DNA of 64,000 nucleotides, from positions 1,952,001 through 2,016,000 of the forward strand of contig OZ251518.1 of NCBI GenBank assembly GCA_965242965.1, in the 5' to 3' direction. Source of the DNA: Candidatus Poribacteria bacterium (GTDB lineage: Bacteria > Poribacteria > WGA-4E > WGA-3G). The notes under the pieces were generated by a model. It was not told the origin of the DNA and searched no databases. It saw only the letters and a program-made list of their open reading frames with translations. This document shows, piece after piece, positions 1-64,000 of this stretch. Numbering within the stretch: position 1 is the first letter of the stretch; the number at the start of each line of letters is the position of its first letter. The position numbers and the translations under genes are program-made.

Positions 1-134
1 GTGATTGCGCAACTGCGGTCCCCAAAACGAGCCAGAGAAAAATGGCGATTTTTGTCTTCCGCAATGCTTGCGATAACAGTTTTTGTGCTATCATCGTTTT
101 TCTCCGTATTTTTCGCGGGGGTCGTTCAGATTAC

Positions 135-320
135 CGTAGCGCGGGGGCCTGTCCTCCGCGAGTTTTCGGTAGACCGCAGCATAGCGAGGGAAACCCGCTC
201 GCAGGCGCGTGTGGCATGCGAGGGCCCAAGCCCTACGGTGAGGGGGCCGTTCTGTTGGAAAGAAAATGTCCGGTTACCGTAGCGCGGGGGCCTGTCCCCC
301 GCGCTCTCGCCCGCGGCCTA
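135..320. repeat. GTAG-REP cluster
   Basis: GTAGCGCGGGGGCCTGTCCCCCGCG and GAGGGCCCAAGCCCTAC units. Confidence 0.85.
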
Positions 321-1295
321 CGCGCCGTTTTGTGCCCGCGCGATATCACGATAGCGTCGCACTTCCACATCATCCGGCATGCGTCGCAGCGTTTCCTTGT
401 AATCCTGCAGCGCGGCTTCATACCGTTGCATCGCGAAGTTTGCATGCGCACGGCCGAGGTATGCATCGACATCTTCCGAGTTTCGCGCGAGGGCTGCATC
501 GTAATCGCGGACAGCGGCGGTGTAGTGCTGCAGGTGAAAGTGTGTCACGGCGCGATTGAAATAGCCTTCACTACGTTCGGGTTTCAGACGGATAGCCGCG
601 TCATAGTCGCGCAGCGCGGCGGTGTAGTCGCCGAGGGCATAGTAGAGGCTGCCCCGGTTGCAGTGCGCCGCGGCATAATCAGGTTTGAGGCGGATGGCGA
701 CATCGTAAGCGGCGATGGCGTTTTCCGATTTGCCGATTTCCGCGAGGAGGGTGCCGAGGGAGAAAAAAGCATCGATGGCATTTTCTTCTTCGGTGGGGAC
801 ATGGATATCCTTATTTTTTTCATCCAACCGTGCGATGGCTGCTTCTATCTCGGGGTCCTCCTCATGTTCCAATTCCAGGAGTTCTGGAAACAACTCTTCC
901 ATAGTTGGAAAATGGGCTTTCCCATAAATCCTCACGAAGTCTCCGACGCATGCATCTACGTCTGCTAAGGGACTGTCGAGATTGCCACCATCAGCCCACA
1001 TTAACTCCTCTGCCATGACAGAGAGTTGTTTGTATTCGTCCGCGGTGGCGGTGGGACGGCGCAGATTATCGGTGCGATTGGCGAGTTCGGTTAATAACTC
1101 TTGGATGCCGACGAGCCACGCGACGTAACTTTCCGAGGGTGCTTCCTCTTCAGCGGCATGCTTCTCTTCCGGTAAGCCCTCGCGTTCAAGCGGTGCTTGC
1201 CGCGGGATGAACGGCTCTGGCAGACTCATGCGAAGCGAGACAGCGAGTGCCGGCACGGGTAAGCCAGTGGGCATCGTTTGTGTAGGCGTTAACAT
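318..1295 (-). CDS. HigA-like N-terminal antitoxin domain fused to TPR repeats (copy 1)
   Basis: AGGAGG RBS; EYKQL..EELM..DSPLAD..DFVRIY segment resembles the HigA N-domain; 3-4 C-terminal TPRs (AHCNRGSLYYALGDY); directly downstream of a higB-like gene. Confidence 0.75.
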   Translation of the reverse strand: MLTPTQTMPTGLPVPALAVSLRMSLPEPFIPRQAPLEREGLPEEKHAAEEEAPSESYVAWLVGIQELLTELANRTDNLRRPTATADEYKQLSVMAEELMWADGGNLDSPLADVDACVGDFVRIYGKAHFPTMEELFPELLELEHEEDPEIEAAIARLDEKNKDIHVPTEEENAIDAFFSLGTLLAEIGKSENAIAAYDVAIRLKPDYAAAHCNRGSLYYALGDYTAALRDYDAAIRLKPERSEGYFNRAVTHFHLQHYTAAVRDYDAALARNSEDVDAYLGRAHANFAMQRYEAALQDYKETLRRMPDDVEVRRYRDIARAQNGA

Positions 1296-1301
1296 TGGGT
1301 T

Positions 1302-1639
1302 TTACCTCCTCTTTAACCACGCGTTATACTCGGCGTGCGTTAACACACGATCGCCACCTGCTGTCTGTCATAGTTTATCTTGGCAATCAGGCGGGTTTTG
1401 TTACCGCCAATGTTGAAGCCAGTGTAGTTGACTTCTTCCTTAAGGTGGCGTTTCTGTTGTGAAGAATAAACGAAATCTTCTCTTTTCACCAGATCGGCGT
1501 GCGGAAACACCTCCCGCACCTCGTTAAGCGACTGGAAATCTCTTTGCCGCACCAAATCACGCCAGCGGTGAAGTCCCGGCTTGCTGTTTGGATGTCTTTG
1601 TGCAAAGTCGTTGAGTTTTTCTTCAAAATGAATCTGCAT
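1302..1639 (-). pseudogene. higB: HigB-family toxin with a frameshift near the 3' end (copy 1)
   Basis: FPHAD..FNIGGNKTRLI motif; ATC GT GTGTTAACG versus ATC GATTAT GTGTTAACG in copy 2 (net 4-nt loss) gives a premature TAA at 1340 and removes THAEY. Confidence 0.8.
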
Positions 1640-1684
1640 TGGAAAACCAATTCTATTCAAAACGGTGCGATCGGATTACCGAGG

Positions 1685-1860
1685 CATGGCGAGGGACAAG
1701 CCCGCGCCCTACGTGCAGCGAAGTCACCGTAGCGCGGGGGCCTGTCCCCCGCGAGTTTTCGATAGACCGCAGCATGGCGAGGGCCTGTCCTCGCCCTACG
1801 GTGAAAGGGCGTTTCTCCTACCGTAGCGCGGGGGCCTGTCCCCCGCGGTCTCGCCCTACG
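1685..1860. repeat. GTAG-REP cluster at the junction of the tandem duplication
   Basis: Same units as 135..320. Confidence 0.85.
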
Positions 1861-2842
1861 CGCGGTTTTCTGCCTGCGCGATATCCCGATACCGTTGCAC
1901 TTCCACATCATCCGGCGAGCGTTGCAGCGTCTCCTCGTAATCCTGCAGCGCGGCTTTATACCGTTGCATCGCGAAGTTGGCATGCGCGCGGCCGAGGTAA
2001 GCATCAACATCATCCGGATTCCGTGCGAGGGCTGCATCGTAATCTCGGACAGCGGCGGTATAGTGCTGCAGGTGAAAGTGCGTCACGGCGCGATTGAAAT
2101 AGCCTTCACTACGTTCAGGTTTCAGGCGGATAGCCGCGTCATAATCATGAAGCGCGGCGGTGTAGTCGCCGAGGGCATAGTAGAGGCTGCCTCGGTTGCA
2201 GTGCGCCGCGGCGTAATCGGGTTTCAGGCGGATGGCGACATCGTAAGCGGCGATGGCGTTCTCGGCTTTTCCGATGTCCGTGAGGAGGGTGCCGAGTGAG
2301 AAAAAGGCATCGATGGCAATTTCTTCTTCCGTGGGGACATGGATGTCCTTATTTTTTTCATCCAACCGTGCGATGGCTGCTTCTATCTCGGGGTCTTCCT
2401 CATGTTCCAGTTCTAGGAGTTCGGGGAACAACTCTTCCAGAGTTGGAAACGTTGCTGCCTCATAAATCCGCATGAAGTCGGCGACACATACCTCTATGTC
2501 CGCTAAGGGACTGTCGAAATTGTCACCAGCCGCCCACATTAACTCCTCTAACATGCCAGAGAGTTGCTTGTATTCGTCCGCTGTGGCTGTGGAACGGCGC
2601 AGATCATCGGTGCGATTGGCGAGTTCGGTTAATAACTCTTGGATGCCGACGAGCCACGCGACGTAACTTTCCGCAGGTGCTATCTCTTCATCTGCGTGTT
2701 TCTCTTCCGGTAAGTCCTCGCTTTCAAGCGGTGTCTGCGGTGCTTGTCGCGGGATGAGCGGCTCCGGCAGGCTCATGCGGATGGACACAGGGAGCACCGG
2801 CACGGGTAAGCCAGTGGGCATCGCTTGTGTAGGCGTTAACAT
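1856..2842 (-). CDS. HigA-like N-terminal antitoxin domain fused to TPR repeats (copy 2)
   Basis: Close paralog of 318..1295; retains the IYE motif; C-terminal TPRs. Confidence 0.75.
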   Translation of the reverse strand: MLTPTQAMPTGLPVPVLPVSIRMSLPEPLIPRQAPQTPLESEDLPEEKHADEEIAPAESYVAWLVGIQELLTELANRTDDLRRSTATADEYKQLSGMLEELMWAAGDNFDSPLADIEVCVADFMRIYEAATFPTLEELFPELLELEHEEDPEIEAAIARLDEKNKDIHVPTEEEIAIDAFFSLGTLLTDIGKAENAIAAYDVAIRLKPDYAAAHCNRGSLYYALGDYTAALHDYDAAIRLKPERSEGYFNRAVTHFHLQHYTAAVRDYDAALARNPDDVDAYLGRAHANFAMQRYKAALQDYEETLQRSPDDVEVQRYRDIAQAENRA

Positions 2843-2848
2843 TGGGTT

Positions 2849-3190
2849 TTACCTCCTCTTTAACCACGCGGTATACTCGGCGTGCGTTAACACATAATCG
2901 ATCTCCACCCGCTGACTGGCATAGTGTATCCTGGCAATCAAGCGGGTTTTGTTACCGCCGATGTTGAAGACAGTGTAGCTGACTTCTTCCTTAACACCGC
3001 GGTTCTGTTCTTTAGGATAAACGAATCTTTCTCTTTTCACCAAATCGGCGTGCGGAAACATCGCACGCACCTCGTTAAGTGACCGGAAATTTTTTTGCCG
3101 CACCAAATCACGCCAGCGGTGAAGTGCCGGCTTGCTGTTTGGGTGTCTTTGTGCAAAATTGTTGAGTTTTTGTAGAGATGTAATCTGCAT
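2849..3190 (-). CDS. higB: Type II toxin HigB (RelE superfamily mRNA interferase), intact
   Basis: MQITSLQKL..FPHAD..VFNIGGNKTRLIARIHY..VLTHAEY; start trimmed to ATG at 3190. Confidence 0.85.
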   Translation of the reverse strand: MQITSLQKLNNFAQRHPNSKPALHRWRDLVRQKNFRSLNEVRAMFPHADLVKRERFVYPKEQNRGVKEEVSYTVFNIGGNKTRLIARIHYASQRVEIDYVLTHAEYTAWLKRR

Positions 3191-3380
3191 CGGAAAACCA
3201 GTCCTATTCAAAACGGCGCGACGACGATTTAGCCGGCGATGCCCACTCGCAACACGACAGCAGACACTTAACACCGACACTTTAGTTAGGATACCACATC
3301 AAAACAGAATTTGCAAGCGAAAATTGCTTTTTTTCCCATTCCGTGTATAATAGAACAGAAACCCCCAACGCGGAGAAAAA

Positions 3381-5264
3381 ATGGAACAGCGGGAAACGAA
3401 ACTTGACATGCAACGCGCTGAAATACAAGGCGTATCCAAATGGATTTTTGAAATAGGCGCGGCATCCCTGGTCTTTTTCTATATCTATAGCGCGGGCTTT
3501 GGGACAGCGGCGGAACAATATCACCTTGGTTTTTACCTGATTGCCACCTACGCGCTCATCGGCATCTTCTACAAATGCCGCTCGCGCTCGCCTGCATCGC
3601 GGCCATCCCTCTTTGATATGTTGCTGGTTGGGATGAGCGTCCTCTCCATAGGCTATTGGATAGTCGAATACCCGAACCTTGCCAATCGGGCGGGTGCGTA
3701 TACGCGCACGGATATCGCGATGGGGGCACTTGCGCTGATGGCTAGCGTTGAGGTGAGCCGCCGCACCGTAGGATGGGGACTGCCTGTTATCGCCGCTGTC
3801 GGTATTTTATACGCGCTTTTCGGACGCGCCATGCCAGAAGCAATTGCACACAAAGGGTTTACACCGTGGCGGATTATTGAATACTGCTTCTTCAGCCAAG
3901 CCGGCATCTTCGGCATCATGGCGAACGTGATGGCAACTTACGTCATCCTCTTCATTTTTTTCGGGGCGTTTTTGGAGAAATCCGGCGTAGGACAGTTTTT
4001 TATCAACCTGCCGATGTCACTCGCCGGACGCTCTATCGGCGGCGCAGCGAAGGTTTCTGTCGTCACCTCCGGCTTCTTCGGCTCCGTCGCCGGCAGTGCC
4101 ATCGCAAACACGGTGACTACCGGCACGTTTACGATTCCGCTAATGAAGCGGACCGGATTCCGGCCACACGTCGCGGGCGCAGTGGAAGCATCAGCCTCCG
4201 TCGGTGGGCAATTCTTACCGCCTGTGATGGGCGCGGGCGCGTTTTTAATGGCGGAACGGACAGGATTGCCCTACAGCCAAATCGCGCTCATTTCCATTGT
4301 CCCGGCAATCCTCTATTTTCTCTCTGTCTGGATGATGGTGCATTTTGAAGCGAAGAAAGAGGGATTACAAAGCATTCCCGCCGCAGAGATACCCAAACTC
4401 TCCGTTCTCCTGAAAACAAATTGGTATTACCTGCTGCCCCTGCTCACCCTCATCGGAATGTTGATCGCCAAGCATACCGCCTACAACTCGGCGTTCTACG
4501 CAATCCTCGTTACGATAGGCGTGAGTTATTTTCGCCCAGAGACGCGGTTGACACCGAAGCGCATCTGGGAAGCGATGGTTACCGGTGCGAAAAATTCGCT
4601 TGCAATCGGCGGAGCCGTCGGCACTATCGGCATCATCGTCGCCGTTATCGATTTGACAGGTTTAGGTAGGATTTTTCCGGATTTGGTGTTATCTGTCGCC
4701 GGCGATAGCCGCTTTATCGCCGTATTGCTGCTCGCCGCCGCGTCGCTAGTTTTAGGAATGGGCATCCCCGTCACCGCCGCCTACCTCATCACCTCTGAAC
4801 TCGCCGTGCCGATTTTGACGAACCCAGAACTCGGCGTGTCCGTTATCGCCGCGCACCTCATTATCTTCTGGCTGAGCCAAGATTCTAACATCACACCGCC
4901 GGTTGCGCTCGGTGCCTATGCCGGTGCCGCTATTGCTCGGGCAGACCCGTGGCAAACCGGTTGGACCTGCTTCAAATTCGCTAAACTCCTATACGTGATG
5001 CCGTTGCTGTTCGCCTACACGCACATCTTGCTTGAGGGCACGCTGACCCAAAATGTGTTATCCGTGGCGACGGCTGTCGTGGGGACGCTCGTTTTTTCGA
5101 TGGTGACGATGGGCTATTTCGTGCGCAAAACGCGGTGGTATGAGTGGATCTTGCTTGCCTTGGCGGCGTTCCTCGCGTATGTCTACAATATCTGGGCATT
5201 CGTCATCGCGCTGGCGATAGTTGCGTTTGTCTATTTTATGCAAAAACGGGAGGCGATGTCCTAA
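3381..5264 (+). CDS. TRAP transporter fused permease (4TM/12TM, TAXI-type)
   Basis: GSAIANTVTTGTFTIPLMK, PPVMGAGAF, SNITPPVAL motifs; many TM segments. Confidence 0.92.
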   Translation: MEQRETKLDMQRAEIQGVSKWIFEIGAASLVFFYIYSAGFGTAAEQYHLGFYLIATYALIGIFYKCRSRSPASRPSLFDMLLVGMSVLSIGYWIVEYPNLANRAGAYTRTDIAMGALALMASVEVSRRTVGWGLPVIAAVGILYALFGRAMPEAIAHKGFTPWRIIEYCFFSQAGIFGIMANVMATYVILFIFFGAFLEKSGVGQFFINLPMSLAGRSIGGAAKVSVVTSGFFGSVAGSAIANTVTTGTFTIPLMKRTGFRPHVAGAVEASASVGGQFLPPVMGAGAFLMAERTGLPYSQIALISIVPAILYFLSVWMMVHFEAKKEGLQSIPAAEIPKLSVLLKTNWYYLLPLLTLIGMLIAKHTAYNSAFYAILVTIGVSYFRPETRLTPKRIWEAMVTGAKNSLAIGGAVGTIGIIVAVIDLTGLGRIFPDLVLSVAGDSRFIAVLLLAAASLVLGMGIPVTAAYLITSELAVPILTNPELGVSVIAAHLIIFWLSQDSNITPPVALGAYAGAAIARADPWQTGWTCFKFAKLLYVMPLLFAYTHILLEGTLTQNVLSVATAVVGTLVFSMVTMGYFVRKTRWYEWILLALAAFLAYVYNIWAFVIALAIVAFVYFMQKREAMS

Positions 5265-5269
5265 ATCAA

Positions 5270-5640
5270 GCATCGAGACCGGGCGGTCTCAATTTTCCCG
5301 TAGCGCGGGGGCCCTCGGATGCCACACGCGCATCCGAGCGGGTTTCCCCCGCGAGCGTTGGAGAACCGTTATTTTTATCGTAGCGCGGGGGCCTGTCCCC
5401 CGCGATCTCCATCGTCAAGAGATGGCGTTTTAGGTCCTTTAGGACCTGAAGAGAACAAGAGACGTTTTTTTCGGAGATCGAACGATGGCGAGGGACAGGC
5501 CCTCGCCCTACGGTGAAGGAGAGGCGGCCTCGACACCCGTAGCGCGGGGGCCTGGCCCCCGCGATCGTTGGAGTGCGCGGACAATGACGAGGGACAGGTT
5601 TTCCTATTGCATCGCAACCCGAGGTCTCTCCTACCGGGGC
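5270..5640. repeat. GTAG-REP cluster between convergent genes
   Basis: Multiple REP doublets. Confidence 0.85.
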
Positions 5641-6518
5641 CTGCCATCAAACGCTTTACGCAAATACAAAAGAATATCCTCAGCGGCGCGACGAGAGACA
5701 CGCGCGTTGAATGCCACAGCCGCCCTTTCCGCACGATAATAATTACCTTGATAATAACGCAGAAACAGCGCGGTTGCCCACAAAACCGCATCCATGTAAT
5801 GTCCATCAAGTGCCGCGTCAACGGTGGCAAAACCTAGCGCGCCGTTTAGCACGAAAGCGTTGAGTCCATCGCGCCAATTGCCGACATAGACTTGTCCCGC
5901 ACCGGGTAAGATTACCGACAAGATTTTCGCAAGTCTCATCGATTTCCGCGGTGCATTGAGTGCCGCATCAAAGTGCGCGTCAAGTTCTGTCAAACCTAAG
6001 TGAGTAGGCAAGGTTTTTAACCCCGCATAATTTTTCAGGGCAGCGCGCGCTTCTTCCCATCGGAATTGGTAGAGATACGCAACGCCTTGCAAAAACAGCG
6101 CGCGCCGATACTGCGCCTCCGAAGGGTTTTGCATCGTGACTTTAAGCAACGCCAATAATCCCATGTCATAGTTTTTCCCGGCGATGTGCGTCACGGCGAG
6201 TGCCAGTTGCAGTTCAATTTTCGTTGTCTTATCGGGAGTGCGTTGGATAGCCGTGCGCATCGCGGCGACTGCCTCTTCCCACATCCCTTGTTCGCGATAG
6301 GCGAGCCCGATGTTGCGGTATGCCTTCCCCGCGCGCGTGTCATCGGGATGGAAGAAGAGGAACCGTTTATACTCGGTGATGGCGGCATCGTAATTGCCCA
6401 AGGCGAAGAAGTGATCGCCTAAGAACAGAGGCATCTCGTCAGCGGCGGCGGTGAAGATGAAACCGAAGAGGGTTAGAAACAGGGAGAAGGCGATTCGCTT
6501 GAAAAGCATTTTTGGCAC
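5631..6518 (-). CDS. TPR protein with signal peptide and C-terminal hydrophobic S..LPGAG..Y domain
   Basis: N-terminal hydrophobic signal, TPRs (YDAAITEYKRF), SVILPGAGQVYVG. Confidence 0.75.
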   Translation of the reverse strand: MPKMLFKRIAFSLFLTLFGFIFTAAADEMPLFLGDHFFALGNYDAAITEYKRFLFFHPDDTRAGKAYRNIGLAYREQGMWEEAVAAMRTAIQRTPDKTTKIELQLALAVTHIAGKNYDMGLLALLKVTMQNPSEAQYRRALFLQGVAYLYQFRWEEARAALKNYAGLKTLPTHLGLTELDAHFDAALNAPRKSMRLAKILSVILPGAGQVYVGNWRDGLNAFVLNGALGFATVDAALDGHYMDAVLWATALFLRYYQGNYYRAERAAVAFNARVSRRAAEDILLYLRKAFDGRPR

Positions 6519-6654
6519 TATATTTCCTCAATGTGTATTGGTAAAAAAACGATTCGGTTGCTAAAGATGCATTCGTTTGCATTCCACGCGAAATTAATGG
6601 TATCATAATTCTATTGTGATGTCAATTTTTTTTGAAAATCCCGATATGCGTCTT

Positions 6655-6905
6655 GGTAGGCGGGACATCCTTGTCCCGATAGGTTTGCGGGTAGGAGGGA
6701 CATCCTTGTCCCGATACGCCTCGGGGTAGGAGGGACATCCTTGTCCCGATACGGTATTGCATCGAGACCGGGAGGGCTCTCCTACCGGGCCCTCCCCATT
6801 CTGTAGTTTGCGATCGCCTGATCGCAAACGGGTCAGGATCAGGCGATCCTGACCTACAAGCGGATGCAGGTATTGCATCGAGACCAGGAGGTCTCTCCTA
6901 CTGAA
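6655..6905. repeat. REP cluster (GTAGGCGGGACATCCTTGTCCCG x3 and others)
   Basis: Tandem hairpin units. Confidence 0.85.
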
Positions 6906-6934
6906 ACACTCTGAAAATAGACAAAGGAGAATAA

Positions 6935-7555
6935 ATGAAAAAACCGCCGTTTTTGGAGAGAGAGGCTTTAGTCAGCAAACGCCTCCAAAGCCTTTTTCAT
7001 TACCAAAAGTCCAGGCCCGAAGAGTTCACCGACGTTGAACTTACGCGATTGACACCGTTCCATCGCGCCCTGCTTGCCACTGATGGCACCGTCACGCGCT
7101 TTATCGAAAACTACACGCTGTCACCGGTAGAAATTACGCTGCTGCATCAAGAAGAACAAACGTTACCCGACGGCCATATTTGGCTGGAACTGCCATGTGG
7201 TGAGAAAATTGTCTATCGGGAAGTGCTGTTGCAAACGCCGCCTATGGACGGACAACCGCAGCGTATCCATGCCTACGCGGTATCCGAGATTCTCCCAGAC
7301 CGCCTGCCAAAACGTCTTTGGGATGGGGTAACCTCTGGGAGACAAGGGTTGGGCAGACTTTTGTTAAGGAGTCGGCTGGAGACCCGGCGTGAGTTGTTAT
7401 GGTGGGGTGTTGAACGGGAGATTCGTTTGCCGGCTGCCATTAAACATCTGGAAACCGAGGCGTTCCTCAGCCGTGCCTATCGGATAGTCGCCGATGGGCT
7501 GCCGTTGATGCTAATTACGGAGAAGTTTCCATTGGAGGCATCTGTCCTAGAGTAG
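6935..7555 (+). CDS. Chorismate pyruvate-lyase-like protein (UbiC/DUF98)
   Basis: LLATDGTVT, REVLL, YAVS, GLGRLL, SRAYRI..PLMLITEKF; AAGGAG RBS. Confidence 0.8.
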   Translation: MKKPPFLEREALVSKRLQSLFHYQKSRPEEFTDVELTRLTPFHRALLATDGTVTRFIENYTLSPVEITLLHQEEQTLPDGHIWLELPCGEKIVYREVLLQTPPMDGQPQRIHAYAVSEILPDRLPKRLWDGVTSGRQGLGRLLLRSRLETRRELLWWGVEREIRLPAAIKHLETEAFLSRAYRIVADGLPLMLITEKFPLEASVLE

Positions 7556-8010
7556 GCGGGACATCCTTGTCCCGATATGCGTTGGGTAGGCGGGACATCC
7601 TTGTCCCGATACCGAACCTGTTGAGACCGGGAGGTCTCTCCTACCGGGCACGCATCGGGCCCACCTCTGTAGTTTGCGATCGCCTGATCGCAAACGGGTC
7701 AAGATCAGCGTGGCGATCGAACGCTGGCGAGGGAAACCCGCTCGCATGCGCGTGTGGCATGCGAGGGCCCAAGCCCTACGTGAAGGGACGGCGTTTTTCC
7801 ACCGTAGCGCGGGGGCCTGTCCCCCGCGATCGTTGGAGTGCGCGAGCGATGGCGAGGGACAGGCCCTCGCCCTACGTGAAGGGACAGCATTTTTTCATCG
7901 CAGCGCGGGCCCTGTCCCCCGCGACATGGCGAGGGACAGGCCCTCGCCCTACGGTGAGGGGGGATTTTCGCCGCCCTATTGCATCGAGACCAGGAGGTCT
8001 CGCCTACGGG
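7552..8010. repeat. Mixed REP cluster
   Basis: At least five hairpin families. Confidence 0.85.
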
Positions 8011-8066
8011 GACATCATTGAGACGAGGAAATTATTTCTGACGATATCCAAAAGGAGAAAATTATA

Positions 8067-8843
8067 ATGCGACATATCATTTATGGGTTGGTTATCTGCC
8101 TGATGTTGATAATTGGTGCATGCCTGCTCAGCCATGCACAAGATGAACACACCGTCGCCCTCTACGCCTTTGAGACAGGCAACGGGAAAGTTGTCAAAGA
8201 TCTTTCAGGAAACGGAAACGACTGCACCCTCATGGGACCGAAGTGGGGAGAAGGCAATCCGGGTGGTGGCCTCGTCTTCGGCGGGAATGCTCCCAGGGAC
8301 TTCGTTGAGGTACCGGATAGCGACAGCCTCGATTTGGTTGAAGGGCTCACCGTGGAGATGTGGATTTATCTCAACGCCTGGTCTACTGCAGGCGGGACAG
8401 GTGCTACAAAAGAGCTCGCCTATAAAGTCGGTCCGCGAAGTGACAAAAAGGTGCTGATCCGCATGACGACAACCGCTAATGCCTGGGGTGCCGCTGTTGT
8501 TGCAGGCAAAACAGAACTACCGCTGAAAGAATGGGTGCATATTGCCGGCACCTACGATGCCAAGTCGGGGGTCGGAAAGATTTACGTCAACGCGGTTCTA
8601 GATGGCGAGGGCAAAATTGGCGGAGACCTTGTCCCGAACAACGATGTCCTGTGGCTCGGCCGCGGGGCGGGCCCGTTTTTAGATGGCCGCATGGACGAGG
8701 TGCGGATTTCCAACATCGCACGCACGCAACAGGAAATCCAAACCTTGATGGACAAACGCATCAAAGGCGTGCTGGCTGTCAATCCAAAGGATAAATTGAC
8801 GACGACGTGGGGCGATCTGAAATCAAAACGGCAATTCAATTGA
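8067..8843 (+). CDS. Secreted LamG/ConA-like jellyroll domain protein
   Basis: Signal peptide; DLSGNGND, WVHIAGTYD, LDGRMDEVRISN; C-terminal AVNPKDKLTTTWGDLK tail. Confidence 0.88.
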   Translation: MRHIIYGLVICLMLIIGACLLSHAQDEHTVALYAFETGNGKVVKDLSGNGNDCTLMGPKWGEGNPGGGLVFGGNAPRDFVEVPDSDSLDLVEGLTVEMWIYLNAWSTAGGTGATKELAYKVGPRSDKKVLIRMTTTANAWGAAVVAGKTELPLKEWVHIAGTYDAKSGVGKIYVNAVLDGEGKIGGDLVPNNDVLWLGRGAGPFLDGRMDEVRISNIARTQQEIQTLMDKRIKGVLAVNPKDKLTTTWGDLKSKRQFN

Positions 8844-9764
8844 CAACGTCGATAGGAATTCGTTTTCTACCGTGCGATTGTAAACGCGCGCAGAAATGAC
8901 AGAACCATAGATATTACCCAGATAGAAAGCCCCACCGATAGTGCCAAAAGTCCACCCTTTCACCGATGTGATGCCATCGCGGTTGAAGCCGTCGTAAGCC
9001 TGCCAGCCAGTGAATCCGACGATGATAAGACTGGCGATGGCATCACCGGTGCGGCCAGTGTAAAACCTTCCAGCTCCCGGCAACACCGTCGATAGGAATC
9101 CGGCGAGAAAAGGGTTTCGGTTGGGGAGATTCGCGCCTTGCACCGCGTACTGGCGATACATTGCCGCTTTGTCCGTGACACTTGCCACCGCCGATGCCTG
9201 CAGTGCCATGAAAACCTCATCAGCCTCGCGCCACTGCTTTTGCATCAGATAGGCGAGGCCGATGAGTTGTTTGGCTTCGGTGTGTAGCCTCGCGTCCGTG
9301 ATGCGCGGTAACGTCTTTTGCAAAAACTGCACTGCGTCCGAAAACTGCTCCATCAAAAAATAGGAGACACCGAGTTGATAATAAGCACGACTCGCGAACG
9401 GGCTTTGCGGATGCTTTTGCAAAAGTGTCTCAAAGGTATCAATTGCCAGCATCGGTTCCCCACCCAAACGATAGCAGAGGGCAATTTTATAGTGGATAGC
9501 CTCTCGCGCATTCTGCTCCGTGGTTTGGCTTTCTGGGGTTTGGCTTTCTTCAGCAGACATGTTTTCCAAACGCGCGTAATAGAGATACCGCTGATATTCA
9601 CTCGCCGCCCGCAGATAATCGCCTTCCTCAAACAGAAAATCGGCAAATTGCAGGACATTTTCGGGGCTGTAATAGTCCACCCGCGCCGATGCCACACTCG
9701 CGAACATGACGAAAATCAGCAACGCAAACTTAAAAAGTCGCATAATCTGAAACCATATCCACAT
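8823..9764 (-). CDS. TPR protein with C-terminal S..LPGAG..Y hydrophobic domain
   Basis: TPRs (AYYQLGVSYF); STVLPGAGRFYTG; paralog of 5631..6518; start may be ~9743. Confidence 0.75.
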   Translation of the reverse strand: MWIWFQIMRLFKFALLIFVMFASVASARVDYYSPENVLQFADFLFEEGDYLRAASEYQRYLYYARLENMSAEESQTPESQTTEQNAREAIHYKIALCYRLGGEPMLAIDTFETLLQKHPQSPFASRAYYQLGVSYFLMEQFSDAVQFLQKTLPRITDARLHTEAKQLIGLAYLMQKQWREADEVFMALQASAVASVTDKAAMYRQYAVQGANLPNRNPFLAGFLSTVLPGAGRFYTGRTGDAIASLIIVGFTGWQAYDGFNRDGITSVKGWTFGTIGGAFYLGNIYGSVISARVYNRTVENEFLSTLSIELPF

Positions 9765-10152
9765 ATTTGCCTGTCACGGCATCTTTATGATAATGCGCCG
9801 CTTGCGAACCGTTGCATCGGAGGAGCCTATCCGCCGTGAGTAGAATGCCTCTTATCACGCCGTATTCTTGGATGCATGCCATCCCAAAGCGCGAACAGGT
9901 GGGGTGGAAATTGCACGCCGGTTTGTCTTGACTGGAGATGAATTTCTGATAGAGCCGAATGAGTCCGGTGGCGGCTAACTTCAACTCCGAGATTTCGCGC
10001 GGGTCCAAGCGAGGTGTCTCTTTCGGTTGAGGCGTTCGGTTTTCAGCAAGCATCGAGTTTACTTTGCGGATGAAACCCAGGTCTGCCGCTTCATCGGCAA
10101 TTGCCGGCGAAACGAGGATGATTGCCATCAGCAGCGAAAAATAATTTACCAT
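9730..10152 (-). CDS. YidD-like (membrane protein insertion efficiency factor) protein with N-terminal signal
   Basis: IRLYQKFIS..CNFHPTCS..G..LTADRLLRC; start trimmed to ATG 10152 because the upstream extension is repeat DNA. Confidence 0.8.
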   Translation of the reverse strand: MVNYFSLLMAIILVSPAIADEAADLGFIRKVNSMLAENRTPQPKETPRLDPREISELKLAATGLIRLYQKFISSQDKPACNFHPTCSRFGMACIQEYGVIRGILLTADRLLRCNGSQAAHYHKDAVTGKYVDMVSDYATF

Positions 10153-10182
10153 CTGATTTCCTTGATTTTCACGGAGCGCGAG

Positions 10183-10552
10183 GCATGGCGAGGGAAACCC
10201 GCTCGCATGCGCGTATGGCATCCGAGGGCCCAAGCCCTACGATGAAGGGAGGCGGCCTTGACACCCGTAGCGCGGGGGCCTGTCCCCCGCGAGCGTTGGA
10301 GTGCGCGGACGCTGGCGAGGGAAACCCGCTCGGATGCGCGTGGGGCATCCGAGGGCCCAAGCCCTACGATGAAGGGAGGCGGCCTTGACACCCGTAGCGC
10401 GGGGGCCTGTCCCCCGCGAGCGTTGGAGTGCGCGGAACGCTGGCGAGGGAAACCCGCTCGGATGCGCGTGGGGCATCCGAGGGCCCAAGCCCTACGATGA
10501 AGGGGAACATTCTGCCGCCCTATTGCATCAAAACCTCCCGGTCCCTCCTACC
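10183..10552. repeat. Tandem REP-doublet array (~125-bp unit, ~2.5 copies)
   Basis: GGCGAGGGAAACCCGCTCG..GCCCTACGATGAAGG recurs three times. Confidence 0.85.
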
Positions 10553-11207
10553 GATCCGCCAGCAACTTAAAAGTATGCCGATGGATGTCAGACGCGCCAA
10601 ACTCCGCAATCGCAGCACGATGCTGAGGGGTCGGATACCCCTTGTGCTTCGGAAACCCATAGTTCGGATAGGTTTCGCCGAATTCAATCATCAGCGCGTC
10701 GCGCGTCGTTTTGGCGATGATGGAAGCCGCCGCGATAGAAACACTCAAGGTGTCACCTTTTGGAATTGCCTTGCCGATAATGGCGGTTTCCGGAAGATCC
10801 AACCCATCTACCAGCAGGTAATCTGGACATGGCGAGAGGTTTGTAACGGCATCCCGCATCGCGAGGAGCGTTGCTTGTAAAATATTAATCCGCGCAATTG
10901 TCGGCGGATCAGCTCGGCCGACACCTATTGCGATAGCCTCACGATGGATTTCATTGGACAAATGCGAACGTTGACTCGGCGTTAACTGCTTGGAATCCCT
11001 CAAACCGGTAATCTGGCAATCGGGCGGTAAAATAACAGCGGCGGCGATGACGGGCCCAGCCAAAGCCCCTCGGCCCGCCTCGTCAACGCCGGCGATGTGT
11101 CGGTGGCCGTCTTGGCGGCATGCGCGCTCAAAAGCGTCTCGGCATGAAGTGGAAAGCCGACGCGCGGCACCGCTTTCACTTTTAGTATAGGCGTAACGGT
11201 TCTCCAT
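10548..11207 (-). CDS. rnhB: Ribonuclease HII
   Basis: GVDEAGRG, DSKQL, KGD, AAASIIAK, HKGYPT motifs. Confidence 0.95.
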   Translation of the reverse strand: MENRYAYTKSESGAARRLSTSCRDAFERACRQDGHRHIAGVDEAGRGALAGPVIAAAVILPPDCQITGLRDSKQLTPSQRSHLSNEIHREAIAIGVGRADPPTIARINILQATLLAMRDAVTNLSPCPDYLLVDGLDLPETAIIGKAIPKGDTLSVSIAAASIIAKTTRDALMIEFGETYPNYGFPKHKGYPTPQHRAAIAEFGASDIHRHTFKLLADR

Positions 11208-11211
11208 CAGC

Positions 11212-11556
11212 CTATCTTCTTCTCTCTTTGACACGCGCGGCTCTGCCGGTGCGTTCGCGCAAGTAATACAACTTCGCACGCCGAACGGCACCGTATCGGA
11301 CGACTTGAATGCTGTCGATATTAGGTGAATGGAGTGGGAAAGTTCTCTCACTTCCCGTGCCAAACGCGACACGCCGCACCGTAAACGTTGCACGCGCGCC
11401 ACTATGGGCACGACGGATAACCGTGCCTTCATACGCCTGAAGCCGTTCTTTTTGTCCTTCACGGATGCGGGTGTTCACCTTGACAACATCACCGGGACCG
11501 AATTCAGGTATATCGCTTTTCAGATATTGGCTTTCAACGGACTCTATCAAATTCAT
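11212..11556 (-). CDS. rplS: 50S ribosomal protein L19
   Basis: EGQKERLQAYEG, ERTFPLHSP, VRRAKLYYLR. Confidence 0.97.
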   Translation of the reverse strand: MNLIESVESQYLKSDIPEFGPGDVVKVNTRIREGQKERLQAYEGTVIRRAHSGARATFTVRRVAFGTGSERTFPLHSPNIDSIQVVRYGAVRRAKLYYLRERTGRAARVKERRR

Positions 11557-12322
11557 TGTGGGTTTCTCCTCTAAAATCTATTGATTCTTTGTTATGTGCT
11601 GTTATTCCTGCTGCTTCGAGAATAGCAACATCTTCCGCCGTGAGTTCAAGTTGCTTCAGCAACTCCGGGCGGCGTTCCGCCGTGCGCTTAAGTGCCGCCG
11701 CGTACCGCCACTTCTCAACATTCTCATGATGCCCGCTTAACAGCACCTCCGGCACCTGCATCCCTTCAAATTCAGCGGGACGCGTGTAGTGCGGATGATC
11801 GAGTAGTTCGTTGCTGAACGAATCGACTTGGGCGGATTCATAATCGCCAAGGGCACCGGGAAGCACGCGGCCAATGGCATCAATCAGGACAAGCGCGGCG
11901 ATTTCTCCACCGCTCAAAACGTAATCGCCGATGGAAACCTCGGTTGTTACCAGTTTATCGCGCACGCGTTCATCAACGCCTTTGTAACGGCCGCATAAAA
12001 GAATGAGGTGCGTCTCCAAAGAGAGCGCCTCGGCGAGCGACTGCGTAAACGGCGTGCCTTGCGGTGTCAGATAGATAACGTGCGCCGTTTCCGCCGGGTT
12101 TAACTCAGCGAGTGCAGAAAAAATGGGTGCCGGTTTCAGAATCATCCCGGCACCGCCGCCATAGGGATAATCGTCAACCGATTGATGCTTGTCGGTTGCC
12201 CAATCGCGCAGTTGATGCACGTTGACAGCAAGTTTATCCGCCTCTTGCGCGCGCCGAAGAATGCCTGTCTGCAATGCCGGCGCGAGTATCTCTGGGAACA
12301 AGGCGAGGACATCGATTTTCAT
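11534..12322 (-). CDS. trmD: tRNA (guanine-N1)-methyltransferase
   Basis: VDDYPYGGGAGM, SIGDYVLSGGE, YTRP, LLSGHH. Confidence 0.97.
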   Translation of the reverse strand: MKIDVLALFPEILAPALQTGILRRAQEADKLAVNVHQLRDWATDKHQSVDDYPYGGGAGMILKPAPIFSALAELNPAETAHVIYLTPQGTPFTQSLAEALSLETHLILLCGRYKGVDERVRDKLVTTEVSIGDYVLSGGEIAALVLIDAIGRVLPGALGDYESAQVDSFSNELLDHPHYTRPAEFEGMQVPEVLLSGHHENVEKWRYAAALKRTAERRPELLKQLELTAEDVAILEAAGITAHNKESIDFRGETHNEFDRVR

Positions 12323-12335
12323 GAACTGCGCCGCC

Positions 12336-12602
12336 CTATTTCGCGGGTGCCTTCTCCGGGGGTTCAGCGGGTTCAATGAGTTCAAGGATGACCTTTCGAT
12401 TGGCGTTTATCCCGGCGGTATAAAGCACATTTCGGATGGCTTTCAGCGTCCTACCATATTTACCGATAATCTTCCCCAAATCTTCTTCCGCTACCGTCAA
12501 TTCGACAATAACGAGGGTTTCGCTAGTTACTTCGTGAACCACCACCCGGTCTGGATAATCGACGAGCGACTTTGCGATGTATTCGATCAAATCTTTGAAC
12601 AT
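12336..12602 (-). CDS. khpA: KH-domain RNA-binding protein KhpA (YlqC)
   Basis: DLGKIIGKYGRT; conserved position after rpsP. Confidence 0.9.
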   Translation of the reverse strand: MFKDLIEYIAKSLVDYPDRVVVHEVTSETLVIVELTVAEEDLGKIIGKYGRTLKAIRNVLYTAGINANRKVILELIEPAEPPEKAPAK

Positions 12603-12659
12603 TTTGGTATCCTAGTTATGAAACGGGTGTTCTCCACATTCCCTGCTGTCCCCGGTTTT

Positions 12660-13105
12660 CCCGTAGGAGAGACCTCCCGGTCTCGATGCAATATCCCGGT
12701 CCCAACCGTAGCGCGGGGGCCTGTCCCCCGCGATCGCCCGATCTGCGCGAAAACCGCACGCCGACCCAGGCCGTTTCCCTCGCGATCGCAGCATGGCGAG
12801 GGAAACCCGCTCGCATGCGCGTATGGCATCCGAGGGCCCAAGCCCTACGGTAAAGGGACGGCTTTTCTCTAACCGTAGCGCGGGGGCCTGTCCCCCGCGA
12901 GCGTCCGATCTGCGCGAAAACCGCATGCCAACCCAGGCCGTTTCCCCCGAGATCGCGGCATGGCGAGGGACAGGCCCTCGCCCTACGGTAAAGGGGAGTT
13001 TTGCGCTGCCCGTAGCGCGGGGGCCTGTCCCCCGCGATCGTGGCATGGCGAGGGAAACCCGCTCGCATGCGCGTATGGCATCCGAGGGCCCAAGCCCTAC
13101 GATGA
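12660..13105. repeat. REP-doublet array inside the rpsP-khpA junction
   Basis: Three inverted doublets. Confidence 0.85.
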
Positions 13106-13139
13106 AGGGAAGGCGTTTCTCTGTCCCCGGCGCGAACAA

Positions 13140-13523
13140 CTACTCTCCCGATTCAGGTGCCGATTCCGTAAGCAGCGTTCCAGCTTCGGAAGGAGGCTTC
13201 GGTGCTTCCGCTTCTTCGACAGGTTCTTCGGAAATCTCTGCATCCGGCAGCGGTTTCCCAAGTTTCTCGTAAGTAAATTTCCTCAAAATCCCGCGCTTGG
13301 AGAGGAGGTTTTTCGCCGTATCAGTGGGTTGCGCGCCGAGGCGTAACCACTTCAGTGCCTTCTCTTCGTCAATATGAATTTCCGCGGGTTCCGTGAGGGG
13401 GTTGTAATGGCCGAGGCGTTCCAGAAACGCGCCATCCCGCTGCGCGCGTGCATCCGCGGCGACGATCCGATAAAACGGGCGTTTCTTCCTACCGTGCCGT
13501 TGTAATCTGATTCTAACTGCCAA
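13140..13523 (-). CDS. rpsP: 30S ribosomal protein S16 with acidic/Pro C-terminal extension
   Basis: [22 protein letters not shown]; TTG start with AAGGAG RBS. Confidence 0.97.
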
Positions 13524-13534
13524 AATATCTCCTT

Positions 13535-14923
13535 TTACTTGCGGCGTTTGCGGCGCCGCGGTCTTTTCGATTTCCGTTTTGCGCGAGGAAGCGCGCCGAG
13601 TTTCTGTCCTACCTGCGGCATCGCCATCGCTTGCTGCTGGTTAAACATGCGGTTCATCATCCGCAGCTGATTCACTAAAGTGTTTACCTGATTGACGGTG
13701 GTGCCGCTGCCTTTTGCAATGCGGAGTTTGCGGCTCCTATCCAACAACGCCGGATTCTGTCGTTCTTCCAGCGTCATCGATTGGATGGCGGCTTTCGCGT
13801 AGTTCAGATGGCTTTCGTCCGGTTTCAGGTCCTTCATCGGGAGTTGATTCTTAAACGGAATCAAATCTACCAATTGCTCCAAGGGCCCCATATTTCCGAT
13901 TTGCTCCAGTTGCGTGAGAAAATCGTTGAAATCCAACCCCTTATTCTCGGTGAGTTTGCGTTCTATGGCTCGCGCCTGGTCATCGGAGAAAACCTGTTCT
14001 GCCTTCTCTACCAAGGTTTGGAAGTCGCCTTGTCCGAGGATGCGCGAGGACATCCGTTCGGGATGAAATTCCTCTAACGCCGCCGCTTCGATTTTTTCAC
14101 CGATACTGATGAACTTAATCGGCTTCTCGGTGATATGCCGGATAGAAAGCGCGGCACCCCCGCGGGCATCGCCGTCCATTTTCGTGAGAATTACGCCATC
14201 AATATCCAGTTCGTTATTGAAGTTTTCGGCGACGTTCACGGCATCTTGTCCTGTCATCGCGTCAACGACGAGCAGGATTTCTGTCGGTTTCACCGCGTCC
14301 TTGATACCTCGCAGTTCGCCCATCAATTCCGCATTGATGTGCAAACGGCCGGCGGTATCCACAATGACACAGTTCTGTCCGCGCGCAAATGCCTCGCTGA
14401 CTGCGTCTTGCGCAATTTTCACCGGTGAGACATCGGTGCCCATGGCGAAGACCGGGGTTTCCGTCTGTTCGCCGAGAATTTGCAATTGCCGAATCGCGGC
14501 GGGCCGGTAGACATCGGCTGCGACGAGGAGCGGGTTACGGCCCTCTTTCCGGAATCTGAGTGCCAGTTTCGCGGCGACTGTCGTTTTGCCAGCACCTTGC
14601 AACCCGACGAGCATGACTACTGTCGGACCGCTCGGTGCGATGCGAATTCTCTCCCCTTCGGCACCCATCAGTTGCGTGAGTTCTTCGCCGATAATCCGGG
14701 CGATTTGGAGCTCCGGCGTGAGGCTGCCCAGGACTTCTTGGCCGAGGGCCCGCGTCCGAATCCGCTCTATAAACGCGCGCGTGACTTTATAGTTGACATC
14801 TGCCTCCAGAAACGCGCGCCGCACCTCGCGCAACGAATCGGAGATATTGCTTTCTGTCAATGTCCCGTGCCCGCGCAGTTTTTTGAAGGTGCTTTGCAAT
14901 CTATCGCTTAAACTCTCAAACAT
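13535..14923 (-). CDS. ffh: Signal recognition particle protein Ffh
   Basis: [20 protein letters not shown] domain RIAKGSG. Confidence 0.97.
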
Positions 14924-14973
14924 GGTTGCCGCTTCCTTTCCAATTTTAGGTTCGGATGAAGGTTATTACTATA

Positions 14974-15002
14974 ATTATAGCAAATTTTACTGCAAATGTC
15001 AA
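14974..15002 (-). promoter_or_regulatory. sigma70 promoter of the ffh operon
   Basis: Minus strand TTGACA-N17-TATAAT, perfect consensus. Confidence 0.75.
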
Positions 15003-15099
15003 ATTTTTTTCAATTTTTGTCTGAATTATGCTATAATGGTGTCACATCATCTGAAAAAAGGAGTTAGGATAGGCGCGAGTTTAAAGGAAGGCGTTATTT

Positions 15100-15370
15100 T
15101 TCCCGTAGCGCGGGGGGCCTGTCCCCCGCGATCGTCAAGGCACGCGTTTTTTCCCCGTAGCGCGGGGGCCTGTCCCCCGCGTTGGTTCAAGCACCGTTTT
15201 TTTTTATCGTAGCGCGGGGGCCTGTCCCCCGCGATCTCCATCGTCAAGATGTGTGTTTCCTCTCTGTAGTTTGTGATCGCCTGATCACAAACAGGTCAGG
15301 ATCAGGCGATCCTGACCTACGAGCCTGGTGCACGAACGATGGCGAGGGACAGGCCCTCGCCCTACGATCC
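15100..15370. repeat. REP cluster
   Basis: GTAGCGCGGGGGCCTGTCCCCCGCG x3 and others. Confidence 0.85.
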
Positions 15371-15412
15371 GTTGGCAATTCGCGCATTCACGTCTATCCT
15401 GAGGATTTTAAT

Positions 15413-16927
15413 ATGAATCAAGAAGAGAAAAAAGCGACAGAAGATGCAGCATCTGACGATAATAAGTCATTGCCGCCTCCCGAAGATAAACTCTCTGTCA
15501 CGCACCACAGCGTCACGATTAATGACGAAGAGATTCGTTATACCGCAACTACCGGCACGCTCGTCCTGAAAGAGGAAAGCGAGAAAGAAGGCGAAAAGGC
15601 GAAGGCATCCGTTTTCTTCGTCGCCTATACCCGCGATGATGTCGCGGATTCAGGGAGTCGCCCGATAACCTTCGCATTCAACGGCGGACCCGGATCCTCC
15701 TCTGTCTGGTTGCATCTCGGATTGCTGGGGCCCCGGCGCATCAATCCTGATGAAGAGGGAAATCCGCCTCAGCCGCCTTACCAACTCATCAATAACGACT
15801 TCTCCGTCTTGGACAAGACGGACCTGGTTTTCATCGACCCGGTCAGCACCGGGTTCAGCCGGGCAGTGCCAGGCGAAGAAGCGAAGCAATTCCACGGGTT
15901 CAAGAAGGATATTGAATCCGTCGGCGATTTCATCCTCCTCTATTTAGGACGTTACAAACGCTGGGGTTCCCCGAAGTTCCTCATCGGAGAAAGTTACGGG
16001 ACAACGCGGGCGGCGGGACTTTCCGGCTATTTGCAGGAGCAAAACGGCACTTATCTCAACGGTATCATGCTTGTTTCGGTGGTGCTGAATTTCCAGACGA
16101 TTCGGTTCTCTCCCGGCAACGATTTGCCCTATATCCTCTTTTTGCCGACTTACGCGGCGGCGGCACTTCATCACGGAAAGTCAGAGGCCAGCCAGGAAAC
16201 CCCGTTAGATCCGTTTCAAGTTGCGGAGCATTTTGACGCTACCTTGGACGAGGTGAAAGCGTTCGCGATGCGCGAATACACGCTCGCCTTGATGGAGGGC
16301 TCGGAGATTCCGCCCGGCACGCGCGCCGATATGATTAAACGGCTGGCGGCATATACAGGGCTGTCCCGTGATTACCTTGACTGGACGGACCTGCGGATTG
16401 AGATTTCGCGATTCTGCAAGGAGCTGCTCCGAGACGAAGGGCGCACCGTTGGCAGGTTTGATTGCCGATACACCGGCATTGACAGGGATTCAGCCGGCGA
16501 GTCTTTTGAATATGACCCGAGTTCGGCAATTATTCAGGGCGCGTATACGGCTATGCTCAACAATTACGTGCGTGGCGAATTGGAATTCGAGAGCGATCTG
16601 CCGTATGAAATCCTCAGTCGCCGCGTGCATCCGTGGAACTATGAGGAGCATCAGAACCAGTATGTCAACGTCGCCGACACTTTGCGCAAGGCGATGACGA
16701 TGAATCCGGCGTTGAAAGTTTTCGTCGCCAGTGGTTATTACGATTTAGCCACCCCGTATCTAGCGACGGAATACACGTTTACGCATCTTGGGCTTGACAA
16801 GTCCTTGCAGGACAACATCACGATGGCTTACTACAAAGCGGGTCACATGATGTATATTGATATGGACGAGTTGGCGAAAATGAAGGCGGATCTGGATGCC
16901 TTTCTTGAAAACGCGCTCCCCGGTTAA
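15413..16927 (+). CDS. Peptidase S10 (serine carboxypeptidase)
   Basis: FNGGPGSSS, DPVSTGFS, GESYG, GHMMY; start trimmed to ATG 15413. Confidence 0.92.
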   Translation: MNQEEKKATEDAASDDNKSLPPPEDKLSVTHHSVTINDEEIRYTATTGTLVLKEESEKEGEKAKASVFFVAYTRDDVADSGSRPITFAFNGGPGSSSVWLHLGLLGPRRINPDEEGNPPQPPYQLINNDFSVLDKTDLVFIDPVSTGFSRAVPGEEAKQFHGFKKDIESVGDFILLYLGRYKRWGSPKFLIGESYGTTRAAGLSGYLQEQNGTYLNGIMLVSVVLNFQTIRFSPGNDLPYILFLPTYAAAALHHGKSEASQETPLDPFQVAEHFDATLDEVKAFAMREYTLALMEGSEIPPGTRADMIKRLAAYTGLSRDYLDWTDLRIEISRFCKELLRDEGRTVGRFDCRYTGIDRDSAGESFEYDPSSAIIQGAYTAMLNNYVRGELEFESDLPYEILSRRVHPWNYEEHQNQYVNVADTLRKAMTMNPALKVFVASGYYDLATPYLATEYTFTHLGLDKSLQDNITMAYYKAGHMMYIDMDELAKMKADLDAFLENALPG

Positions 16928-16947
16928 GTGGAAAAACGGGGAATTCC

Positions 16948-17415
16948 CAGTAGGAGAGACCTCCTGGTCTCGATGTTCCCGTAGCGGGGGGGCCTGTCCC
17001 CCGCGATCGTTGGGTAACCCGGAGCATGGCGAGGGACAAGCCCTCGCCCTACGAGGAAGGGAAGGCGTTTTTTCCAACGCATCGTCTTAGGTCCTTTAGG
17101 ACCTACATGTCTATAGAAAAACGTGCTAGCTCATGTCAAGGTCCTTTAGGTCCTTAATAGGAAACCACGCTGCACATCAAAACACATTAAGGACCTAAAG
17201 GACCTTAAAGCTCTTCACGTCTCCGAGTGCTATAGACATTAAGGTCCTACGGACCTTAGAGACGTTTTTCCGCAGCGCGAGGCATGGCGAGGGACAGGCC
17301 CTCGCCCTACGATGAAGGGAGGATTTTCGCCGCATTGCATCGAGACCAGGAGGTCTCTCCTACGGGATTGCATCGGGTTGGCCCCATCTGTAGTTTGCGA
17401 TCGCCTGATCGCAAA
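16948..17415. repeat. REP cluster containing a ~170-bp GGTCC palindrome (17087-17258)
   Basis: AGGTCCTTTAGGACCT..CTATAG..AGGTCCTACGGACCT. Confidence 0.85.
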
Positions 17416-17445
17416 GCGAACATCATTAACGCTTGACAGAGACTT

Positions 17446-18492
17446 ATGACTTACCAAAGAGAATTTGAAAACCGATTAAACGTCGCCGTTGTCGGCGTAG
17501 GTTCACACGGTTATCGGAACATTTTGCCGACGCTGACATTCCTGCCGATTCGGCTGCAGGCACTTTGCGATGTTGATATCGCCCGCGCGCGCATCACAGC
17601 AGAACAATACGGCGTGAAGGCGTGTTACACGAATATGACAGAGATGTTCCGGAACGAGGAATTAGACGCGGTTTTCCTCTGTGTGCCGCCGCGCCTGCAC
17701 CCGGAGTTAACCTGCGAGGCATTGGATGCAGGCGTGCATGTCTGGCTAGAAAAGCCGCCGGGTATGTTCGCCAACGAAATAGAGGAGATGATTCGCCATC
17801 GGCGTGACAAGGTGGTGGTTGTCGGCTTCAAAAAGGCGTTTATGCCTGCGACGCGGAAGATTATTGAAATCTTTGGCTCGGCAAAATACGGTCCGTTGCG
17901 AACGATTTTGGGGGTTTATCCGATGACAATTCCCAAAGATGGCAGGCGCGTCCTACGCGAAGGTGAACATACCAACTGGCTCCAAAACGGCTGTCATCCA
18001 TTGTCGCTGTTATTGGCAGTCGGTGGGAAGGTTTCTGCCGTCACCGTGCATTTAGGCCAGCGCGGGGGTGGCGCGTGCATTTTAGAATTCGCCAGCGGCG
18101 CGCTCGGCAATTTCCACTTGGCAGACGGTGCGCGACACGGACAGCCCGCGGAACATTACCAATTTTTCGGGAACAACTGCCACGCCGAAATCGTCAACGG
18201 CACAAAGGTATTGCTACAACGCGGCATGCGCCTTGATTACCACGGCGGCACCACTTTCGTGCCGGAAGGGTTTGACAGCGGTGCCATCGTCTGGGAACCG
18301 CAACACAGCCTCGGCACGCTGGAAAACAAGGGGCTTTTCATCCAAGGATTCTACCAAGAAATGCACTATTTCTGTGACTGCATTTTGGAGGGGAGAACCG
18401 CGGAACAGGGCTCCCTTGAATTCGCCTTGGAAGTGATGAAGGTTTACGAAGCGGGGCTCCGTTCGGAAGGCGAGAGAGTTCTCGTTCAGTAG
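17446..18492 (+). CDS. Gfo/Idh/MocA family oxidoreductase
   Basis: VGVGSHG Rossmann motif, EKP. Confidence 0.9.
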
Positions 18493-18522
18493 ACATGCCG
18501 ACAGCAATTGAAGGAAAAAACT

Positions 18523-19536
18523 ATGGAATATAGACGACTCGGCAGCAGTGGGCTCAAGGTTTCTGAAATCTGCCTCGGCACGATGACGTTCGGGCACGGC
18601 GCAGATGAGGCGGAAACCAACCGGATGATACACCTTGCCTGGGATGCTGGCGTAAACTTTTTTGACACGGCGAATTCGTATGCCGACGGCGCATCCGAAA
18701 TTCTGCTCGGCAAGGCACTTAAAGGGAGACGGCGCGATGCTGTCGTCGCTACCAAGTTTTTCAACCCGATGGGACCCGGGCCGAACGATTCGGGGATGTC
18801 TCGCGTCCATATCATGCAGGCGATTGACGATAGCCTCAAACGGCTGCAGATGGATTACGTGGATATCTACTATATCCATCACGTGGACACGCAAACGCCG
18901 TTAGAGGAGATGTTGCGCGCGCTCGATGATCTGGTAAGGCAAGGGAAGGTTCGCTATACGGCGTGTAGCAACTACCAAGCGTGGCGGTTATCGGAAGCGT
19001 TGTGGCTCAGCGATGCGCTTAACTTGACACGGTTCGCCTGCTATCAACCGCAATATAGCCTCGTCGTGCGGGATATTGAGCAGGAATTGGTGCCGCTTTG
19101 CGAATACAAAGGGCTCGGCATCGTCGTCTGGAGTCCGTTGGCAGGCGGGTTCTTATCGGGCAAATACCGGGCAGGGGAACGCATCCAGGGCGGCACGCGC
19201 TCCGAAGAAGGCTGGGCATATCCGCAACGCTATTTTGCCGAGAACGCCGATGAAACGCTGCAGACGCTCTACGACGTTTCCGAAGCGTCGCAATATAGTC
19301 CGGCGCAAGTCGCGCTACGGTGGGTGCTTGAACAGCGCGCAATAACTTCCGTGATTGTCGGCGCACGACACGCCGAGCATCTTCGCGATAACTTGGGCAC
19401 AGCGGGGTGGCGGCTAACGGGAGAGGCACTCCAGAGACTGAACACCGTCTCGCATCTGCCAGAACGTTACCCGGAGGCGATGGAGAAGAATATGCATGAA
19501 CGCCGCGATAGTGCAGTGAAGATGCCCCTGCAATAA
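18523..19536 (+). CDS. Aldo/keto reductase
   Basis: LGTMTFG, DTANSY, SLKRLQMDYVD, WSPLAGG. Confidence 0.93.
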   Translation: MEYRRLGSSGLKVSEICLGTMTFGHGADEAETNRMIHLAWDAGVNFFDTANSYADGASEILLGKALKGRRRDAVVATKFFNPMGPGPNDSGMSRVHIMQAIDDSLKRLQMDYVDIYYIHHVDTQTPLEEMLRALDDLVRQGKVRYTACSNYQAWRLSEALWLSDALNLTRFACYQPQYSLVVRDIEQELVPLCEYKGLGIVVWSPLAGGFLSGKYRAGERIQGGTRSEEGWAYPQRYFAENADETLQTLYDVSEASQYSPAQVALRWVLEQRAITSVIVGARHAEHLRDNLGTAGWRLTGEALQRLNTVSHLPERYPEAMEKNMHERRDSAVKMPLQ

Positions 19537-19594
19537 AGCCCTTGCAATAAAGAAAGAGTGAACTTTTCTCCACTGCATTTGTCTAAACAATCAA

Positions 19595-19995
19595 AGGTAT
19601 TTCATAAATCTCTCAACGTTGCGGTGACAGGCTCCCAGTGCTACGGGAAAAAAACGCCGCCCCTTCACATAGGGCGAGGGCCCTCGGATGCCACACGCGC
19701 ATCCGAGCGGGTTTCCCTCGCCATCGTTCGATCGCCACGCTGATTCTGTAGGGCAAGAGCACCTGCTCCTGACCCGCTCGGGAGCGGGCGCTCCCGAACT
19801 ACAGAGGTGGGAGAACCCGATACGTCTTCCGGTAGGCGGGACATCCTTGTCCCGATACCTCTTCGGGTAGGCGGGACATCCTTGTCCCGATACGTCTTCA
19901 GTAGGCGGGACATCCTTGTCCCGAAATCTGCACATCGAGACCGGGAGGTCTCTCCTACCGGGGAGCAATCGAGACCGGGAGGTCCCGCCGACGGG
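19595..19995. repeat. REP cluster with a degenerate solo TIR at the left end
   Basis: AGGTATTTCATAAATCTCTCAACGTTGCGG then REP units. Confidence 0.8.
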
Positions 19996-20061
19996 GACAC
20001 CGCTCGCTTGGAGAAAAATGATGCCATTGTTTGCAGGAGACCAGAAAAGGAGGGAATTGCG

Positions 20062-22134
20062 ATGGGAAAATGGAAAGTTATCACAATTATCGTCGCGGCA
20101 GTCGTTGTCGTGGGGGCTGCAGTCGCTGTCGGCCGCATCGTCTTTGCAACGAAGGAAGGAAACGGAAGCAACAATGCCGATGCACCGGCAATCCAAACGG
20201 CGACGGTGGAACGGGGTAACATCGCCGTGACTATTGACGCAACCGGCACCATCAAACCGCTGAATATCGTTGAAGTCAGCTCCAAAGCCAGTGGGAAGAT
20301 TTTGGAACTGAAAGTGGATGCCGGCGATTACGTTGAGCAGGACGACATCATCGCGGTGATTGAAACGACTTACGTGCAGATTAGCCTTGAGCAGGCGGAG
20401 GCAGATCTACGTGCCTCCCAAGCACGCTTGCAACAGGCAGAGATTGATATCCAACTCCAGCGCGAGCAGTCGGAAATCCAAATTCGGCAGGCACGCGAAG
20501 CACTCGCCGAAGCCGAAAAACGGCTGGAACAACTCACCGAACAGATTCGGTTAGAGAAGATAGCCAACAAACGCGGCATCATGGATGCCGAAAACAGCCT
20601 GAAAATGGCGAACATCCGATACAAATTGCTCACTTCGGAAGAAGTCCGAGAGGAAACGAAGGGACGCGCGCAAGCTACCGTTGAGCAAGACCTGGCGAAC
20701 TTCGATCTGGCGAAAGCGGAGCATGAACGGAATCAGCGGCTTTTTGAGAAACAGCTGATTTCACAAGCGGCGTTAGATGCCTCACGCGCGCAGCTGCGTG
20801 CCGCCGATGCACGCTATAAATCCTCGGTGGAGCAACTCAAGTTAGTGGAGCAGCCGGCGAGTGCGGCGGAATTGGAATTGGCGCGCGCCGATATTAAAAA
20901 GGCGGAATTCGCGCTGGAAGTCGCTAATGAACGCGTGGCAGCCGAAGAATCACGGGATATGGACATTCCGTTGCAGAAAAATCGCATCGCACAAGCACAA
21001 GACGCGCTCAAACTCGCTGTCACAAACCAGAAGCAGATCGATCGGAAGGAACGCGACTTGGAGACAGCGCGCGCCTCTCTCAAACGCAGCCAAGGCCAAC
21101 TCGATCTTCGGAAAATCGAATACGAGGATACCGTCATCAAAGCACCCATCTCCGGCACCGTTCTCGAGAAAAAAGTTGAAGAAGGACAGGTTATCACCTC
21201 ACGTCTTTCTTCACTCGCCTCTTCTGAAGGACAAACAATCGTGACGATGGCGGACCTGGATACTGTCTACGTCGTCACTGAAGTTGACGAAACGGACATC
21301 GGCAAGGTGCAAATCGGACAGCCGGTGACGATTACGGTAGAGGCGTATCCGGACATGCCGTTTGAAGGCGAAGTCCTGAAAATCGCACCACAGGGACAAG
21401 TGATTCAGAATATCACTACGTTTGAGGTTACCTCTGAATTGAAAAACGTTGATGCGCGCGGCGCATCGCGTGGGCAAGCGGACAGGCAAAGGGGCCGCGC
21501 TGGCCGTGACATGGGCAATCTGACAGCGGAACAACGCGAACGTTTCCGTGCGATGCGCCAGCAGGGCCAAGGTGGCACCGGCTGGCCTCCAGCGCGCGCA
21601 GAAACACCGGTGCAGACAGATGCACCAACTATCGAGAAAACAGAAGAAGCGGCAAAAACAGAGGAAACAGAAGAAGCAGCGGAAGCAGCGGAAACAGAGG
21701 ACTGGGGTAGTCTCTTCGGCGGCTTTTTTGAAGAACCGCCTGCGGTATCTCGCGTTCCAGCGGAACAAACGCAACCTGATGCCGAGAAGATGCCGTTTCT
21801 CAAGCCGGGCATGAACGCCTCTGTCCAAATCTCTGCAGTTAACAAGACAGGCATTCTGACGTTGCCGAATGAGGCACTGCTTGATATGCGCGGGCGGAAA
21901 ATGGTGCGAATCATTGGGGCAGATGGACAGCCTGGCCGTCCGCAGCCTGTTGTCGCTGGCGTGAGCAGTTTTGATAAAACTGAGATTCTCTCTGGGCTCA
22001 CCGAGGGAGATGTCGTCGCCATCGGCGGTTTTCAACGCGGTGGTGGCAGAAGTGAAGAGTGGCGGCGCAGGATGCAGAACCCGGCTGCCACGGTGCGCCG
22101 GATGGGCGGCGGTGGCGGCCCGAGAGGCAGATAA
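20062..22134 (+). CDS. MacA-like efflux periplasmic adaptor with long coiled coil and low-complexity insert
   Basis: VEVSSKASGKI, IKAPISGTV, VDETDIGKVQIGQ, LKPGMNA; start trimmed to ATG 20062. Confidence 0.88.
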   Translation: MGKWKVITIIVAAVVVVGAAVAVGRIVFATKEGNGSNNADAPAIQTATVERGNIAVTIDATGTIKPLNIVEVSSKASGKILELKVDAGDYVEQDDIIAVIETTYVQISLEQAEADLRASQARLQQAEIDIQLQREQSEIQIRQAREALAEAEKRLEQLTEQIRLEKIANKRGIMDAENSLKMANIRYKLLTSEEVREETKGRAQATVEQDLANFDLAKAEHERNQRLFEKQLISQAALDASRAQLRAADARYKSSVEQLKLVEQPASAAELELARADIKKAEFALEVANERVAAEESRDMDIPLQKNRIAQAQDALKLAVTNQKQIDRKERDLETARASLKRSQGQLDLRKIEYEDTVIKAPISGTVLEKKVEEGQVITSRLSSLASSEGQTIVTMADLDTVYVVTEVDETDIGKVQIGQPVTITVEAYPDMPFEGEVLKIAPQGQVIQNITTFEVTSELKNVDARGASRGQADRQRGRAGRDMGNLTAEQRERFRAMRQQGQGGTGWPPARAETPVQTDAPTIEKTEEAAKTEETEEAAEAAETEDWGSLFGGFFEEPPAVSRVPAEQTQPDAEKMPFLKPGMNASVQISAVNKTGILTLPNEALLDMRGRKMVRIIGADGQPGRPQPVVAGVSSFDKTEILSGLTEGDVVAIGGFQRGGGRSEEWRRRMQNPAATVRRMGGGGGPRGR

Positions 22135-22158
22135 ACGCGAACAGCAAGGAGGAAAACG

Positions 22159-23370
22159 ATGAGTATTTTGGAAAGTTTTGCCAACGCGCTCCGTAGCTTA
22201 TTGGCAAATAAACTCCGCTCTATTTTGACGATGCTAGGCGTTATCATCGGTGTCGGCGCGATTATCACCACCACCTCAATCGGGGAAGGCGCGAAGGCGG
22301 ACATCACCGAACGCATTTCGACATTGGGCGCGAACATCCTCGCTGTCCGACCCGGGCAAAGCCGATTTCGGGGACGCAGTTCAGCCGACTCGCGGAAAAG
22401 TCTCACCGTGGAAGACATCGCCACGTTACAGGCGCGAGGCAAAAGTTTCGGCTATGTTACGCCGGAGCTGAGCAATCGCGCACAGGTGAAATACCTGAAT
22501 AAGAACACGAACACTACTATCGTCGGAACGTCACCGGAATATTTGGTGACAGCGAATTTTACGGTAGAGAACGGCAGTTTTTTCACAGAACACGATATTC
22601 GCTATCGTCAGCGTGTTTGTGTGCTAGGCAAAACCGTCGCCGATGACCTGTTTGGTTCGGCATCCCCGGTCGGCAAGAAGCTCAAGATTCGGAATATCGG
22701 GTTTCACGTTCTCGGCGTGATGAAAGAGAAGGGGGCCAGCGGCTGGCGTAACCCCGATGACCAGGTTTTCATCCCGTATTCAACGGCGATGAAGCGGGTT
22801 TTCGGTTCAGAGTATCTCTCCAGCATCAGCATCCAAGCGAACGATGAAAATCTCCTTCAGACAGCCGAAACGGAGGTAACCGAGTTACTCCGCAAGCAGC
22901 ACAAAATCGCCGCGAATAAGGAACTCGATTTTCACGTCAGGAACCAAGCGGAGTTCATGGAAACGTTGGAGGAATCGAGTCAGACGTTTACCAACATGAT
23001 TTTAGGTATCGCTGTCGTCTCGCTAATTGTCGGTGGGATTGGGATTATGAACATCATGTTGGTTTCTGTCACGGAGCGGACGAAGGAGATTGGTTTGCGG
23101 AAAGCAGTGGGCGCGCAGCGGACAGATATCCTCTTCCAATTCCTCGTTGAATCGACGACATTGGCATTAGTCGGTGGCATTGTCGGTGTCGGCGTGGGGA
23201 TAATCGGTGCGGATATGGTGCCGTCGCTTTGGGGTTGGCGCACCGTTATCTCGCCGGTGTATGGCATCCTCTCCTTTGTGGTGAGTGCGCTCGTTGGCGT
23301 TTTCTTTGGCGCGTATCCGGCATGGAAAGCGGCGAAGCTTCATCCTATTGATGCACTCAGACATGAGTAG
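22159..23370 (+). CDS. MacB/FtsX-family ABC transporter permease
   Basis: LRSILTMLGVIIG, GIMNIMLVSVTERTKEIG, PIDALRHE. Confidence 0.93.
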   Translation: MSILESFANALRSLLANKLRSILTMLGVIIGVGAIITTTSIGEGAKADITERISTLGANILAVRPGQSRFRGRSSADSRKSLTVEDIATLQARGKSFGYVTPELSNRAQVKYLNKNTNTTIVGTSPEYLVTANFTVENGSFFTEHDIRYRQRVCVLGKTVADDLFGSASPVGKKLKIRNIGFHVLGVMKEKGASGWRNPDDQVFIPYSTAMKRVFGSEYLSSISIQANDENLLQTAETEVTELLRKQHKIAANKELDFHVRNQAEFMETLEESSQTFTNMILGIAVVSLIVGGIGIMNIMLVSVTERTKEIGLRKAVGAQRTDILFQFLVESTTLALVGGIVGVGVGIIGADMVPSLWGWRTVISPVYGILSFVVSALVGVFFGAYPAWKAAKLHPIDALRHE

Positions 23371-23560
23371 GCGGGACATTCTTGTCCCGATACGTCTTCG
23401 GTAGGAGGGACATCCTTGTCCCGAATCGAGACCGGGAGGTCTCTCCTACGGGGACATCACTTGCATCGAGACCGGGAGGTCTCTCCTACGGATGTCCGGA
23501 TAGGCGGGACATCCTTGTCCCGATACGTCTTCAGTAGGCGGGACATCCTTGTCCCGATGA
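23367..23560. repeat. REP cluster starting in the permease stop codon
   Basis: GTAGGCGGGACAT.CTTGTCCCG units. Confidence 0.85.
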
Positions 23561-23596
23561 TTTTGAACGGTTCAATCTACAAACGCATAAAATAAA

Positions 23597-24331
23597 ATGA
23601 ATAAAGGAGTCAATATGTCCAAAATAGCAGTTATTTCCGGCGTGGGCCCCGGATTAGGCGCGGCCCTCGCGCGTAAGTTTGCCGACGAAGGCTGTCGCGT
23701 CGCGTTGCTTGCGCGCTCGGCCGCCTACATTCACCATTTGGAAAGAAAATTGGCGGAGACAGGTGGGACAGCCTTACCTATCCCGACAGACATTACGGAT
23801 GGTGCGCAGGTGGCGCGAAGTTTTGCTCGGATTCGTGAGGAATTCGGTGCGCCTGATATTCTGATTAATCATGCGGGTAACGCGGCATGGGGCACTTTCG
23901 CGAACCTCACGCCGGAGGCGTTTGAAGGTTCGTGGCGGGTTTGCACACTCGGTGGGTTCCTGTGTTCCAAACAAGTGGTGCCGGGCATGCTTGAGAAAGG
24001 CGGGGGTTGCATTCTATTTACGGGTGCGACTTCTTCGGTGCGCGGGCGCGCGGGCGCGTTAGCGTTCAGCAGTGCGAAGTTTGCGACGCGCGGCTTGGCA
24101 TCGGCACTCGCTCGCGAGGTAGGCCCACACGGTATCCACGTCGCGCACGTGATTATTGATGGGGTGATTGATACCCCAGGGATTCGGGAACGGTATCAAC
24201 TGAAACCGAATGAGCCGCTGCTCGCGCCGGATGCGATTGCGGAGACGTATTGGGCTTTGGCGCAGCAGGAGCGGAGTGCGTGGACTTTTGAGGTGGATGT
24301 CCGGCCTCATAATGAGGAATTTTTCACTTAA
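23597..24331 (+). CDS. Short-chain dehydrogenase/reductase
   Basis: GVGPGLG, NHAG, TGATSS, FSSAK (Phe at the usual Tyr position); start may be 23615. Confidence 0.88.
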   Translation: MNKGVNMSKIAVISGVGPGLGAALARKFADEGCRVALLARSAAYIHHLERKLAETGGTALPIPTDITDGAQVARSFARIREEFGAPDILINHAGNAAWGTFANLTPEAFEGSWRVCTLGGFLCSKQVVPGMLEKGGGCILFTGATSSVRGRAGALAFSSAKFATRGLASALAREVGPHGIHVAHVIIDGVIDTPGIRERYQLKPNEPLLAPDAIAETYWALAQQERSAWTFEVDVRPHNEEFFT

Positions 24332-24389
24332 GGACAAAATGGCCGCGGGGTCGGAGGGTGTGGGAAACTTGTCTTATTTTCCCTTTTTG

Positions 24390-24982
24390 TTGAGGGTGTT
24401 TCATAAATCGATGGAACCTCCCGGTAGGAGAGACCTCCCGGTCTCGATTTCTTCCTGTCGGTGCGCTGTCCCGTTCTCGATGTAAGCGATGTCCCCGGTA
24501 GGAGAGACCTCCCGGTCTCGATGTGCCCGTAGCGCGGGGGCCTGTCCCCCGCGTTGCCCATCGGCAAGCGGTGGCGTTTTAGGTCCTTTAGGTCCTTAAT
24601 GTCTATAGAAAAACGTGTCGTCCCATTTTCAAGGGCCTTTAGGTCCTTAATAAAAAACACGCGCGGCCCTGGCAAAAACTATTAAGGACCTAAAGGACCT
24701 TAGGATTCTCCGCAGGCGCGCGGGCTATAGACATTAAGGTCCTACGGACCTAAGAACCGTTTTTTTCGTCGTGCGGGGGCCCTCGGATGCCATACGCGCA
24801 TCCGAGAGGGTTTCCCCCGCGAGCGTTGGAGTGCGCTGACGATAGCGAGGGACAAGTTTTCCTACCGCCCTACGATGAAGGGGGGGCTTTTTCGCCGCGG
24901 CCCCGGTAGGCGCGCTGCCCTATTGCATCGAGACCGGGAGGTCTCTCCTACGGGGATGCATCGAGATATGACACACCCTCAC
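24390..24982. mobile_element. MITE-like shell with REP + GGTCC palindrome cargo
   Basis: TGAGGGTGTTTCAT ... ATGACACACCCTCA inverted ends. Confidence 0.6.
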
Positions 24983-24986
24983 TTCC

Positions 24987-25766
24987 CTACTGCTGCTTTG
25001 AAAGCAAGTCGAGAATCTTGTTCAGCATCGGGAAGAGCCTTTCGGTGAGGGCTTTTATCTCCACATAACGTCCCGATACGTTCTCGACTTTCCCCCGCAA
25101 TTTTGTGATTGCTTCGCCTTTTGCAAGCAGTTCCTTGTGGATTCCGTCGTTTTCCTTGCGGAGTTGCCGGTTTTCCTCGTGAAGATTCGCCACGCTTTGG
25201 CGGAGTTCTTCGTTTTCTGCTTGCACGACATCGAGTTGCTTGTGGAGTTCGCCGTTGTCCACTTGCACGGCCTCGAGTTGCAGGCGGAGTTCTCCATTTT
25301 CCGCTTGCACGGCATTGAATCGCCGGTCAGCGGCACTTTGAAATTCCCGCTGTTGCTGGCGAAGTTCTTCGTTTTCCGCTTGCACGGCATTGAATCGACG
25401 GTCAGCGGCACTCTGGAATTCCCGTTGTTGCAGGCGGAGTTCTCCGTTTTCCGCTTGCACGGCATCAAGTTGCAGGCGGAGTTGTTCGCATTCCGCTTGC
25501 ACGGCATTGAGCTGCAGGCGAAGTTCTGCGTTCTCCGCTTGCACGGCATTGAGCTGCAGGCGGAGTTCTGCGTTTTCCGCTTGCAAAACATCGAGTCGCT
25601 GGTGGAGTTCTGCGTTTTTCTCGCGGAGTTCTTCGTTCCCCTTTTGGAGTTCCTCGTTCGCCTTCTGAAGGGCGTTGCATCGCCGATACAACAGGAACAA
25701 TCCCAGGAAACTAAAACTAAACACGCCTATGTCAAAAATTGTCACATTGAACCAAACCAGATCCAT
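24987..25766 (-). CDS. Membrane-anchored coiled-coil protein with 14-aa tandem repeats
   Basis: N-terminal TM segment; repeats LNAVQAENAELRLQ; GGAGG RBS before ATG 25766. Confidence 0.7.
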   Translation of the reverse strand: MDLVWFNVTIFDIGVFSFSFLGLFLLYRRCNALQKANEELQKGNEELREKNAELHQRLDVLQAENAELRLQLNAVQAENAELRLQLNAVQAECEQLRLQLDAVQAENGELRLQQREFQSAADRRFNAVQAENEELRQQQREFQSAADRRFNAVQAENGELRLQLEAVQVDNGELHKQLDVVQAENEELRQSVANLHEENRQLRKENDGIHKELLAKGEAITKLRGKVENVSGRYVEIKALTERLFPMLNKILDLLSKQQ

Positions 25767-25890
25767 TTCTAATCCTCCTTGTTTTGGAACATTTTTTTTC
25801 GATGCACATTGCCAAAAGCAGTGCATATAATTAGGATACCACAGTTGAGTTTCATTTGTCAAGTTTTTTTCAAGAGATTCATAACAAAAT

Positions 25891-25919
25891 TTGACTTTTT
25901 AATAAATATAAGGTATAAT
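25891..25919 (+). promoter_or_regulatory. sigma70 promoter of the cys operon
   Basis: TTGACT-N17-TATAAT. Confidence 0.65.
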
Positions 25920-25960
25920 TAACGTATTCAATAGGGAGAAGTGCCGCGCGCTACAACGAA

Positions 25961-26908
25961 ATGAAAGCCAAAAACCTGACGCAGCTCATCGGGAATACAC
26001 CTACAATTCGCCTGAATGCCTTGACTGGCACGGAATCTGCCACCCTCTATGCAAAGTTGGAGGCATACAACCCCGGCGGCAGTATCAAGGACAGGATTAG
26101 TTACGCGATGATAATTGATGCTGAAGAACGCGGCATTCTGCGTAAAGGCGATACTATCGTCGAACCGACAGCTGGTAACACCGGGTTGGGGCTCTCCCTT
26201 GTCGGCATCGCGCGCGGCTATCCGGTGATTTTGACGATGCCGGAGAACGTCAGCAGCGAGAAATACGCGCTGCTCTCCGCATTCGGTGCCAAAATCGTCC
26301 TAACACCGGAACATGGCGGAATGGCCAGTGCTATCTGGAAGGCGGAAGAAATTGTCCGCCAGCATCCAAGGCACTATATGCCGAACCAGTTCACGAATCC
26401 CGCGAATCCAGAGATTCACCGCTGCACTACGGCTGTCGAGATTCTCAAGGATATCGGGACAGACATCGATTTTTTCGTCGCTGGCGTGGGGACAGGCGGC
26501 ACGCTGACAGGTGTCGGGGAAGTGCTAAAGGCGCACTGTCCAGATGTCAAAATCGTCGCCGTAGAGCCGCGGGTTTCAGCGGTGCTATCCGGTGGCAGCC
26601 CGGGGCCAACGCGAATTGATGGCCTCGGCGCGGGGATGATTCCGCAAGTTTTAAACGTAGATATCATTGACGATGTTATCACAGTGCCAGAAGAGGTAGC
26701 TTACGAAATGATGAAGACGCTGTCCCGCCGCGAAGGCTTGCTCGTCGGCATGTCGTCCGGCGCGAATGCCTATGCCGCGCTGAAAATCGCGAAACGCTGC
26801 GGGCCCGATAAAACCGTCGTCACTATTCTGCCAGACACGGGTGAACGCTACTTCAGTCTGAGTCGTTATTTTGAGGTTGAATCGGATATTATGGAGGCCC
26901 TGCCGTAG
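25961..26908 (+). CDS. cysK: PLP-dependent cysteine synthase (CysK/CysM family)
   Basis: NPGGSIKDR, EPTAGNTG, GVGTGGT, PDTGERY. Confidence 0.9.
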   Translation: MKAKNLTQLIGNTPTIRLNALTGTESATLYAKLEAYNPGGSIKDRISYAMIIDAEERGILRKGDTIVEPTAGNTGLGLSLVGIARGYPVILTMPENVSSEKYALLSAFGAKIVLTPEHGGMASAIWKAEEIVRQHPRHYMPNQFTNPANPEIHRCTTAVEILKDIGTDIDFFVAGVGTGGTLTGVGEVLKAHCPDVKIVAVEPRVSAVLSGGSPGPTRIDGLGAGMIPQVLNVDIIDDVITVPEEVAYEMMKTLSRREGLLVGMSSGANAYAALKIAKRCGPDKTVVTILPDTGERYFSLSRYFEVESDIMEALP

Positions 26909-27045
26909 GGAGCGCATCGTTCACCGTAGGGCGAGGGCCTGTCCCTCGCCATGCTGGCATCGTCTTCAACGCAGTTTCCCCGTAGGGCGAGGGCCTGTCC
27001 CTCGCCATGCTGGCATCGCCTTCAACGTAGGTGGTTAATACAATT

Positions 27046-27807
27046 ATGCAAACAATCAGCACTGCTTCTACCATAGATGAAGCACTTCGCCAAGAGATTC
27101 TCTTCACCGAGGAAGCACAGCAGATCCTCTTCTCGCTTTTTAAGCGGTTCAAGGAGCGCGCGGCGATTGTCACAAGTGGGCAGCTGTCGGGCATGGTGTT
27201 GATTCACTTGGCCGCAGAAAACCACTTACCGTTCCGGGTTTGCACGTTGGATACGCAACGTCTCTTCCCTGAAACCTACGCCTTTCTGGAGCAGGTTGAA
27301 GAACGATACGGCATCCAAATCGAACGGATTCAACCCGATGCAACGGAAGTCCAGCAGATGGTTTCGCAACACGGGGAATACCTGTTTTTCGACAGCAAGG
27401 CGAAGCAGGAGTACTGCTGTAACGTTCGGAAGGTCCGGCCGATGCAGCGACTTCTAAAAACGCTGGATGTCTGGATTACGGGGCTCCGCCGGGACCAGGC
27501 GGAATCGAGAGGGCAGCTCCCAAAAGCGGAAATCCTCACCTCTATGGCGCACCCTATCCTGAAAGTGAGTCCCCTCATCACATGGACGGCTGAGGAGGTG
27601 TGGCAGTTTATCCGTGACAACGACATCCCCGTGAATCCGTTGCTCACGCCGGATGTGCATGGGCACGTTTATGAATCGCTGGGATGCATGACATGCACCA
27701 CGCCGATTCGCCCGGGTGAACCGAAACGTGCAGGACGCTGGCGTTGGCAGAACGCCGCTTCTTCCGAAGAGAATCCCAAAGAGTGTGGTTTACACTATTC
27801 CATTTAA
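27046..27807 (+). CDS. cysH: APS/PAPS reductase, Fe-S (APS-type) motif
   Basis: LDT, YCCNVRK, WITGLRR, SLGCMTCT, RAGRW, ECGLH. Confidence 0.9.
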   Translation: MQTISTASTIDEALRQEILFTEEAQQILFSLFKRFKERAAIVTSGQLSGMVLIHLAAENHLPFRVCTLDTQRLFPETYAFLEQVEERYGIQIERIQPDATEVQQMVSQHGEYLFFDSKAKQEYCCNVRKVRPMQRLLKTLDVWITGLRRDQAESRGQLPKAEILTSMAHPILKVSPLITWTAEEVWQFIRDNDIPVNPLLTPDVHGHVYESLGCMTCTTPIRPGEPKRAGRWRWQNAASSEENPKECGLHYSI

Positions 27808-27824
27808 GGAGAGAATTAACTATT

Positions 27825-28100
27825 ATGGCTATAACAGTCCGTATTCCAACGCCGCTGCGGCGGTTAACGCAAAACTTGGCAGAAGTTGCCGCCGAAGGTG
27901 CCGACATTGCAGGCATCATTGAGAACCTTGAAGCAAACTATCCAGGGATGAAGGAACGTCTCTGCGATGAAGCAGGAAATATCCGCAGATTCGTGAACGT
28001 CTATCTCGACGATGAGGACATCCGCTTCCTTGAAGGACCGGCTACGCCTGTCGCCGATGGCGCGGAAATTTCGATTATTCCCGCCATTGCCGGTGGATAG
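27825..28100 (+). CDS. MoaD/ThiS/CysO-like ubiquitin-fold sulfur carrier
   Basis: VRIPTPLR..RRFVNVY..PAIAGG C-terminal diglycine. Confidence 0.9.
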   Translation: MAITVRIPTPLRRLTQNLAEVAAEGADIAGIIENLEANYPGMKERLCDEAGNIRRFVNVYLDDEDIRFLEGPATPVADGAEISIIPAIAGG

Positions 28101-28188
28101 ATACCGCTACGCGGTGGATGGACGTTGGCTGTTGCATCTTGCGCGCAAGTGCAAGTCGTCAACTCTGTCCGCCGCACGCCTGTCAAAC

Positions 28189-28662
28189 ATGTTCACTTTA
28201 CAACCCGAAACCCTCAACCAGATATATGCCCACGCGCGCGCCGATTTTCCCGAAGAATGTTGCGGCGTTATTCTGCACGCCGACGAAGACAGACAAGAAT
28301 TCGTCAGACAGTGCCGAAATATCCAGAATGCACTGCATGAAGAAGACCCGGGCAACTATCCGCGCGATGCACGCACCGCATATATTATGCATCCCGAAGA
28401 CCTCGGGGCCGTTCACAAAGAGGCGGAAACGCGACAGCGTCCGATTAAAGCGTTCTATCATTCGCACCCGAACCACAAGGCATATTTCTCGGAGAAAGAT
28501 AAGGCTGACGCGTTTATTAAGGAATGGGACATGCCTGCCTATCCGGGTGCTACCTATGTGGTCCTCTCCGTTTACGGCAGCGATATCCGCGATGTGAAAG
28601 CCTTCTCATGGGACGAAACTGCCGCTGATTTCATTGAAGTGCCGGTTCAAAAATCGCCATAG
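28189..28662 (+). CDS. JAB/MPN+ (M67, Mec-like) metallopeptidase
   Basis: PEECCG, FYHSHPN..FSEKD JAMM motif. Confidence 0.9.
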   Translation: MFTLQPETLNQIYAHARADFPEECCGVILHADEDRQEFVRQCRNIQNALHEEDPGNYPRDARTAYIMHPEDLGAVHKEAETRQRPIKAFYHSHPNHKAYFSEKDKADAFIKEWDMPAYPGATYVVLSVYGSDIRDVKAFSWDETAADFIEVPVQKSP

Positions 28663-28733
28663 GCACGCATTTCATTCACTGGGAGGCGCGGTTTCCAACG
28701 GCGCGTCCCCCGGTCGCGAAAAGGAGCATCACG

Positions 28734-28973
28734 ATGACATCTTTAAGGGTTCGCCTAACATTTCCAACCGAAAAAGTGACTGAGCCTATCATCTACACCA
28801 TCGGACATCAGTATAAGGTAGTCACCAACATCCGCCGAGCGAACGTCACAGAGGAAGCCGGGTGGGTGATGCTAGAATTGCTGGGGCCGCCGGACGAAAT
28901 TGAACGCGCCGTGAATCACCTGAAAAACATCAACGTCCAGGTCGAACTCGTGGAAGGCGATGTCGTGCAATAG
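28734..28973 (+). CDS. NIL domain protein
   Basis: LTFP..EPII..VVTNIRRANV..GWVMLEL; AAGGAG RBS. Confidence 0.85.
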   Translation: MTSLRVRLTFPTEKVTEPIIYTIGHQYKVVTNIRRANVTEEAGWVMLELLGPPDEIERAVNHLKNINVQVELVEGDVVQ

Positions 28974-28999
28974 TCACCGTAGGATGAAGCCGCCGCTGT

Positions 29000-29950
29000 T
29001 CAGTAGGAGAGACCTCCCGGTCTCGATGTTCCCCGTAGGAGAGACCTCCGGGTCTCGATGTGCCTATCGGGACAAGGATGTCCCTCCTACCCAGACACCC
29101 GTAGGAGAGCCCTCCGGGTCTCGATGTTCCCGTAGCGCGTGGGACAGGCCCCCGCGAGCGTTCAAGAACCGTTTTTTTTTCACCGTAGCGCGGGGGCCTG
29201 TCCCCCGCGATCTCTATCGTCACGAATCGTCTTAGGTCCGTTAGGACCTTAATGTCTATAGAAAAACGTGCCGTACCGTTGTCAAGGTCCTTTAGGTCCT
29301 GAATAAAAAACGCGCCGCATGGCAAAATCTATTAAGGACCTAAAGGACCTTAGCGTTCTTCGCGTTCGCGCGTGCTATAGACATTCAGGTCTTACAGACC
29401 TGAAGAGAACAAGAGACGTTTTTTCCAGAGCGCGGGCGATGGCGAGGGGAGCCCGCTCGCATGCGCGGATGGCATCCGAGGGCCCAAGCCCTACGATGAA
29501 GTGCCGTTTTTTTCCGTAGCGCGGGGGCCTGTCCCCCGCGAGCGTTGGGTTACGCAAGGCATGGCGAGGGACAGGCCCTCGCCCTACGATGAAGGGAAGG
29601 CGTTTTAGGTCCGTTAGGACCTTAATGTCTATAGAAAAACGTGCCGTACCGTTGTCAAGGTCCTTTAGGTCCTTAATCATGAAAACGCGCCGCATGGCAA
29701 AATCTATTAAGGACCTAAAGGACCTTAGCGTTCTTCGCGTTCGCGCGTGCTATAGACATTCAGGTCTTACAGACCTGAAGAGAACCAGAGACGTTTTTTC
29801 CATAGCGCGAGCGATGGCGAGGGAAACCCGCTCGCATGCGCGTATAGCATGCGAGGGCCCAAGCCCTACGGTGAAGGAAGGCTTTCTGCCACCGTGGCCC
29901 CGTGAGGCGCGCCGCCCTATTGCATCGAGACCAGGAGGTCTCTCCTACTG
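29000..29950. repeat. Large REP cluster with two GGTCC palindromes
   Basis: Near-identical copies at ~29232-29402 and ~29606-29778. Confidence 0.85.
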
Positions 29951-29979
29951 CATCAAGACCCGAAAGGACAACGAAACCC

Positions 29980-32658
29980 ATGCAACGCTTACAATCCCAT
30001 TTATCGCATCTTTTACCAAACCTAAGCGTTGTCCGCTCCCCTGCTCTCCTCCCTTACGTCGGACTCATCACCTTCTCCGCCGCTTCCCTTGCGATAGGGC
30101 TCGGAGTCCTCCTCCGAAACCACCTCACATTCACGTGGCACGATACCTCTGGTGTCATCGGTTGGATGAGCGTTCACCAATATCCGAAACAACAAGAATT
30201 CTTCTACTACCTGCTGACACTTATCGGGATACCCGCGGTGATATGTCTCTATTGGCTCGGCTGGCAAGTCTATTCACGCTGGGCAGCCAAACTGACGGCA
30301 CAGCCGTTCCACCATGTGCTGAAGGCGAACGCCTTGGCATCGATTCCGTTATGCCTCTATTGGCTACAACTGCCTCAAATCGACGAGGCAGGATTAACAG
30401 GATTTCTTCTCCCACTCGGTTTTTCCCTCCTCATCAAAGCAGGGCTGCTCTATAATCGCTTTCTGCCATCTTTACAGAACGCGAGGGACAGCGAGGAAGC
30501 CATCGAGACCAGGAGGACTCGCCTACATCACAGCGTCAGCATTGCCGGAGAGAACACCAAATCCCGACTATTACCCATCATCCACCGCTGCGTTGCATCT
30601 GTCCTCATCCCGATTTTCATTTATCTGCTGATGTATTCAGGAGATATTCATGGCAAACTCGATCTGTTTCATGAAGGCGAACGTCTCGCACCGCTGAACG
30701 AAATGTTACGCGGCGGCATCCCGTTCCGCGATATTTACGTCCAGCATGGGCTTTTCCAAAACGCTTACCTCGCAGGCGTTGGCAGTTGGATTTTTGAACC
30801 GACGCTGATGGGCGTGCGTTCAATGGAGCGCGTCTTAGCCCCACTCGGCTATGTCGCGCTCTACCTACTCGGTTTGCAAGTCTTCCGCATGCGATGGCTC
30901 ACCGCCTCTATCTGCGTCCTCATCGCCGCCGGCACCGAATTCTCCGTTTCCGCAAGGCACAGCCTCGGCTTGCTCAGCTTCGCGATAGTAGCGAATTTTC
31001 TAACACACTTCTATCGAGGAGAACACGGTAGAAATCGAGAACGGGAGGGCTCTCCTACGATGCAAGAGTTCTTTTCTCGGCGTGAACTTCCGATCTGGAC
31101 GCGCCTCTTGCATTGGACGCGCTACGCCATCACATTCGGATGGAAACTCAGCCTCGCCGGGGTTTGCACGAGTTTGGCATTCTGGTATAGCACTGAGATA
31201 GGGCTCTATTCCCTCGGCGGCATCGGTTTATTCCTCCTACTCTTTAGCCTCCAAAGCGGAATGCCGATGCCCATTCGTCCAATGCCGTTGACGACTTACA
31301 CTTGCGGGATTCTGCTCGGATTCCTACCGGTAAGCCTCTATTTTCTCTGGCACGGCGCATTAGACGACATGTTCTGGAACACCTATATCCAATGCCGTTA
31401 CCAAATTGCGACGTGGGGTTTAGCGTTTCCCTCACTATCGGATACACTCGCGGTTCTCACTAAGGAAGGTTGGCAAGCGTTTATCTTAAGTGAAGGGTTT
31501 CGGTGGTATCTGCCAATCTGCGTTTTCGGCGTTGTGGCGGGACATTTGACATACCGGTGCCTCTGCAGTCAATTGTGGACTTCAGAAGGCGCGACGAAAC
31601 TGCTCATCTTGTTGCTCGGCGGGATAGCCTTTTTCCGCACTGCCCTCGGCAGGGCTGATGGCGGACATTTGCATTACGGTTCGACCTTTTTATGGCTGCT
31701 CTGTCTGTTGCCGCTTGAACGCGGGTTTCTCGACATGATACGTTCGCTATTTACAAATATCCCTCGCCGCACCAAAAACGGCCCCGACACCGTAGGGCGA
31801 GGGCCTGTCCCTCGCCATGCCGAGGATGCCCCTATCCCTCGCCGCGCCAAAAACACCCCGGATACCGTAGGGCGAGGGCCTGTCCCTCGCCATGCCGAGA
31901 ATGCCCCCGATACCGTAGGGCGAGGGCCTGTCCCTCGCCATGCAGCGATCGCGGGGGACAGGCCCCCGCGCTACGGTAGAAGACAGCTCTCTCGCCATGC
32001 AACGCTCGCGGGGGACAGGCCCCCGCGCTACGGTAGAAGATGGCTCTCTCGCCATGCAACGCTCGCGGGGGACAGGCCCCCGCGCTACGGTATGCAAGGC
32101 CGCCGCCGTGCCCAGGCTATTCTAAAAACCACTTGGATCCTCATCCCCATACTCATCTTCGCTTGGTATGTCAACGAAGTCCATCAACCTCTCGCCGGTT
32201 TTCAAGAGAAATGGCACCGATTACGTCAAAACCCGTTCAATCAGCGCGTTGCATCGGAGGAATTAGCGCGCGCCGGACGCGTTGACATCCCCGATGAACA
32301 GGCAGCGCAGATTCAAAAAGTCGTCGCTTATATCCACGAACATACCGCGCCGAACGAAAAAATCTTTGACTTTACGAGTCAAGGCGCGTATTACTTCTTC
32401 GCGAACAGACCGAGTGTCACCCGATTTCATCAGGTATCTTACGCCTCAACGCCCGCGATGCAGCGCGAGGTTGTCGATGCACTGACACGTGATAAAACGC
32501 GACTCGTGCTCTTCAAAACCGGCGGTTGGTTTGATGCCGTTGATGGCATTCCGGTTGAAGAACGTCACCCGATCATCGCGAAATATCTGCAGGAAAACTA
32601 TACGCTTGCCGTTGACATTAACGGGACACACATTTTATGGAGAACCCCCGGTCTCTAA
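29980..32658 (+). CDS. Polytopic membrane protein, possibly GT-C glycosyltransferase-like, with in-frame repeat insertions
   Basis: Many TM segments; DLFHEG..G.IPFRDIYVQHG loop; C-terminal soluble domain; REP-derived peptides inside. Confidence 0.65.
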   Translation: MQRLQSHLSHLLPNLSVVRSPALLPYVGLITFSAASLAIGLGVLLRNHLTFTWHDTSGVIGWMSVHQYPKQQEFFYYLLTLIGIPAVICLYWLGWQVYSRWAAKLTAQPFHHVLKANALASIPLCLYWLQLPQIDEAGLTGFLLPLGFSLLIKAGLLYNRFLPSLQNARDSEEAIETRRTRLHHSVSIAGENTKSRLLPIIHRCVASVLIPIFIYLLMYSGDIHGKLDLFHEGERLAPLNEMLRGGIPFRDIYVQHGLFQNAYLAGVGSWIFEPTLMGVRSMERVLAPLGYVALYLLGLQVFRMRWLTASICVLIAAGTEFSVSARHSLGLLSFAIVANFLTHFYRGEHGRNREREGSPTMQEFFSRRELPIWTRLLHWTRYAITFGWKLSLAGVCTSLAFWYSTEIGLYSLGGIGLFLLLFSLQSGMPMPIRPMPLTTYTCGILLGFLPVSLYFLWHGALDDMFWNTYIQCRYQIATWGLAFPSLSDTLAVLTKEGWQAFILSEGFRWYLPICVFGVVAGHLTYRCLCSQLWTSEGATKLLILLLGGIAFFRTALGRADGGHLHYGSTFLWLLCLLPLERGFLDMIRSLFTNIPRRTKNGPDTVGRGPVPRHAEDAPIPRRAKNTPDTVGRGPVPRHAENAPDTVGRGPVPRHAAIAGDRPPRYGRRQLSRHATLAGDRPPRYGRRWLSRHATLAGDRPPRYGMQGRRRAQAILKTTWILIPILIFAWYVNEVHQPLAGFQEKWHRLRQNPFNQRVASEELARAGRVDIPDEQAAQIQKVVAYIHEHTAPNEKIFDFTSQGAYYFFANRPSVTRFHQVSYASTPAMQREVVDALTRDKTRLVLFKTGGWFDAVDGIPVEERHPIIAKYLQENYTLAVDINGTHILWRTPGL

Positions 32659-32702
32659 ATTTTGCTTGCAATGCAATGCCAAAATATGCTATATTAAAAA
32701 CT

Positions 32703-35700
32703 ATGCCAACGCTCAACCTCAAACCAACGCATAAGGCGATAACTGCCTATTACGCCGCCCTTGAGCGGTATCAACAACTCGGTGTCTCCCACGAAACCGC
32801 CGTGCGCGCCGCTTTTCAGGCACTTTTGGAGGCATGCGCGCGACAACGGCATTGGACGCTGGTTTGTGAATATACGTTAAACATCGGTAGGAGAGACCTC
32901 CCGGTCTCGACAGGTTCGGTATCGGGACAAGGATGTCCCTCCTACCCAGACACCGGTAGGAGAGACCTCCCGGTCTCGATGCATTCGCGGGGGACAGGCC
33001 CCCGCGCTACGGGGCACAACAACACGATTCGTCTTGACGGTGCCCTACTTGACGCATACAGTCTCCCGCGCGGCACTTGGGAAGCAAAAGGCGTTCACGG
33101 AAACCTCCGCGCCGAAATTGAGAAGAAATTCGACGCGGGATATCCACAGGACAACATCCTCTTCCAAACGCCGGAACGCGCGATTTTGTATCAAAACGGC
33201 AGAGAAGTAATGGACGCGGACATCACCGAACCGGCTCCCCTCGTCGCTGTCCTCAAGGCATTCTTCGGCTATGAGCGCGCACACGCCGCCGAGTGGGAAG
33301 CCGCTGTCACCGCCTTCAGGGCCCTCGTCCCCGAACTGAAACGGGAAGCCAAGGCACTCATTCAGACGCGCCACCGCGAGAGTGCGCGCTTCCGCAACGC
33401 TTTCGCCGATTTCCATCAACTCTGCCAAAACGCTATTCACCCCGCACTCGCCGAAACCGCCGTGGAAGAGATGCTGCTCCAGCACCTCTTAACAGAACGC
33501 ACGTTTCGCACCGTCTTTGATAATCCTGACTTCGCACAGCGCAACATCATCGCTCGCGAAATAGAGAAGGTTATCAACGCGCTCATTGAGAATGCGTATA
33601 GCCGCGATGCATTCCTCGAAAACCTGAAGCCGTTCTATCGGGAAATCGAACGTGAAGCAGCCACCCTCGTCGATTTCTCACAAAAACAGCACTTCCTGAA
33701 TACCGTCTACGAACAGTTTTTTCAAGGGGATTCCGCCGATGTTGCCGATACGCACGGTATCGTTTATACGCCGCAACCCATCGTCGATTTCATGGTGAAG
33801 AGCGTCCAGCATCTCCTCAAAACCGAGTTCGACCGTTCCCTCTCCGATGAAGGCGTTCACATCATCGATGCGTTTGTCGGCACAGGGAACTTCATCGTCC
33901 GCCTGATGCGCGAGATAGAACCACTCAAACTCAACGCCAAATACCGTTCAGAATTGTGGTGCAACGAAGTGCTCCTCTTGCCTTACTACATCGCTAGCCT
34001 CAACATCGAACACGAATTTTACGAATCCACCGGTGAATATCTCCCCTTTGAAGGCATCTCCCTCGTGGATACGTTTGAATTAGCGGAGGACCGGCAGTTA
34101 TCCCTTTTAACGCAGGAGAACACGGCGCGCGTCGAAAAACAGAAGGCATCGCCGATGTTCGTCGTCATCGGCAATCCACCGTATAACGTCGGGCAGGCGA
34201 ATGAGCATGATCAGAATCAAAACCGAAAGTATGCGGCGTTGGATAAACTCATCCAAGAGACATACGCGAAGGACTCGTTAGCGACGAACAAAAAATCGCT
34301 CTATGATCTCTACGTGAAGGCACTCAAATGGGCATCGGAACGCATCGGCGGGGAGGGTATCGTCGCGCTTGTCACGAACAACAGCTTCCTCGATGCGAAG
34401 GCATTTGACGGCATGCGCAAACATCTCGCCCAAGATTTCGACCGGCTCTATATCGTAGACCTTGGCGGCAATGCCCGAAAAGACACCCTCGTCTCCGATG
34501 CCAGCGTCTTCGGCATCCAAGTCGGCGTGAGTATCAATTTCTTCGTCAAAGGGCCGTCTTCCACCGTAGCGCGGGGGCATGAAACGGAGGCGGCCTCGCA
34601 TACCGTAGCGCGGGGGCCTGTCCCCCGCGATCGTTCCATCGACGATAACGCCCACATCTTCTATTACCGAACCGACGACACCTGGAACAAAAACCAAAAA
34701 TTCGACTTCCTCGCGCAAACCGAACACATCGGCAACGTCCCATGGCAAACCCTGCAACCCGACACGCGCCACACCTGGCTCACCGAAGGACTCAACACCG
34801 AATTTTTGACGTTCATCCCGATGGGCACCAAAACCGCCAGACGCGCCAAAGGCAACGTTGAAGATGTCATTTTCCAACTCTATAGCAACGGCGTGAACAC
34901 CACTCGCGATGCGTGGACTTGCAACTTTAACCGAAACATTCTCGCTGAAAACATGCAAGTGATGCATGATTTCTACAATTCGCAGTTGCGCGAATGGAAC
35001 GGCACCGAAGACAAATCCAGGCTCACGGTCGATGATTTTGTCACCTATGCGGATACAAAAATCAAATGGACAATGGATTTGAGGGCAAAGTTGAGGCGCG
35101 GGCGCGTCGCTGAATACGATGAGAGCAAAATTCGGCACTCGCTTTACCGGCCCTTCACCAAAACGCATCTCTACTTCGACCGGCACTTCAATGACAGGGT
35201 GTATCGGTTTCCTTTTATCTTTCCCACGAGAGAGACAGAAGCGGAAAATCGGGTGATTTGCGTGAGTCAATCCAATAGGCAAGATTTCGCGGTGCTAGCA
35301 TCCAAATTCATCCCGAACAGTGCGCTTTACATAGAGCCGCTGCAGGCTTTTCCCTTCTACGCCTACGACGAAGACGGCACGAATCGCCGAGAAAACATCA
35401 CCGATTGGGCGTTGCAAAACTTCCGCGCGCATTACGGCGACGATACCATCACCAAATGGGAGATTTTCCATTATACTTATGGGCTTCTGCATCATCCTGC
35501 GTATCGCGAACGTTACGCCGCCGATCTCAAGCGCGACTTGCCGCATATCCCTTATGTTGAAGACTTCTGGGCATTTGCGAATGCCGGCGCGCAACTCGCA
35601 GAACTGCATGTCAATTATGAATCACAACCGCAATATGAATTGACATCTATCACGAAGGAACGCGCGCTCGATTTGCGCGTGGAACGGATGAAGTTATCCA

Positions 35701-35969
35701 AAGACCGGACATCGCTCATCTACAATGAATCCCTGACGTTAGAGGGCATTCCGCCGGAGGTTTTTGAGTATCGGTTGGGTAAACGTTCGGCATTAGAGTG
35801 GGTGCTGGATCAGTACCGGGTCAAAACAGACGATCGGAGTCAAATCACCAACTCCCCGAACGATGCGGAGTCCCCGCAGGGAATTGTAGATCTCATCGGT
35901 TCGGTAATTACGGTAAGTTTAGAAACGCAGGCGATTGTGTCGGGGTTGCCCCCATTCCCGTTCCCGTAG
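32703..35969 (+). CDS. Single-polypeptide restriction-modification enzyme (nuclease-like N-domain + N6 MTase + type ISP-like specificity domain), no helicase
   Basis: RLDG..WEAK, GIVYTP, DAFVGTGNF, GNPPY, YRPF..LYFD, YTYGLLH..YRERY..LKRDLPHIP. Confidence 0.85.
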   Translation: MPTLNLKPTHKAITAYYAALERYQQLGVSHETAVRAAFQALLEACARQRHWTLVCEYTLNIGRRDLPVSTGSVSGQGCPSYPDTGRRDLPVSMHSRGTGPRATGHNNTIRLDGALLDAYSLPRGTWEAKGVHGNLRAEIEKKFDAGYPQDNILFQTPERAILYQNGREVMDADITEPAPLVAVLKAFFGYERAHAAEWEAAVTAFRALVPELKREAKALIQTRHRESARFRNAFADFHQLCQNAIHPALAETAVEEMLLQHLLTERTFRTVFDNPDFAQRNIIAREIEKVINALIENAYSRDAFLENLKPFYREIEREAATLVDFSQKQHFLNTVYEQFFQGDSADVADTHGIVYTPQPIVDFMVKSVQHLLKTEFDRSLSDEGVHIIDAFVGTGNFIVRLMREIEPLKLNAKYRSELWCNEVLLLPYYIASLNIEHEFYESTGEYLPFEGISLVDTFELAEDRQLSLLTQENTARVEKQKASPMFVVIGNPPYNVGQANEHDQNQNRKYAALDKLIQETYAKDSLATNKKSLYDLYVKALKWASERIGGEGIVALVTNNSFLDAKAFDGMRKHLAQDFDRLYIVDLGGNARKDTLVSDASVFGIQVGVSINFFVKGPSSTVARGHETEAASHTVARGPVPRDRSIDDNAHIFYYRTDDTWNKNQKFDFLAQTEHIGNVPWQTLQPDTRHTWLTEGLNTEFLTFIPMGTKTARRAKGNVEDVIFQLYSNGVNTTRDAWTCNFNRNILAENMQVMHDFYNSQLREWNGTEDKSRLTVDDFVTYADTKIKWTMDLRAKLRRGRVAEYDESKIRHSLYRPFTKTHLYFDRHFNDRVYRFPFIFPTRETEAENRVICVSQSNRQDFAVLASKFIPNSALYIEPLQAFPFYAYDEDGTNRRENITDWALQNFRAHYGDDTITKWEIFHYTYGLLHHPAYRERYAADLKRDLPHIPYVEDFWAFANAGAQLAELHVNYESQPQYELTSITKERALDLRVERMKLSKDRTSLIYNESLTLEGIPPEVFEYRLGKRSALEWVLDQYRVKTDDRSQITNSPNDAESPQGIVDLIGSVITVSLETQAIVSGLPPFPFP

Positions 35970-36745
35970 GAGAGACCTCCCGGTCTCGATTTCTTCGGGT
36001 AGGCGAAACCGATATTTGCGATCAGGCGATCGCAAACTACAGAAAGGATGGGTAGGAGCACTCCCGGTCTCGATTTTTCGTATCGGGACAAGGATGTCCC
36101 TCCTAGAAAAAACGTGTCTTAGGTCCTTTAGGACCTTAATGTCTATAGCACTCGTCGCCGTGAAGAGATTTAAGGTCCTTTAGGTCCTTAATAAATTTTG
36201 ACGCACCCCGTGTTTTCCATATTAAGGTCCTAAAGGACCTTGACAACGAGACGACACGGGTTTCTATAGACATTCAGGTCCTAAAGGACCTAAAGAGGGC
36301 ATCGTGATGATGGAGCTCGCGGGGGAAACCCGCTCGGATGCGCGTGTGGCATCCGAGGGCCCCGCGCTACGGGGGGGAAAAAAACGGTTCTTGCAAGGAA
36401 CGATCGCGGGGGACAGGCCCCCGCGCTACGGTTGTCGAGGCCGTCTCCCTTCATCGTAGGGCGAGGGCCTGTCCCTCGCCATCGTTCGCGCTATCAAAAA
36501 CCGTCTTTAAGGTCCTTTAGGTCCTTAATGTCTATAGCAGCCGATATGCAAAAGGCTTTAAGGTCCTTTAGGTCCTTAATGTGTTTTGACATGCCGCGTG
36601 TTTTTATTAAGGTCCTACGGACCTTGACAACGTAACGATACGTTTTTCTATAGACATTCAGGTCCTAAAGGACCTAAAGAGGGCATCGTGATGAGCATCC
36701 GCGCTACGGTGAAAATCGAGACCGGGAGGTCTCTCCTACCGGCGC
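35965..36745. repeat. Large REP cluster with two GGTCC palindromes
   Basis: Copies at ~36120-36293 and ~36508-36677. Confidence 0.85.
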
Positions 36746-36780
36746 ATCGAGACCTGGCGCGCGCGGACCTATCCCTCTCC

Positions 36781-38202
36781 TCAAACCTCCACGCGCACGA
36801 AGGCAAGATACGCACCCAACATCAACACCATAAAAAACAGCACCAATAACAGCAAATCCATCGCCGCCGTGTTGAAATCGCGACGGAGACTGAGCGTATC
36901 CTCAAAGCGCGGAATCGCCCCAGGTTCTACCTTTTTCTGAGACATGCCGGTTGGAACGCCGATGACATGCAAACTCTCCCTGTCACCCCGGTCTTCCTCA
37001 ATAACGAATTCTCGGAATTGACGGGCGTGGGCTCGGACGTTTTCCAAGAAGTGCAGGTGTCTCTCAAACCCGGTCCCGGCGAACGTCTCCATGAGATGTT
37101 GGACAATCGCTACCGGTGAGATGCGGGTGATGTTCCGCGCGCCTTGCACCTGCGCGATTTGCTCGGCAAGGCGTTCCTGATTCAAGCGTTCCTGTTGCAG
37201 GGCATCTTTCATCACGTATTCTCCCTGCGCCTGCATTTCGGGGGACAACTCCGTGTGTTTTTCGTATTTGAACCCGCGGCCGTATTGATTCTTAAACCGA
37301 TCTTCAAGTGCCTCGTCCAGTTGGCTTCGGCGTTCCCGAAATTCCGCGCTAGACATCGGCGATGAAAACCCACCCGCAATAGCGGCAAGCGTGTTCGGCA
37401 TAAACACGACGAAGGTTACCCACGTCAAGAGCAGAATCACGAGGCTCACCGCGCTGCGCTGCACGCGCGCGGAAACCAGCAACCCTAATGCGAGAAAAAG
37501 GCAGATATAGAGCATCGTGATGAGGCAGATAATGCCTAAACGTTCCCACTCTCCTGCGTTGAGTTGGACACTGCTGTCCGTGGAAATCACTAACAAGTTC
37601 ATCAATCCGGCAACCGCAAAGGGGATGAGGACGCTGATTAAGGCACCGAAGAACTTGCCGAGTAGCACGATGTGGCGCGGGATGGCATTTGCGAGTATCA
37701 AGCGCAATGTCCCACTTTCGCGTTCCCCGGCGATGGCATCAAACGTGAACAGCAGTGCGATCAGACTCAACACATAGCCGATGATAAATCCCCAATCCAC
37801 TTTGGTAACCTCCGGGCGGATATTACCCAAGTTCGGTTGGAGAGAGGGGTAGTTCAGCCGCCAAAAACTTTTCAGCGTGTCGTTTGACCACCAGTTTATT
37901 GCGCGGACAACATCGGGTAGAAAAGCCTCGCCGCCTTCTGCACAGAATTGGAGAGACGACGGCTTTTTATGAAAGTCCCCCGGTCCTTTTCGTGCGAGGA
38001 CGTAGAGGTTGTCCGCCCGCGCCGTTAACGTGTTCCGTGCGTTGGTGACAGCGTCGTGATACTGCTGAATCTGCTTGGGATGCTCGCGGAGATAGACGAT
38101 GGCATTGGTGAGCATCAATGCGAGGAGTAGCAGGGTTGTCAACCCGAATCGGAGGCTATTGAGGTTTTCGTAAAGTTCGCGTTTTGCGATGTGCCAAATC
38201 AT
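36781..38202 (-). CDS. ABC-2 type transporter permease subunit
   Basis: IAKREL, DAIAGERESGTLRL, LLGKF. Confidence 0.85.
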   Translation of the reverse strand: MIWHIAKRELYENLNSLRFGLTTLLLLALMLTNAIVYLREHPKQIQQYHDAVTNARNTLTARADNLYVLARKGPGDFHKKPSSLQFCAEGGEAFLPDVVRAINWWSNDTLKSFWRLNYPSLQPNLGNIRPEVTKVDWGFIIGYVLSLIALLFTFDAIAGERESGTLRLILANAIPRHIVLLGKFFGALISVLIPFAVAGLMNLLVISTDSSVQLNAGEWERLGIICLITMLYICLFLALGLLVSARVQRSAVSLVILLLTWVTFVVFMPNTLAAIAGGFSSPMSSAEFRERRSQLDEALEDRFKNQYGRGFKYEKHTELSPEMQAQGEYVMKDALQQERLNQERLAEQIAQVQGARNITRISPVAIVQHLMETFAGTGFERHLHFLENVRAHARQFREFVIEEDRGDRESLHVIGVPTGMSQKKVEPGAIPRFEDTLSLRRDFNTAAMDLLLLVLFFMVLMLGAYLAFVRVEV

Positions 38203-38220
38203 TTTTTTTGTGTTACCTCA

Positions 38221-39022
38221 ATGCGGGTATTTCATAAGTCGATGCCTTCCCCGTAGGAGAGACCTCCCGGTCTCGATGCCTTCCGGGTCGGCGCGCCTAC
38301 CGGGGCCGCGGCGGCAGAAAGCCCCCTGTCACCGTAGGGCGAGGGCCTGTCCCTCGCCATCGTTCATGCAAGAAAAAACGTCTCTTCAGGTCCGTAGGAC
38401 CTGAATGTCTATAGCACGCGCTGCCCTGAAGAGATTTAAGGTCCTTTAGGTCCTTAATAGCTTTTGCCGGGTCCGCGTGTTTTTTATTAAGGACCTAAAG
38501 GACCTTGACAACGTAACAACACGTTTTTCTATAGACATTTAGGTCCTAAAGGACCTAAGACGATGCATAGAAAAAACGCCACCCTTTACCGTAGGGCGAG
38601 GGCCTGTCCCTCGCCATCATTCATGCAAGAAAAAACGTCTCTTCAGGTCCGTAGGACCTGAATGTCTATAGCACGCGGCGACGCGAAGAGATTTAAGGTC
38701 CTTTAGGTCCTTAATGTGTTTTGATGCGCCGCGCGTGTTTTATTAAGGACCTAAAGGACCTTGACAACGTAACAACACGTTTTTCTATAGACATTTAGGT
38801 CCTAAAGGACCTAAGACGATGCATAGAAAAAACGCCACCCTTTACCGTAGGGCGAGGGCCTGTCCCTCGCCATCGTTCATGCAAGAAAAAACGTCTCTTC
38901 AGGTCCGTAGGACCTAGACACACATCGTAATGATGGAGATCGCGGGGGACAGGCCCCCGCGCTACGGGCCAAATAGGGCAAGATACGTTCCAAAAATCGA
39001 GACCAGGAGGTCTCTCCTACCG
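38221..39022. repeat. ~256-bp tandem unit (REP + GGTCC palindrome), ~2.3 copies
   Basis: CCGTAGGGCGAGGGCCTGTCCCTCGCCATC.TTCATGCAAG at ~38332, ~38589, ~38845. Confidence 0.85.
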
Positions 39023-39055
39023 GGGAAAATCAAAATCGGGACGGCGCGCCCACAA

Positions 39056-40570
39056 TTACACCTCACGCCGCACGAAGACCAGAAATATCACCATGAACAA
39101 AACGAAATTGGTGAGAACCAAGAGGAAAAGATGCGGCAACGCACGCTGTGCATTCACCGCAATACCGCTTCGTTGATAAGAAAACGGCGGCAACGTGCTC
39201 CAATCCGCTTCTCCCTTATCCGAAAGAAACCACTCTCGCGACGCGTAAATCTCCGTATCGTAGAGATAAGCAACCAGTGCCTTTCTCCACTGCCGAACCG
39301 CGCCAAAAAAGTCTTGGATGCTCTCCAAATCCGTGCCAGCCCACGCTTGCGTCGCGGCATCATACATGCCGATAGGCGAAAGGTTCAACCACATCCTGTC
39401 CGTCGCCGCCTGCGAGACATAAATATCCTTGAGTGCAGCCTCGCGCACGTGCCACGTCTTCTCCGCTGTTTTTATCATCAGCGGCACGAGAAAACGGAAA
39501 TAATTTTGTGCATCCGGCACCCGCGTTTCACCCCTCGGTCCAACTTTGTCAAACTGGATACTGAGGTAGTAGGAATACCTTAAGGTGTCCCGCGAAGCAT
39601 TGAAATCCGAGATGACAGAACCTCTGCCGTATATCCCTAAATCCGGTTCCTCTCCAGGGACAAGATCATTGCGGAGGAACTTGAGACGTTCTCTATCAAA
39701 TTCCTCCCACAATTGCTCTATCTGATGAAAAGCGGCATCCCTACGAACCTCTGGTTCTCGCGACGGCTCTGTCAAGACCAGGGTGACGTTTGGATACACC
39801 AGCACCAAGAAGCCCCACGCGAACATGGCGACTATTAAAGCCGTGCTAGTGCGTTGCGTCACTGTTGAAATCAGCATCCCGATGAGGTAAAACACGGACA
39901 GATACGCGATGGATGAAAGCACGATGCCGCCGATGCGGAGAAAATCATCGGCGTTCAACGAAACGGCAGTGGAACTCGTCAACAAAATCAGCATGAGGAG
40001 CAGACTCATCACCACCGGCACCAGCAGGCAGAGCATCGCGCTGATGTATTTCGCGAGCAGGATGTTTCCGCGCCGAATGGAATTTGTCAAGACGAGGCGT
40101 AACGTCCCACGTTCATGTTCCCCTGCGATGGCATCGTAGGCGAAAATGAGTGCCATCAGACTAAGCACCACCTCGAAGATAAAAACAATGTCAATAGAAC
40201 TAAAAATGTGGAAGAGTGGATTATCTTGTCCGTGTGTGCCAGCGTCCCAGAGGGTTGGCACCAAATCGTAAGAAAACCATATCTTGTTTCCCAGCCGTTT
40301 ATCCAAACCGACATTGAAAATGCTCAACGGGTTCGGCGGTCTGTCGAGAAGGAGGACTTCAGCGAGCCCTGCCATATAACTCTTTTTTTTCCACAATAGT
40401 TGCTGATGTGTTTTAACAGCGGTGTTGTAGTCGGTTAATCGCCGTTCGTAATCCTTGCTCAGCACCGCCGTATTCGCGACGACGAGGAGCAGCATGATGA
40501 AGAGTGCCGCGGCGAATCGGAATGTCATGAGGTTATCAAGGATTTCGCGGCGGATTAGCGTTGTTAACAT
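39056..40570 (-). CDS. ABC-2 type transporter permease subunit (paralog)
   Basis: LIRREI, DAIAGEHERGTLRL; start trimmed to ATG 40570. Confidence 0.85.
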   Translation of the reverse strand: MLTTLIRREILDNLMTFRFAAALFIMLLLVVANTAVLSKDYERRLTDYNTAVKTHQQLLWKKKSYMAGLAEVLLLDRPPNPLSIFNVGLDKRLGNKIWFSYDLVPTLWDAGTHGQDNPLFHIFSSIDIVFIFEVVLSLMALIFAYDAIAGEHERGTLRLVLTNSIRRGNILLAKYISAMLCLLVPVVMSLLLMLILLTSSTAVSLNADDFLRIGGIVLSSIAYLSVFYLIGMLISTVTQRTSTALIVAMFAWGFLVLVYPNVTLVLTEPSREPEVRRDAAFHQIEQLWEEFDRERLKFLRNDLVPGEEPDLGIYGRGSVISDFNASRDTLRYSYYLSIQFDKVGPRGETRVPDAQNYFRFLVPLMIKTAEKTWHVREAALKDIYVSQAATDRMWLNLSPIGMYDAATQAWAGTDLESIQDFFGAVRQWRKALVAYLYDTEIYASREWFLSDKGEADWSTLPPFSYQRSGIAVNAQRALPHLFLLVLTNFVLFMVIFLVFVRREV

Positions 40571-40589
40571 CGGTTCATCCTTGTTCTCA

Positions 40590-40950
40590 TCGTAGGGCGG
40601 GGGCCTGTCCCTCATCGAGCGATCGCGGGGGACAGGCCCCCGCGCTACGGTTTGCAAGGCAGCCTCCCTTTCCCCGTAGGGCGAGGGCCTGTCCCTCGCC
40701 ATGCGTGAAGGGGAGACCTCCTCACCTCTGTAGGTCAGGAGTGCCTGCTCCTGAACCGTTCGGGAGCGGGCGCTCCCGAACTACAGAGGTGGGCCCGATG
40801 CGCCCCTGCCCTCCCTTTTCTATCGGCCGTGCCTCGCGCAACCCAACGATCGCGGGGGACAGGCCCCCGCGCTACGGTATCGGGACGGTTTCTCGGCAGC
40901 AGAACTGCCCCCCCCTCACCGTAGGGCGAGGGCCTGTCCCTCGCCATGCC
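40590..40950. repeat. REP cluster
   Basis: Multiple doublets. Confidence 0.85.
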
Positions 40951-40970
40951 ACGGATTAACAAACGCAACT

Positions 40971-42029
40971 CTATTCCCCCACAAAAATACGATAAATATC
41001 CTCAAACAAACGAACATCTGTCAACGTATCTTCGGCAGAAGAACGGAACGGTGCCGGACTTCGGACATTCGCAATGAAGTATTCCGCCTCCCGACGATAT
41101 GCCCATGTCCACGCAGGACGCGGAATAGGACGCGAAATCTCCTGCTCCTCACCAGCAAGATAAATCTCCACTTCGGCAGGCGTATTCTTCAGCAACAACG
41201 GTGGTGCCCACGTGTGAATCCAGCCGTTTTCAAAATAAATCTGGCTATGCTCATCCCACCGATAATGCGAAACATGTCCTGTCTCCAGAGTTACCCGAAC
41301 GCCGCCCATATTAAAAATGACAACACCGGAATACCCGTTTGCATCCAGATCTACGGCGGTAACGCTGACATCATCGCCTGCATCGAGAAACCAGCGCATG
41401 AGATTAATGTTGTGCGTATATTGCTGGAGGTATCCCAGATAGGAACCGCGATATTGCTCCGGCAGCCATTCCGGTGTGATGACAGGCGCGCTCGGCTTCG
41501 GTTCATCCGTGCCGTCCATCTGCGAGTCTAAATTGCAAACCCAGTCGCCGCCAAACCCGTGATTTCGGGCGTATGTCAACCTGCCGAGTTCACCTGATTC
41601 GCGGAATTCCATCACCTTCGCTTTGACAATCTCGTTGCCGGCATCGTAACGCTTCATGTAACCTACCATCAACTTTTTGCCGGAGGTGCGCGATGCCTCG
41701 ACGATGGCTTCCGCTTGCGCGATGGAGACAGCCATCGGTTTCTCCATGAAAACGTGCTTGCCCGCGAGAAGCAGGTCCTTCGCGATTTCGCCTTGGAGCG
41801 CGAAGTCCGCCGAGACAGCGACCGCCTCAATCTCCGCGTCCTGCGCGAGTGCCCCGTGGTCTTCGTAAAGTTGGGGGATGCCGAACCGCTTTTGCACTGT
41901 CGCGCCGAGTTCGGAACGCACTTCGGCGAGTGCGATTAACTCGCAGTCGGCGATGCTAGCAAAGTTCGGGATATGCACCTTCTGTGCCATGAATCCACAC
42001 CCAATATAACCGAGTCGGATTTTTTCCAT
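40971..42029 (-). CDS. Gfo/Idh/MocA family oxidoreductase
   Basis: IGCGFMA, EKPMA, VGYMKRYD. Confidence 0.9.
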   Translation of the reverse strand: MEKIRLGYIGCGFMAQKVHIPNFASIADCELIALAEVRSELGATVQKRFGIPQLYEDHGALAQDAEIEAVAVSADFALQGEIAKDLLLAGKHVFMEKPMAVSIAQAEAIVEASRTSGKKLMVGYMKRYDAGNEIVKAKVMEFRESGELGRLTYARNHGFGGDWVCNLDSQMDGTDEPKPSAPVITPEWLPEQYRGSYLGYLQQYTHNINLMRWFLDAGDDVSVTAVDLDANGYSGVVIFNMGGVRVTLETGHVSHYRWDEHSQIYFENGWIHTWAPPLLLKNTPAEVEIYLAGEEQEISRPIPRPAWTWAYRREAEYFIANVRSPAPFRSSAEDTLTDVRLFEDIYRIFVGE

Positions 42030-42045
42030 GCGATTTTCCTCAAAA

Positions 42046-42522
42046 TTACTTGTGCCGCGATTCAATTCGCGCGACAGCGTCCTTCGCGCCTTCGCGCACC
42101 AAGGTGGATACGTCGTATTGCGAGAGGTATCTCAGTTTGTCAAATCCTTCGGAACCATTCACTTCAATTTTGCCGAGGGCGACGGCGACGAAATAACGGA
42201 CATCCGCGTCCTCATCGTCTAGCGCGTCCAGCAGTGCCTCGATATCCATTTGCGTGGCCAGGTCGCGTTCGTCATCGCCGATGTTAATCAAGGCTTGCGC
42301 GGCGATGCGCCGTGAATGAATGTCGCCGTAGCGTAGCGATGCGAGTAGCCCACTCGTCGCCGTCGTGGGGAGCACCGTGAGATTATCCCAATCGCAATCG
42401 TGGCAGAACCATGAATCTTCGGCGAGATTCTGGACGTTCACACTGCCGCAAGAGGGGCATTCCTCAAATACCGTTTCACCGATAGGCGGGATGCGTAACC
42501 CCGCTTTTTGTTTCTGACTCAT
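42046..42522 (-). CDS. Zn-ribbon + HEAT-repeat protein
   Basis: CPSC..CHDC then DEDADVRYFVAVALGKI. Confidence 0.75.
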   Translation of the reverse strand: MSQKQKAGLRIPPIGETVFEECPSCGSVNVQNLAEDSWFCHDCDWDNLTVLPTTATSGLLASLRYGDIHSRRIAAQALINIGDDERDLATQMDIEALLDALDDEDADVRYFVAVALGKIEVNGSEGFDKLRYLSQYDVSTLVREGAKDAVARIESRHK

Positions 42523-42893
42523 GAGGGTTCGTCTTCCTCCAATTCCGGTAAGTCTCGCCAGATTTCAGGGCCTTCCGGCTTGAAATTAATGGTGGCGATG
42601 AACTGCATGCCGTGATAGAAGTTGATTTTGAACTTCCCGCCGCCGAAATGCTGCTTGAGGTAGTCCAAGGGGGTTTCAATCAGCGGTCCCATTTCGTCCG
42701 CGTGGTAAAAAGCGAGGGGTTTAAAGCGCACCGTATTGCCGACCGGTTCCTGAACGAGGAGGCGCGCCGATGTCGCAGGGAACAGCACTTTAAACGCGCC
42801 CCACAGGTCATCGACTGTCGGGTTTGGCTTGCCTAATCGCTTTTTGAAGTCGTTCTCCAAGTATTCCGAGAACGTGTTAAATACCCATTCCAT
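42519..42893 (-). CDS. Hypothetical protein in the radical SAM operon
   Basis: AAGGAG RBS; ATGA overlap with the next gene. Confidence 0.7.
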   Translation of the reverse strand: MEWVFNTFSEYLENDFKKRLGKPNPTVDDLWGAFKVLFPATSARLLVQEPVGNTVRFKPLAFYHADEMGPLIETPLDYLKQHFGGGKFKINFYHGMQFIATINFKPEGPEIWRDLPELEEDEPS

Positions 42894-42985
42894 GATGGAA
42901 CTCCTTTGTCGCGCTAGAGCGGTGCCTTCAAGAAGTCCTTCCAGTCAAAATGAGGCAGAGGGAACTCCTCCGTGGCTTTGCATTG

Positions 42986-43543
42986 TCAGAACGTGGCGGC
43001 TTTCTCGAAGAATTCGATATCGACACGTTCGATCTGCGCGGCGCGGGCATTCTCGGCGACACGCTGGACAACCATCTCGCGCACGAACGGAATCGGGATG
43101 CGCTTCACGCGATGCACAACTTCCTCCGTGCAAGGCACGTTCGTGTTGTCAAGAAAAGGACCATCGTGCATCGGCATTTCATCCGGATGTTCGCACGTTT
43201 CCGGCACCAATTGTTGCAAACGCATGGAGACGTAGTCGGTTACCCACTGCTTTAATGCCGCCGCGCTATCTGCAGCAGAAGCGTCCGTCTCATTTGCGAG
43301 CATCGAGACCGGGAGGTCTCTCCTACCCGCCGCGCTGTTTGCAGGAGGCGCGTTTCCCTGGGCTTGACTCCCTGTGCCGTTGTCGGTGGAAGAGCCCTCG
43401 CTGTTGTGATTGTCCTGCGCGTCGCTTGATAAACGCGCGTTCCAATCTAATTTCTGATTGATGCTGACGAGGAGGCTCTCCACGTTGGTGAGGCGTTCCT
43501 CAACGTCTGTCAGCCGTTCTTGTAAGTGAATGTTTTCGCTCAT
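42986..43543 (-). CDS. Coiled-coil protein with C-terminal PCP_red-like domain
   Basis: GGAGG RBS; RVKRIPIPFVREMV..VAENA..VDIEFFEKA. Confidence 0.65.
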   Translation of the reverse strand: MSENIHLQERLTDVEERLTNVESLLVSINQKLDWNARLSSDAQDNHNSEGSSTDNGTGSQAQGNAPPANSAAGRRDLPVSMLANETDASAADSAAALKQWVTDYVSMRLQQLVPETCEHPDEMPMHDGPFLDNTNVPCTEEVVHRVKRIPIPFVREMVVQRVAENARAAQIERVDIEFFEKAATF

Positions 43544-43594
43544 ATTTCCTCCGTGTGCCTCAAATGAGGCTTTTTATTTCCAAAACCGCACCTT

Positions 43595-43885
43595 TCCGTA
43601 GGGCGAGGGCCTGTCCCTCGCCATGCAACGATCGCGGGGGACAGGCCCCCGCACTACGTTACAAACAGGCCCGCCTTTCCAAAACAGGCCCACCTTTCCG
43701 TAGGGCGAGGGCCTGTCCCTCGCCGTGCTTGCGGGGGACAGGCCCCCGCCCTACGTTCAAAAATCGAGACCAGGAGGTCTCTCCTGCCTCGCTATGCAAC
43801 GATCGCGGGGGACAGGCCCCCGCACTACGGGCCAAATAGGGCAAGATACGTTCCAAAATCGAGACCGGGAGGTCTCTCCTACCGC
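43595..43885. repeat. REP cluster inside the radical SAM operon
   Basis: Multiple doublets. Confidence 0.85.
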
Positions 43886-43895
43886 ACCATGCTAC

Positions 43896-45200
43896 TTAAC
43901 GCCGCGGCGCGAATGACGGCATGCCTGTCTTATCAAACCGCTTTTTAACCGCCTTCATGAGTTCCGGCGTAATTTCCCGATGTCCATGTTCGCGGGCATA
44001 TTTTTCGACGCTTTTGATAACCATCCCTCTTGCGAAGGAAGGCACGCGCTTTAACCGCTTCTGTGCCGCCGCATTCCATTGCAAATCGTAAGCCGGCTCA
44101 CTCGCGAACGCCGTAGCGTTTGCAAATTGGACAGGCGGCCGTTGCTGCCCCGGTTGATATTCGCACGATGCATCGGCGGCGAGGTAATTACCGGTGTCGG
44201 CGTAGGCACGCGCTCGGCATCCGCCGCAAACTTCTCGGAATTCACACGCGCCGCATTTCCCCTCAAGCAGGGTGCGGTCCCGCAATTCCTGAAACGTCTC
44301 CGCTTCATTCCAAAGTTTAACGAAACTTTCCGATTTCAGGTTACCGACGCTTACCGGCAGATAGGGACACGGTGTCAACTCTCCTTCCGGCGAGATTCGG
44401 CAGTAATAGATACCACACGGGCATGTGCCGCTCGGATAGCCTTGCAGGAAGGCGGAGTCCGACTGCTGTTCATAAATGACGCGTTTATAGTGCGGCGCGC
44501 ACTTCGCGGCGATGAGCATCTTCCCACTGTAGTCCGCCTGCAGTTGGAACATTGTCTCCAGCATTTTCTCATATTGCGCTGCAGACAAATCCATCACTGT
44601 CTTCCCTCTTCCCGTCCGCACGAGAAAGTAGAGGTTCAGCACCTTCGCGCCGAGTTGATAAGCGAACTCGACAATCCGCGGGATTTCATCGTAATTCCAC
44701 TGCGTCACCGAGGTTTGGACGAGGAAGTCAAGTTTTGCGCGTTTGAGTGCTTCAACCCCGTTCATCGTCGCCTTCCACGCGCCTTCCATCCCGCGAAACC
44801 TATCGTGGTTAGTGGGTTGAATAGAATCAATGCTGAGCCCTGCGCCGGTAACGCCGTGCCGTTGCATCTGTTCAACGACTTCGTCGTTCAGTAGCACACC
44901 GTTCGTGCCCATCACGACGAGGAACCCGGTATCGGCGGCGTATTTAGAAATCTCCAAAATATCGGGACGCAACAGCGGTTCGCCGCCGGTGAGGATGAGC
45001 AGGATGTTCGGGTTAATCTCGGCTATCTCGTCAATAATGCGGAAACATTGCGCTTGGCTGAGCTCCGCCTCGCGGTGATAGCCTTGCGGGAACTCGTCCG
45101 TATCCACGAACCCCGCGGGTAGGTAGCAGTGCATGCATTTCAGGTTACATAACCGCGTGATATTCCACGAAACCGCCTGAACTTTGGTTTGATTTTCCAT
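43896..45200 (-). CDS. Radical SAM/SPASM enzyme (NirJ/AhbC-D-like) with C-terminal PCP_red-like domain
   Basis: CNLKCMHC, TGGEPL, SPASM CPCG..CPY..CGAC..CGGCRARA; tail WNAAAQKRLKRVPSFARGM. Confidence 0.88.
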   Translation of the reverse strand: MENQTKVQAVSWNITRLCNLKCMHCYLPAGFVDTDEFPQGYHREAELSQAQCFRIIDEIAEINPNILLILTGGEPLLRPDILEISKYAADTGFLVVMGTNGVLLNDEVVEQMQRHGVTGAGLSIDSIQPTNHDRFRGMEGAWKATMNGVEALKRAKLDFLVQTSVTQWNYDEIPRIVEFAYQLGAKVLNLYFLVRTGRGKTVMDLSAAQYEKMLETMFQLQADYSGKMLIAAKCAPHYKRVIYEQQSDSAFLQGYPSGTCPCGIYYCRISPEGELTPCPYLPVSVGNLKSESFVKLWNEAETFQELRDRTLLEGKCGACEFREVCGGCRARAYADTGNYLAADASCEYQPGQQRPPVQFANATAFASEPAYDLQWNAAAQKRLKRVPSFARGMVIKSVEKYAREHGHREITPELMKAVKKRFDKTGMPSFAPRR

Positions 45201-45201
45201 T

Positions 45202-45654
45202 TTATCCTTTAAATCGTAAAGCGATGCCGAAAACAATTAAGCCTGCGATGAGCGTCAAACCGCCGAAGAGATTGACAGTTGCGCTCGGAGCGCGCTGTCC
45301 GTTTTCTTCTTCAAGGTGCCGCCGGTATAGTGCACTGTGAAGTCCCCAAAATAGTGCCATGCCTCCGAACGCCGCGAGTTTCACAACAAAGTTTAGCATA
45401 TAATCCACTTTGAATGCCATATCATTATTCCATGCGACGATAAAGAACACCATCGCGCCTGTTGTGAGGAGGACATGAATCATGAGACGTATCCAGCGTC
45501 GGAGGCGATTATGGATTGCCAGTAGCGCGTCGTTCGGCAAGTGTCGCCGCACAATCGGCATAGCGATGAAGGTAGAGAAAACTACGCCGCCGAACCAGAC
45601 TATCGCTGCGATGAGGTGTATGCATCGGATGCAGAGTTCTACGATTGTGCGCAT
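45202..45654 (-). CDS. CopD/DUF4149-like 4-TM membrane protein
   Basis: HLIAAIVWFGG; four hydrophobic helices; abuts the radical SAM start. Confidence 0.7.
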   Translation of the reverse strand: MRTIVELCIRCIHLIAAIVWFGGVVFSTFIAMPIVRRHLPNDALLAIHNRLRRWIRLMIHVLLTTGAMVFFIVAWNNDMAFKVDYMLNFVVKLAAFGGMALFWGLHSALYRRHLEEENGQRAPSATVNLFGGLTLIAGLIVFGIALRFKG

Positions 45655-45726
45655 TTTCGATTTAAGCCTTGTTAAAGAGATTCACGATTTTGTCGGGTTA
45701 ATGATAACCTTTTCGGGGTGCAGAAG

Positions 45727-46608
45727 TCAACCTTGCGTTTTGCCCAGTTCAGCCTTCCCTGTAACGAGTGGGCAAATCCCTTCAAATTCAAGGATAGTCG
45801 CGGGGCGAATCGAAAAGTACTGATGTCTTCGTCCTTTAAACCGCACCTTTAACGCGGGGCCCTTACGAAAGGTTTGGTATCGAGGGTGTGGATATCCGCC
45901 ATTTAAGTTAACCGGTATATCCTCTTCCCGCAGTTCCAAATCAAGTTGGAGGATTTCTTCGACGGTATAGGACAACTTCAGGTAAAGCACGGCTACCAAG
46001 CGGGCAAACTTCTGGAATAGGACTGGCGTTTCGCGAAACGCTTGATAGAGTTGAGGGAACGGTGATTCATGAATTGCTAGGCCATTCTCGTGTTCAAGTG
46101 AGATGCCGTTCCGCACCCGGTATTCAAATAGCCATGGGCTGGCGGCCCCGAGTTTCTCGTCCAGAAGAATCCGCCGTGCTCGGAGTTCGGCGAGCTGGTC
46201 ACCGGTTAATTCCCCGAATCTCTTCTCATGATGCAAGCCCTGCGCCTTGCTCCTTTTCAGACTAACCTCCCAACCAGAAGAGGTTTCGGAAACTGCTTGA
46301 GGCGCAACCCACGCGGCGTAGTTGCGGTGCGCAAAAGCGAAATCTCCATCAGTGCCTGTTTTTAAGGAATGCAGAAATCCGCACTCTTCGGGTGATTCCG
46401 GCAGAAGTTTGAGAGAAATTTCGGATGAGGTCGCGTGTGCTTCTTGCACCCGAACAAAATACTGGCTCCGTTTTGTTGGACGGAGGAGCACAAATTCGCA
46501 AGGTTCGCTCTCCAGCGGCACAGTAGCCGTGAGGGCACCGCCACTCGGTTGCGGAATGGCCCCTTGATACCTTTCCATAAAAGTGAGTTCATAAATGTGT
46601 TGCGGCAT
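45727..46608 (-). CDS. Hypothetical protein (putative defence cassette member)
   Basis: 293-aa ORF with GGAGG RBS, co-oriented with the TIGR02391-like gene. Confidence 0.6.
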   Translation of the reverse strand: MPQHIYELTFMERYQGAIPQPSGGALTATVPLESEPCEFVLLRPTKRSQYFVRVQEAHATSSEISLKLLPESPEECGFLHSLKTGTDGDFAFAHRNYAAWVAPQAVSETSSGWEVSLKRSKAQGLHHEKRFGELTGDQLAELRARRILLDEKLGAASPWLFEYRVRNGISLEHENGLAIHESPFPQLYQAFRETPVLFQKFARLVAVLYLKLSYTVEEILQLDLELREEDIPVNLNGGYPHPRYQTFRKGPALKVRFKGRRHQYFSIRPATILEFEGICPLVTGKAELGKTQG

Positions 46609-46640
46609 TTTTAGCCTCCAAGATTACGCGAGCGTCTCCG

Positions 46641-47369
46641 CTAGGGTGTAGTTGACAGCGGTGCGCGAGAGTCAATAATCCGAAGCAAGTGACTTGCGAA
46701 GATGATGAGTTCTGCAGCTTCATCGGCTGCAACGGAGACATTCCGATGGCTATGCGGGTTTTTGTAAAGGCCGATTGCGCCGGCGAACAGTTGGTGCGTG
46801 GCATCCTTTTCCGCCTGTGGTTGGTTCGCGTCTGTCAGCGGTCCGTCCTGAGCGTGGAAGGCTTGTCGCATCAAGTGAACGCCGTAATCTGTATCAGAAT
46901 AACCACCTGCATCCCGAACGGCGACTTCCACCTCTTTGAACGCTAGGAGGACAGCCGTGCCGTAATTACCCCGTGAGAAGGCATACCATACCTCTGTGGC
47001 CAACGCTGGATGCAGTAGGGATTTTGGTAATAGATTTGCGAGACGATAGGCATCCAGGTCTCTAGCATTTTCTATGCGGAGTCCCCGTCTCGTAATGAAA
47101 ATCCACTCTCCTTGACTACCAGGGCTAGGGGCGATTAAACCTTCTTTTTCAAGCCACATCCACCCTTCCATGAGATCACGACTAATGCTCTTCTGATGCT
47201 CCTGGGGATAGTCTGCTACCGTATGCGGCATACTGAAGTTATAGCGATTGAGTTCGGGACTTCCCCCTGGGAGGGATTTCAGATATTCCAAAATGACTCC
47301 TGCTAATTCCTCCGGTTCAAGGTTTAGCAAGAGTTCGTGGTCTGGAATAAGTTCGTAGATAGATGGCAT
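46641..47369 (-). CDS. TIGR02391 (Ymh-like) family protein
   Basis: LLHP..AVLLAFKEVEVAVR..GVHLMRQAF..LFAGAIGLYKNPHSH. Confidence 0.8.
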   Translation of the reverse strand: MPSIYELIPDHELLLNLEPEELAGVILEYLKSLPGGSPELNRYNFSMPHTVADYPQEHQKSISRDLMEGWMWLEKEGLIAPSPGSQGEWIFITRRGLRIENARDLDAYRLANLLPKSLLHPALATEVWYAFSRGNYGTAVLLAFKEVEVAVRDAGGYSDTDYGVHLMRQAFHAQDGPLTDANQPQAEKDATHQLFAGAIGLYKNPHSHRNVSVAADEAAELIIFASHLLRIIDSRAPLSTTP

Positions 47370-47422
47370 CGTTTACCTCAAAGCGAGTTTCATCGCGCGG
47401 GGTGGGCGCATCAACCGATTTC

Positions 47423-49123
47423 TCACTGCGGTGCCAGCATCGCCTTGATGTCTGCCGGCAGCTGAGCATCGATTATCCGCTCAAAGTCTGCAACGCTCTT
47501 GTAGAGGGTGTGAAACAACTCAGAGACATCCAATCCTCTTCTTTCGGCGGCAACCAAGTCCGCTTTGGCTTTGTTCCAATTTTGCAGGCACAGCCAAACG
47601 AGAGCCCTGTTGAAATAAACCAGGGTATCGTGCGGATTTATCCCTAGTGCCGTAGTATAGTCTTCAAGAGCCAGGTCGAATTCCCCCGTGCAGAAGTAAG
47701 CGGCACCGCGATTGCAATAAGCCTTGTTGGTGTTATCGGAACTCAGTTCAATCGCTTTCGTATAATCGGCTATCGCCCGATCGAACGCGCGGTTTTTGCC
47801 GTAAGCAACGCCCCTGTCGTAATAGGCATCCGCGAAATCGGCATTGAGTTTTATCGCCTTGCTCAAGTCTGCGATGGCTTTGTCAGCGTCGCCTGTTTTA
47901 CCATAAAGGTTGCCGCGATTGTAGTAGGCCTTAGCATAATCTGGCTTGAGTTCTATTGCCGTGTTAAAGTCTGCGATCGCCTTTTCTGATTCGCCGGTTT
48001 TGTGATAAACGCTCCCGCGGCTGTTATAGGCTTCGGCGAAACGAGAATCGAGTTCTATCGCCATGTTAAGGTCTTTGAGAGCCCTATCAAAGCTGCCTTC
48101 ATTGCCATAGACATCGCCGCGATTGTGATAGGCATCGGCGTAATCGGGTTTAAGCGTAAGCGCGGTGTTAAAATCACCGATAGCGTTGTTAATTTCGCTC
48201 TTGCGCCTATAAACGTTGCCGCGATTATTATAGGCGATAAAATCATCGGGGTTGAGTTCTATCGCGGTGTTGAAATCGTTGAGAGCCTTGTCAAACTCAC
48301 CTATGTTGCAGTAAGCGATGCCGCGATTGTTATATCCCTCGGCACAACTGGGATTGAGGGCAAGTGCTGTGTTAAAGTTTTCAATAGCCCTATCAACGTT
48401 GCCTTTTCCGCTATAGGCATCACCGCGATTGACATAGGGAATTTCAAAATCAGGTGCCAGTTTTACCGCGATGTTGAAATCCGCGATAGCAAGGTCAAAC
48501 TTACCTTTGTAGAGGTAAGCAACCCCGCGGTTATTATACGCATCGGCATGTTCTGGGTTCAGATCAATTGCATGCGAATAGGCTTCTATCGCCATTTCTA
48601 TTTCCCTAAGCATCCCGAGAAGAAAGTTCCCGTGCTGGAACACCCACTCAAGTAGCGTTTCCTTTTCCGCTGCGTTAGAGGCACGAGCCCGCGTTTCGTT
48701 AACGGCCTTTCGGAGCCCATCCACCACGTTCTGCCAACCTTTGCTCTCAGGATGCCATTCGTTAATCGGCACGCCTTTGTCAGGAAGAGCCTCAAAATTC
48801 TGGAGTTGATGATTGAGCCAATCACAACTCTCAAGGATGATGGGAATGACTCTCATTTCCAACCCTAGTGCTTCGGCTAATTCCTTATTGCAGTTCTTAG
48901 ATGCAAGGCTATCAGCAGAGACAAGGTAGATGAGCAAGTCTGAATCGGCAAGGTGTTTGAGAATGTTTTCCTGACTCGCTTTGTCCCCCGCGGTGAGATC
49001 ACCATCGTGCCAAGTTATGAGTTCGTTTTGCTTCCCCATCACAGCAAGCCGCCTTCTCAATTCGTCCTTTGCTTCAGTGTTTCTATGCGAATAGGCAATG
49101 AAGCCTTTCAGTGGTTTGCACAC
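47423..49123 (-). CDS. TIR domain + TPR repeat protein
   Basis: FIAYSH, LVSADSLASKNCNKEL, VIPIIL; ~10 TPRs (AYNNRG); probable GTG start 49123. Confidence 0.88.
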   Translation of the reverse strand: MCKPLKGFIAYSHRNTEAKDELRRRLAVMGKQNELITWHDGDLTAGDKASQENILKHLADSDLLIYLVSADSLASKNCNKELAEALGLEMRVIPIILESCDWLNHQLQNFEALPDKGVPINEWHPESKGWQNVVDGLRKAVNETRARASNAAEKETLLEWVFQHGNFLLGMLREIEMAIEAYSHAIDLNPEHADAYNNRGVAYLYKGKFDLAIADFNIAVKLAPDFEIPYVNRGDAYSGKGNVDRAIENFNTALALNPSCAEGYNNRGIAYCNIGEFDKALNDFNTAIELNPDDFIAYNNRGNVYRRKSEINNAIGDFNTALTLKPDYADAYHNRGDVYGNEGSFDRALKDLNMAIELDSRFAEAYNSRGSVYHKTGESEKAIADFNTAIELKPDYAKAYYNRGNLYGKTGDADKAIADLSKAIKLNADFADAYYDRGVAYGKNRAFDRAIADYTKAIELSSDNTNKAYCNRGAAYFCTGEFDLALEDYTTALGINPHDTLVYFNRALVWLCLQNWNKAKADLVAAERRGLDVSELFHTLYKSVADFERIIDAQLPADIKAMLAPQ

Positions 49124-49286
49124 CCTTTCTTTCCTCCACGATGCAGGTTTTCTGTGTGATGATAACATATCTTGCGAACAAATTTCAATCAAATTCGCAG
49201 AATTTCCAAATAGGCCATCATTTGCGAAAAAAACGCTCAACGACATCCCAAACATGTCTCCTTCTAAGGCTTAAAGAAGCATTTAA

Positions 49287-49654
49287 CTGAGGGTGTTTCA
49301 TAATTCGTTCAACGTCGCGGTGACAGGCCCCTTCTACGGTGAAAAAAACGCCGCCCTTCACGTAGGGCGGTGGGAAAACCTGTCCCTCCCCATGCTTGAT
49401 TGCCCCGTTCACCGTAGGGCGAGGGCCTGTCCCTCGCCATGCCTAAGGTCTGTAAGACCTTAATGTCTATAGCATCCTGCATCGCAGCGCACCCTAAGGT
49501 CTGTAGGACCTTAATGTGCAGCGGCTCACCTCGCTGCGGCTTGATTAAGGGCCTAGCGGACCTTGAAAACAGTGGCAAATCTGTTTTTCCATAGACATGT
49601 AGGTGCTAAAGCACCTAAAGAGGCATCCATAACGGAGTTATGAAATACCCTCAA
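49287..49654. mobile_element. MITE-like shell with REP cargo, flanked by TTAA
   Basis: TTAA-CTGAGGGTGTTTCATAA ... TTATGAAATACCCTCAA-TTAA. Confidence 0.72.
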
Positions 49655-49662
49655 TTAACCCC

Positions 49663-49920
49663 CTATCGGATACGTCTCATGTACTCGTCGTGTTTTCCAA
49701 TCCAAAACCAGACGAGAGTTCCCTTTCGTTCAAAAGCCAACATCCGATAGGCACTGCTGATTCGTGCAACCTACAGTGTCTTGACTTTTTTCAGATGCAG
49801 AGATGGGTGCCGTGGATTTTCAGACAGGAATTCGACTTTCCTGATAGCACGTTTTTGAACGTTTCGTGGAAGTCTGTCATAACATTCCCAAAAATCGTCG
49901 TGCAGGCTATGTTTCTTCAT
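49663..49920 (-). pseudogene. ParE/RelE-like toxin with an internal TAG (not in ORF track)
   Basis: Hand translation MKKHSLHDDFWECYDRLPRNVQKRAIRKVEFLSENPRHPSLHLKKVKTL*VARISSAYRMLAFERKGTLVWFWIGKHDEYMRRIR; TAG at 49771-49773; ATGA overlap with the upstream gene. Confidence 0.82.
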
Positions 49921-50366
49921 AACACTTCGTGCGTATAAGCGCGAAAATCAGAAAGCCTTGGGGCTCTTCCGGCGTTTGCGATTTTAAATCCTGTCAAGGC
50001 AGGCTTGGAAAATTGACCCACAGACTCCAAGACATCTGATGATGAATACTGAGCGAGAAACGAAGCCACATCCTCGCATTTGCCCGCATCAAAATCGGCA
50101 ATGACGCGCTCGGCGATAGCATCAAATTTCCCGGCATCCACGTCTACCTCAAGTTGTTTATCCCAAGCATCCGCATGCGCTGCCAATGCCTCCAAAAGCC
50201 TGACTTCCAGCGTTTGCACTAAGGCTTCTTTCGTTTTTTCGCGGCACTTCACCTCAGGGAATTCTTGGATCAGCCCACTCCACTCGCTACCATTCTCCCA
50301 AATATTGGCAGTATAGAGCTCGCCATCCTCCAGAGTTTGGATTTCGTGAGTATAAACGCGTGTCAT
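49917..50366 (-). CDS. Putative antitoxin: HicB-like N-domain + WD.Q.E.D..AGK.D helix
   Basis: AAGGAG RBS; WSGLIQEFPEVKCREKTKEAL; AWDKQLEVDVDAGKFD; coupled to the toxin pseudogene. Confidence 0.65.
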   Translation of the reverse strand: MTRVYTHEIQTLEDGELYTANIWENGSEWSGLIQEFPEVKCREKTKEALVQTLEVRLLEALAAHADAWDKQLEVDVDAGKFDAIAERVIADFDAGKCEDVASFLAQYSSSDVLESVGQFSKPALTGFKIANAGRAPRLSDFRAYTHEVL

Positions 50367-50376
50367 GCGTGACTCC

Positions 50377-50913
50377 TTAAAACTGCGAGGGGAAACTCCC
50401 ACGCGCAGCATCCATCACTTCCGCAGTTATCTCGGCATAGCCGTTGTCTTTCGCGAACGTTTCAATACCCATCTTTGCCATCGGACGGACAAAACTCGGA
50501 ATCCGCTCCAAGCGAGATAATGCCTCCGCTGACCAGGTAGGACCGGCGGGTTCCGCCTTCGTCGGCTCTTCTTCCTCAAACGCGCCTGCGATGACAGACG
50601 TAAACGGACACTTGCCACCCTCAGCGGTGCCCGACGCGTTTGCATCTTGGGCAGCAGGCGTGGCGGGCATCGGCTCGCGTTTGGCGGTTCCGAGCTGCGA
50701 ACGCACCATCTGCATCGGTTGCGCCGCCTCGGCACTGCCGCCTAACTGCAAGTCCAAGGATTTCAGCATTTGGGTTTCCCACGGGTTGAGGAACATAGCG
50801 AATTCCATGAAGCAATCCGGACATTCAAACACGGCGGTGACGGAACCTTGCTCAGGACGCATCACGTCTTTGAATTTCATCGCTGTATCGCATTCTCGGC
50901 ATAAGAATTTCAT
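50377..50913 (-). CDS. Zn-ribbon + PCP_red-like domain protein
   Basis: CREC..CPDC; tail WSAEALSRLERIPSFVRPMAKMGIETFAKDNGYAEITAEVM. Confidence 0.78.
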   Translation of the reverse strand: MKFLCRECDTAMKFKDVMRPEQGSVTAVFECPDCFMEFAMFLNPWETQMLKSLDLQLGGSAEAAQPMQMVRSQLGTAKREPMPATPAAQDANASGTAEGGKCPFTSVIAGAFEEEEPTKAEPAGPTWSAEALSRLERIPSFVRPMAKMGIETFAKDNGYAEITAEVMDAARGSFPSQF

Positions 50914-51788
50914 CGTTGAATCTCCTTAAAGAAATGTTGAATTTGCGCAGCAACTGCTGTGAGTGCTACGCTTGCGGGAGTGTTCGGGTATTCACGCAAA
51001 TAAGGCACCCCCTTGTCACCACAATAGGCAAGTCTCGGGTCGAAGGGAATACTACCGAGTGTCCCTTCAATGCCCGACTCCTCCGTGGAAAAGAGGGGTT
51101 CCTTTTCGCCACAATGCTGGCAGATATGAAACGCCATGTTCTCGACAACGCCGATAACCGGAACGTTCAGAATCTGTCGCGCCATCGCCAACGATTTTTT
51201 GACGATGAATTGCGACACCTCGGACGGAATCGTCACGACGATAACGCCGCCGAGGTTTGGGATCAGTTCAACAACGTTTGGAATCCTGTCTGTGCCTGGC
51301 GGCAGATCGAGCAGGAGATAGTCTAATTCTCCCCAGTCGGTATCACCGATGAACTCTCGGAGCGCGCCGACTTCCATCGTGGCACGCCAAGTGTAGGCAT
51401 CTTTCTGGGTGGGCGCATTCCACAGAACGGGTGCCTCATCCTCGGCGAGGAGTAAGTCCATCGAGATAACCTTGATGCCGAGGGCGTTGACTGCCGGCGT
51501 GACACCCGCAGGCGAATATTCAAGCGCGGCATTTCGCACCCCCATCATTTTCGCGATTGACGGCCCGTTGATGTCAGCGTCAACGACACCGACAGTTTCG
51601 CCTTGTAGCGCAAGTGCAACAGCAAGGTTCGAGGTAATCGCACTCTTGCCGACACCGCCTTTCCCGCTCAGAATCGCGACGGTGTGTTTGACATCGGCAA
51701 GCCGTTTTTGCAGCCGATTGAACTGGCCGGCAACTTGTCCAATAATGTTGGAACCTGCATCATCCGGGAGTTCTTTGTAGGTTTTCAT
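50910..51788 (-). CDS. Mrp/ApbC/NBP35 family P-loop ATPase
   Basis: SGKGGVGKS, DADINGPS, WGELDYLLLDLPPGT, ENM..CQHC. Confidence 0.9.
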   Translation of the reverse strand: MKTYKELPDDAGSNIIGQVAGQFNRLQKRLADVKHTVAILSGKGGVGKSAITSNLAVALALQGETVGVVDADINGPSIAKMMGVRNAALEYSPAGVTPAVNALGIKVISMDLLLAEDEAPVLWNAPTQKDAYTWRATMEVGALREFIGDTDWGELDYLLLDLPPGTDRIPNVVELIPNLGGVIVVTIPSEVSQFIVKKSLAMARQILNVPVIGVVENMAFHICQHCGEKEPLFSTEESGIEGTLGSIPFDPRLAYCGDKGVPYLREYPNTPASVALTAVAAQIQHFFKEIQR

Positions 51789-51795
51789 AACCATA

Positions 51796-51824
51796 ATTAT
51801 AGCAAATTTTACTGCAAATGTCAA
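51796..51824 (-). promoter_or_regulatory. sigma70 promoter of the mrp/PCP_red operon, identical to the ffh promoter
   Basis: TTGACATTTGCAGTAAAATTTGCTATAAT on the minus strand. Confidence 0.75.
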
Positions 51825-51886
51825 TTTTTTTTCAACTGTTTTCTGAATTGGACAGGCGGCGCGCCAGATATGAAAAATTTCTCCAC

Positions 51887-51916
51887 TTGACAAAAATCCG
51901 CTAGCACTGCTAAAAT
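51887..51916 (+). promoter_or_regulatory. sigma70-like promoter, probably leaderless transcript
   Basis: TTGACA-N18-TAAAAT, ATG 6 nt downstream. Confidence 0.55.
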
Positions 51917-51922
51917 AGGGTT

Positions 51923-52969
51923 ATGAAAATCGTAACGCTAAAACTCATTTTTATCCTCGTCTTATCCTGCTGTCATTTTGGGTGCCAAGGCGGCGCGTTA
52001 AACCTCGATTCTGTCGGCGGCAGTTTAGAGATTGTCGAAAAATCTGGCGAACTTACCGAAAACGAAGTGTGGGATGGACGCATCTATGTTACCGGCACCG
52101 TTATCGTCCCGGAAGGCATCACGCTAACCATCCGTTCCGGTGCCATCGTCGGGTTTGAGCCGATGGAGACACCGAGTCAAATCCTCGTGCGGGGGGAACT
52201 TTACGCCGAAGGCTCGCCAGATTTGATGATAGTCTTCGGTTCACTCGGCGCGCAACCGACGGAGCAAGGGGAAACCAAAACGCCAGCGACTTCGCCTTTT
52301 GCCAGCGGATACGGCTTACCGCGAACGCAGACAATTACACAATCAACAACCATGACAACCGCCGCACCGCCAAAAGCAGGAGATTGGCGAGGCATTCGCA
52401 TTGAGTCACAAAGCCCGAATAGCAGGCTCACCTATTGCCGCATTCAACACGCAACGGCGGGTATCACGATTAGCACCGATGCCGTGCAGATTGAGCGATG
52501 CCTTTTCAGCATGAACAATATCGGCGTGCTTTGCGAAAATGCGAATCCGACTATCACGAATAACGAGTTCAACCGCAACGGCACGGGACTCCAATTCCGT
52601 GGTGCTGCCGCGCCGGAGGTGGAGCATAACGCCTTCGCCGCGAACGAATACGGCATTATCTGTGAGGACGATTCGCGGCCGCGCATCGTTTACAACGAAA
52701 TCCGCGCGAATTATCAGCACGCCATCGTCTGTTATTCCACCGCCTCACCGGAGATTGTCTCTAACAACATCACGATGAACGTCGGATGGGCAGTTTACGA
52801 TGGCGGCAGACTCCGCGATAATTACATCAGTGGGAATAAACAGGCGGGACCCGGCATTACGGAACTCTCAATCAGCACACAAAGCGAACAGATTTACAGC
52901 GTTGATGAGACGTTAGACCCGAGGACTACGCCTGTCCCCGAAGCGGGAGTGCAACGGGATAATTTTTAG
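51923..52969 (+). CDS. Exported right-handed beta-helix (NosD/pectin-lyase-like) protein, possible lipoprotein
   Basis: Signal with Cys; VIVPEGITLTI, GDWRGI, repeated PTITNNEF/PEIVSNNI. Confidence 0.78.
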   Translation: MKIVTLKLIFILVLSCCHFGCQGGALNLDSVGGSLEIVEKSGELTENEVWDGRIYVTGTVIVPEGITLTIRSGAIVGFEPMETPSQILVRGELYAEGSPDLMIVFGSLGAQPTEQGETKTPATSPFASGYGLPRTQTITQSTTMTTAAPPKAGDWRGIRIESQSPNSRLTYCRIQHATAGITISTDAVQIERCLFSMNNIGVLCENANPTITNNEFNRNGTGLQFRGAAAPEVEHNAFAANEYGIICEDDSRPRIVYNEIRANYQHAIVCYSTASPEIVSNNITMNVGWAVYDGGRLRDNYISGNKQAGPGITELSISTQSEQIYSVDETLDPRTTPVPEAGVQRDNF

Positions 52970-53002
52970 CGCGCCGTTGAAAATCGCGTCTACCGATTTA
53001 AG

Positions 53003-53580
53003 GTGAGGGTGTTTCATATTTCGATGCGTTCGGTAGGAGAGCCCTCTAGTCTCGATGTTCCCGTAGGGCGGGGGACAGGCCCCCGCCCTACGAGGAAAGG
53101 AAGGCGTTATTTTTATCGTAGCGCGGGGGCCTGTCCCCCGCGATCGTTGGAGTGCGCGTGCACGCACGATGGCGGGGGCCTGTCCCTCGCCCTACGAGGA
53201 AAGGAAGGCGTTATTTATCGTAGCGCGGGGGCCTGTCCCCCGCGAGTTCCATCGTTCCGATGTGTGTTTCCCCCGCTGTAGTTTGTGATCACCTGATCAC
53301 AAACAGTTCAGGATCAGGCGATCCTGACTTACAGGGGTGATGCGGTCTGGCAGCAAAACGATGGCGAGGGACAGGCCCTCGCCCTACGGTGAAGTGCCGT
53401 TTTTATCGTAGCGCGGGGGCCTGTCCCCCGCGAGTTCCATCGTCACGATGTGTTTCCCCCGCTGTAGTTTGTGCTCGCCTGATCACAAACAGGTCAGGAT
53501 CAGGCGATTCTTACCTACAGAGGTGGGCTTGCATTGAGACCGGGAGGTCTCTCCTTCGGGGATTTATGAAATACCCTCAG
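53003..53580. mobile_element. MITE-like shell with REP cargo
   Basis: TGAGGGTGTTTCATA ... TATGAAATACCCTCAG; TTAAG on both flanks. Confidence 0.7.
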
Positions 53581-53594
53581 TTAAGGTGTCTATT

Positions 53595-54518
53595 ATGAGC
53601 CGCCTGAAGGCATATCTTGAACTCATCCGTTATCCGCTCTTCGCGATTCCGATAGTCGCAACGCTCCCCGGCGCGCTCATCGCAAGCGAGGGGAAACTGA
53701 CATGGCGCGTCGCGGCGGCACTGTTCATCGCGCTGTGTGGCTACTTCGCCGGGATGATAAAGAATGACTACTTCCACCACGAGACAGATAGCCTGACAAA
53801 CCCGGAACGCCCGCTGCCGTCGCGTCGCCTAACGCCGCGGCAAGCACTCGTCCCGGCGAGTGTTATCTACGGGTTATGCGTCATCGCCGGCTTCTGGCTC
53901 AACGTCAAAGCAGGACTGCTGGTAATCAGTTTAGTTGCCATTTCGCATCTCTACAATGCGATTTTCAAGGCGCGCGGTATATTGGGCAGCCTGACACTGC
54001 CGATAGGCATCGGGTTGCTGAACGTTTTCGGCGCGCTAGTCGTCAGCGGCGAGGTGCCGCGGCTCGTATGGTATGCCTTCGCCGCGACGACGCTTTACGA
54101 TTTCGGCACGCACATCACTACCACGTTCAAAGATCTTGCGCGTGACGAAGCACTCGGCATCACGACGACACCCCTCCAGATAGGCATCCGCCCGGCGTTA
54201 TGGCTCTCCGCGCTCGCGACGATGCTCGCGTTCGCTGTCGCGCTCTTGCCGTATTGGCTTGAGCCGTTGAATCAGAAATCTTATGCTGTTTGGGTAGTTT
54301 TAGGTATCGTCGCCACGGTTGCCACGCGCATCCCGCTCTATCTGCAACCGAGTGAAAAGAACGGGTATTTCGCGCTGAAGGGTTCAATGGTGGGTTCAAT
54401 TCTCTTTTTTCCCTGCCTCATCGGCGCGCAGGTGTCTATTGTTGTTGCAGCGGCGGTTATCGTGCCGTTGCTATTGATTACGACGTTTTTGTTGAAGACG
54501 ACACGTCAGGAAGTTTGA
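53595..54518 (+). CDS. UbiA family prenyltransferase
   Basis: NDYFHHETD..NPERPLPS, FKDLARD, many TM segments. Confidence 0.88.
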   Translation: MSRLKAYLELIRYPLFAIPIVATLPGALIASEGKLTWRVAAALFIALCGYFAGMIKNDYFHHETDSLTNPERPLPSRRLTPRQALVPASVIYGLCVIAGFWLNVKAGLLVISLVAISHLYNAIFKARGILGSLTLPIGIGLLNVFGALVVSGEVPRLVWYAFAATTLYDFGTHITTTFKDLARDEALGITTTPLQIGIRPALWLSALATMLAFAVALLPYWLEPLNQKSYAVWVVLGIVATVATRIPLYLQPSEKNGYFALKGSMVGSILFFPCLIGAQVSIVVAAAVIVPLLLITTFLLKTTRQEV

Positions 54519-54544
54519 TTGTAATAGGGGAGAAGCATCGGATT

Positions 54545-55993
54545 ATGAAAAATATCGTTTTACTTATCACGGACACGTTCCGTTATGACAATCTCGGAGA
54601 ACGCGCAGCACGCCCCATCCGCACGCCGCACCTCGATCGGTTTGAGGCGGAACGCGCCACTACCATCGACAAATTCTATATGAGCAGCTTCCCCACTGTG
54701 CCGCATCGCACCGATGTGGCAACAGGCACAGTTGGGTGGCCCCACTATCCGTGGCAACCCATTGATGTAAGCGGGCCGAATCATATCGCGCAACTCCTCG
54801 GTGCGCAGGGTTACGCGACGCAGCTTATCTGTGATTGCCCGCATCTGTTTAACACGCGGTTCCAGCACGGATTTGATGCTGCCTTCCAGCATCGCGGACA
54901 AGAAGGCGATAAACCGCTGCTGCACCTCAATGATGCGATTCAAATCGTCATGCCGGACGAGAAGACGCGTCCGCAGCCCTCCTTCAGAGGCAATACCTTG
55001 CCGAATACGCATCGGTGGACAAACCGCTATTATCAGTATGAGGCGGAGACGTTCTCGGGCAGGACATCAGAAACGACGGTGCGGTGGTTAGAGGAGAACT
55101 ACAAGTCGGGGCCGTTCTTCCTTTGGGTGGATTTCTTCGATCCGCATGAGCCGTGGGATCCGCCGGAATACATCGTCAAACGGTATGACCCGGGTTACAC
55201 CGGCGCGCCGATGCTGCATCCAAATTACGGCAGAGCTTCGCTTTACACGGAGGCGGAGTTGCACAATTTATGGGCGCACTACGCGGGTGAAGCAGAGCTC
55301 GTAGACAGGCACATCGGACGCATTTTGGAAAAGGTAACCGATCTAGAGTTATGGGACGATACCCTTGTCATCGTCATGTCCGACCACGGTATGTCCATCG
55401 GCGAGCATGAACGCACCGGTAAATCTAACATCGACCCGGGCGACACGCGCTATTGGCCGACGTATCCGGAAATTAACCACGAGATGTTCCTCATCGCGGG
55501 CGGCGATGTGCCGCGCGGGCAACGCCGGAACTTCATCGCGCAGCCGATGGATATCTTCCCGACACTCTGCGCGTTAGCGGATGTGACGGTGGAACCTCGT
55601 AAACCGTTTGAGGGACGTTCGTTTGCGGATGCACTGCGCAGCGGCGAGGGAGAGCATCGGGAGTATGCCGTGACAGGCTGTCATATCGGTGCGCGGGATG
55701 GCACGGTACCGAGTCGTGCGACAACGCCGTTTCTCGTCACGGAGCGTTGGGGTTACGCACCGGTTGGTGCGGATGGCACACCGGAGTTGTTCGATCTCCC
55801 CGTTGATGCGCTAGCCGAGAATAACATTGCCGCTGACAACGTATCGCTCGTTGCGGAATTGCACGAGATGTTCATGACGCATCTGGTGGAGCACAACGCG
55901 CCCGAGCATTTCTTGGCACTTTGGCGGGAGTTACCTTCCGGAGAGGGGCGCGGCACCTGGTCGATCGATTATCCTGATGAGTCGGATGAATAG
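54545..55993 (+). CDS. Sulfatase/alkaline-phosphatase superfamily hydrolase with T-x-P-x-R motif
   Basis: ITDTFRYD, SFPTVPHR, DPHEPW, SDHG. Confidence 0.85.
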   Translation: MKNIVLLITDTFRYDNLGERAARPIRTPHLDRFEAERATTIDKFYMSSFPTVPHRTDVATGTVGWPHYPWQPIDVSGPNHIAQLLGAQGYATQLICDCPHLFNTRFQHGFDAAFQHRGQEGDKPLLHLNDAIQIVMPDEKTRPQPSFRGNTLPNTHRWTNRYYQYEAETFSGRTSETTVRWLEENYKSGPFFLWVDFFDPHEPWDPPEYIVKRYDPGYTGAPMLHPNYGRASLYTEAELHNLWAHYAGEAELVDRHIGRILEKVTDLELWDDTLVIVMSDHGMSIGEHERTGKSNIDPGDTRYWPTYPEINHEMFLIAGGDVPRGQRRNFIAQPMDIFPTLCALADVTVEPRKPFEGRSFADALRSGEGEHREYAVTGCHIGARDGTVPSRATTPFLVTERWGYAPVGADGTPELFDLPVDALAENNIAADNVSLVAELHEMFMTHLVEHNAPEHFLALWRELPSGEGRGTWSIDYPDESDE

Positions 55994-56014
55994 GGAAGAA
56001 AAACGCGTCACGGT

Positions 56015-56240
56015 GCGTAGGGCGAGGGCCCTCGCCTGCCACACGCGCAGGCGAGCGGGTTTCCCTCGCCTTGCGTTTGGCTGGCAGACCGCATCACCTC
56101 TGTAGGTCAGGAGCACCTGCTCCTGACCCGTTCGGGAGCGGGTGCTCCCGAACTACAGCGGTGGGCCCGATGCCTTCCGGTATTCGCCATCCCTCCAAGA
56201 CAGGATAAATACCGAAACAGAGTTATGAAACACCCTCGCC
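56015..56240. repeat. REP cluster ending in a solo TIR
   Basis: TTATGAAACACCCTC at ~56223. Confidence 0.75.
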
Positions 56241-57017
56241 TTATTTTGGGAGTTCCAGAAATTCATAAGGGTCAATCCCCCCATCTGGAAATTCATAAAC
56301 GGTTAAATGTGGCGGGAGGATACCTGTCAGGATTTCGTCAAAATATCTATCTTCAACATCTGGAGACGTAAGCCAACGCTGGACATGCGGCTTGCCATCT
56401 GCCCCGACAGAATCCGCCCACTTGATGTAAACCACATTGTCAATAATCGGATAAATGAGCCGATACTTACCATTAAATACAGCACCAAGGGTATGAATCC
56501 CTTGAGTCCATAACTTGATCTGGACTCTTGCTATCAACTCATGGTCTGGTGACATTGAGCGCGTGCTGATGTCATCCCAAATATCTTGTTCCGGAAAATC
56601 AGGCGGAACTTTCGGATACGGACCAAAACCGTAAGGGGAAATCCCGGAAGACGCGTGATCGATTGCAGTCTCATGAGCTTCCTCCATCAACGGTTCTTCG
56701 TCTACATCAACGAAGTCCGTTTCCGCTAATTGTTCTACCTCCGTTTCCGCAGACACCGTTTCGTGGATGTCGTCAACGTCAATGGCGAGTGCATCCGGTT
56801 GTTCCAAGGTGCTGATGTCTGAGGGCTCGGTTTGCTGCATGATTTGGGTGTCCGCATTTTTTGCCAAGTATTGCTGAACCAACCGCTGGCTCCTGTCATC
56901 TTCTTCCTGAATGCCGCGGTTGACATGCCAACTATAGAGAAGGCTGCCTGAAACCATTAGGAAGCAGAAGAGGATTCCAGCGAGGACAACTTTATTTGAG
57001 AAGATCTCGCGGAACAT
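56241..57017 (-). CDS. Hypothetical membrane-anchored protein
   Basis: GAGGTG RBS; N-terminal TM, acidic linker, SPYGFGPYP..GGIDPYEFLELP domain. Confidence 0.7.
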   Translation of the reverse strand: MFREIFSNKVVLAGILFCFLMVSGSLLYSWHVNRGIQEEDDRSQRLVQQYLAKNADTQIMQQTEPSDISTLEQPDALAIDVDDIHETVSAETEVEQLAETDFVDVDEEPLMEEAHETAIDHASSGISPYGFGPYPKVPPDFPEQDIWDDISTRSMSPDHELIARVQIKLWTQGIHTLGAVFNGKYRLIYPIIDNVVYIKWADSVGADGKPHVQRWLTSPDVEDRYFDEILTGILPPHLTVYEFPDGGIDPYEFLELPK

Positions 57018-57029
57018 ATGTCACCTCTT

Positions 57030-57231
57030 GAGGCGAGGGACAGGCCCTCGCCCTACGTGAAGGGCGGCGTTTTTTCACCGTAGCGCGGGGGCCTGTCCCC
57101 CGCGATCGTTGGGGTACGCGAAACGATGGCGAGGGACAGGCCCTCGCCCTACGTGAAAGAGAGGCGTTTTTTATCGTAGCGCGGGGGCCTGTCCCCCGCG
57201 ACGTTGAGCGATTTATGAAACACCACCTCAT
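57030..57231. repeat. REP cluster ending in a solo TIR
   Basis: GCGACGTTGAGCGATTTATGAAACACC. Confidence 0.75.
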
Positions 57232-58197
57232 TTACAGAATCCTCAATTCATCTTCCTCGCCGCTTGCCTCCAACACCTCTTCCAATTTTGTCGCGACGGT
57301 GCCGAACGCAGCGGATTGCGGCGAATCAGGATGCGCCGCGACGATAGGCACTCCCAAATCGCCGGCTGTGCAGACTTCTGCATCCAGCGGAATTTGTCCC
57401 AACAGCGAAACGCCGAACCGTTCGCTCATCGTTTTCCCGCCGTCTGCCCGGAAAATCTCCGTTTTTTCGTTGCAGTGCGGACAGAGGAAATAACTCATAT
57501 TTTCGATGATGCCCAAGATAGGCACACCGAGGCGTTCAAACATTGCCACGCCACGCCGCACATCCGCAAGGGCAACATCCTGTGGTGTCGTGACGATGAT
57601 TGCGCCGGTGAGCGGCATCGCCTGCGTTAACGAAAGCGCGACATCACCTGTCCCCGGCGGCAAATCGATGATGAGGTAATCCAATTCACCCCAATCCACA
57701 TCGCTGAGGAACTGACGGATAGCACTGTGCAACATCGGACCGCGCCAGATCATCGCCTGCTCTTCCGGCACCATGAACCCGATCGACATCAGTTTAATGT
57801 CGTGCCGGACGAGAGGGACAAGTTTGCGTTGCGGACTCGTCTGCGGCCGTTCTTGGATGCCCATCATCGTCGGGATGCTGGGACCGTAAGCATCCGCGTC
57901 CATTAAGCCGACGGCGGCACCCGCATTCGCTAGCGAGATAGCGAGGTTCGTCGCGACGGTTGATTTCCCAACGCCGCCCTTTCCACTCGCCACGGCAATC
58001 TTGAACCGCACGTTCGGCAACGCGATGTTCTGTTGCTGCGGCTGCTGTTGCGGTTGCTGCGGCTGCTGTTGTGGCTGCTGGGGTTTCCTGCCAGAAATCT
58101 GCGCGCCGCTGATAACCTTCAGTTCGGGATGCGGATTCGCCGCTGTCTCTGGTTTCGGCTGCGGCTTTTTTTCTTCGCCTTTTCTAAAAAATTTCAT
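57232..58197 (-). CDS. Mrp/ApbC family ATPase with Gln/Pro-rich N-terminus
   Basis: SGKGGVGKST, IWRGPM, DLPPGTGD, TTPQ, CPHC. Confidence 0.93.
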   Translation of the reverse strand: MKFFRKGEEKKPQPKPETAANPHPELKVISGAQISGRKPQQPQQQPQQPQQQPQQQNIALPNVRFKIAVASGKGGVGKSTVATNLAISLANAGAAVGLMDADAYGPSIPTMMGIQERPQTSPQRKLVPLVRHDIKLMSIGFMVPEEQAMIWRGPMLHSAIRQFLSDVDWGELDYLIIDLPPGTGDVALSLTQAMPLTGAIIVTTPQDVALADVRRGVAMFERLGVPILGIIENMSYFLCPHCNEKTEIFRADGGKTMSERFGVSLLGQIPLDAEVCTAGDLGVPIVAAHPDSPQSAAFGTVATKLEEVLEASGEEDELRIL

Positions 58198-58429
58198 GGC
58201 TGTCCTCTCTTCTTCTATCTGTTTGATTAGTTTTTTTAGTTTGATGCCACTGCCCTATCGGGACAGGGAGTTTATTGCATCGAGACCTGGAGGTCTCTCC
58301 TACCTGTCAAGACTAGGAGGGCTTTCCTACCTGTTGCGTCTGGAAATTTCTGTAGGTTAAGATCGCCCGATCTTGACCTGTTTGCGCGCGGGCGATCGCA
58401 AACCTACAGAAGGTGGAGAACGGCAGGTC

Positions 58430-59431
58430 TTATTCCGAGATAACTCCCGTTGCTCGCAGAAGAGTTTCCTGCACCAGCAACTCGTGCGAAACGGGTCGGT
58501 CGCGTAACTGCGCCCCGGCGATAGTCGCCAAGAACGCGTCTAATTCCAATTCATAGAGACGTTGGCGGCCCTCACCCGCGATTTCGACAATCTGTTCGCC
58601 TTTCGCATAGCCGTCCTTCGCTTCCTCCAGACACAGCCGAATCTTGAGCCCCGGCTCAAAAGGTTCAAGGATGATGGCACTGCCTTCGGTGCCGTAGACC
58701 TCGAAGCGGCGTGCCATCGGGCGCGGTTCCAAAGCGGAGATAGAAATGAACGCCATCGCCTTTTCAAATTCATACACGGTGAGCGTGTTGTCTTTGAAAG
58801 GTTCAACGGAGCCGCCATCGTTTCGGAGGAACGCCGTGACTTTCTCCGGCCTGCCGAGGAGCCAAAGCACCTGGTCTAGAACGTGGCCGCCCAAGTCAAA
58901 GAAGATACCACCGATGTGTTGACTGATGCGCGCGCGTGCCTCGTGCGAGACATTGGTGGACATGTGTGCGCGCACCGAGAACACATCGCCGAGGAAGCCA
59001 GAGTGCACCCACTCCGCAACCTGCTTGAAGGCAGAGTGATAGCGCAGCATATACCCCATCTGCACCAACAGCGATTTGTCGTCAGCGGTGCCGATGACGC
59101 GCTGCCACTGCCCCCAGTTTTCGCCAGCCGGTTTATCATACCAGACGTGCTTGCCGGCGTTGACAATCTCTTCCGTCTGGTCCAGGCTTTCGGCGTTGCT
59201 TCCTTCTGAAGCGATTGCGACGATGCTCTCATCGTTCAGCATTTCGGCTGCGCTTGCGAACCAGTGGACATCGGCGAAGGTGCCTGAGTCCGCTTGCAGT
59301 TTCGCGCGCTGTTCTGCATCGGGTTCAAAAACGCCGACGACTTCCACATCGGGATTTATGAGCATCGCCCGCAATTTCCCACCGGCGTGTCCATGTTTCG
59401 TTCCGTATTGTGCCATCCGTATTTTCGCCAT
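58430..59431 (-). CDS. Gfo/Idh/MocA family oxidoreductase
   Basis: YDKPAG, GYMLRY, DLGGHVLD. Confidence 0.88.
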   Translation of the reverse strand: MAKIRMAQYGTKHGHAGGKLRAMLINPDVEVVGVFEPDAEQRAKLQADSGTFADVHWFASAAEMLNDESIVAIASEGSNAESLDQTEEIVNAGKHVWYDKPAGENWGQWQRVIGTADDKSLLVQMGYMLRYHSAFKQVAEWVHSGFLGDVFSVRAHMSTNVSHEARARISQHIGGIFFDLGGHVLDQVLWLLGRPEKVTAFLRNDGGSVEPFKDNTLTVYEFEKAMAFISISALEPRPMARRFEVYGTEGSAIILEPFEPGLKIRLCLEEAKDGYAKGEQIVEIAGEGRQRLYELELDAFLATIAGAQLRDRPVSHELLVQETLLRATGVISE

Positions 59432-59662
59432 ATTTCGTCACTCCCGTGAAAGACAGAATTCGTGTTATGTGACGATTATATGCAGAATCCAATTGCATGT
59501 CAAGAGATATTTTAGCGAACAACTTCCCTCCTCCCTACGATAAAAAATGCCATCCCTTTCACCGTAGCGCGAGGGCCTGTCCCTCGCGAACGTCGGCTAC
59601 GAAAAAAAACGCCCTCCCTGTTTCCGTAGCGCGAGGGCCTGTCCCTCGCGAGCGTTACTTAT

Positions 59663-60112
59663 TTGAGGGTGTTTCATAACTCAAGAAACCGTCCGGTTAC
59701 CGTAGCGCGGGGGCCTGTCCCCCGCGAGCATCCCGTAGGAGAGACCTCCCGGTCTCGATGCAATAGACTCGTTCGGGTGCAGGCGCACCCGAACTACAGA
59801 GCGGTTCGGTGGACCGCAGCATGGCGAGGGACAGGCCCTCGCCCTACGGTATGCGGCACGTTTTTTTCACCGTAGCGCGGGGGCCTGTCCCCCGCGATCG
59901 TTGTTTGGCGAGAGACAGGCCCTCGCCCTACGGTAACCCGGGCCGTTTTTTTTACCGTCGATCCGTTCGGGAGCAGGCGCTCCCGAACTACGGTCTTTTC
60001 CAAGGTCTGGGCATGGCGAGGGACAGGCCCTCGCCCTACGGTAACCCGGGCCGTTTTATCGTAGCGCGGGGCCTGTCCCCGCGACGTTGAGCGAATTATG
60101 AAACACCCTCAG
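59663..60112. mobile_element. MITE-like shell with REP cargo, flanked by TTAT
   Basis: TTAT-TTGAGGGTGTTTCATAA ... TTATGAAACACCCTCAG-TTAT. Confidence 0.72.
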
Positions 60113-60126
60113 TTATTTATTTCTAT

Positions 60127-60155
60127 TTGACAATTTCGTGCAAATAATGTATAAT
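60127..60155 (+). promoter_or_regulatory. sigma70 promoter of argJ
   Basis: TTGACA-N17-TATAAT. Confidence 0.75.
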
Positions 60156-60187
60156 TTATTCCACATTAAACTTTTAGGAGCGTTTTG

Positions 60188-61393
60188 ATGAAAAAGATAG
60201 ATGGCGGTATCACGGCGGCTACCGGGGTGCGCGCCGCAGGCGTGCATGCAGGACTCAAAAAATCAGGCAAGAAAGATGTAGCCATCATCGTAACGGATAC
60301 GCCTGCCGTTGCAGCCGGTGTCTTCACGAAGAATAGCGTCACCGCCGCACCTGTGCAGTTGTGCCGCCAGCACCTCGCCGATGCAACAGCGCAAGCGATA
60401 ATTGTCAACAGCGGGAATGCTAATGCTTGCACCGGCGAGCGCGGTATGACGAACGCGCAACAGATGGCAGCATTAACAGCCGAACACCTCGGGCTATCGG
60501 CAGAACGCGTCCTCGTCTCCTCAACCGGCGTGATAGGACAGCAGTTACCGATGGACACAATCGCGAACGGCATTCAACTCGCTGTCGATGCACTTAGCAC
60601 CGAAGGAGGAAGTGATGCCGCCGAGGCGATTATGACGACAGATACGCACCCCAAATCGGGCGCGGTTGAGGTAGAAATTGCCGGCGCACCGGTGAGAATC
60701 GGCGGGATTGCGAAAGGCTCAGGCATGATTGCGCCGAACATGGCGACAATGCTCTCGTTCCTGACGACAGATGCGTGCATCACGGGCGAAACGCTCCAAG
60801 CCGCGCTCACTCGGGTCGTTGACGACACCTATAATCTGCTCACGATAGATACCGACCGGAGCACGAATGACACGGTGTTGCTTCTCGCGACAGGGAAGGC
60901 AGGCAACCCTGAAATCGCTGAAACTGACAGCGAAAATTACGAGGCATTTTGTGCAGGACTAGCGTTCGTCTGCACTGAATTGACGAAGATGCTCGCGCGC
61001 GATGGCGAAGGCGCGACGAAACTAGTGGAAGTTGTCGTCACGAACGCGAAGAATCGCGCGGATGCGGAGAAAGCGGCGCGCGCTGTCGCAGAATCGCCTC
61101 TCGTCAAAACCGCAGTCTTCGCCAACGATGCCAACTGGGGACGCATCATGATGGCCATCGGCAAGTCGGATGCGGAATTCCATCCCTATCAGGTGGATGT
61201 ATGGCTCGGCGACTATCAACTCGTCAAAGATGGCATGGATGCCGGGTTTGACGAGGAAAAGGCAACGGAGCTGTTCTCGCAAGATCCGGTGCGGATTACC
61301 ATCGATTTGCGCGCCGGTGACGCAGAAATAACGATGTGGACGTGCGATTATTCCTACGATTACATCCGCATTAACGCCGATTATCGCACCTAA
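60188..61393 (+). CDS. argJ: Bifunctional ornithine acetyltransferase/N-acetylglutamate synthase
   Basis: NSGNANACTG, STGVIG, KGSGMIAPNMATML, STND, DGEGATK, YIRINADYRT. Confidence 0.97.
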   Translation: MKKIDGGITAATGVRAAGVHAGLKKSGKKDVAIIVTDTPAVAAGVFTKNSVTAAPVQLCRQHLADATAQAIIVNSGNANACTGERGMTNAQQMAALTAEHLGLSAERVLVSSTGVIGQQLPMDTIANGIQLAVDALSTEGGSDAAEAIMTTDTHPKSGAVEVEIAGAPVRIGGIAKGSGMIAPNMATMLSFLTTDACITGETLQAALTRVVDDTYNLLTIDTDRSTNDTVLLLATGKAGNPEIAETDSENYEAFCAGLAFVCTELTKMLARDGEGATKLVEVVVTNAKNRADAEKAARAVAESPLVKTAVFANDANWGRIMMAIGKSDAEFHPYQVDVWLGDYQLVKDGMDAGFDEEKATELFSQDPVRITIDLRAGDAEITMWTCDYSYDYIRINADYRT

Positions 61394-61447
61394 TTGCATA
61401 TTTTTGCAAAAATTCTTGACAAAAAGGTCGAATTTTGTTATTTTAAT

Positions 61448-61476
61448 TTGACATTCGCGCGAAAATGTGGTATACT
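61448..61476 (+). promoter_or_regulatory. tRNA operon promoter
   Basis: TTGACA-N17-TATACT with extended TG. Confidence 0.75.
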
Positions 61477-61529
61477 ATATAAGCATTTGGAAATATGCAC
61501 GGGTTTGCGCGCATGTTTCATAAATTTAT

Positions 61530-61601
61530 GCGGGAGTAGCTCAGTGGTAGAGCTCCACCTTGCCAAGGTGGAGGTCGCGAGTTCAAATCTCGTCTCCCGC
61601 T
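61530..61601 (+). tRNA. tRNA-Gly(GCC)
   Basis: GCGGGAG/CTCCCGC acceptor, CCACC-TTGCCAA-GGTGG anticodon arm, GTTCAAAT T-loop; CCA not encoded. Confidence 0.95.
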
Positions 61602-61624
61602 TTTGCCTATCGGGTGTGTTCAGA

Positions 61625-61822
61625 TTGCATCGAGACCGGCTTGATTTCTGTAGGTAAAGAGCGCCTGCTCTTTACTGCATCGAGACCAGGAGGTCTCTCC
61701 TACTGGTTTGATTTTTGTAGGTAAAGAGTGCCTACTCTTTACTGCATTGAGACCGGGAGGTCTCTCCTACCGAGAAATTGAGACCGGGAGAGGTGTATCG
61801 AGACCAGGAGGTCTCTCCTACC
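61625..61822. repeat. REP cluster between tRNA-Gly and tRNA-Cys
   Basis: GAGACCRGGAGGTCTCTCCTAC x3 and GTAGGTAAAGAG.GCCT.CTCTTTAC x2. Confidence 0.85.
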
Positions 61823-61831
61823 CAAAAATAT

Positions 61832-61903
61832 GGTGGCGTAGCCAAGTGGTAAGGCCAGAGTCTGCAAAACTCTTATGCGTCGGTTCGATTCCGACCGCCA
61901 CCT
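61832..61903 (+). tRNA. tRNA-Cys(GCA)
   Basis: GGTGGCG/CGCCACC acceptor, AGAGT-CTGCAAA-ACTCT, GTTCGATT. Confidence 0.95.
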
Positions 61904-61914
61904 TCACTCCTCAC

Positions 61915-61988
61915 GGGCGGTTAGCTCAGGTGGCTAGAGCGTTTGCTTGACATGCAAGAGGTCACAGGTTCAAGTCCTGTACCGCCCA
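61915..61988 (+). tRNA. tRNA-Val(GAC)
   Basis: GGGCGGT/ACCGCCC acceptor, TTGC-TTGACAT-GCAA, GTTCAAGT. Confidence 0.95.
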
Positions 61989-62059
61989 TTTCCTAATCGT
62001 TCAGTTTTCCCTTCCTATTCTATTCCTATCCACAAAATGCCACCTCCTCAATTTTTTTC

Positions 62060-62088
62060 TTGACATTTCCATATTTTTGTGGTATCAT
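62060..62088 (+). promoter_or_regulatory. sigma70 promoter of the ABC operon
   Basis: TTGACA-N17-TATCAT with extended TG. Confidence 0.65.
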
Positions 62089-62126
62089 TTTAACGTATCT
62101 TTTCACAAATGGTTAGAAAACGTTTT

Positions 62127-63086
62127 ATGATTGAAGTCAGACAACTCACAAAATCTTACGGGCCGACTATCGCTGTCAACAACGTCTCGTTTGATGCCCG
62201 CGCAGGCGAGGTGCTCGGATTTCTCGGCCCCAACGGTGCGGGGAAGACGACGACAATGCGCATCCTCACCTGTTACCTCGCCGCGGATGCAGGCAGTGCT
62301 ACCGTCGCCGGTTACGACGTATTTGAGGAATCGGTAGATGTCCGCAAGTCCATCGGATACTTGCCGGAGAGCGCGCCGCTTTATACGGACATGGGAGTCA
62401 TCGAATACCTGAACTTCATGACGCAGGTGCGAAGTCTTCCTAAAAGTCAACGCAAAGAGCGCATCCGTGCTGTCGTTGAGCTTTGCGGGCTTGAGGACGT
62501 TATCCAAAAGGACATCGGCGAGCTCTCGAAAGGTTACCGTCAACGCGTCGGATTAGCGCAAAGCCTTATCCATGATCCGCCTATCATGATCTTGGATGAG
62601 CCTACGTCCGGACTGGACCCGAGCCAAATCATTGAAATCCGCAATCTGATTAAGGACATCGGGCAAGAGAAGTTGGTGCTTTTCAGCACGCATATTTTGC
62701 CGGAGGTTTCGGCTACCTGTACCCGCATCCTCATCATCAACGATGGGAAGATTGTGGCGAACGGGACACCGGCAGAACTCGCGGGACAAGCGAGAGGCGA
62801 GGAGATTGTGCATATTTCCATCCGCGGCCCACAAGCAGAAATTGAGGCAAAATTGGACGCGCTGGAATTCGTCTCGCAATGGGCACCCATTGACGCTGAC
62901 CCGGACGATGGCGTAGTTGACACGGACGATGGCGTAGTCGGCTACCGCGTTACGGCGGCGCAAGGAAGCGATGCCGCGGAGGCACTGTTTCACGTCGTCG
63001 TGGATAACCGGTGGAGTTTGACAGAGCTCCACCAAGAATCGGTTGACTTGGAGGATGTATTCCTGAATTTGACGGTGCGCGAATAG
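62127..63086 (+). CDS. ABC transporter ATP-binding protein (GldA-like)
   Basis: GPNGAGKTT, LSKGYRQR, ILDEPTSGLD. Confidence 0.93.
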   Translation: MIEVRQLTKSYGPTIAVNNVSFDARAGEVLGFLGPNGAGKTTTMRILTCYLAADAGSATVAGYDVFEESVDVRKSIGYLPESAPLYTDMGVIEYLNFMTQVRSLPKSQRKERIRAVVELCGLEDVIQKDIGELSKGYRQRVGLAQSLIHDPPIMILDEPTSGLDPSQIIEIRNLIKDIGQEKLVLFSTHILPEVSATCTRILIINDGKIVANGTPAELAGQARGEEIVHISIRGPQAEIEAKLDALEFVSQWAPIDADPDDGVVDTDDGVVGYRVTAAQGSDAAEALFHVVVDNRWSLTELHQESVDLEDVFLNLTVRE

Positions 63087-63170
63087 CGCGCTTTAGCAGC
63101 GGTTTGACGCGCCGTGAGCGGTTGCGAGGGACAGGCCCTCGCGCTACGGATTGGGTATTTACTATAGATT

Positions 63171-63887
63171 ATGACGAACATCACAGCTATCCTTAAAAAG
63201 GAATTTAGAAGCTACTTCAATTCGCCTATCGCCTACATTTTTATCACCTTTTTCTTGGGCATTTCTTCGTGGCTATTTTACCGCGGCTTCTTCCTGATTA
63301 ACCAAGCCGAGATGCGCGGGTTTTTCGGGTTAATGCCGTGGCTCTTCCTGTTTTTCGTCCCCGCTGTCACGATGAAACTCTGGGCGGAAGAAAAGAAACT
63401 GGGGACGGTTGAAATCCTGATGACGCTGCCGATTCGGGACTACGAAGTCGTCATCGGCAAGTATCTGGCGAGTTACGCGCTGCTGGCTGTCACGGTGCTA
63501 CTCTCACTCGTCCTTCCGCTGTCAGTCAGCATTCTCGGTAATCCGGATGGCGGCACGATTCTCAGCGGTTACATCGGGTTGTTGCTGATGGGCGGTGCCT
63601 ACCTCGCGATAGGACTCTTCGCTTCAACGCTGACAGAGAACCAGATTATCGCCTTTATTTTAGGGATTACCGCCTGTTTCGGGATGCTAATCATCGGCGA
63701 AGACATCGTGCTTTTCAACGCGCCGAATTGGCTCTTCCCGATTTTCAGTTATCTGGGACTCGGCGCGCATTACAGTAGTATTCTGCGCGGCGTGCTGGAC
63801 TCCCGCGATATTCTCTACTATCTCTCGGTTATCGGGTTCTTTCTCACACTCAGTTCAATATCCGTTGAGAGTAGAAAATGGAGATAG
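63171..63887 (+). CDS. ABC transporter permease (GldF-like)
   Basis: KEFRSYFNSPIAY, AEEKKLGTVEIL, RGVLDSRD. Confidence 0.9.
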   Translation: MTNITAILKKEFRSYFNSPIAYIFITFFLGISSWLFYRGFFLINQAEMRGFFGLMPWLFLFFVPAVTMKLWAEEKKLGTVEILMTLPIRDYEVVIGKYLASYALLAVTVLLSLVLPLSVSILGNPDGGTILSGYIGLLLMGGAYLAIGLFASTLTENQIIAFILGITACFGMLIIGEDIVLFNAPNWLFPIFSYLGLGAHYSSILRGVLDSRDILYYLSVIGFFLTLSSISVESRKWR

Positions 63888-64000
63888 ACGCGGATACAGG
63901 CGCAGCCGATAGCTCGGGTTTGGCGAGAACGTGTGCATCGCCAACGGCGGTGCCGGTTCCGGCAAGAAGGGACACCCCTAGAGGCTTTGCGCCAATACGA

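Follow-up and report, generated by a model that had tools for sequence, protein, structure and literature searches.

A HigB toxin paired with a putative HigA antitoxin bearing TPRs in place of its HTH: a new form of HigBA module, in several copies in a Poribacteria-type sponge-symbiont genome

The usual picture of a type II antitoxin is a neutralising segment fused to a DNA-binding domain; PaaA2 (of paaR2-paaA2-parE2) and epsilon (of omega-epsilon-zeta) are neutralisers without a DNA-binding domain, and a separate regulator gene accompanies each of them. The E. coli K-12 pair HigB-HigA (YgjN-YgjM; PDB 5IFG, 5YCL, 6KML) shares with the locus described here both the toxin family (PF09907) and the toxin-first gene order. 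In work by Yang et al. in 2016, the N-domain was reportedly the toxin-binding part of E. coli HigA, a protein that ends in an Xre-type helix-turn-helix (HTH; PF01381, E 1.5e-7, residues 84–135). An HTH is present in each of the four HigAs with a solved structure (PMC7984235). The toxin-antitoxin-chaperone (TAC) defence systems HigBAC and PD-lambda-2 resemble the present locus in combining a HigB-type toxin with an antitoxin that has an accessory element beyond its neutralising part, and in TAC a phage protein is sensed through that element (10.1101/2024.02.24.581848).

The stretch of DNA that was analysed (the window, 64,000 nucleotides of a Candidatus Poribacteria genome) carries a gene pair of this toxin-first type, the toxin gene of which has the following features:

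2849–3190 (−): higB copy B, encoding an apparently intact 113-aa toxin of the HigB family (RelE superfamily; PF09907)
2969–3043 (−): loop insertion of the toxin, residues 50–74, 25 aa between FPHAD and FNIGGN (split Pfam match; gap against E. coli HigB)

The 113-aa protein scores 85.3 bits with PF09907, for which the cut-off is 27 (E 3.4e-24), and the E. coli HigB chains 5ycl, 5ifg and 6kml match it at E 1e-7. In an alignment of 13 sequences including E. coli HigB, 14 columns are invariant, among them F75, N76, G79, N80, R83, V100, T102, H103, E105 and Y106, while the start of the protein (MQI) is backed by the alignment of relatives. Judged by the family model, the solved E. coli homologue and the retention of shared residues, the protein is a member of the HigB family. 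The Pfam model matches it in two stretches, indicating an insertion, and the loop between FPHAD and FNIGGN amounts to 25 aa as compared to 10 aa in E. coli HigB, a difference of 15 aa. Both statements of the original prediction concerning the toxin, namely that it is an intact HigB-like protein and that it bears an insertion of approximately 20 aa between PHAD and FNIGGN, were thus borne out by the PF09907 match and the residues shared with E. coli HigB, and by the split match and the shortness of the loop elsewhere, respectively. Loop length was counted from an alignment of 84 toxins, 71 of which are complete to either side of the loop; of these 71, all 39 with TPR-type partners have 14–26 aa and all 32 others 7–8 aa. 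The long loop was therefore found exclusively with TPR-bearing partners among the loci examined, a co-occurrence that may stem from a single ancestry.

The partner gene directly downstream is organised as follows:

1856–2842 (−): antitoxin-like gene copy B, 328 aa, in which N-extension, HigA-type N-domain and linker are followed by four TPRs and a capping helix (Pfam, hhalign, AlphaFold2)
2672–2842 (−): proline-rich N-terminal extension, residues 1–57, predicted to be mostly disordered (AlphaFold2 pLDDT)
2438–2671 (−): three-helix N-domain, helices 58–75, 88–105 and 112–131, with a HigA-homologous core at 84–135 (hhalign; AlphaFold2 helices)
1862–2329 (−): TPR array, residues 172–327, in place of the HigA HTH (Pfam TPR_1, Foldseek)

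The AlphaFold2 model of the 328-aa protein has a pLDDT of 84.2 and a pTM of 0.79. In its N-extension the pLDDT lies below 50 for residues 1–10 and 33–53 and at 64–75 for residues 11–30; the MLT..Q start and the proline-rich pattern of this extension are kept in relatives. No signal peptide-like N-terminus is evident from the sequence. The array consists of four canonical 34-residue repeats (starting at 177, 211, 245 and 279) and a capping helix, matching TPR_1 in four stretches at E 5e-29, and Foldseek aligned it with consensus TPR proteins, for example 2fo7 (rmsd 1.2 over 135 columns) and 9gzg (TMt 0.89). With the full model, Foldseek returned generic consensus-TPR, OGT, APC and MamA matches and nothing specific, while a search of the ESM Atlas yielded no usable match. 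No HTH family was present among the 23 Pfam hits of the protein at E <= 1 or among its NCBIfam hits, Pfam revealed no RNPP_C match, and neither Pfam nor PADLOC revealed an NTPase family.

The relationship of the N-domain to HigA was evaluated by profile comparison, for which a HigA profile of 25 canonical (N-domain plus HTH) proteins was employed. The N-domain profile aligned with the canonical HigA N-domain over 51 columns at residues 84–134 (hhalign Prob 99.06, E 1.7e-18), and the full-length HigA family aligned with the partner at residues 84–135 only, leaving its HTH half unaligned (Prob 97.8, E 7.3e-13). The same family profile covers E. coli HigA over its full length (residues 13–138, Prob 99.5), while the N-domain profile placed against the single E. 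coli HigA sequence aligned at the expected place without significance (Prob 0.5%), and the family profile is therefore needed for the link. Additionally, a PDB sequence search with the N-terminal 168 aa gave 0 hits, a PDB search with the N-domain profile gave a designed repeat protein and chance-level matches but no HigA chain, and Foldseek of the N-domain model against the PDB gave nothing at E <= 0.001, with small helical bundles as the only matches. The homology to E. coli HigA is consequently transitive, through the intermediate HigA profile. When 1.84 billion proteins were searched with the N-domain by hmmsearch, 535 passed E <= 1e-3; the canonical HigA P0128 is one of them, as are many proteins of 56–80 aa. 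The HigA-like segment DEYKQL...FP that had been singled out from the sequence (residues 89–133) is precisely the part that aligns with canonical HigA, and the profile comparison proposed at the time found the anticipated similarity; equally, the TPRs and the lack of a recognisable Xre-HTH were confirmed (four TPRs, no HTH, by Pfam and hhalign). These data support the interpretation that the partner kept a HigA-type toxin-binding segment and lost its Xre-HTH, with TPRs in its place. A complex prediction for HigB and antitoxin residues 1–150, both supplied as alignments, returned a score of 0.00 and a mark of 0.32, speaking neither for nor against pairing; binding and neutralisation of HigB by the antitoxin are inferred from domain homology.

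Further features were located around and between the genes:

2852–2856 (−): Shine-Dalgarno GGAGG for the antitoxin, within the last two higB codons, 9 nt before the ATG (read from the sequence)
3288–3316 (−): promoter-like TTGCAA-N17-TATCCT, approximately 90 nt upstream of higB, proposed from leader conservation
318–1295 (−): copy A of the antitoxin-like gene, an intact ORF whose 325-aa product is 87% identical to that of copy B (ORF list, Pfam, alignment)
1302–1639 (−): higB copy A, in which a 4-nt deletion shifts the reading frame (compared with copy B at the DNA level)
1734–1846 (+): two REP-like GC hairpins (1734–1752, 1828–1846) in the spacer between the tandem pairs

The stop codon of the toxin gene (TAA, 2849–2851) precedes the ATG of its partner on the same strand by 6 nt. 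The GGAGG of the antitoxin is also kept in copy A, and no comparable motif precedes the ATG of higB. The higB leader is 90–93% identical among the three intact paralogous loci, the flanks of which differ; the candidate promoter scores under the threshold of a consensus scan, and a promoter and terminator scan produced nothing convincing. Neither an inverted repeat of at least 8 nt in 3150–3420, upstream of higB, nor a known RNA in the leader was detected, the Rfam matches of the window being three tRNAs. A tandem second pair spans 318–1660, a duplication that is absent from the original prediction. Its toxin ORF (1340–1660) ends early and lacks the conserved C-terminal VLTHAEY, and Pfam matches it only as far as model position 62 of 74. 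The hairpin pair of the spacer recurs after copy A (141–159, 284–302). Next to the pair lie a TRAP transporter gene and the duplicate of the pair, with no third gene in the ORF list; the surrounding genes are of the housekeeping kind, and neither a defence island nor a mobile element is present among them.

The source genome contains four HigB/TPR-antitoxin pairs and one orphan antitoxin (L088), such that all four of its HigB loci are paired with a TPR antitoxin. The toxins of copy B and of two other paralogues are full-length and retain every residue held in common with E. coli HigB. Neighbours differ between the paralogous loci, and no conserved third gene accompanies the pairs. Across the bacterial family, 32 of 36 genomes contain the fusion of N-domain and TPRs, and the pairs are common in related genomes titled Candidatus Poribacteria. 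Among 36 GTDB loci, found by a contig scan with a narrow alignment, a HigB ORF immediately precedes the antitoxin-like gene in 19, five more have HigB remnants, and 12 show no trace of HigB; for further genes, HigB was present upstream in 14 of 17. Linkage of the two genes elsewhere, on which the proposed pairing had been made to depend, was therefore recovered both within the source genome and in its relatives. Toxins are often frameshifted, truncated or split, while intact toxins with conserved key residues persist in most loci and the N-domain stays conserved even in orphan antitoxin-like genes. In IMG/VR, a scan with the query used identified three loci with the core only and none with the full form.

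The number of TPRs varies widely between paralogous lineages, from four repeats up to proteins of ~845 aa, and the growth of the arrays to this size in relatives is unexplained by a mere dimerisation role. Some of the TPR proteins of relatives bear an HSDR_N_2-like domain. At L078 and L126 the gene order is HigB (as a remnant only in L126), an N-domain-TPR protein with a VapB-like tail, and a PIN gene, and L127 has the same tail on a stand-alone 105-aa antitoxin before PIN. Additionally, partners of 75–151 aa that consist of the N-domain only immediately follow HigB in members of the same bacterial family and in one Acidobacteriota MAG (e.g. L107 and L115, 75 aa; L120–L124, 108–151 aa; Acidobacteriota L066, 75 aa), and by this token the HTH of HigA is dispensable in nature.

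The paralogues of the source genome are 62–75% identical in the toxin, 53–76% in the toxin-binding core and 91–94% in the TPRs (amino acid level), with dN/dS values of 0.39–0.44 and 0.42 for toxin and core and of 0.15–0.22 for the TPRs; these figures derive from three to four paralogues and short segments. The presumed groove positions of the TPRs are less variable than other non-core positions (entropy 0.75 versus 0.92 bits); N216, Y222, N250, F256, H287 and F290 belong to the conserved residues of the groove. The TPR array is thus the most conserved part among the within-genome paralogues and is under purifying selection, while the divergence is located at the presumed toxin-antitoxin interface.

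Set against E. coli HigA, to whose N-domain that of the partner is homologous via the HigA profile, the present protein has an added 57-aa N-extension, an extra helix and a 4-TPR array instead of the HTH. Of the hallmarks of a HigA antitoxin it thus displays the N-domain and the position directly downstream of higB, but not the Xre-HTH. TAC differs in possessing a third gene and a SecB-like chaperone, neither of which was found at the present locus (ORF list, neighbours); furthermore, its accessory element is a ChAD tail recognised by the chaperone, whereas here it is a folded TPR array in cis. The antitoxins of paaR2-paaA2-parE2 and omega-epsilon-zeta likewise lack a DNA-binding domain, although the pairs described here have no conserved third gene. 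The N-domain-only HigB partners (57–151 aa) share the N-domain and the position directly after HigB, but have no C-terminal domain, and their toxins carry a short 7-aa loop. The TPR proteins of L078 and L126 share the tail GQWKGKVK.AEDFDELP.SF with the stand-alone antitoxin of L127, as in VapB-VapC (PIN) systems, and the PIN gene overlaps the preceding tail by 4 nt; this tail is absent from the genes of the window, and Pfam matches it weakly (DUF2281, E 0.0073, short of the cut-off). RRNPP-type regulators combine an N-terminal HTH with a TPR peptide sensor, whereas the partner has neither an HTH nor an RNPP_C match, and STAND/Avs-type TPR sensors have an NTPase (NACHT or AAA_16) between effector and TPR, which is lacking here. 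No paper on a TPR-fused HigA was found in literature searches on HigB or HigA with TPRs, and none on N-domain-only HigB partners in literature searches aimed at other topics; searches on Poribacteria toxin-antitoxin systems and on antitoxins lacking a DNA-binding domain gave general papers only.

These analyses establish the homologies, the domain architecture, the linkage of the two genes and how selection is distributed over them. The explanation that we favour, with a probability of roughly 0.6 as a whole, is that the locus represents a form of the type II HigBA module that is specific to this lineage and has an HTH-less antitoxin built on a TPR platform. HigB, presumably a ribosome-dependent mRNA endonuclease of the RelE superfamily, would be transcribed first and possess no obvious ribosome-binding site, and the antitoxin would be translated from the strong GGAGG within the last codons of higB. 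Neutralisation would come about when the three-helix N-domain derived from HigA (~58–135) binds HigB directly, possibly assisted by the disordered proline-rich N-extension and the 25-aa loop of the toxin. With the ancestral C-terminal Xre-HTH gone, HigA-style repression of its own promoter would be lost, and dosage would be set by translation and protein stability in place of autorepression. The four TPRs would form a conserved peptide-binding platform, most likely docking a conserved cellular partner or a second antitoxin copy, and would thereby provide for scaffolding, dimerisation or stability; in relatives, the platform would bear added modules, either the VapB-like tail for the downstream PIN toxin or the HSDR_N_2-like domain. 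Since many loci have no toxin, the TPR protein may also have a HigB-independent function.

In the alternative put forward originally, the locus would be a sensor-gated toxin-antitoxin or abortive infection system, in which binding of a phage or sponge-host protein to the TPRs would cause the antitoxin to be removed, unfolded or destabilised, and the freed HigB would stop translation. Several defence proteins use TPR arrays as sensors, and the presence of several paralogous pairs per genome, with arrays of such different lengths across lineages, would suit this function. Moreover, the toxin matches PD-Lambda-2_A of PADLOC, the A component of a defence system (E 3.1e-20), although the antitoxin has but a weak, TPR-only PADLOC match. 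A HigBA-based TAC is described as sensing a phage tail protein through its accessory module (10.1101/2024.02.24.581848). However, an array that is the most conserved part within the genome, under purifying selection and with conserved presumed groove residues, argues against such a sensor, as do the housekeeping neighbourhood, the frequent decay of the toxin and the absence of the full form from the IMG/VR scan, and we regard this alternative as rather unlikely. Its extension to a 'hub' antitoxin, in which the TPRs would be a ligand-gated switch and a phage or sponge-host protein in the groove would free HigB and, in the VapB-tailed relatives, also the PIN toxin, is rather unlikely as well. 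If it were true, one sensor would arm one or two translation/RNA toxins, and the hub antitoxin would correspond to a TAC that is encoded in cis and dispenses with the chaperone, and that has expanded in an animal symbiont not in culture.

It is improbable that the main task of the TPR protein is unrelated to HigB, for example that of an 'eukaryote-like' TPR protein of sponge symbionts to which HigB and the HigA N-domain were fused by chance as a decaying selfish addiction cassette. The abundance of TPR proteins nearby (5631–6518 in the window; 10463–11797 in L094), the many toxin-less antitoxin-like genes and the frameshift in copy A would be in keeping with such an origin; conversely, the fusion is old and maintained across the bacterial family, the N-domain is conserved even in orphans, the long toxin loop is confined to the TPR partner type, most loci keep intact toxins with conserved key residues, and the N-terminus shows no evident export-type signal. 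That there is no functional pair at all, HigB being inactive and the locus a relic, seems very remote: copy A is indeed broken, but the full-length toxins of copy B and two other paralogues, a toxin dN/dS of 0.42 rather than about 1, and the conserved leader and Shine-Dalgarno sequence all argue against it.

The TPR-platform antitoxin paired with HigB is, on the homologies presented, a new form of a familiar toxin-antitoxin system, present in several copies in a sponge-symbiont genome of the Poribacteria type. Sponge symbionts are described in general as rich in both toxin-antitoxin systems and TPR proteins, and the present locus adds a concrete gene family to that picture. The neutralising domain of HigA acts like a portable module, occurring within one bacterial family by itself, on an HTH, or on TPR arrays of very different length, and such arrays can carry further modules, be it a nuclease-like domain or the antitoxin tail of a second toxin. 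The family thereby offers a natural series for asking what the C-terminal half of an antitoxin contributes, how a toxin-antitoxin system is controlled without autorepression, and whether a repeat array can act as the receptor of a trigger.

The pair under study (copy B) and its tandem duplicate (copy A, window 318-1660) comprise, with their surroundings, the following features.

318-1295, minus strand: antitoxin-like gene of copy A, intact, 325 aa, 87% identical to the copy B protein
1302-1639, minus strand: higB of copy A, frameshifted by a 4-nt deletion, with the conserved C-terminal VLTHAEY lost
1856-2842, minus strand: antitoxin-like gene of copy B, 328 aa, starting 6 nt downstream of higB
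2849-3190, minus strand: higB of copy B, 113 aa, HigB toxin
141-159, 284-302, 1734-1752, 1828-1846 and 5385-5403: examples of REP-like hairpins

The toxin of copy B matches PF09907 in two stretches at 85.3 bits (cut-off 27). Its alignment to three E. coli HigB chains of known structure (5ycl, 5ifg and 6kml; E 1e-7) leaves a gap of ~15 residues in the E. coli sequence. Because 14 columns (including F75, N76, G79, N80, R83, T102, H103, E105 and Y106) are invariant in an alignment with 12 relatives and E. coli HigB, the toxin looks intact as judged by conservation, in keeping with the original prediction. The four TPRs of the 328-aa protein are canonical (TPR_1 in four stretches, E 5e-29), and no HTH family was present among its Pfam and NCBIfam hits. 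An AGG AGG just before the higB stop codon places GGAGG 9 nt 5' of the ATG of the antitoxin-like gene; inspection of the sequence 5' of the higB start revealed no such motif. The higB leader (3191-3283, ~90 nt) is 90-93% identical across three paralogous loci with differing outer flanks, a level of conservation above that of the toxin gene, and has no Rfam match. Two GC-rich hairpin repeats follow each pair. The 19-nt GC hairpin GCGGGGGCCTGTCCCCCGC occurs 71 times (≤2 mismatches) in the 64-kb window against 0 expected, and in the variant GCGAGGGCCTGTCCCTCGC both arms are altered with the stem kept; these REP-like elements occupy spacers between genes and border each TA pair.

PMC7984235 reports an HTH in each of the four HigAs whose structure is solved, and places it at the C-terminus in E. 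coli HigA. Searches of PDB sequences with phmmer and the family profile found no HigA, and the N-domain profile aligned to the single E. coli HigA sequence at the expected place without significance. A 100-column N-domain profile (A2), which drew on the window together with 21 loci of this and related genomes, was searched against 1.84 billion representative proteins. It matched 535 of them at E ≤ 1e-3, 107 of these at E ≤ 1e-10; those outside the TPR-type family cover profile positions ~34-88, many in proteins of 56-150 aa. One such protein (P0128, 135 aa, E 6e-11) has the N-domain segment at residues 26-73, followed by a region sharing 40% identity with the E. coli HigA HTH (BLASTP E 2e-13; in E. 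coli HigA, HTH_3 matches residues 84-135). One source names the relatives of P0128 'HTH-type transcriptional regulator/antitoxin HigA', and several of them carry PF01381. An alignment of 25 of these relatives (A6) matched the N-domain profile in hhalign with a probability of 99.06% (E 1.7e-18; 51 columns, equivalent to residues 84-134 in the 328-aa protein) and E. coli HigA residues 13-138 with 99.5%. The full-length alignment of the TPR-type family (A8) matched A6 (97.8%) over residues 84-135 only, and no part of it aligned to the HTH half. The segment at residues 84-135 is therefore genuinely homologous to the N-domain of HigA, and the protein lacks the HTH; the predicted HigA-like helical segment, followed by TPRs and no Xre-HTH, is thereby borne out. 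Work by Yang and colleagues in 2016 reportedly identified this N-domain as the part of E. coli HigA that binds the toxin.

An AlphaFold2 model of the 328-aa protein, based on 31 sequences (pLDDT 84.2, pTM 0.79), was partitioned as follows.

Residues 1-57: proline-rich N-extension, mostly disordered
Residues 58-75, 88-105 and 112-131: three helices
Between the three helices and the TPR: helical linker
Residues 172-327: TPR helices

In Foldseek searches the C-terminal half superposed on consensus TPR proteins with an rmsd of 1.2-1.8 Å, and the N-domain model alone (pLDDT 83.6) had no significant match in the PDB.

The insertion noted in the toxin was also found to be genuine, and its length varies with partner type. 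In 71 of 84 distinct aligned toxins both flanks of the loop were complete; the loop was measured between FPxxD and FNIGGN.

Toxin loop length by partner type
TPR-type or long partner (39 toxins): 14-26 aa
N-domain-only partner (11 toxins): 7 aa
N-domain plus HTH partner (15 toxins): 7-8 aa
Partner not identified (6 toxins): 8 aa
E. coli HigB reference (1): 10 aa

The long-loop toxins and TPR-type partners form a distinct toxin/antitoxin subfamily, although the association may reflect a single evolutionary event because the toxin sequences are related.

The linkage of higB with a HigA-N/TPR gene recurs elsewhere. All four HigB loci of the 5.7-Mb genome carrying the window are followed by a protein of this type. 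A query of the 168 N-terminal residues matched 32 of 36 further genomes belonging to the bacterial family of the window's genome and not one among 24 that represent three sister families; a HigB ORF lay directly upstream in 12 of the 19 loci fetched and a 3' remnant in three more. A GTDB scan, overlapping in genomes with that set, returned 36 loci with the full domain, 35 of them on records titled Candidatus or uncultured Poribacteria (the exception, L058, is titled 'uncultured bacterium'), as well as 13 core-only loci in other phyla. HigB was directly upstream in 19 of the 36, present as a 3' remnant only in five and not found upstream in 12. Seventeen further genes (16 regions) had HigB directly upstream in 14 cases, split in one and none in two. 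In the split case, L085 (3951-5427), ~1.1 kb separates the 5' and 3' parts of HigB, and the partner downstream is a TPR-type protein of 661 aa. The window's genome also holds a fifth, more divergent antitoxin-like copy of 324 aa (L088 2669-3643; C1:1694669-1695643), ~42% identical to the window protein over its first 168 residues and with no HigB trace upstream.

At the loci examined within the same bacterial family, HigB partners range from a canonical 135-aa HigA (N-domain and HTH), through 75-aa N-domain-only proteins and 102-151-aa proteins with an N-extension, the domain and nothing after it, to TPR fusions of 321 to 845 aa. One class of ~360 aa, the commonest form in two other genera (L029-L056, e.g. 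L029 2869-3960), has the N-domain, one or two TPRs and a C-terminal HSDR_N_2-like (PD-(D/E)xK-type) domain with a conserved D...ECK; PF13588 recognises 15 of its 21 members (E 4.3e-6 at best), and the first one narrowly misses the cut-off. Two related genomes show the order HigB, HigA-N/TPR protein, PIN gene (L078 2506-5750; L126 6-1878, where HigB is reduced to a 3' remnant). Their TPR proteins (845 and 440 aa, respectively) end in GQWKGKVK.AEDFDELP.SF, a weak DUF2281 match (E 0.0073), and overlap the PIN-domain gene by 4 nt (PF01850 in L078, E 2.6e-16). In L127 this tail is found at the end of a 105-aa antitoxin that stands alone ahead of a PIN gene; the fused protein of L078 and L126 is possibly a double antitoxin.

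Outside the family, the core domain follows HigB with an HTH in Proteobacteria MAGs and alone (75 aa) in an Acidobacteriota MAG (L066 2638-3156). N-domain-only proteins of 57-75 aa without HTH stand directly after HigB both in that MAG and in the same bacterial family (L107, L112, L115), and the 1.84-billion-protein search gave dozens of 56-80-aa matches, some of which may be fragments. Among 52 longer proteins with the core domain, 28 are TPR fusions of the present kind, 20 are of 259-300 aa (all but one with the domain N-terminal, then a helical region that is unassigned) and four are other fusions. The 259-aa group (P0211-P0230), some named HigA by one source, has ~185 aa of helical sequence after the N-domain without a Pfam family, and is another HTH-less variant. 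P0233 and P0234 are STAND-like (cyclase or wHTH plus AAA_16) and end in a HigA N-domain-like segment where the repeat array is expected; they may represent a gene disrupted by TA insertion or a real fusion.

The original prediction read the pair as a sensor-gated TA module. Across the three intact pairs of the genome, amino acid identity is 91-94% in the TPR and 94-97% in the linker, against 53-76% in the HigA-like core and 62-75% in the toxin; the corresponding dN/dS values are 0.15-0.22 (TPR), 0.39-0.44 (core) and 0.42 (toxin). Operon DNA identity is likewise a mosaic, with leader, junction and TPR conserved and the core and second half of the toxin divergent. After filtering of the family alignment at 90% (20 of 31 rows kept), entropy was 0.75 bits at positions that we take, by register with consensus TPR structures, to line the TPR groove, 0.92 at other non-core positions and 0.43 at core positions. 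Samples are small, but this pattern fits paralogous pairs whose interfaces diversify while the partner of the TPR stays constant, and it does not fit a TPR engaged in an arms race. The nearest known HigB module with an accessory sensor is HigBAC, in which, as described in the preprint 10.1101/2024.02.24.581848, a chaperone guarding a HigA tail senses a phage tail protein; HigBAC has this third gene, whereas the window pair has none. In PADLOC the toxin matches PD-Lambda-2_A (E 3.1e-20) and the antitoxin-like protein gives a weak TPR-level match only. The neighbourhood (oxidoreductase, sigma factor, DAO oxidoreductase, FG-GAP protein, TPR proteins, TRAP transporter and a chorismate lyase-like gene) is neither a defence island nor a mobile element. 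More stand-alone TPR proteins lie nearby (window 5631-6518; L094 10463-11797) in this TPR-rich genome, and a three-tRNA cluster occupies window 61530-61988.

We favour, with a probability of roughly 0.85, a working (or until recently working) HigB TA pair that would be neutralised via a HigA-derived N-domain. The fuller statement, that the TPR is a conserved protein-docking platform in place of the HTH, without HigA-type autorepression, is held with less assurance, as somewhat more likely than not, and the sensor-gated reading is considered unlikely. The TPR might bind another copy of the antitoxin, the proline-rich extension at its own N-terminus, the loop of the toxin, a chaperone or protease, or a trigger from outside. 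A literature search on HigA/HigB and TPR returned no paper describing a TPR-fused HigA, and none of 25 protein clusters of the TPR-type family bears a name from any source. HigB, the HigA N-domain and TPRs are known parts; what is apparently new, at least to us, is that they are combined, that the combination has expanded throughout the lineage and that further modules have been grafted on.

Follow-up and report, generated by a model that had tools for sequence, protein, structure and literature searches.

Why does a sponge-symbiont Poribacteria genome that lacks photosynthesis genes encode a cluster of proteins ending in PCP_red, a small domain from chlorophyll synthesis, beside a Mrp-type ATPase and a tetrapyrrole-type radical SAM enzyme? 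We analysed a window of 64,000 nucleotides (contig OZ251518.1, positions 1,952,001 to 2,016,000, assembly GCA_965242965.1), and all coordinates below refer to this window. The cluster belongs to a conserved set of proteins that occurs with respiratory oxidase genes, and we tentatively predict that this set makes or delivers the haem of these oxidases. We found no published description of it.

Genes of the cluster

The observation made in the first-pass annotation, that three proteins encoded beside Mrp on the minus strand share a PCP_red-like C-terminal domain, is confirmed, and the gene order and coordinates are as described there. The features are the following.

50910..51794, minus strand: dedicated Mrp/NBP35-type P-loop ATPase paralog
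50377..50913, minus strand: Zn-ribbon–PCP_red protein, 178 aa
45727..50411, minus strand: variable insert, not part of the module
45202..45654, minus strand: CopD-like small membrane protein, 150 aa
43896..45197, minus strand: AhbD/NirJ2-like radical SAM/SPASM enzyme with a C-terminal PCP_red domain, 433 aa
43555..43895, no strand: cluster of REP-like palindromic repeats
42986..43543, minus strand: coiled-coil protein with a divergent PCP_red tail
42519..42893, minus strand: unknown protein, 124 aa
42046..42522, minus strand: Zn-ribbon–HEAT-repeat protein, 158 aa
40971..42065, minus strand: Gfo/Idh/MocA-family oxidoreductase, a conserved downstream neighbour

The Mrp open reading frame runs to 51893 from a TTG (50910-51893; PF10609, 233.3 bits), but orthologs of 290-295 aa point to the ATG at 51794 or 51788. 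The Walker A motif is SGKGGVGKS and the CxxC motif (CQHC) is kept. The protein does not reach the NCBIfam equivalogs (MrpORP, 231 of 450 bits; ApbC, 166 of 348 bits). Its gene overlaps the Zn-ribbon–PCP_red gene by 4 bp. The Zn-ribbon–PCP_red protein has an N-terminal four-Cys knuckle (C5, C8, C31, C34) that is invariant, a variable linker and a PCP_red tail at residues 127-171 (61.6 bits, Pfam cut-off 32.5); 33 sequences were aligned, and a relative is named in a source as a “PCP reductase family protein”.

The radical SAM open reading frame runs from 43896 to 45236, with the 433 aa protein starting at MENQT (45197). It contains Radical_SAM (83.1 bits), SPASM (33.0 bits) and, after a linker of about 25 aa, PCP_red (58.5 bits) domains. 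The CX3CX2C motif and eight further Cys are invariant in 18 distant homologs. The coupled CopD-like gene encodes an HxxxxxxWxGG motif in the first helix; it scores just under the cut-off for PF05425 (29.3 bits, cut-off 32.1) and 20 bits for DUF4149. It is directly upstream of the radical SAM gene in 80 of 80 Poribacteria loci, and relatives occur in 3 of 80 metagenome loci.

The third PCP_red tail, in the coiled-coil protein (residues about 136-185), falls below the Pfam cut-off (21.2 bits, E 3.1e-4), but a profile comparison and its predicted fold support it. An hhalign comparison of 19 orthologs against 33 Zn-ribbon–PCP_red proteins gave a probability of 80% (E 1.4e-5) over 58 columns, tail to tail. 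In the AlphaFold2 model the tail is three helices at pLDDT 80-85, and the two best Foldseek matches in the whole PDB are the two solved stand-alone PCP_red domains, 2l09 (TM 0.65, rmsd 1.7 Å, 49 columns) and 2kru (TM 0.67, rmsd 1.1 Å, 47 columns), although the E-values are only 0.07 and 0.1. The last 90 residues or so are almost invariant in Poribacteria, and the window's copy carries an extra low-complexity stretch of 48 aa. The gene is present in 78 of 80 loci. The three C-terminal tail motifs are present in the translations, and we conclude that the three tails are homologous.

The 124-aa protein is the most conserved of the cluster (85-95% identity within Poribacteria) and carries a GGGKFKxN motif. 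It has no Pfam or NCBIfam hit, is encoded in 76 of 80 loci, and an exhaustive search found 61 representative relatives. The AlphaFold2 model has a pLDDT of 94.3, with no clear relative found in the PDB. The Zn-ribbon–HEAT protein (HEAT_2 31.9 bits, cut-off 27.7) has a CxxC…CxxC pattern and is present in 75 of 80 loci. The Gfo/Idh/MocA gene (PF01408, 78.5 bits) is present in 73 of 80 loci but was not seen next to the module in the metagenome loci, so its membership is uncertain.

The first-pass annotation treated the genes as an operon with an inserted cassette. The insert is real and variable: the distance from the Zn-ribbon–PCP_red gene to the CopD-like gene is 90 to 9,002 bp in 32 Poribacteria loci, and 4,722 bp here. 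It holds an unknown 164-aa gene (49917-50411), a TIR–TPR gene (47423-49255; Pfam TIR_2 plus TPR, with the TIR domain matching ThsB-like TIR at 77.8 bits in PADLOC), a Hypoth_Ymh gene (46641-47369; PF09509) and an unknown 293-aa gene (45727-46608). Of the 80 Poribacteria loci, Ymh is in 5, the 293-aa gene in 1, the 164-aa gene in 1 and the TIR–TPR gene (at 50% identity or more) in 0. The cluster is not one unbroken operon, however. It is split by the insert, and the gap between the radical SAM and coiled-coil genes is filled with REP-like palindromes of families D1, D2, D3 and D7 (copies at 43586, 43630, 43688, 43727, 43752, 43801 and 43847).

The absence of photosynthesis genes, noted for this stretch, holds genome-wide. 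In this genome, which is 94.7% complete, PCP_red occurs in only four proteins, and no nitrogenase-like PF00148 protein was found.

Co-occurrence of PCP_red proteins, the Mrp paralog and oxidases

The fourth PCP_red protein, Usp–Usp–PCP_red×3 with a rubredoxin-like knuckle, is encoded 2.3 Mb away at the end of the cox/bd-like cluster and was outside the sequence seen in the first-pass annotation. In other Poribacteria and in other phyla the whole module lies in one operon with a cytochrome bd-like oxidase, c-type cytochromes and an aa3-type haem-copper oxidase with CtaA, CtaB and SCO1. For example, one locus (L143) reads Mrp, Zn-ribbon–PCP_red, Usp–PCP_red, radical SAM, CydA-like, cytochrome c ×3, CoxB, CoxA, CoxC, CtaB, and one genome (G020) carries the whole set on one strand.

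We examined 80 metagenome loci fetched with distant homologs of the radical SAM–PCP_red enzyme. These are the best 80 of 534 relatives, not a random sample, and carry no taxonomy. Mrp is present in 32, Zn-ribbon–PCP_red in 28, a protein of about 650 aa with several PCP_red domains in 37, and at least one of these in 54. In the 18 loci with at least 3 kb on both sides the counts are 10, 9, 12 and 13, so 5 of the 18 have the radical SAM–PCP_red gene with no partner nearby. Mrp and Zn-ribbon–PCP_red genes overlap by 4 bp in 12 of the 28 loci that hold the latter. Zn-ribbon–PCP_red is missing from the lineage in which Mrp follows the radical SAM gene, and some loci (L105, L116) have PCP_red proteins but no Mrp within 10 kb. 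CydA-like is in 27 of the 80 loci and Cox genes are in 15. The radical SAM–PCP_red fusion occurs in proteins that sources name as Binatia, Scalindua/Loosdrechtia, Limnocylindrales and Latescibacteria.

Within Poribacteria, 109 of 109 genomes of three families carry PCP_red, mostly 5-6 domains each, and 0 of 11 genomes of five other families do. The module Mrp (60-86% identity) is in 12 of 12 PCP_red-positive genomes and 0 of 11 PCP_red-less genomes, which keep only the canonical Mrp. The CydA-like gene has the same distribution (12 of 12 and 0 of 11). These contrasts rest on few independent events, because the genomes are kin. In the tree, module-linked Mrp proteins separate from canonical ones by a branch with 100/100 support. 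The Mrp/Zn-ribbon–PCP_red pair lies beside the radical SAM gene in 30 of 68 loci, and beside the Usp–PCP_red gene at the cox operon end in 5 of 5 genomes tested from the other clade; the first arrangement occurs in one Poribacteria clade and the second in another.

A predicted complex of the Mrp dimer, Zn-ribbon–PCP_red and ATP received weak support (ipSAE 0.59; runs 0.62, 0.59 and 0.57; best control 0.00). The runs agree in at least 62% of contacts, and the partner's pLDDT is at least 62. The pass mark was reached by 58 of 80 solved complexes and 2 of 110 mismatched pairs; at 0.60 or under, only 7 of those 80 solved complexes passed, and so did both mismatches. The prediction used our own alignments plus ATP, which the calibration did not cover, and gave no interface, so it does not show that the PCP_red tail is the part that touches Mrp.

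Predicted role and alternatives

The cluster is one half of a conserved four-protein module: the dedicated Mrp/MinD-type ATPase paralog, the Zn-ribbon–PCP_red protein translationally coupled to it, the radical SAM/SPASM enzyme with PCP_red on a flexible linker, and Usp–Usp–PCP_red×3. The CopD-like, coiled-coil–PCP_red, 124-aa and Zn-ribbon–HEAT proteins are Poribacteria-side additions. Our preferred reading, which remains tentative, is that the module supplies or matures the haem of the oxidases. The radical SAM enzyme would carry out AhbD-type, O2-independent oxidative decarboxylation of coproheme, the product of the hemE-hemH-hemY pathway in this genome, or a closely related haem side-chain reaction. 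The PCP_red domains would be a shared adaptor that gathers the enzyme and accessory proteins on the ATPase dimer, and ATP binding and hydrolysis would time the hand-over. This resembles the way that Mrp/MinD-type HypB works with the Zn protein HypA, and NifH/BchL-type ATPases work with their partners; a Mrp/MinD-type HypB solved together with HypA is among the PDB relatives of this Mrp. The analysis establishes the domain homology, the synteny, the joint presence and absence, the likeness to AhbD and the oxidase context, but the substrate, the docking role of PCP_red (which may instead bind a tetrapyrrole or another PCP_red domain) and the role of ATP are inferred from sequence and predicted structure.

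The best family matches of the enzyme are AhbD (TIGR04545, 319.5 bits) and NirJ2 (307.4 bits), as is the case for 18 of 18 distant homologs, and it is the only AhbD-like gene in the genome. No member reaches the NCBI cut-off for either family (about 320-350 bits against 500), so the substrate may differ. The genome encodes hemE, hemH and hemY. A candidate ChdC is divergent (46 bits against cut-offs of 235-253), but its presence means that an AhbD function is not required. A 2026 review states that AhbD occurs in bacteria with the coproporphyrin-dependent pathway as the O2-independent coproheme decarboxylase.

The interpretation in the first-pass annotation, that PCP_red is a docking tag recruiting clients to an Fe-S-carrying Mrp in an undescribed metallocofactor maturation pathway, is supported only in part. 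The tails are homologous, the genes co-occur well beyond this genome, and the predicted binding to Mrp is weakly supported, as for the haem model; the oxidase link narrows the metallocofactor to haem or oxidase maturation. In the Fe-S version of this model, Mrp would load [4Fe-4S] clusters into the radical SAM/SPASM enzyme, which needs three, and into the other clients. The window's Mrp and all Poribacteria orthologs shown in our comparison keep CxxC, and the enzyme has the radical SAM triad plus eight invariant Cys. However, CxxC, which is needed to carry the cluster, is deleted in 13 of 26 module-linked relatives and degenerate in 2 more, including the lineages whose operon is otherwise complete, so carrying Fe-S cannot be the conserved role of the family. 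The Usp–PCP_red×3 and coiled-coil clients show no Fe-S motif, and the genome keeps a canonical Mrp 5 kb away for general Fe-S delivery. We consider this version doubtful. The annotation also stated that the domain at the end of BchB/ChlB contacts the partner ATPase; the literature passages found say only that a BchB C-terminal helix covers the substrate cavity and that BchL contacts BchB, with no residues named.

Less likely, the ATPase and the Zn-ribbon protein may be a metal chaperone pair that acts like HypB with HypA and inserts Cu, or another metal, into the CuA, CuB or bd-like site, with the radical SAM enzyme doing a separate job. The HypB-type PDB relative is consistent with this, SCO1 lies directly before the Usp–PCP_red gene, a CopD-like protein is coupled to the radical SAM gene, and a NosD-like beta-helix protein lies next to Mrp. 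However, the Zn-ribbon protein has no HypA family hit, its N-terminus (MKFLC) does not appear to be the HypA metal-binding start, and the CopD-like protein is rare outside Poribacteria. This model also does not explain why a tetrapyrrole-type radical SAM enzyme carries the same tail.

Also unlikely is that the enzyme is a protein or peptide maturase that modifies an oxidase subunit, a cytochrome or a small neighbouring protein, with PCP_red proteins recruiting the substrate. SPASM enzymes are mostly peptide maturases, PqqE and SkfB are the closest solved structures, and two small, very conserved proteins (the 124-aa and coiled-coil–PCP_red proteins) lie beside the gene. Peptide-maturase families score far lower (about 125 bits or less) than AhbD and NirJ2, and the 124-aa protein is absent from all 80 metagenome loci and is predicted to be a folded domain rather than a leader-core peptide.

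We give little weight to an ATP-driven electron donor, in which the Mrp dimer would work like BchL/NifH and pass low-potential electrons from a bridging cluster to the radical SAM enzyme, docked through PCP_red as BchB is said to dock BchL. Mrp and BchL belong to the same P-loop class, BchB and these proteins carry PCP_red, and the auxiliary cluster of AhbD is involved in electron transfer (PMC6013774), but loss of CxxC in 13 of 26 relatives removes the only candidate redox centre.

Least likely is that there is no common function, that PCP_red is a promiscuous small helical domain and that the neighbourhood is coincidental or purely regulatory, with Usp domains (general nucleotide-binding stress modules) as stress sensors: PCP_red has only 45 residues and Foldseek lists lid subdomains of AAA+ ATPases after the PCP_red entries, which suggests a common small helical bundle, but the joint presence and absence of six PCP_red domains, the Mrp paralog and the CydA-like gene, the gene overlaps and the synteny across phyla argue against it.

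The gene cluster and its shared domain

The predicted genes of the cluster are all on the minus strand of the window, which occupies positions 1952001-2016000 of contig C1 in genome G000, the window's own genome:
50910-51893 (-), Mrp-type ATPase (probable start at 51794 or 51788)
50377-50913 (-), Zn-ribbon–PCP_red protein, overlapping the Mrp gene by 4 bp
45727-50411 (-), four unrelated genes
45202-45654 (-), CopD-like membrane protein
43896-45236 (-), radical SAM/SPASM–PCP_red enzyme (probable start at 45197)
42986-43543 (-), coiled-coil protein
42519-42893 (-), unknown 124-aa protein
42046-42522 (-), Zn-ribbon–HEAT protein
40971-42065 (-), Gfo/Idh/MocA oxidoreductase

The first-pass annotation described this radical SAM/Mrp cluster, with three proteins sharing a PCP_red-like C-terminal domain, and what it described is confirmed. 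PCP_red (PF08369) passes the Pfam gathering cut-off of 32.5 bits in the Zn-ribbon protein (61.6 bits) and in the tail of the radical SAM enzyme (58.5 bits). The coiled-coil protein scores below the cut-off (21.2 bits, E 3.1e-4). A profile-profile comparison (hhalign) aligns its tail to the Zn-ribbon–PCP_red tail at 80% probability, E 1.4e-5, over 58 columns. Its AlphaFold2 model is poor overall (pLDDT 65.5) but gives three helices at pLDDT 80-85 in the tail. The two best Foldseek matches in the whole PDB are the two solved stand-alone PCP_red domains, 2l09 and 2kru (TM 0.65 and 0.67, rmsd 1.7 and 1.1 Å), although with E-values of only 0.07 and 0.1. It is likely a divergent member of the family. 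At residues about 40-88 the window's copy contains a 48-aa low-complexity stretch rich in Ser, Gly, Ala and Asn that is absent from 18 aligned orthologs.

The genome encodes a fourth PCP_red protein that could not be seen from the window alone. This is a 663-aa Usp–Usp–PCP_red×3 protein with a rubredoxin-like knuckle (about C1:4326215-4328207), and it scores 99.5 bits for PCP_red over three stretches. PCP_red occurs only in these four proteins, none of which is BchB, and a search for nitrogenase-like proteins (PF00148, which would include BchN/BchB) gave 0 matches in this genome, which is 94.7% complete.

The 4.7 kb between the Zn-ribbon–PCP_red and CopD-like genes (45727-50411) is a defence-like insert. 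It encodes a TIR–TPR protein (ThsB-like TIR, 77.8 bits in PADLOC), a Hypoth_Ymh/TIGR02391 protein and two unknown proteins. In 32 Poribacteria loci that have both flanking genes, this gap ranges from 90 to 9,002 bp. The genes of the insert are rare or absent elsewhere: Ymh is in 5 of 80 loci, a 293-aa gene in 1, a 164-aa gene in 1, and the TIR–TPR gene in 0. The site is therefore a variable insertion spot and not part of the system.

Distribution in Poribacteria and in other phyla

In 80 Poribacteria loci the CopD-like gene is found in 80, the coiled-coil–PCP_red gene in 78, the 124-aa protein in 76, the Zn-ribbon–HEAT protein in 75, and the Gfo gene in 73, with the misses at contig ends. The Mrp/Zn-ribbon–PCP_red pair is upstream in only 30 of the 68 loci that have at least 9 kb of upstream flank. 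In five genomes of the other clade the pair lies instead after the Usp–PCP_red gene, at the end of the cox operon (5 of 5).

In a genome of another family (G020) the whole set is on one strand. The order is CydA-like, three c-type cytochromes, CoxB, CoxA, CtaA, CtaB, CoxC, SCO1, succinate dehydrogenase-like genes, fumarase, Usp–PCP_red, a second Usp, an IS605-type TnpB/OrfB gene on the other strand, then Mrp, Zn-ribbon–PCP_red, CopD-like, radical SAM and coiled-coil–PCP_red. The TnpB gene (locus L196 of this genome, 9321-10565, minus strand) sits at the junction at which the module is split in other Poribacteria.

In the window's own genome, a large cluster (G000:C1:4303000-4328200) has the same respiratory genes. 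It encodes a split cytochrome b, a 1064-aa multihaem cytochrome c, a cytochrome bd-like CydA (641 aa, of which only the N-terminal half matches PF01654), three cytochromes c (one with an EB_dh domain), an ABC transporter, CoxB, CoxA, CtaA, CtaB, CoxC and SCO1, and it ends with the Usp–Usp–PCP_red×3 gene.

Of 121 genomes of the phylum, 110 have PCP_red. All 109 sampled genomes of three families have it, mostly as 5-6 domains, and none of 11 genomes from five other families does. We compared those 11 genomes with 12 positive ones. The module Mrp (60-86% identity) is in 12 of 12 positive genomes and 0 of 11 negative ones, and all 23 keep a canonical Mrp at 37-45% identity. The CydA-like protein is likewise in 12 of 12 positive and 0 of 11 negative genomes. 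These genomes are kin, so the pattern may reflect only a few evolutionary events. The canonical Mrp of the window (57232-58197, minus strand; PF10609, 349.6 bits) lies 5 kb from the module Mrp, and it is the only Mrp copy kept by the PCP_red-less Poribacteria.

A maximum-likelihood tree of 39 Mrp sequences separates the nine canonical Poribacteria Mrp proteins from all 30 module-linked ones (5 from Poribacteria, 25 from metagenomes) by a branch with 100/100 support. One of nine canonical Mrp loci (L198) gave no ORF with a Walker A motif and was dropped, and one truncated metagenome Mrp (locus L125) was left out. No canonical Mrp from other phyla was included, so the tree is consistent with an old dedicated paralog but does not prove one.

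Proteins with the same radical SAM/SPASM/PCP_red architecture and 45-52% identity carry source names from Binatia, Scalindua, Loosdrechtia, Limnocylindrales and Latescibacteria. An alignment of 18 of these was used to fetch 80 metagenome loci, the best 80 of 534 relatives, which were then searched with profiles built from the Poribacteria orthologs.

Table. Features found in the metagenome loci (number of all 80 loci; number of the 18 loci with ≥3 kb on both sides)
Mrp: 32; 10
Zn-ribbon–PCP_red: 28; 9
Usp–Usp–PCP_red or other multi-PCP_red protein: 37; 12
CydA-like: 27; 8
Cox genes: 15; 9
c-type cytochromes: 20; 8
CopD-like: 3; 2
At least one of Mrp, Zn-ribbon–PCP_red, multi-PCP_red: 54; 13

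Five well-flanked loci have no partner nearby. The 124-aa and Zn-ribbon–HEAT proteins were not found in these 80 loci. A typical operon (metagenome locus L143) reads ECF sigma factor and anti-sigma factor, Mrp, Zn-ribbon–PCP_red, Usp–PCP_red, radical SAM, CydA-like, three cytochromes c (one with an EB_dh domain), a CarboxypepD_reg protein, CoxB, CoxA, CoxC and CtaB.

Relation to known families and predicted role

The radical SAM enzyme is most similar to AhbD (haem b synthase) and NirJ2, which are the best-scoring families along the whole core, over 338 of 339 model positions. The CX3CX2C motif is present (CNLKCMHC), there is a SPASM Pfam hit with a full SPASM cysteine set, and C16, C20 and C23 plus 8 further Cys are invariant in the alignment of distant homologs. 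However, the score for AhbD (TIGR04545) is 319.5 bits against an equivalog cut-off of 500, and 18 of 18 distant homologs, which also match AhbD and NirJ2 best, fall below it too (about 320-350 bits overall). The enzyme also differs from AhbD in its C-terminal PCP_red domain and in its context, an operon with an ATPase, PCP_red proteins and oxidases rather than with ahbABC. It is the only AhbD-like gene in the genome. Three PCP_red-less Poribacteria (genomes G051, G105 and G109) have higher-scoring AhbD-like genes (350-425 bits, no PCP_red tail) beside a paralog, which suggests a conventional AhbC/AhbD pair in those lineages.

The genome contains hemE, hemH and hemY in the arrangement typical of the coproporphyrin-dependent pathway, and so is predicted to make coproheme, the AhbD substrate. 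The only ChdC (coproheme decarboxylase) candidate (G000:C1:4692231-4692536; 1477-2211 in locus L094) is divergent, with a Pfam score of 67.5 bits but 46 bits against HemQ equivalog cut-offs of 235-253, so the aerobic last step of haem synthesis in this organism is itself uncertain. A 2026 review states that AhbD occurs in bacteria with this pathway as the O2-independent coproheme decarboxylase.

The PCP_red domain is homologous in sequence to the C-terminal domain of BchB/ChlB in dark-operative protochlorophyllide reductase (DPOR) and to 2l09 and 2kru, with the same predicted three-helix fold. In the ChlB/BchB chain 2ynm_D, residues about 466-528 align to PCP_red. In both settings the protein bearing the domain appears to work alongside a P-loop ATPase of the MinD/Mrp/NifH class. 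Here, however, the domain is attached to a radical SAM enzyme, to Zn-ribbon proteins and to a Usp protein. The first-pass annotation stated that the BchB tail contacts the partner ATPase, but the texts examined did not say whether its last 45 residues touch BchL, and in them the role of the domain in DPOR is itself not settled.

The ATPase has the PF10609 fold (233.3 bits) and the deviant Walker A (SGKGGVGKS) of the Mrp/NBP35/ApbC Fe-S carriers. It is a separate paralog of the housekeeping Mrp and scores below the curated cut-offs of the ApbC (NF008669, 165.5 bits against 348) and MrpORP (NF041136, 231.1 bits against 450) equivalogs. The C-terminal CxxC motif that bridges the cluster is present in the window's protein (CQHC) and in the four Poribacteria orthologs shown. 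Among 26 module-linked metagenome relatives, however, it is deleted in 13, degenerate in 2 and intact in 11. Carrying or donating a bridging Fe-S cluster therefore cannot be the family's common role, and a role as an ATP-dependent scaffold or hand-over factor fits better. Among the solved relatives of this Mrp is the Mrp/MinD-type HypB that works with the Zn protein HypA, a useful analogy for an ATPase paired with a small Cys4 Zn-ribbon protein, although the partner here has no HypA family match.

We predicted one complex, of two copies of Mrp, one Zn-ribbon–PCP_red and two ATP, using our own alignments of the two families. The scores were 0.62, 0.59 and 0.57 (median 0.59), against 0.00 for the best of three controls, which amounts to weak support. 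The pass mark was reached by 58 of 80 solved complexes and 2 of 110 mismatched pairs; at 0.60 or under, only 7 of those 80 solved complexes passed, and so did both mismatches. The runs agree in at least 62% of contacts and the partner's pLDDT is at least 62. The prediction came without an interface, so it raises the odds of binding a little but does not say which domain binds.

The neighbouring CydA-like protein lacks most of the canonical CydA profile (63-84 bits, N-terminal half only) and lies with c-type cytochromes, which matches the non-quinol OR families of the cytochrome bd-like (OR-type CydA) clusters described by Murali et al. In the bioRxiv text of that study, Mrp and universal stress proteins are not mentioned and none of the seven passages retrieved concerns radical SAM, although its supplements, which this search did not cover, may bear on this. 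Literature searches on PCP_red and PCP reductase family proteins, alone or with radical SAM enzymes, and on bd-like oxidases together with radical SAM, NirJ, AhbD or haem synthase, found no description of the module, again with supplementary operon tables outside their reach.

The first-pass annotation inferred that PCP_red is a docking tag recruiting clients to an Fe-S-carrying Mrp, and this is partly supported. A functional link between this Mrp paralog and the PCP_red proteins is well supported by comparative genomics, but the Fe-S-delivery reading is weakened. The better frame is a four-protein module attached to terminal-oxidase operons. Its most likely job is O2-independent haem b synthesis, or a related haem step, coupled to delivery; this job, including any conversion of Fe-coproporphyrin III to haem b, is inferred and rests on family likeness and genome context.

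How haem reaches and enters respiratory oxidases, and how bd-like (OR-type) oxidases get their cofactors, is poorly understood. The module links a tetrapyrrole-type radical SAM enzyme, a dedicated P-loop ATPase and a domain so far known only from chlorophyll synthesis to oxidase operons in Poribacteria, and relatives carry source names from Binatia, anammox Planctomycetota, Chloroflexota and Latescibacteria. If the model holds, it assigns a function to the orphan PCP_red domain, including the two structural-genomics entries of unknown role, gives a testable candidate for O2-independent haem supply in organisms with the coproporphyrin pathway, and shows that some Mrp-type ATPases have left Fe-S carriage for another ATP-dependent assembly role. 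The module also supplies clear constructs for pull-downs and enzyme assays. A more far-reaching possibility, which we consider unlikely although it is not excluded, is that PCP_red is a general docking module for MinD/Mrp/NifH-class ATPases that BchB of DPOR inherited. In this view it would assemble an ATP-gated machine (ATPase, Zn-ribbon and Usp adaptors, radical SAM enzyme) that makes or remodels haem without O2 and hands it directly to a cytochrome bd-like oxidase and an aa3-type oxidase, a dedicated haem maturation and insertion system for terminal oxidases spread over several phyla.

Neighbouring genes and repeats

We considered whether the CopD-like protein could be a HemJ, but PF03653 has no match anywhere in the genome. 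The protein is also under the CopD (PF05425) cut-off (29.3 bits against 32.1), although a relative in metagenome locus L142 does pass it, at 38.8 bits. The UbiA gene at 53586-54518 was rejected as haem o synthase because it scores only 30 bits against 246.

The 124-aa protein (42519-42893, minus strand) is the most conserved gene of the cluster and belongs to a small family of 61 representative clusters. It has no Pfam or NCBIfam hit. It is predicted with very high confidence (pLDDT 94.3, pTM 0.85) as a helix-helix-strand-strand-helix-helix-strand-strand domain. Foldseek found no match at E ≤ 0.001, and VIA-align found no chain with Z ≥ 5 among 48,161 (best Z 4.9, rmsd 2.4 Å, 56 residues aligned), which does not show that the fold is new. 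Look-alikes in the Atlas are hypothetical proteins at a score of 0.85, which is a lead only.

Dense REP-like palindromic repeats with the core CGTAGGGCGAGGGCCTGTCCCTCGCC occur at 38500-54000 (for example at 38579, 40909, 43586, 43688, 49402 and 53051-53440), with 13 copies of one family in 15.5 kb. They fill several intergenic gaps, including the one after the radical SAM gene, and create spurious ORFs rich in Pro, Arg and Gly. Transcribed divergently from the module Mrp is a gene (51923-52969, plus strand) that encodes a secreted right-handed beta-helix protein of the NosD type (periplasmic copper-binding family, 53.5 bits).
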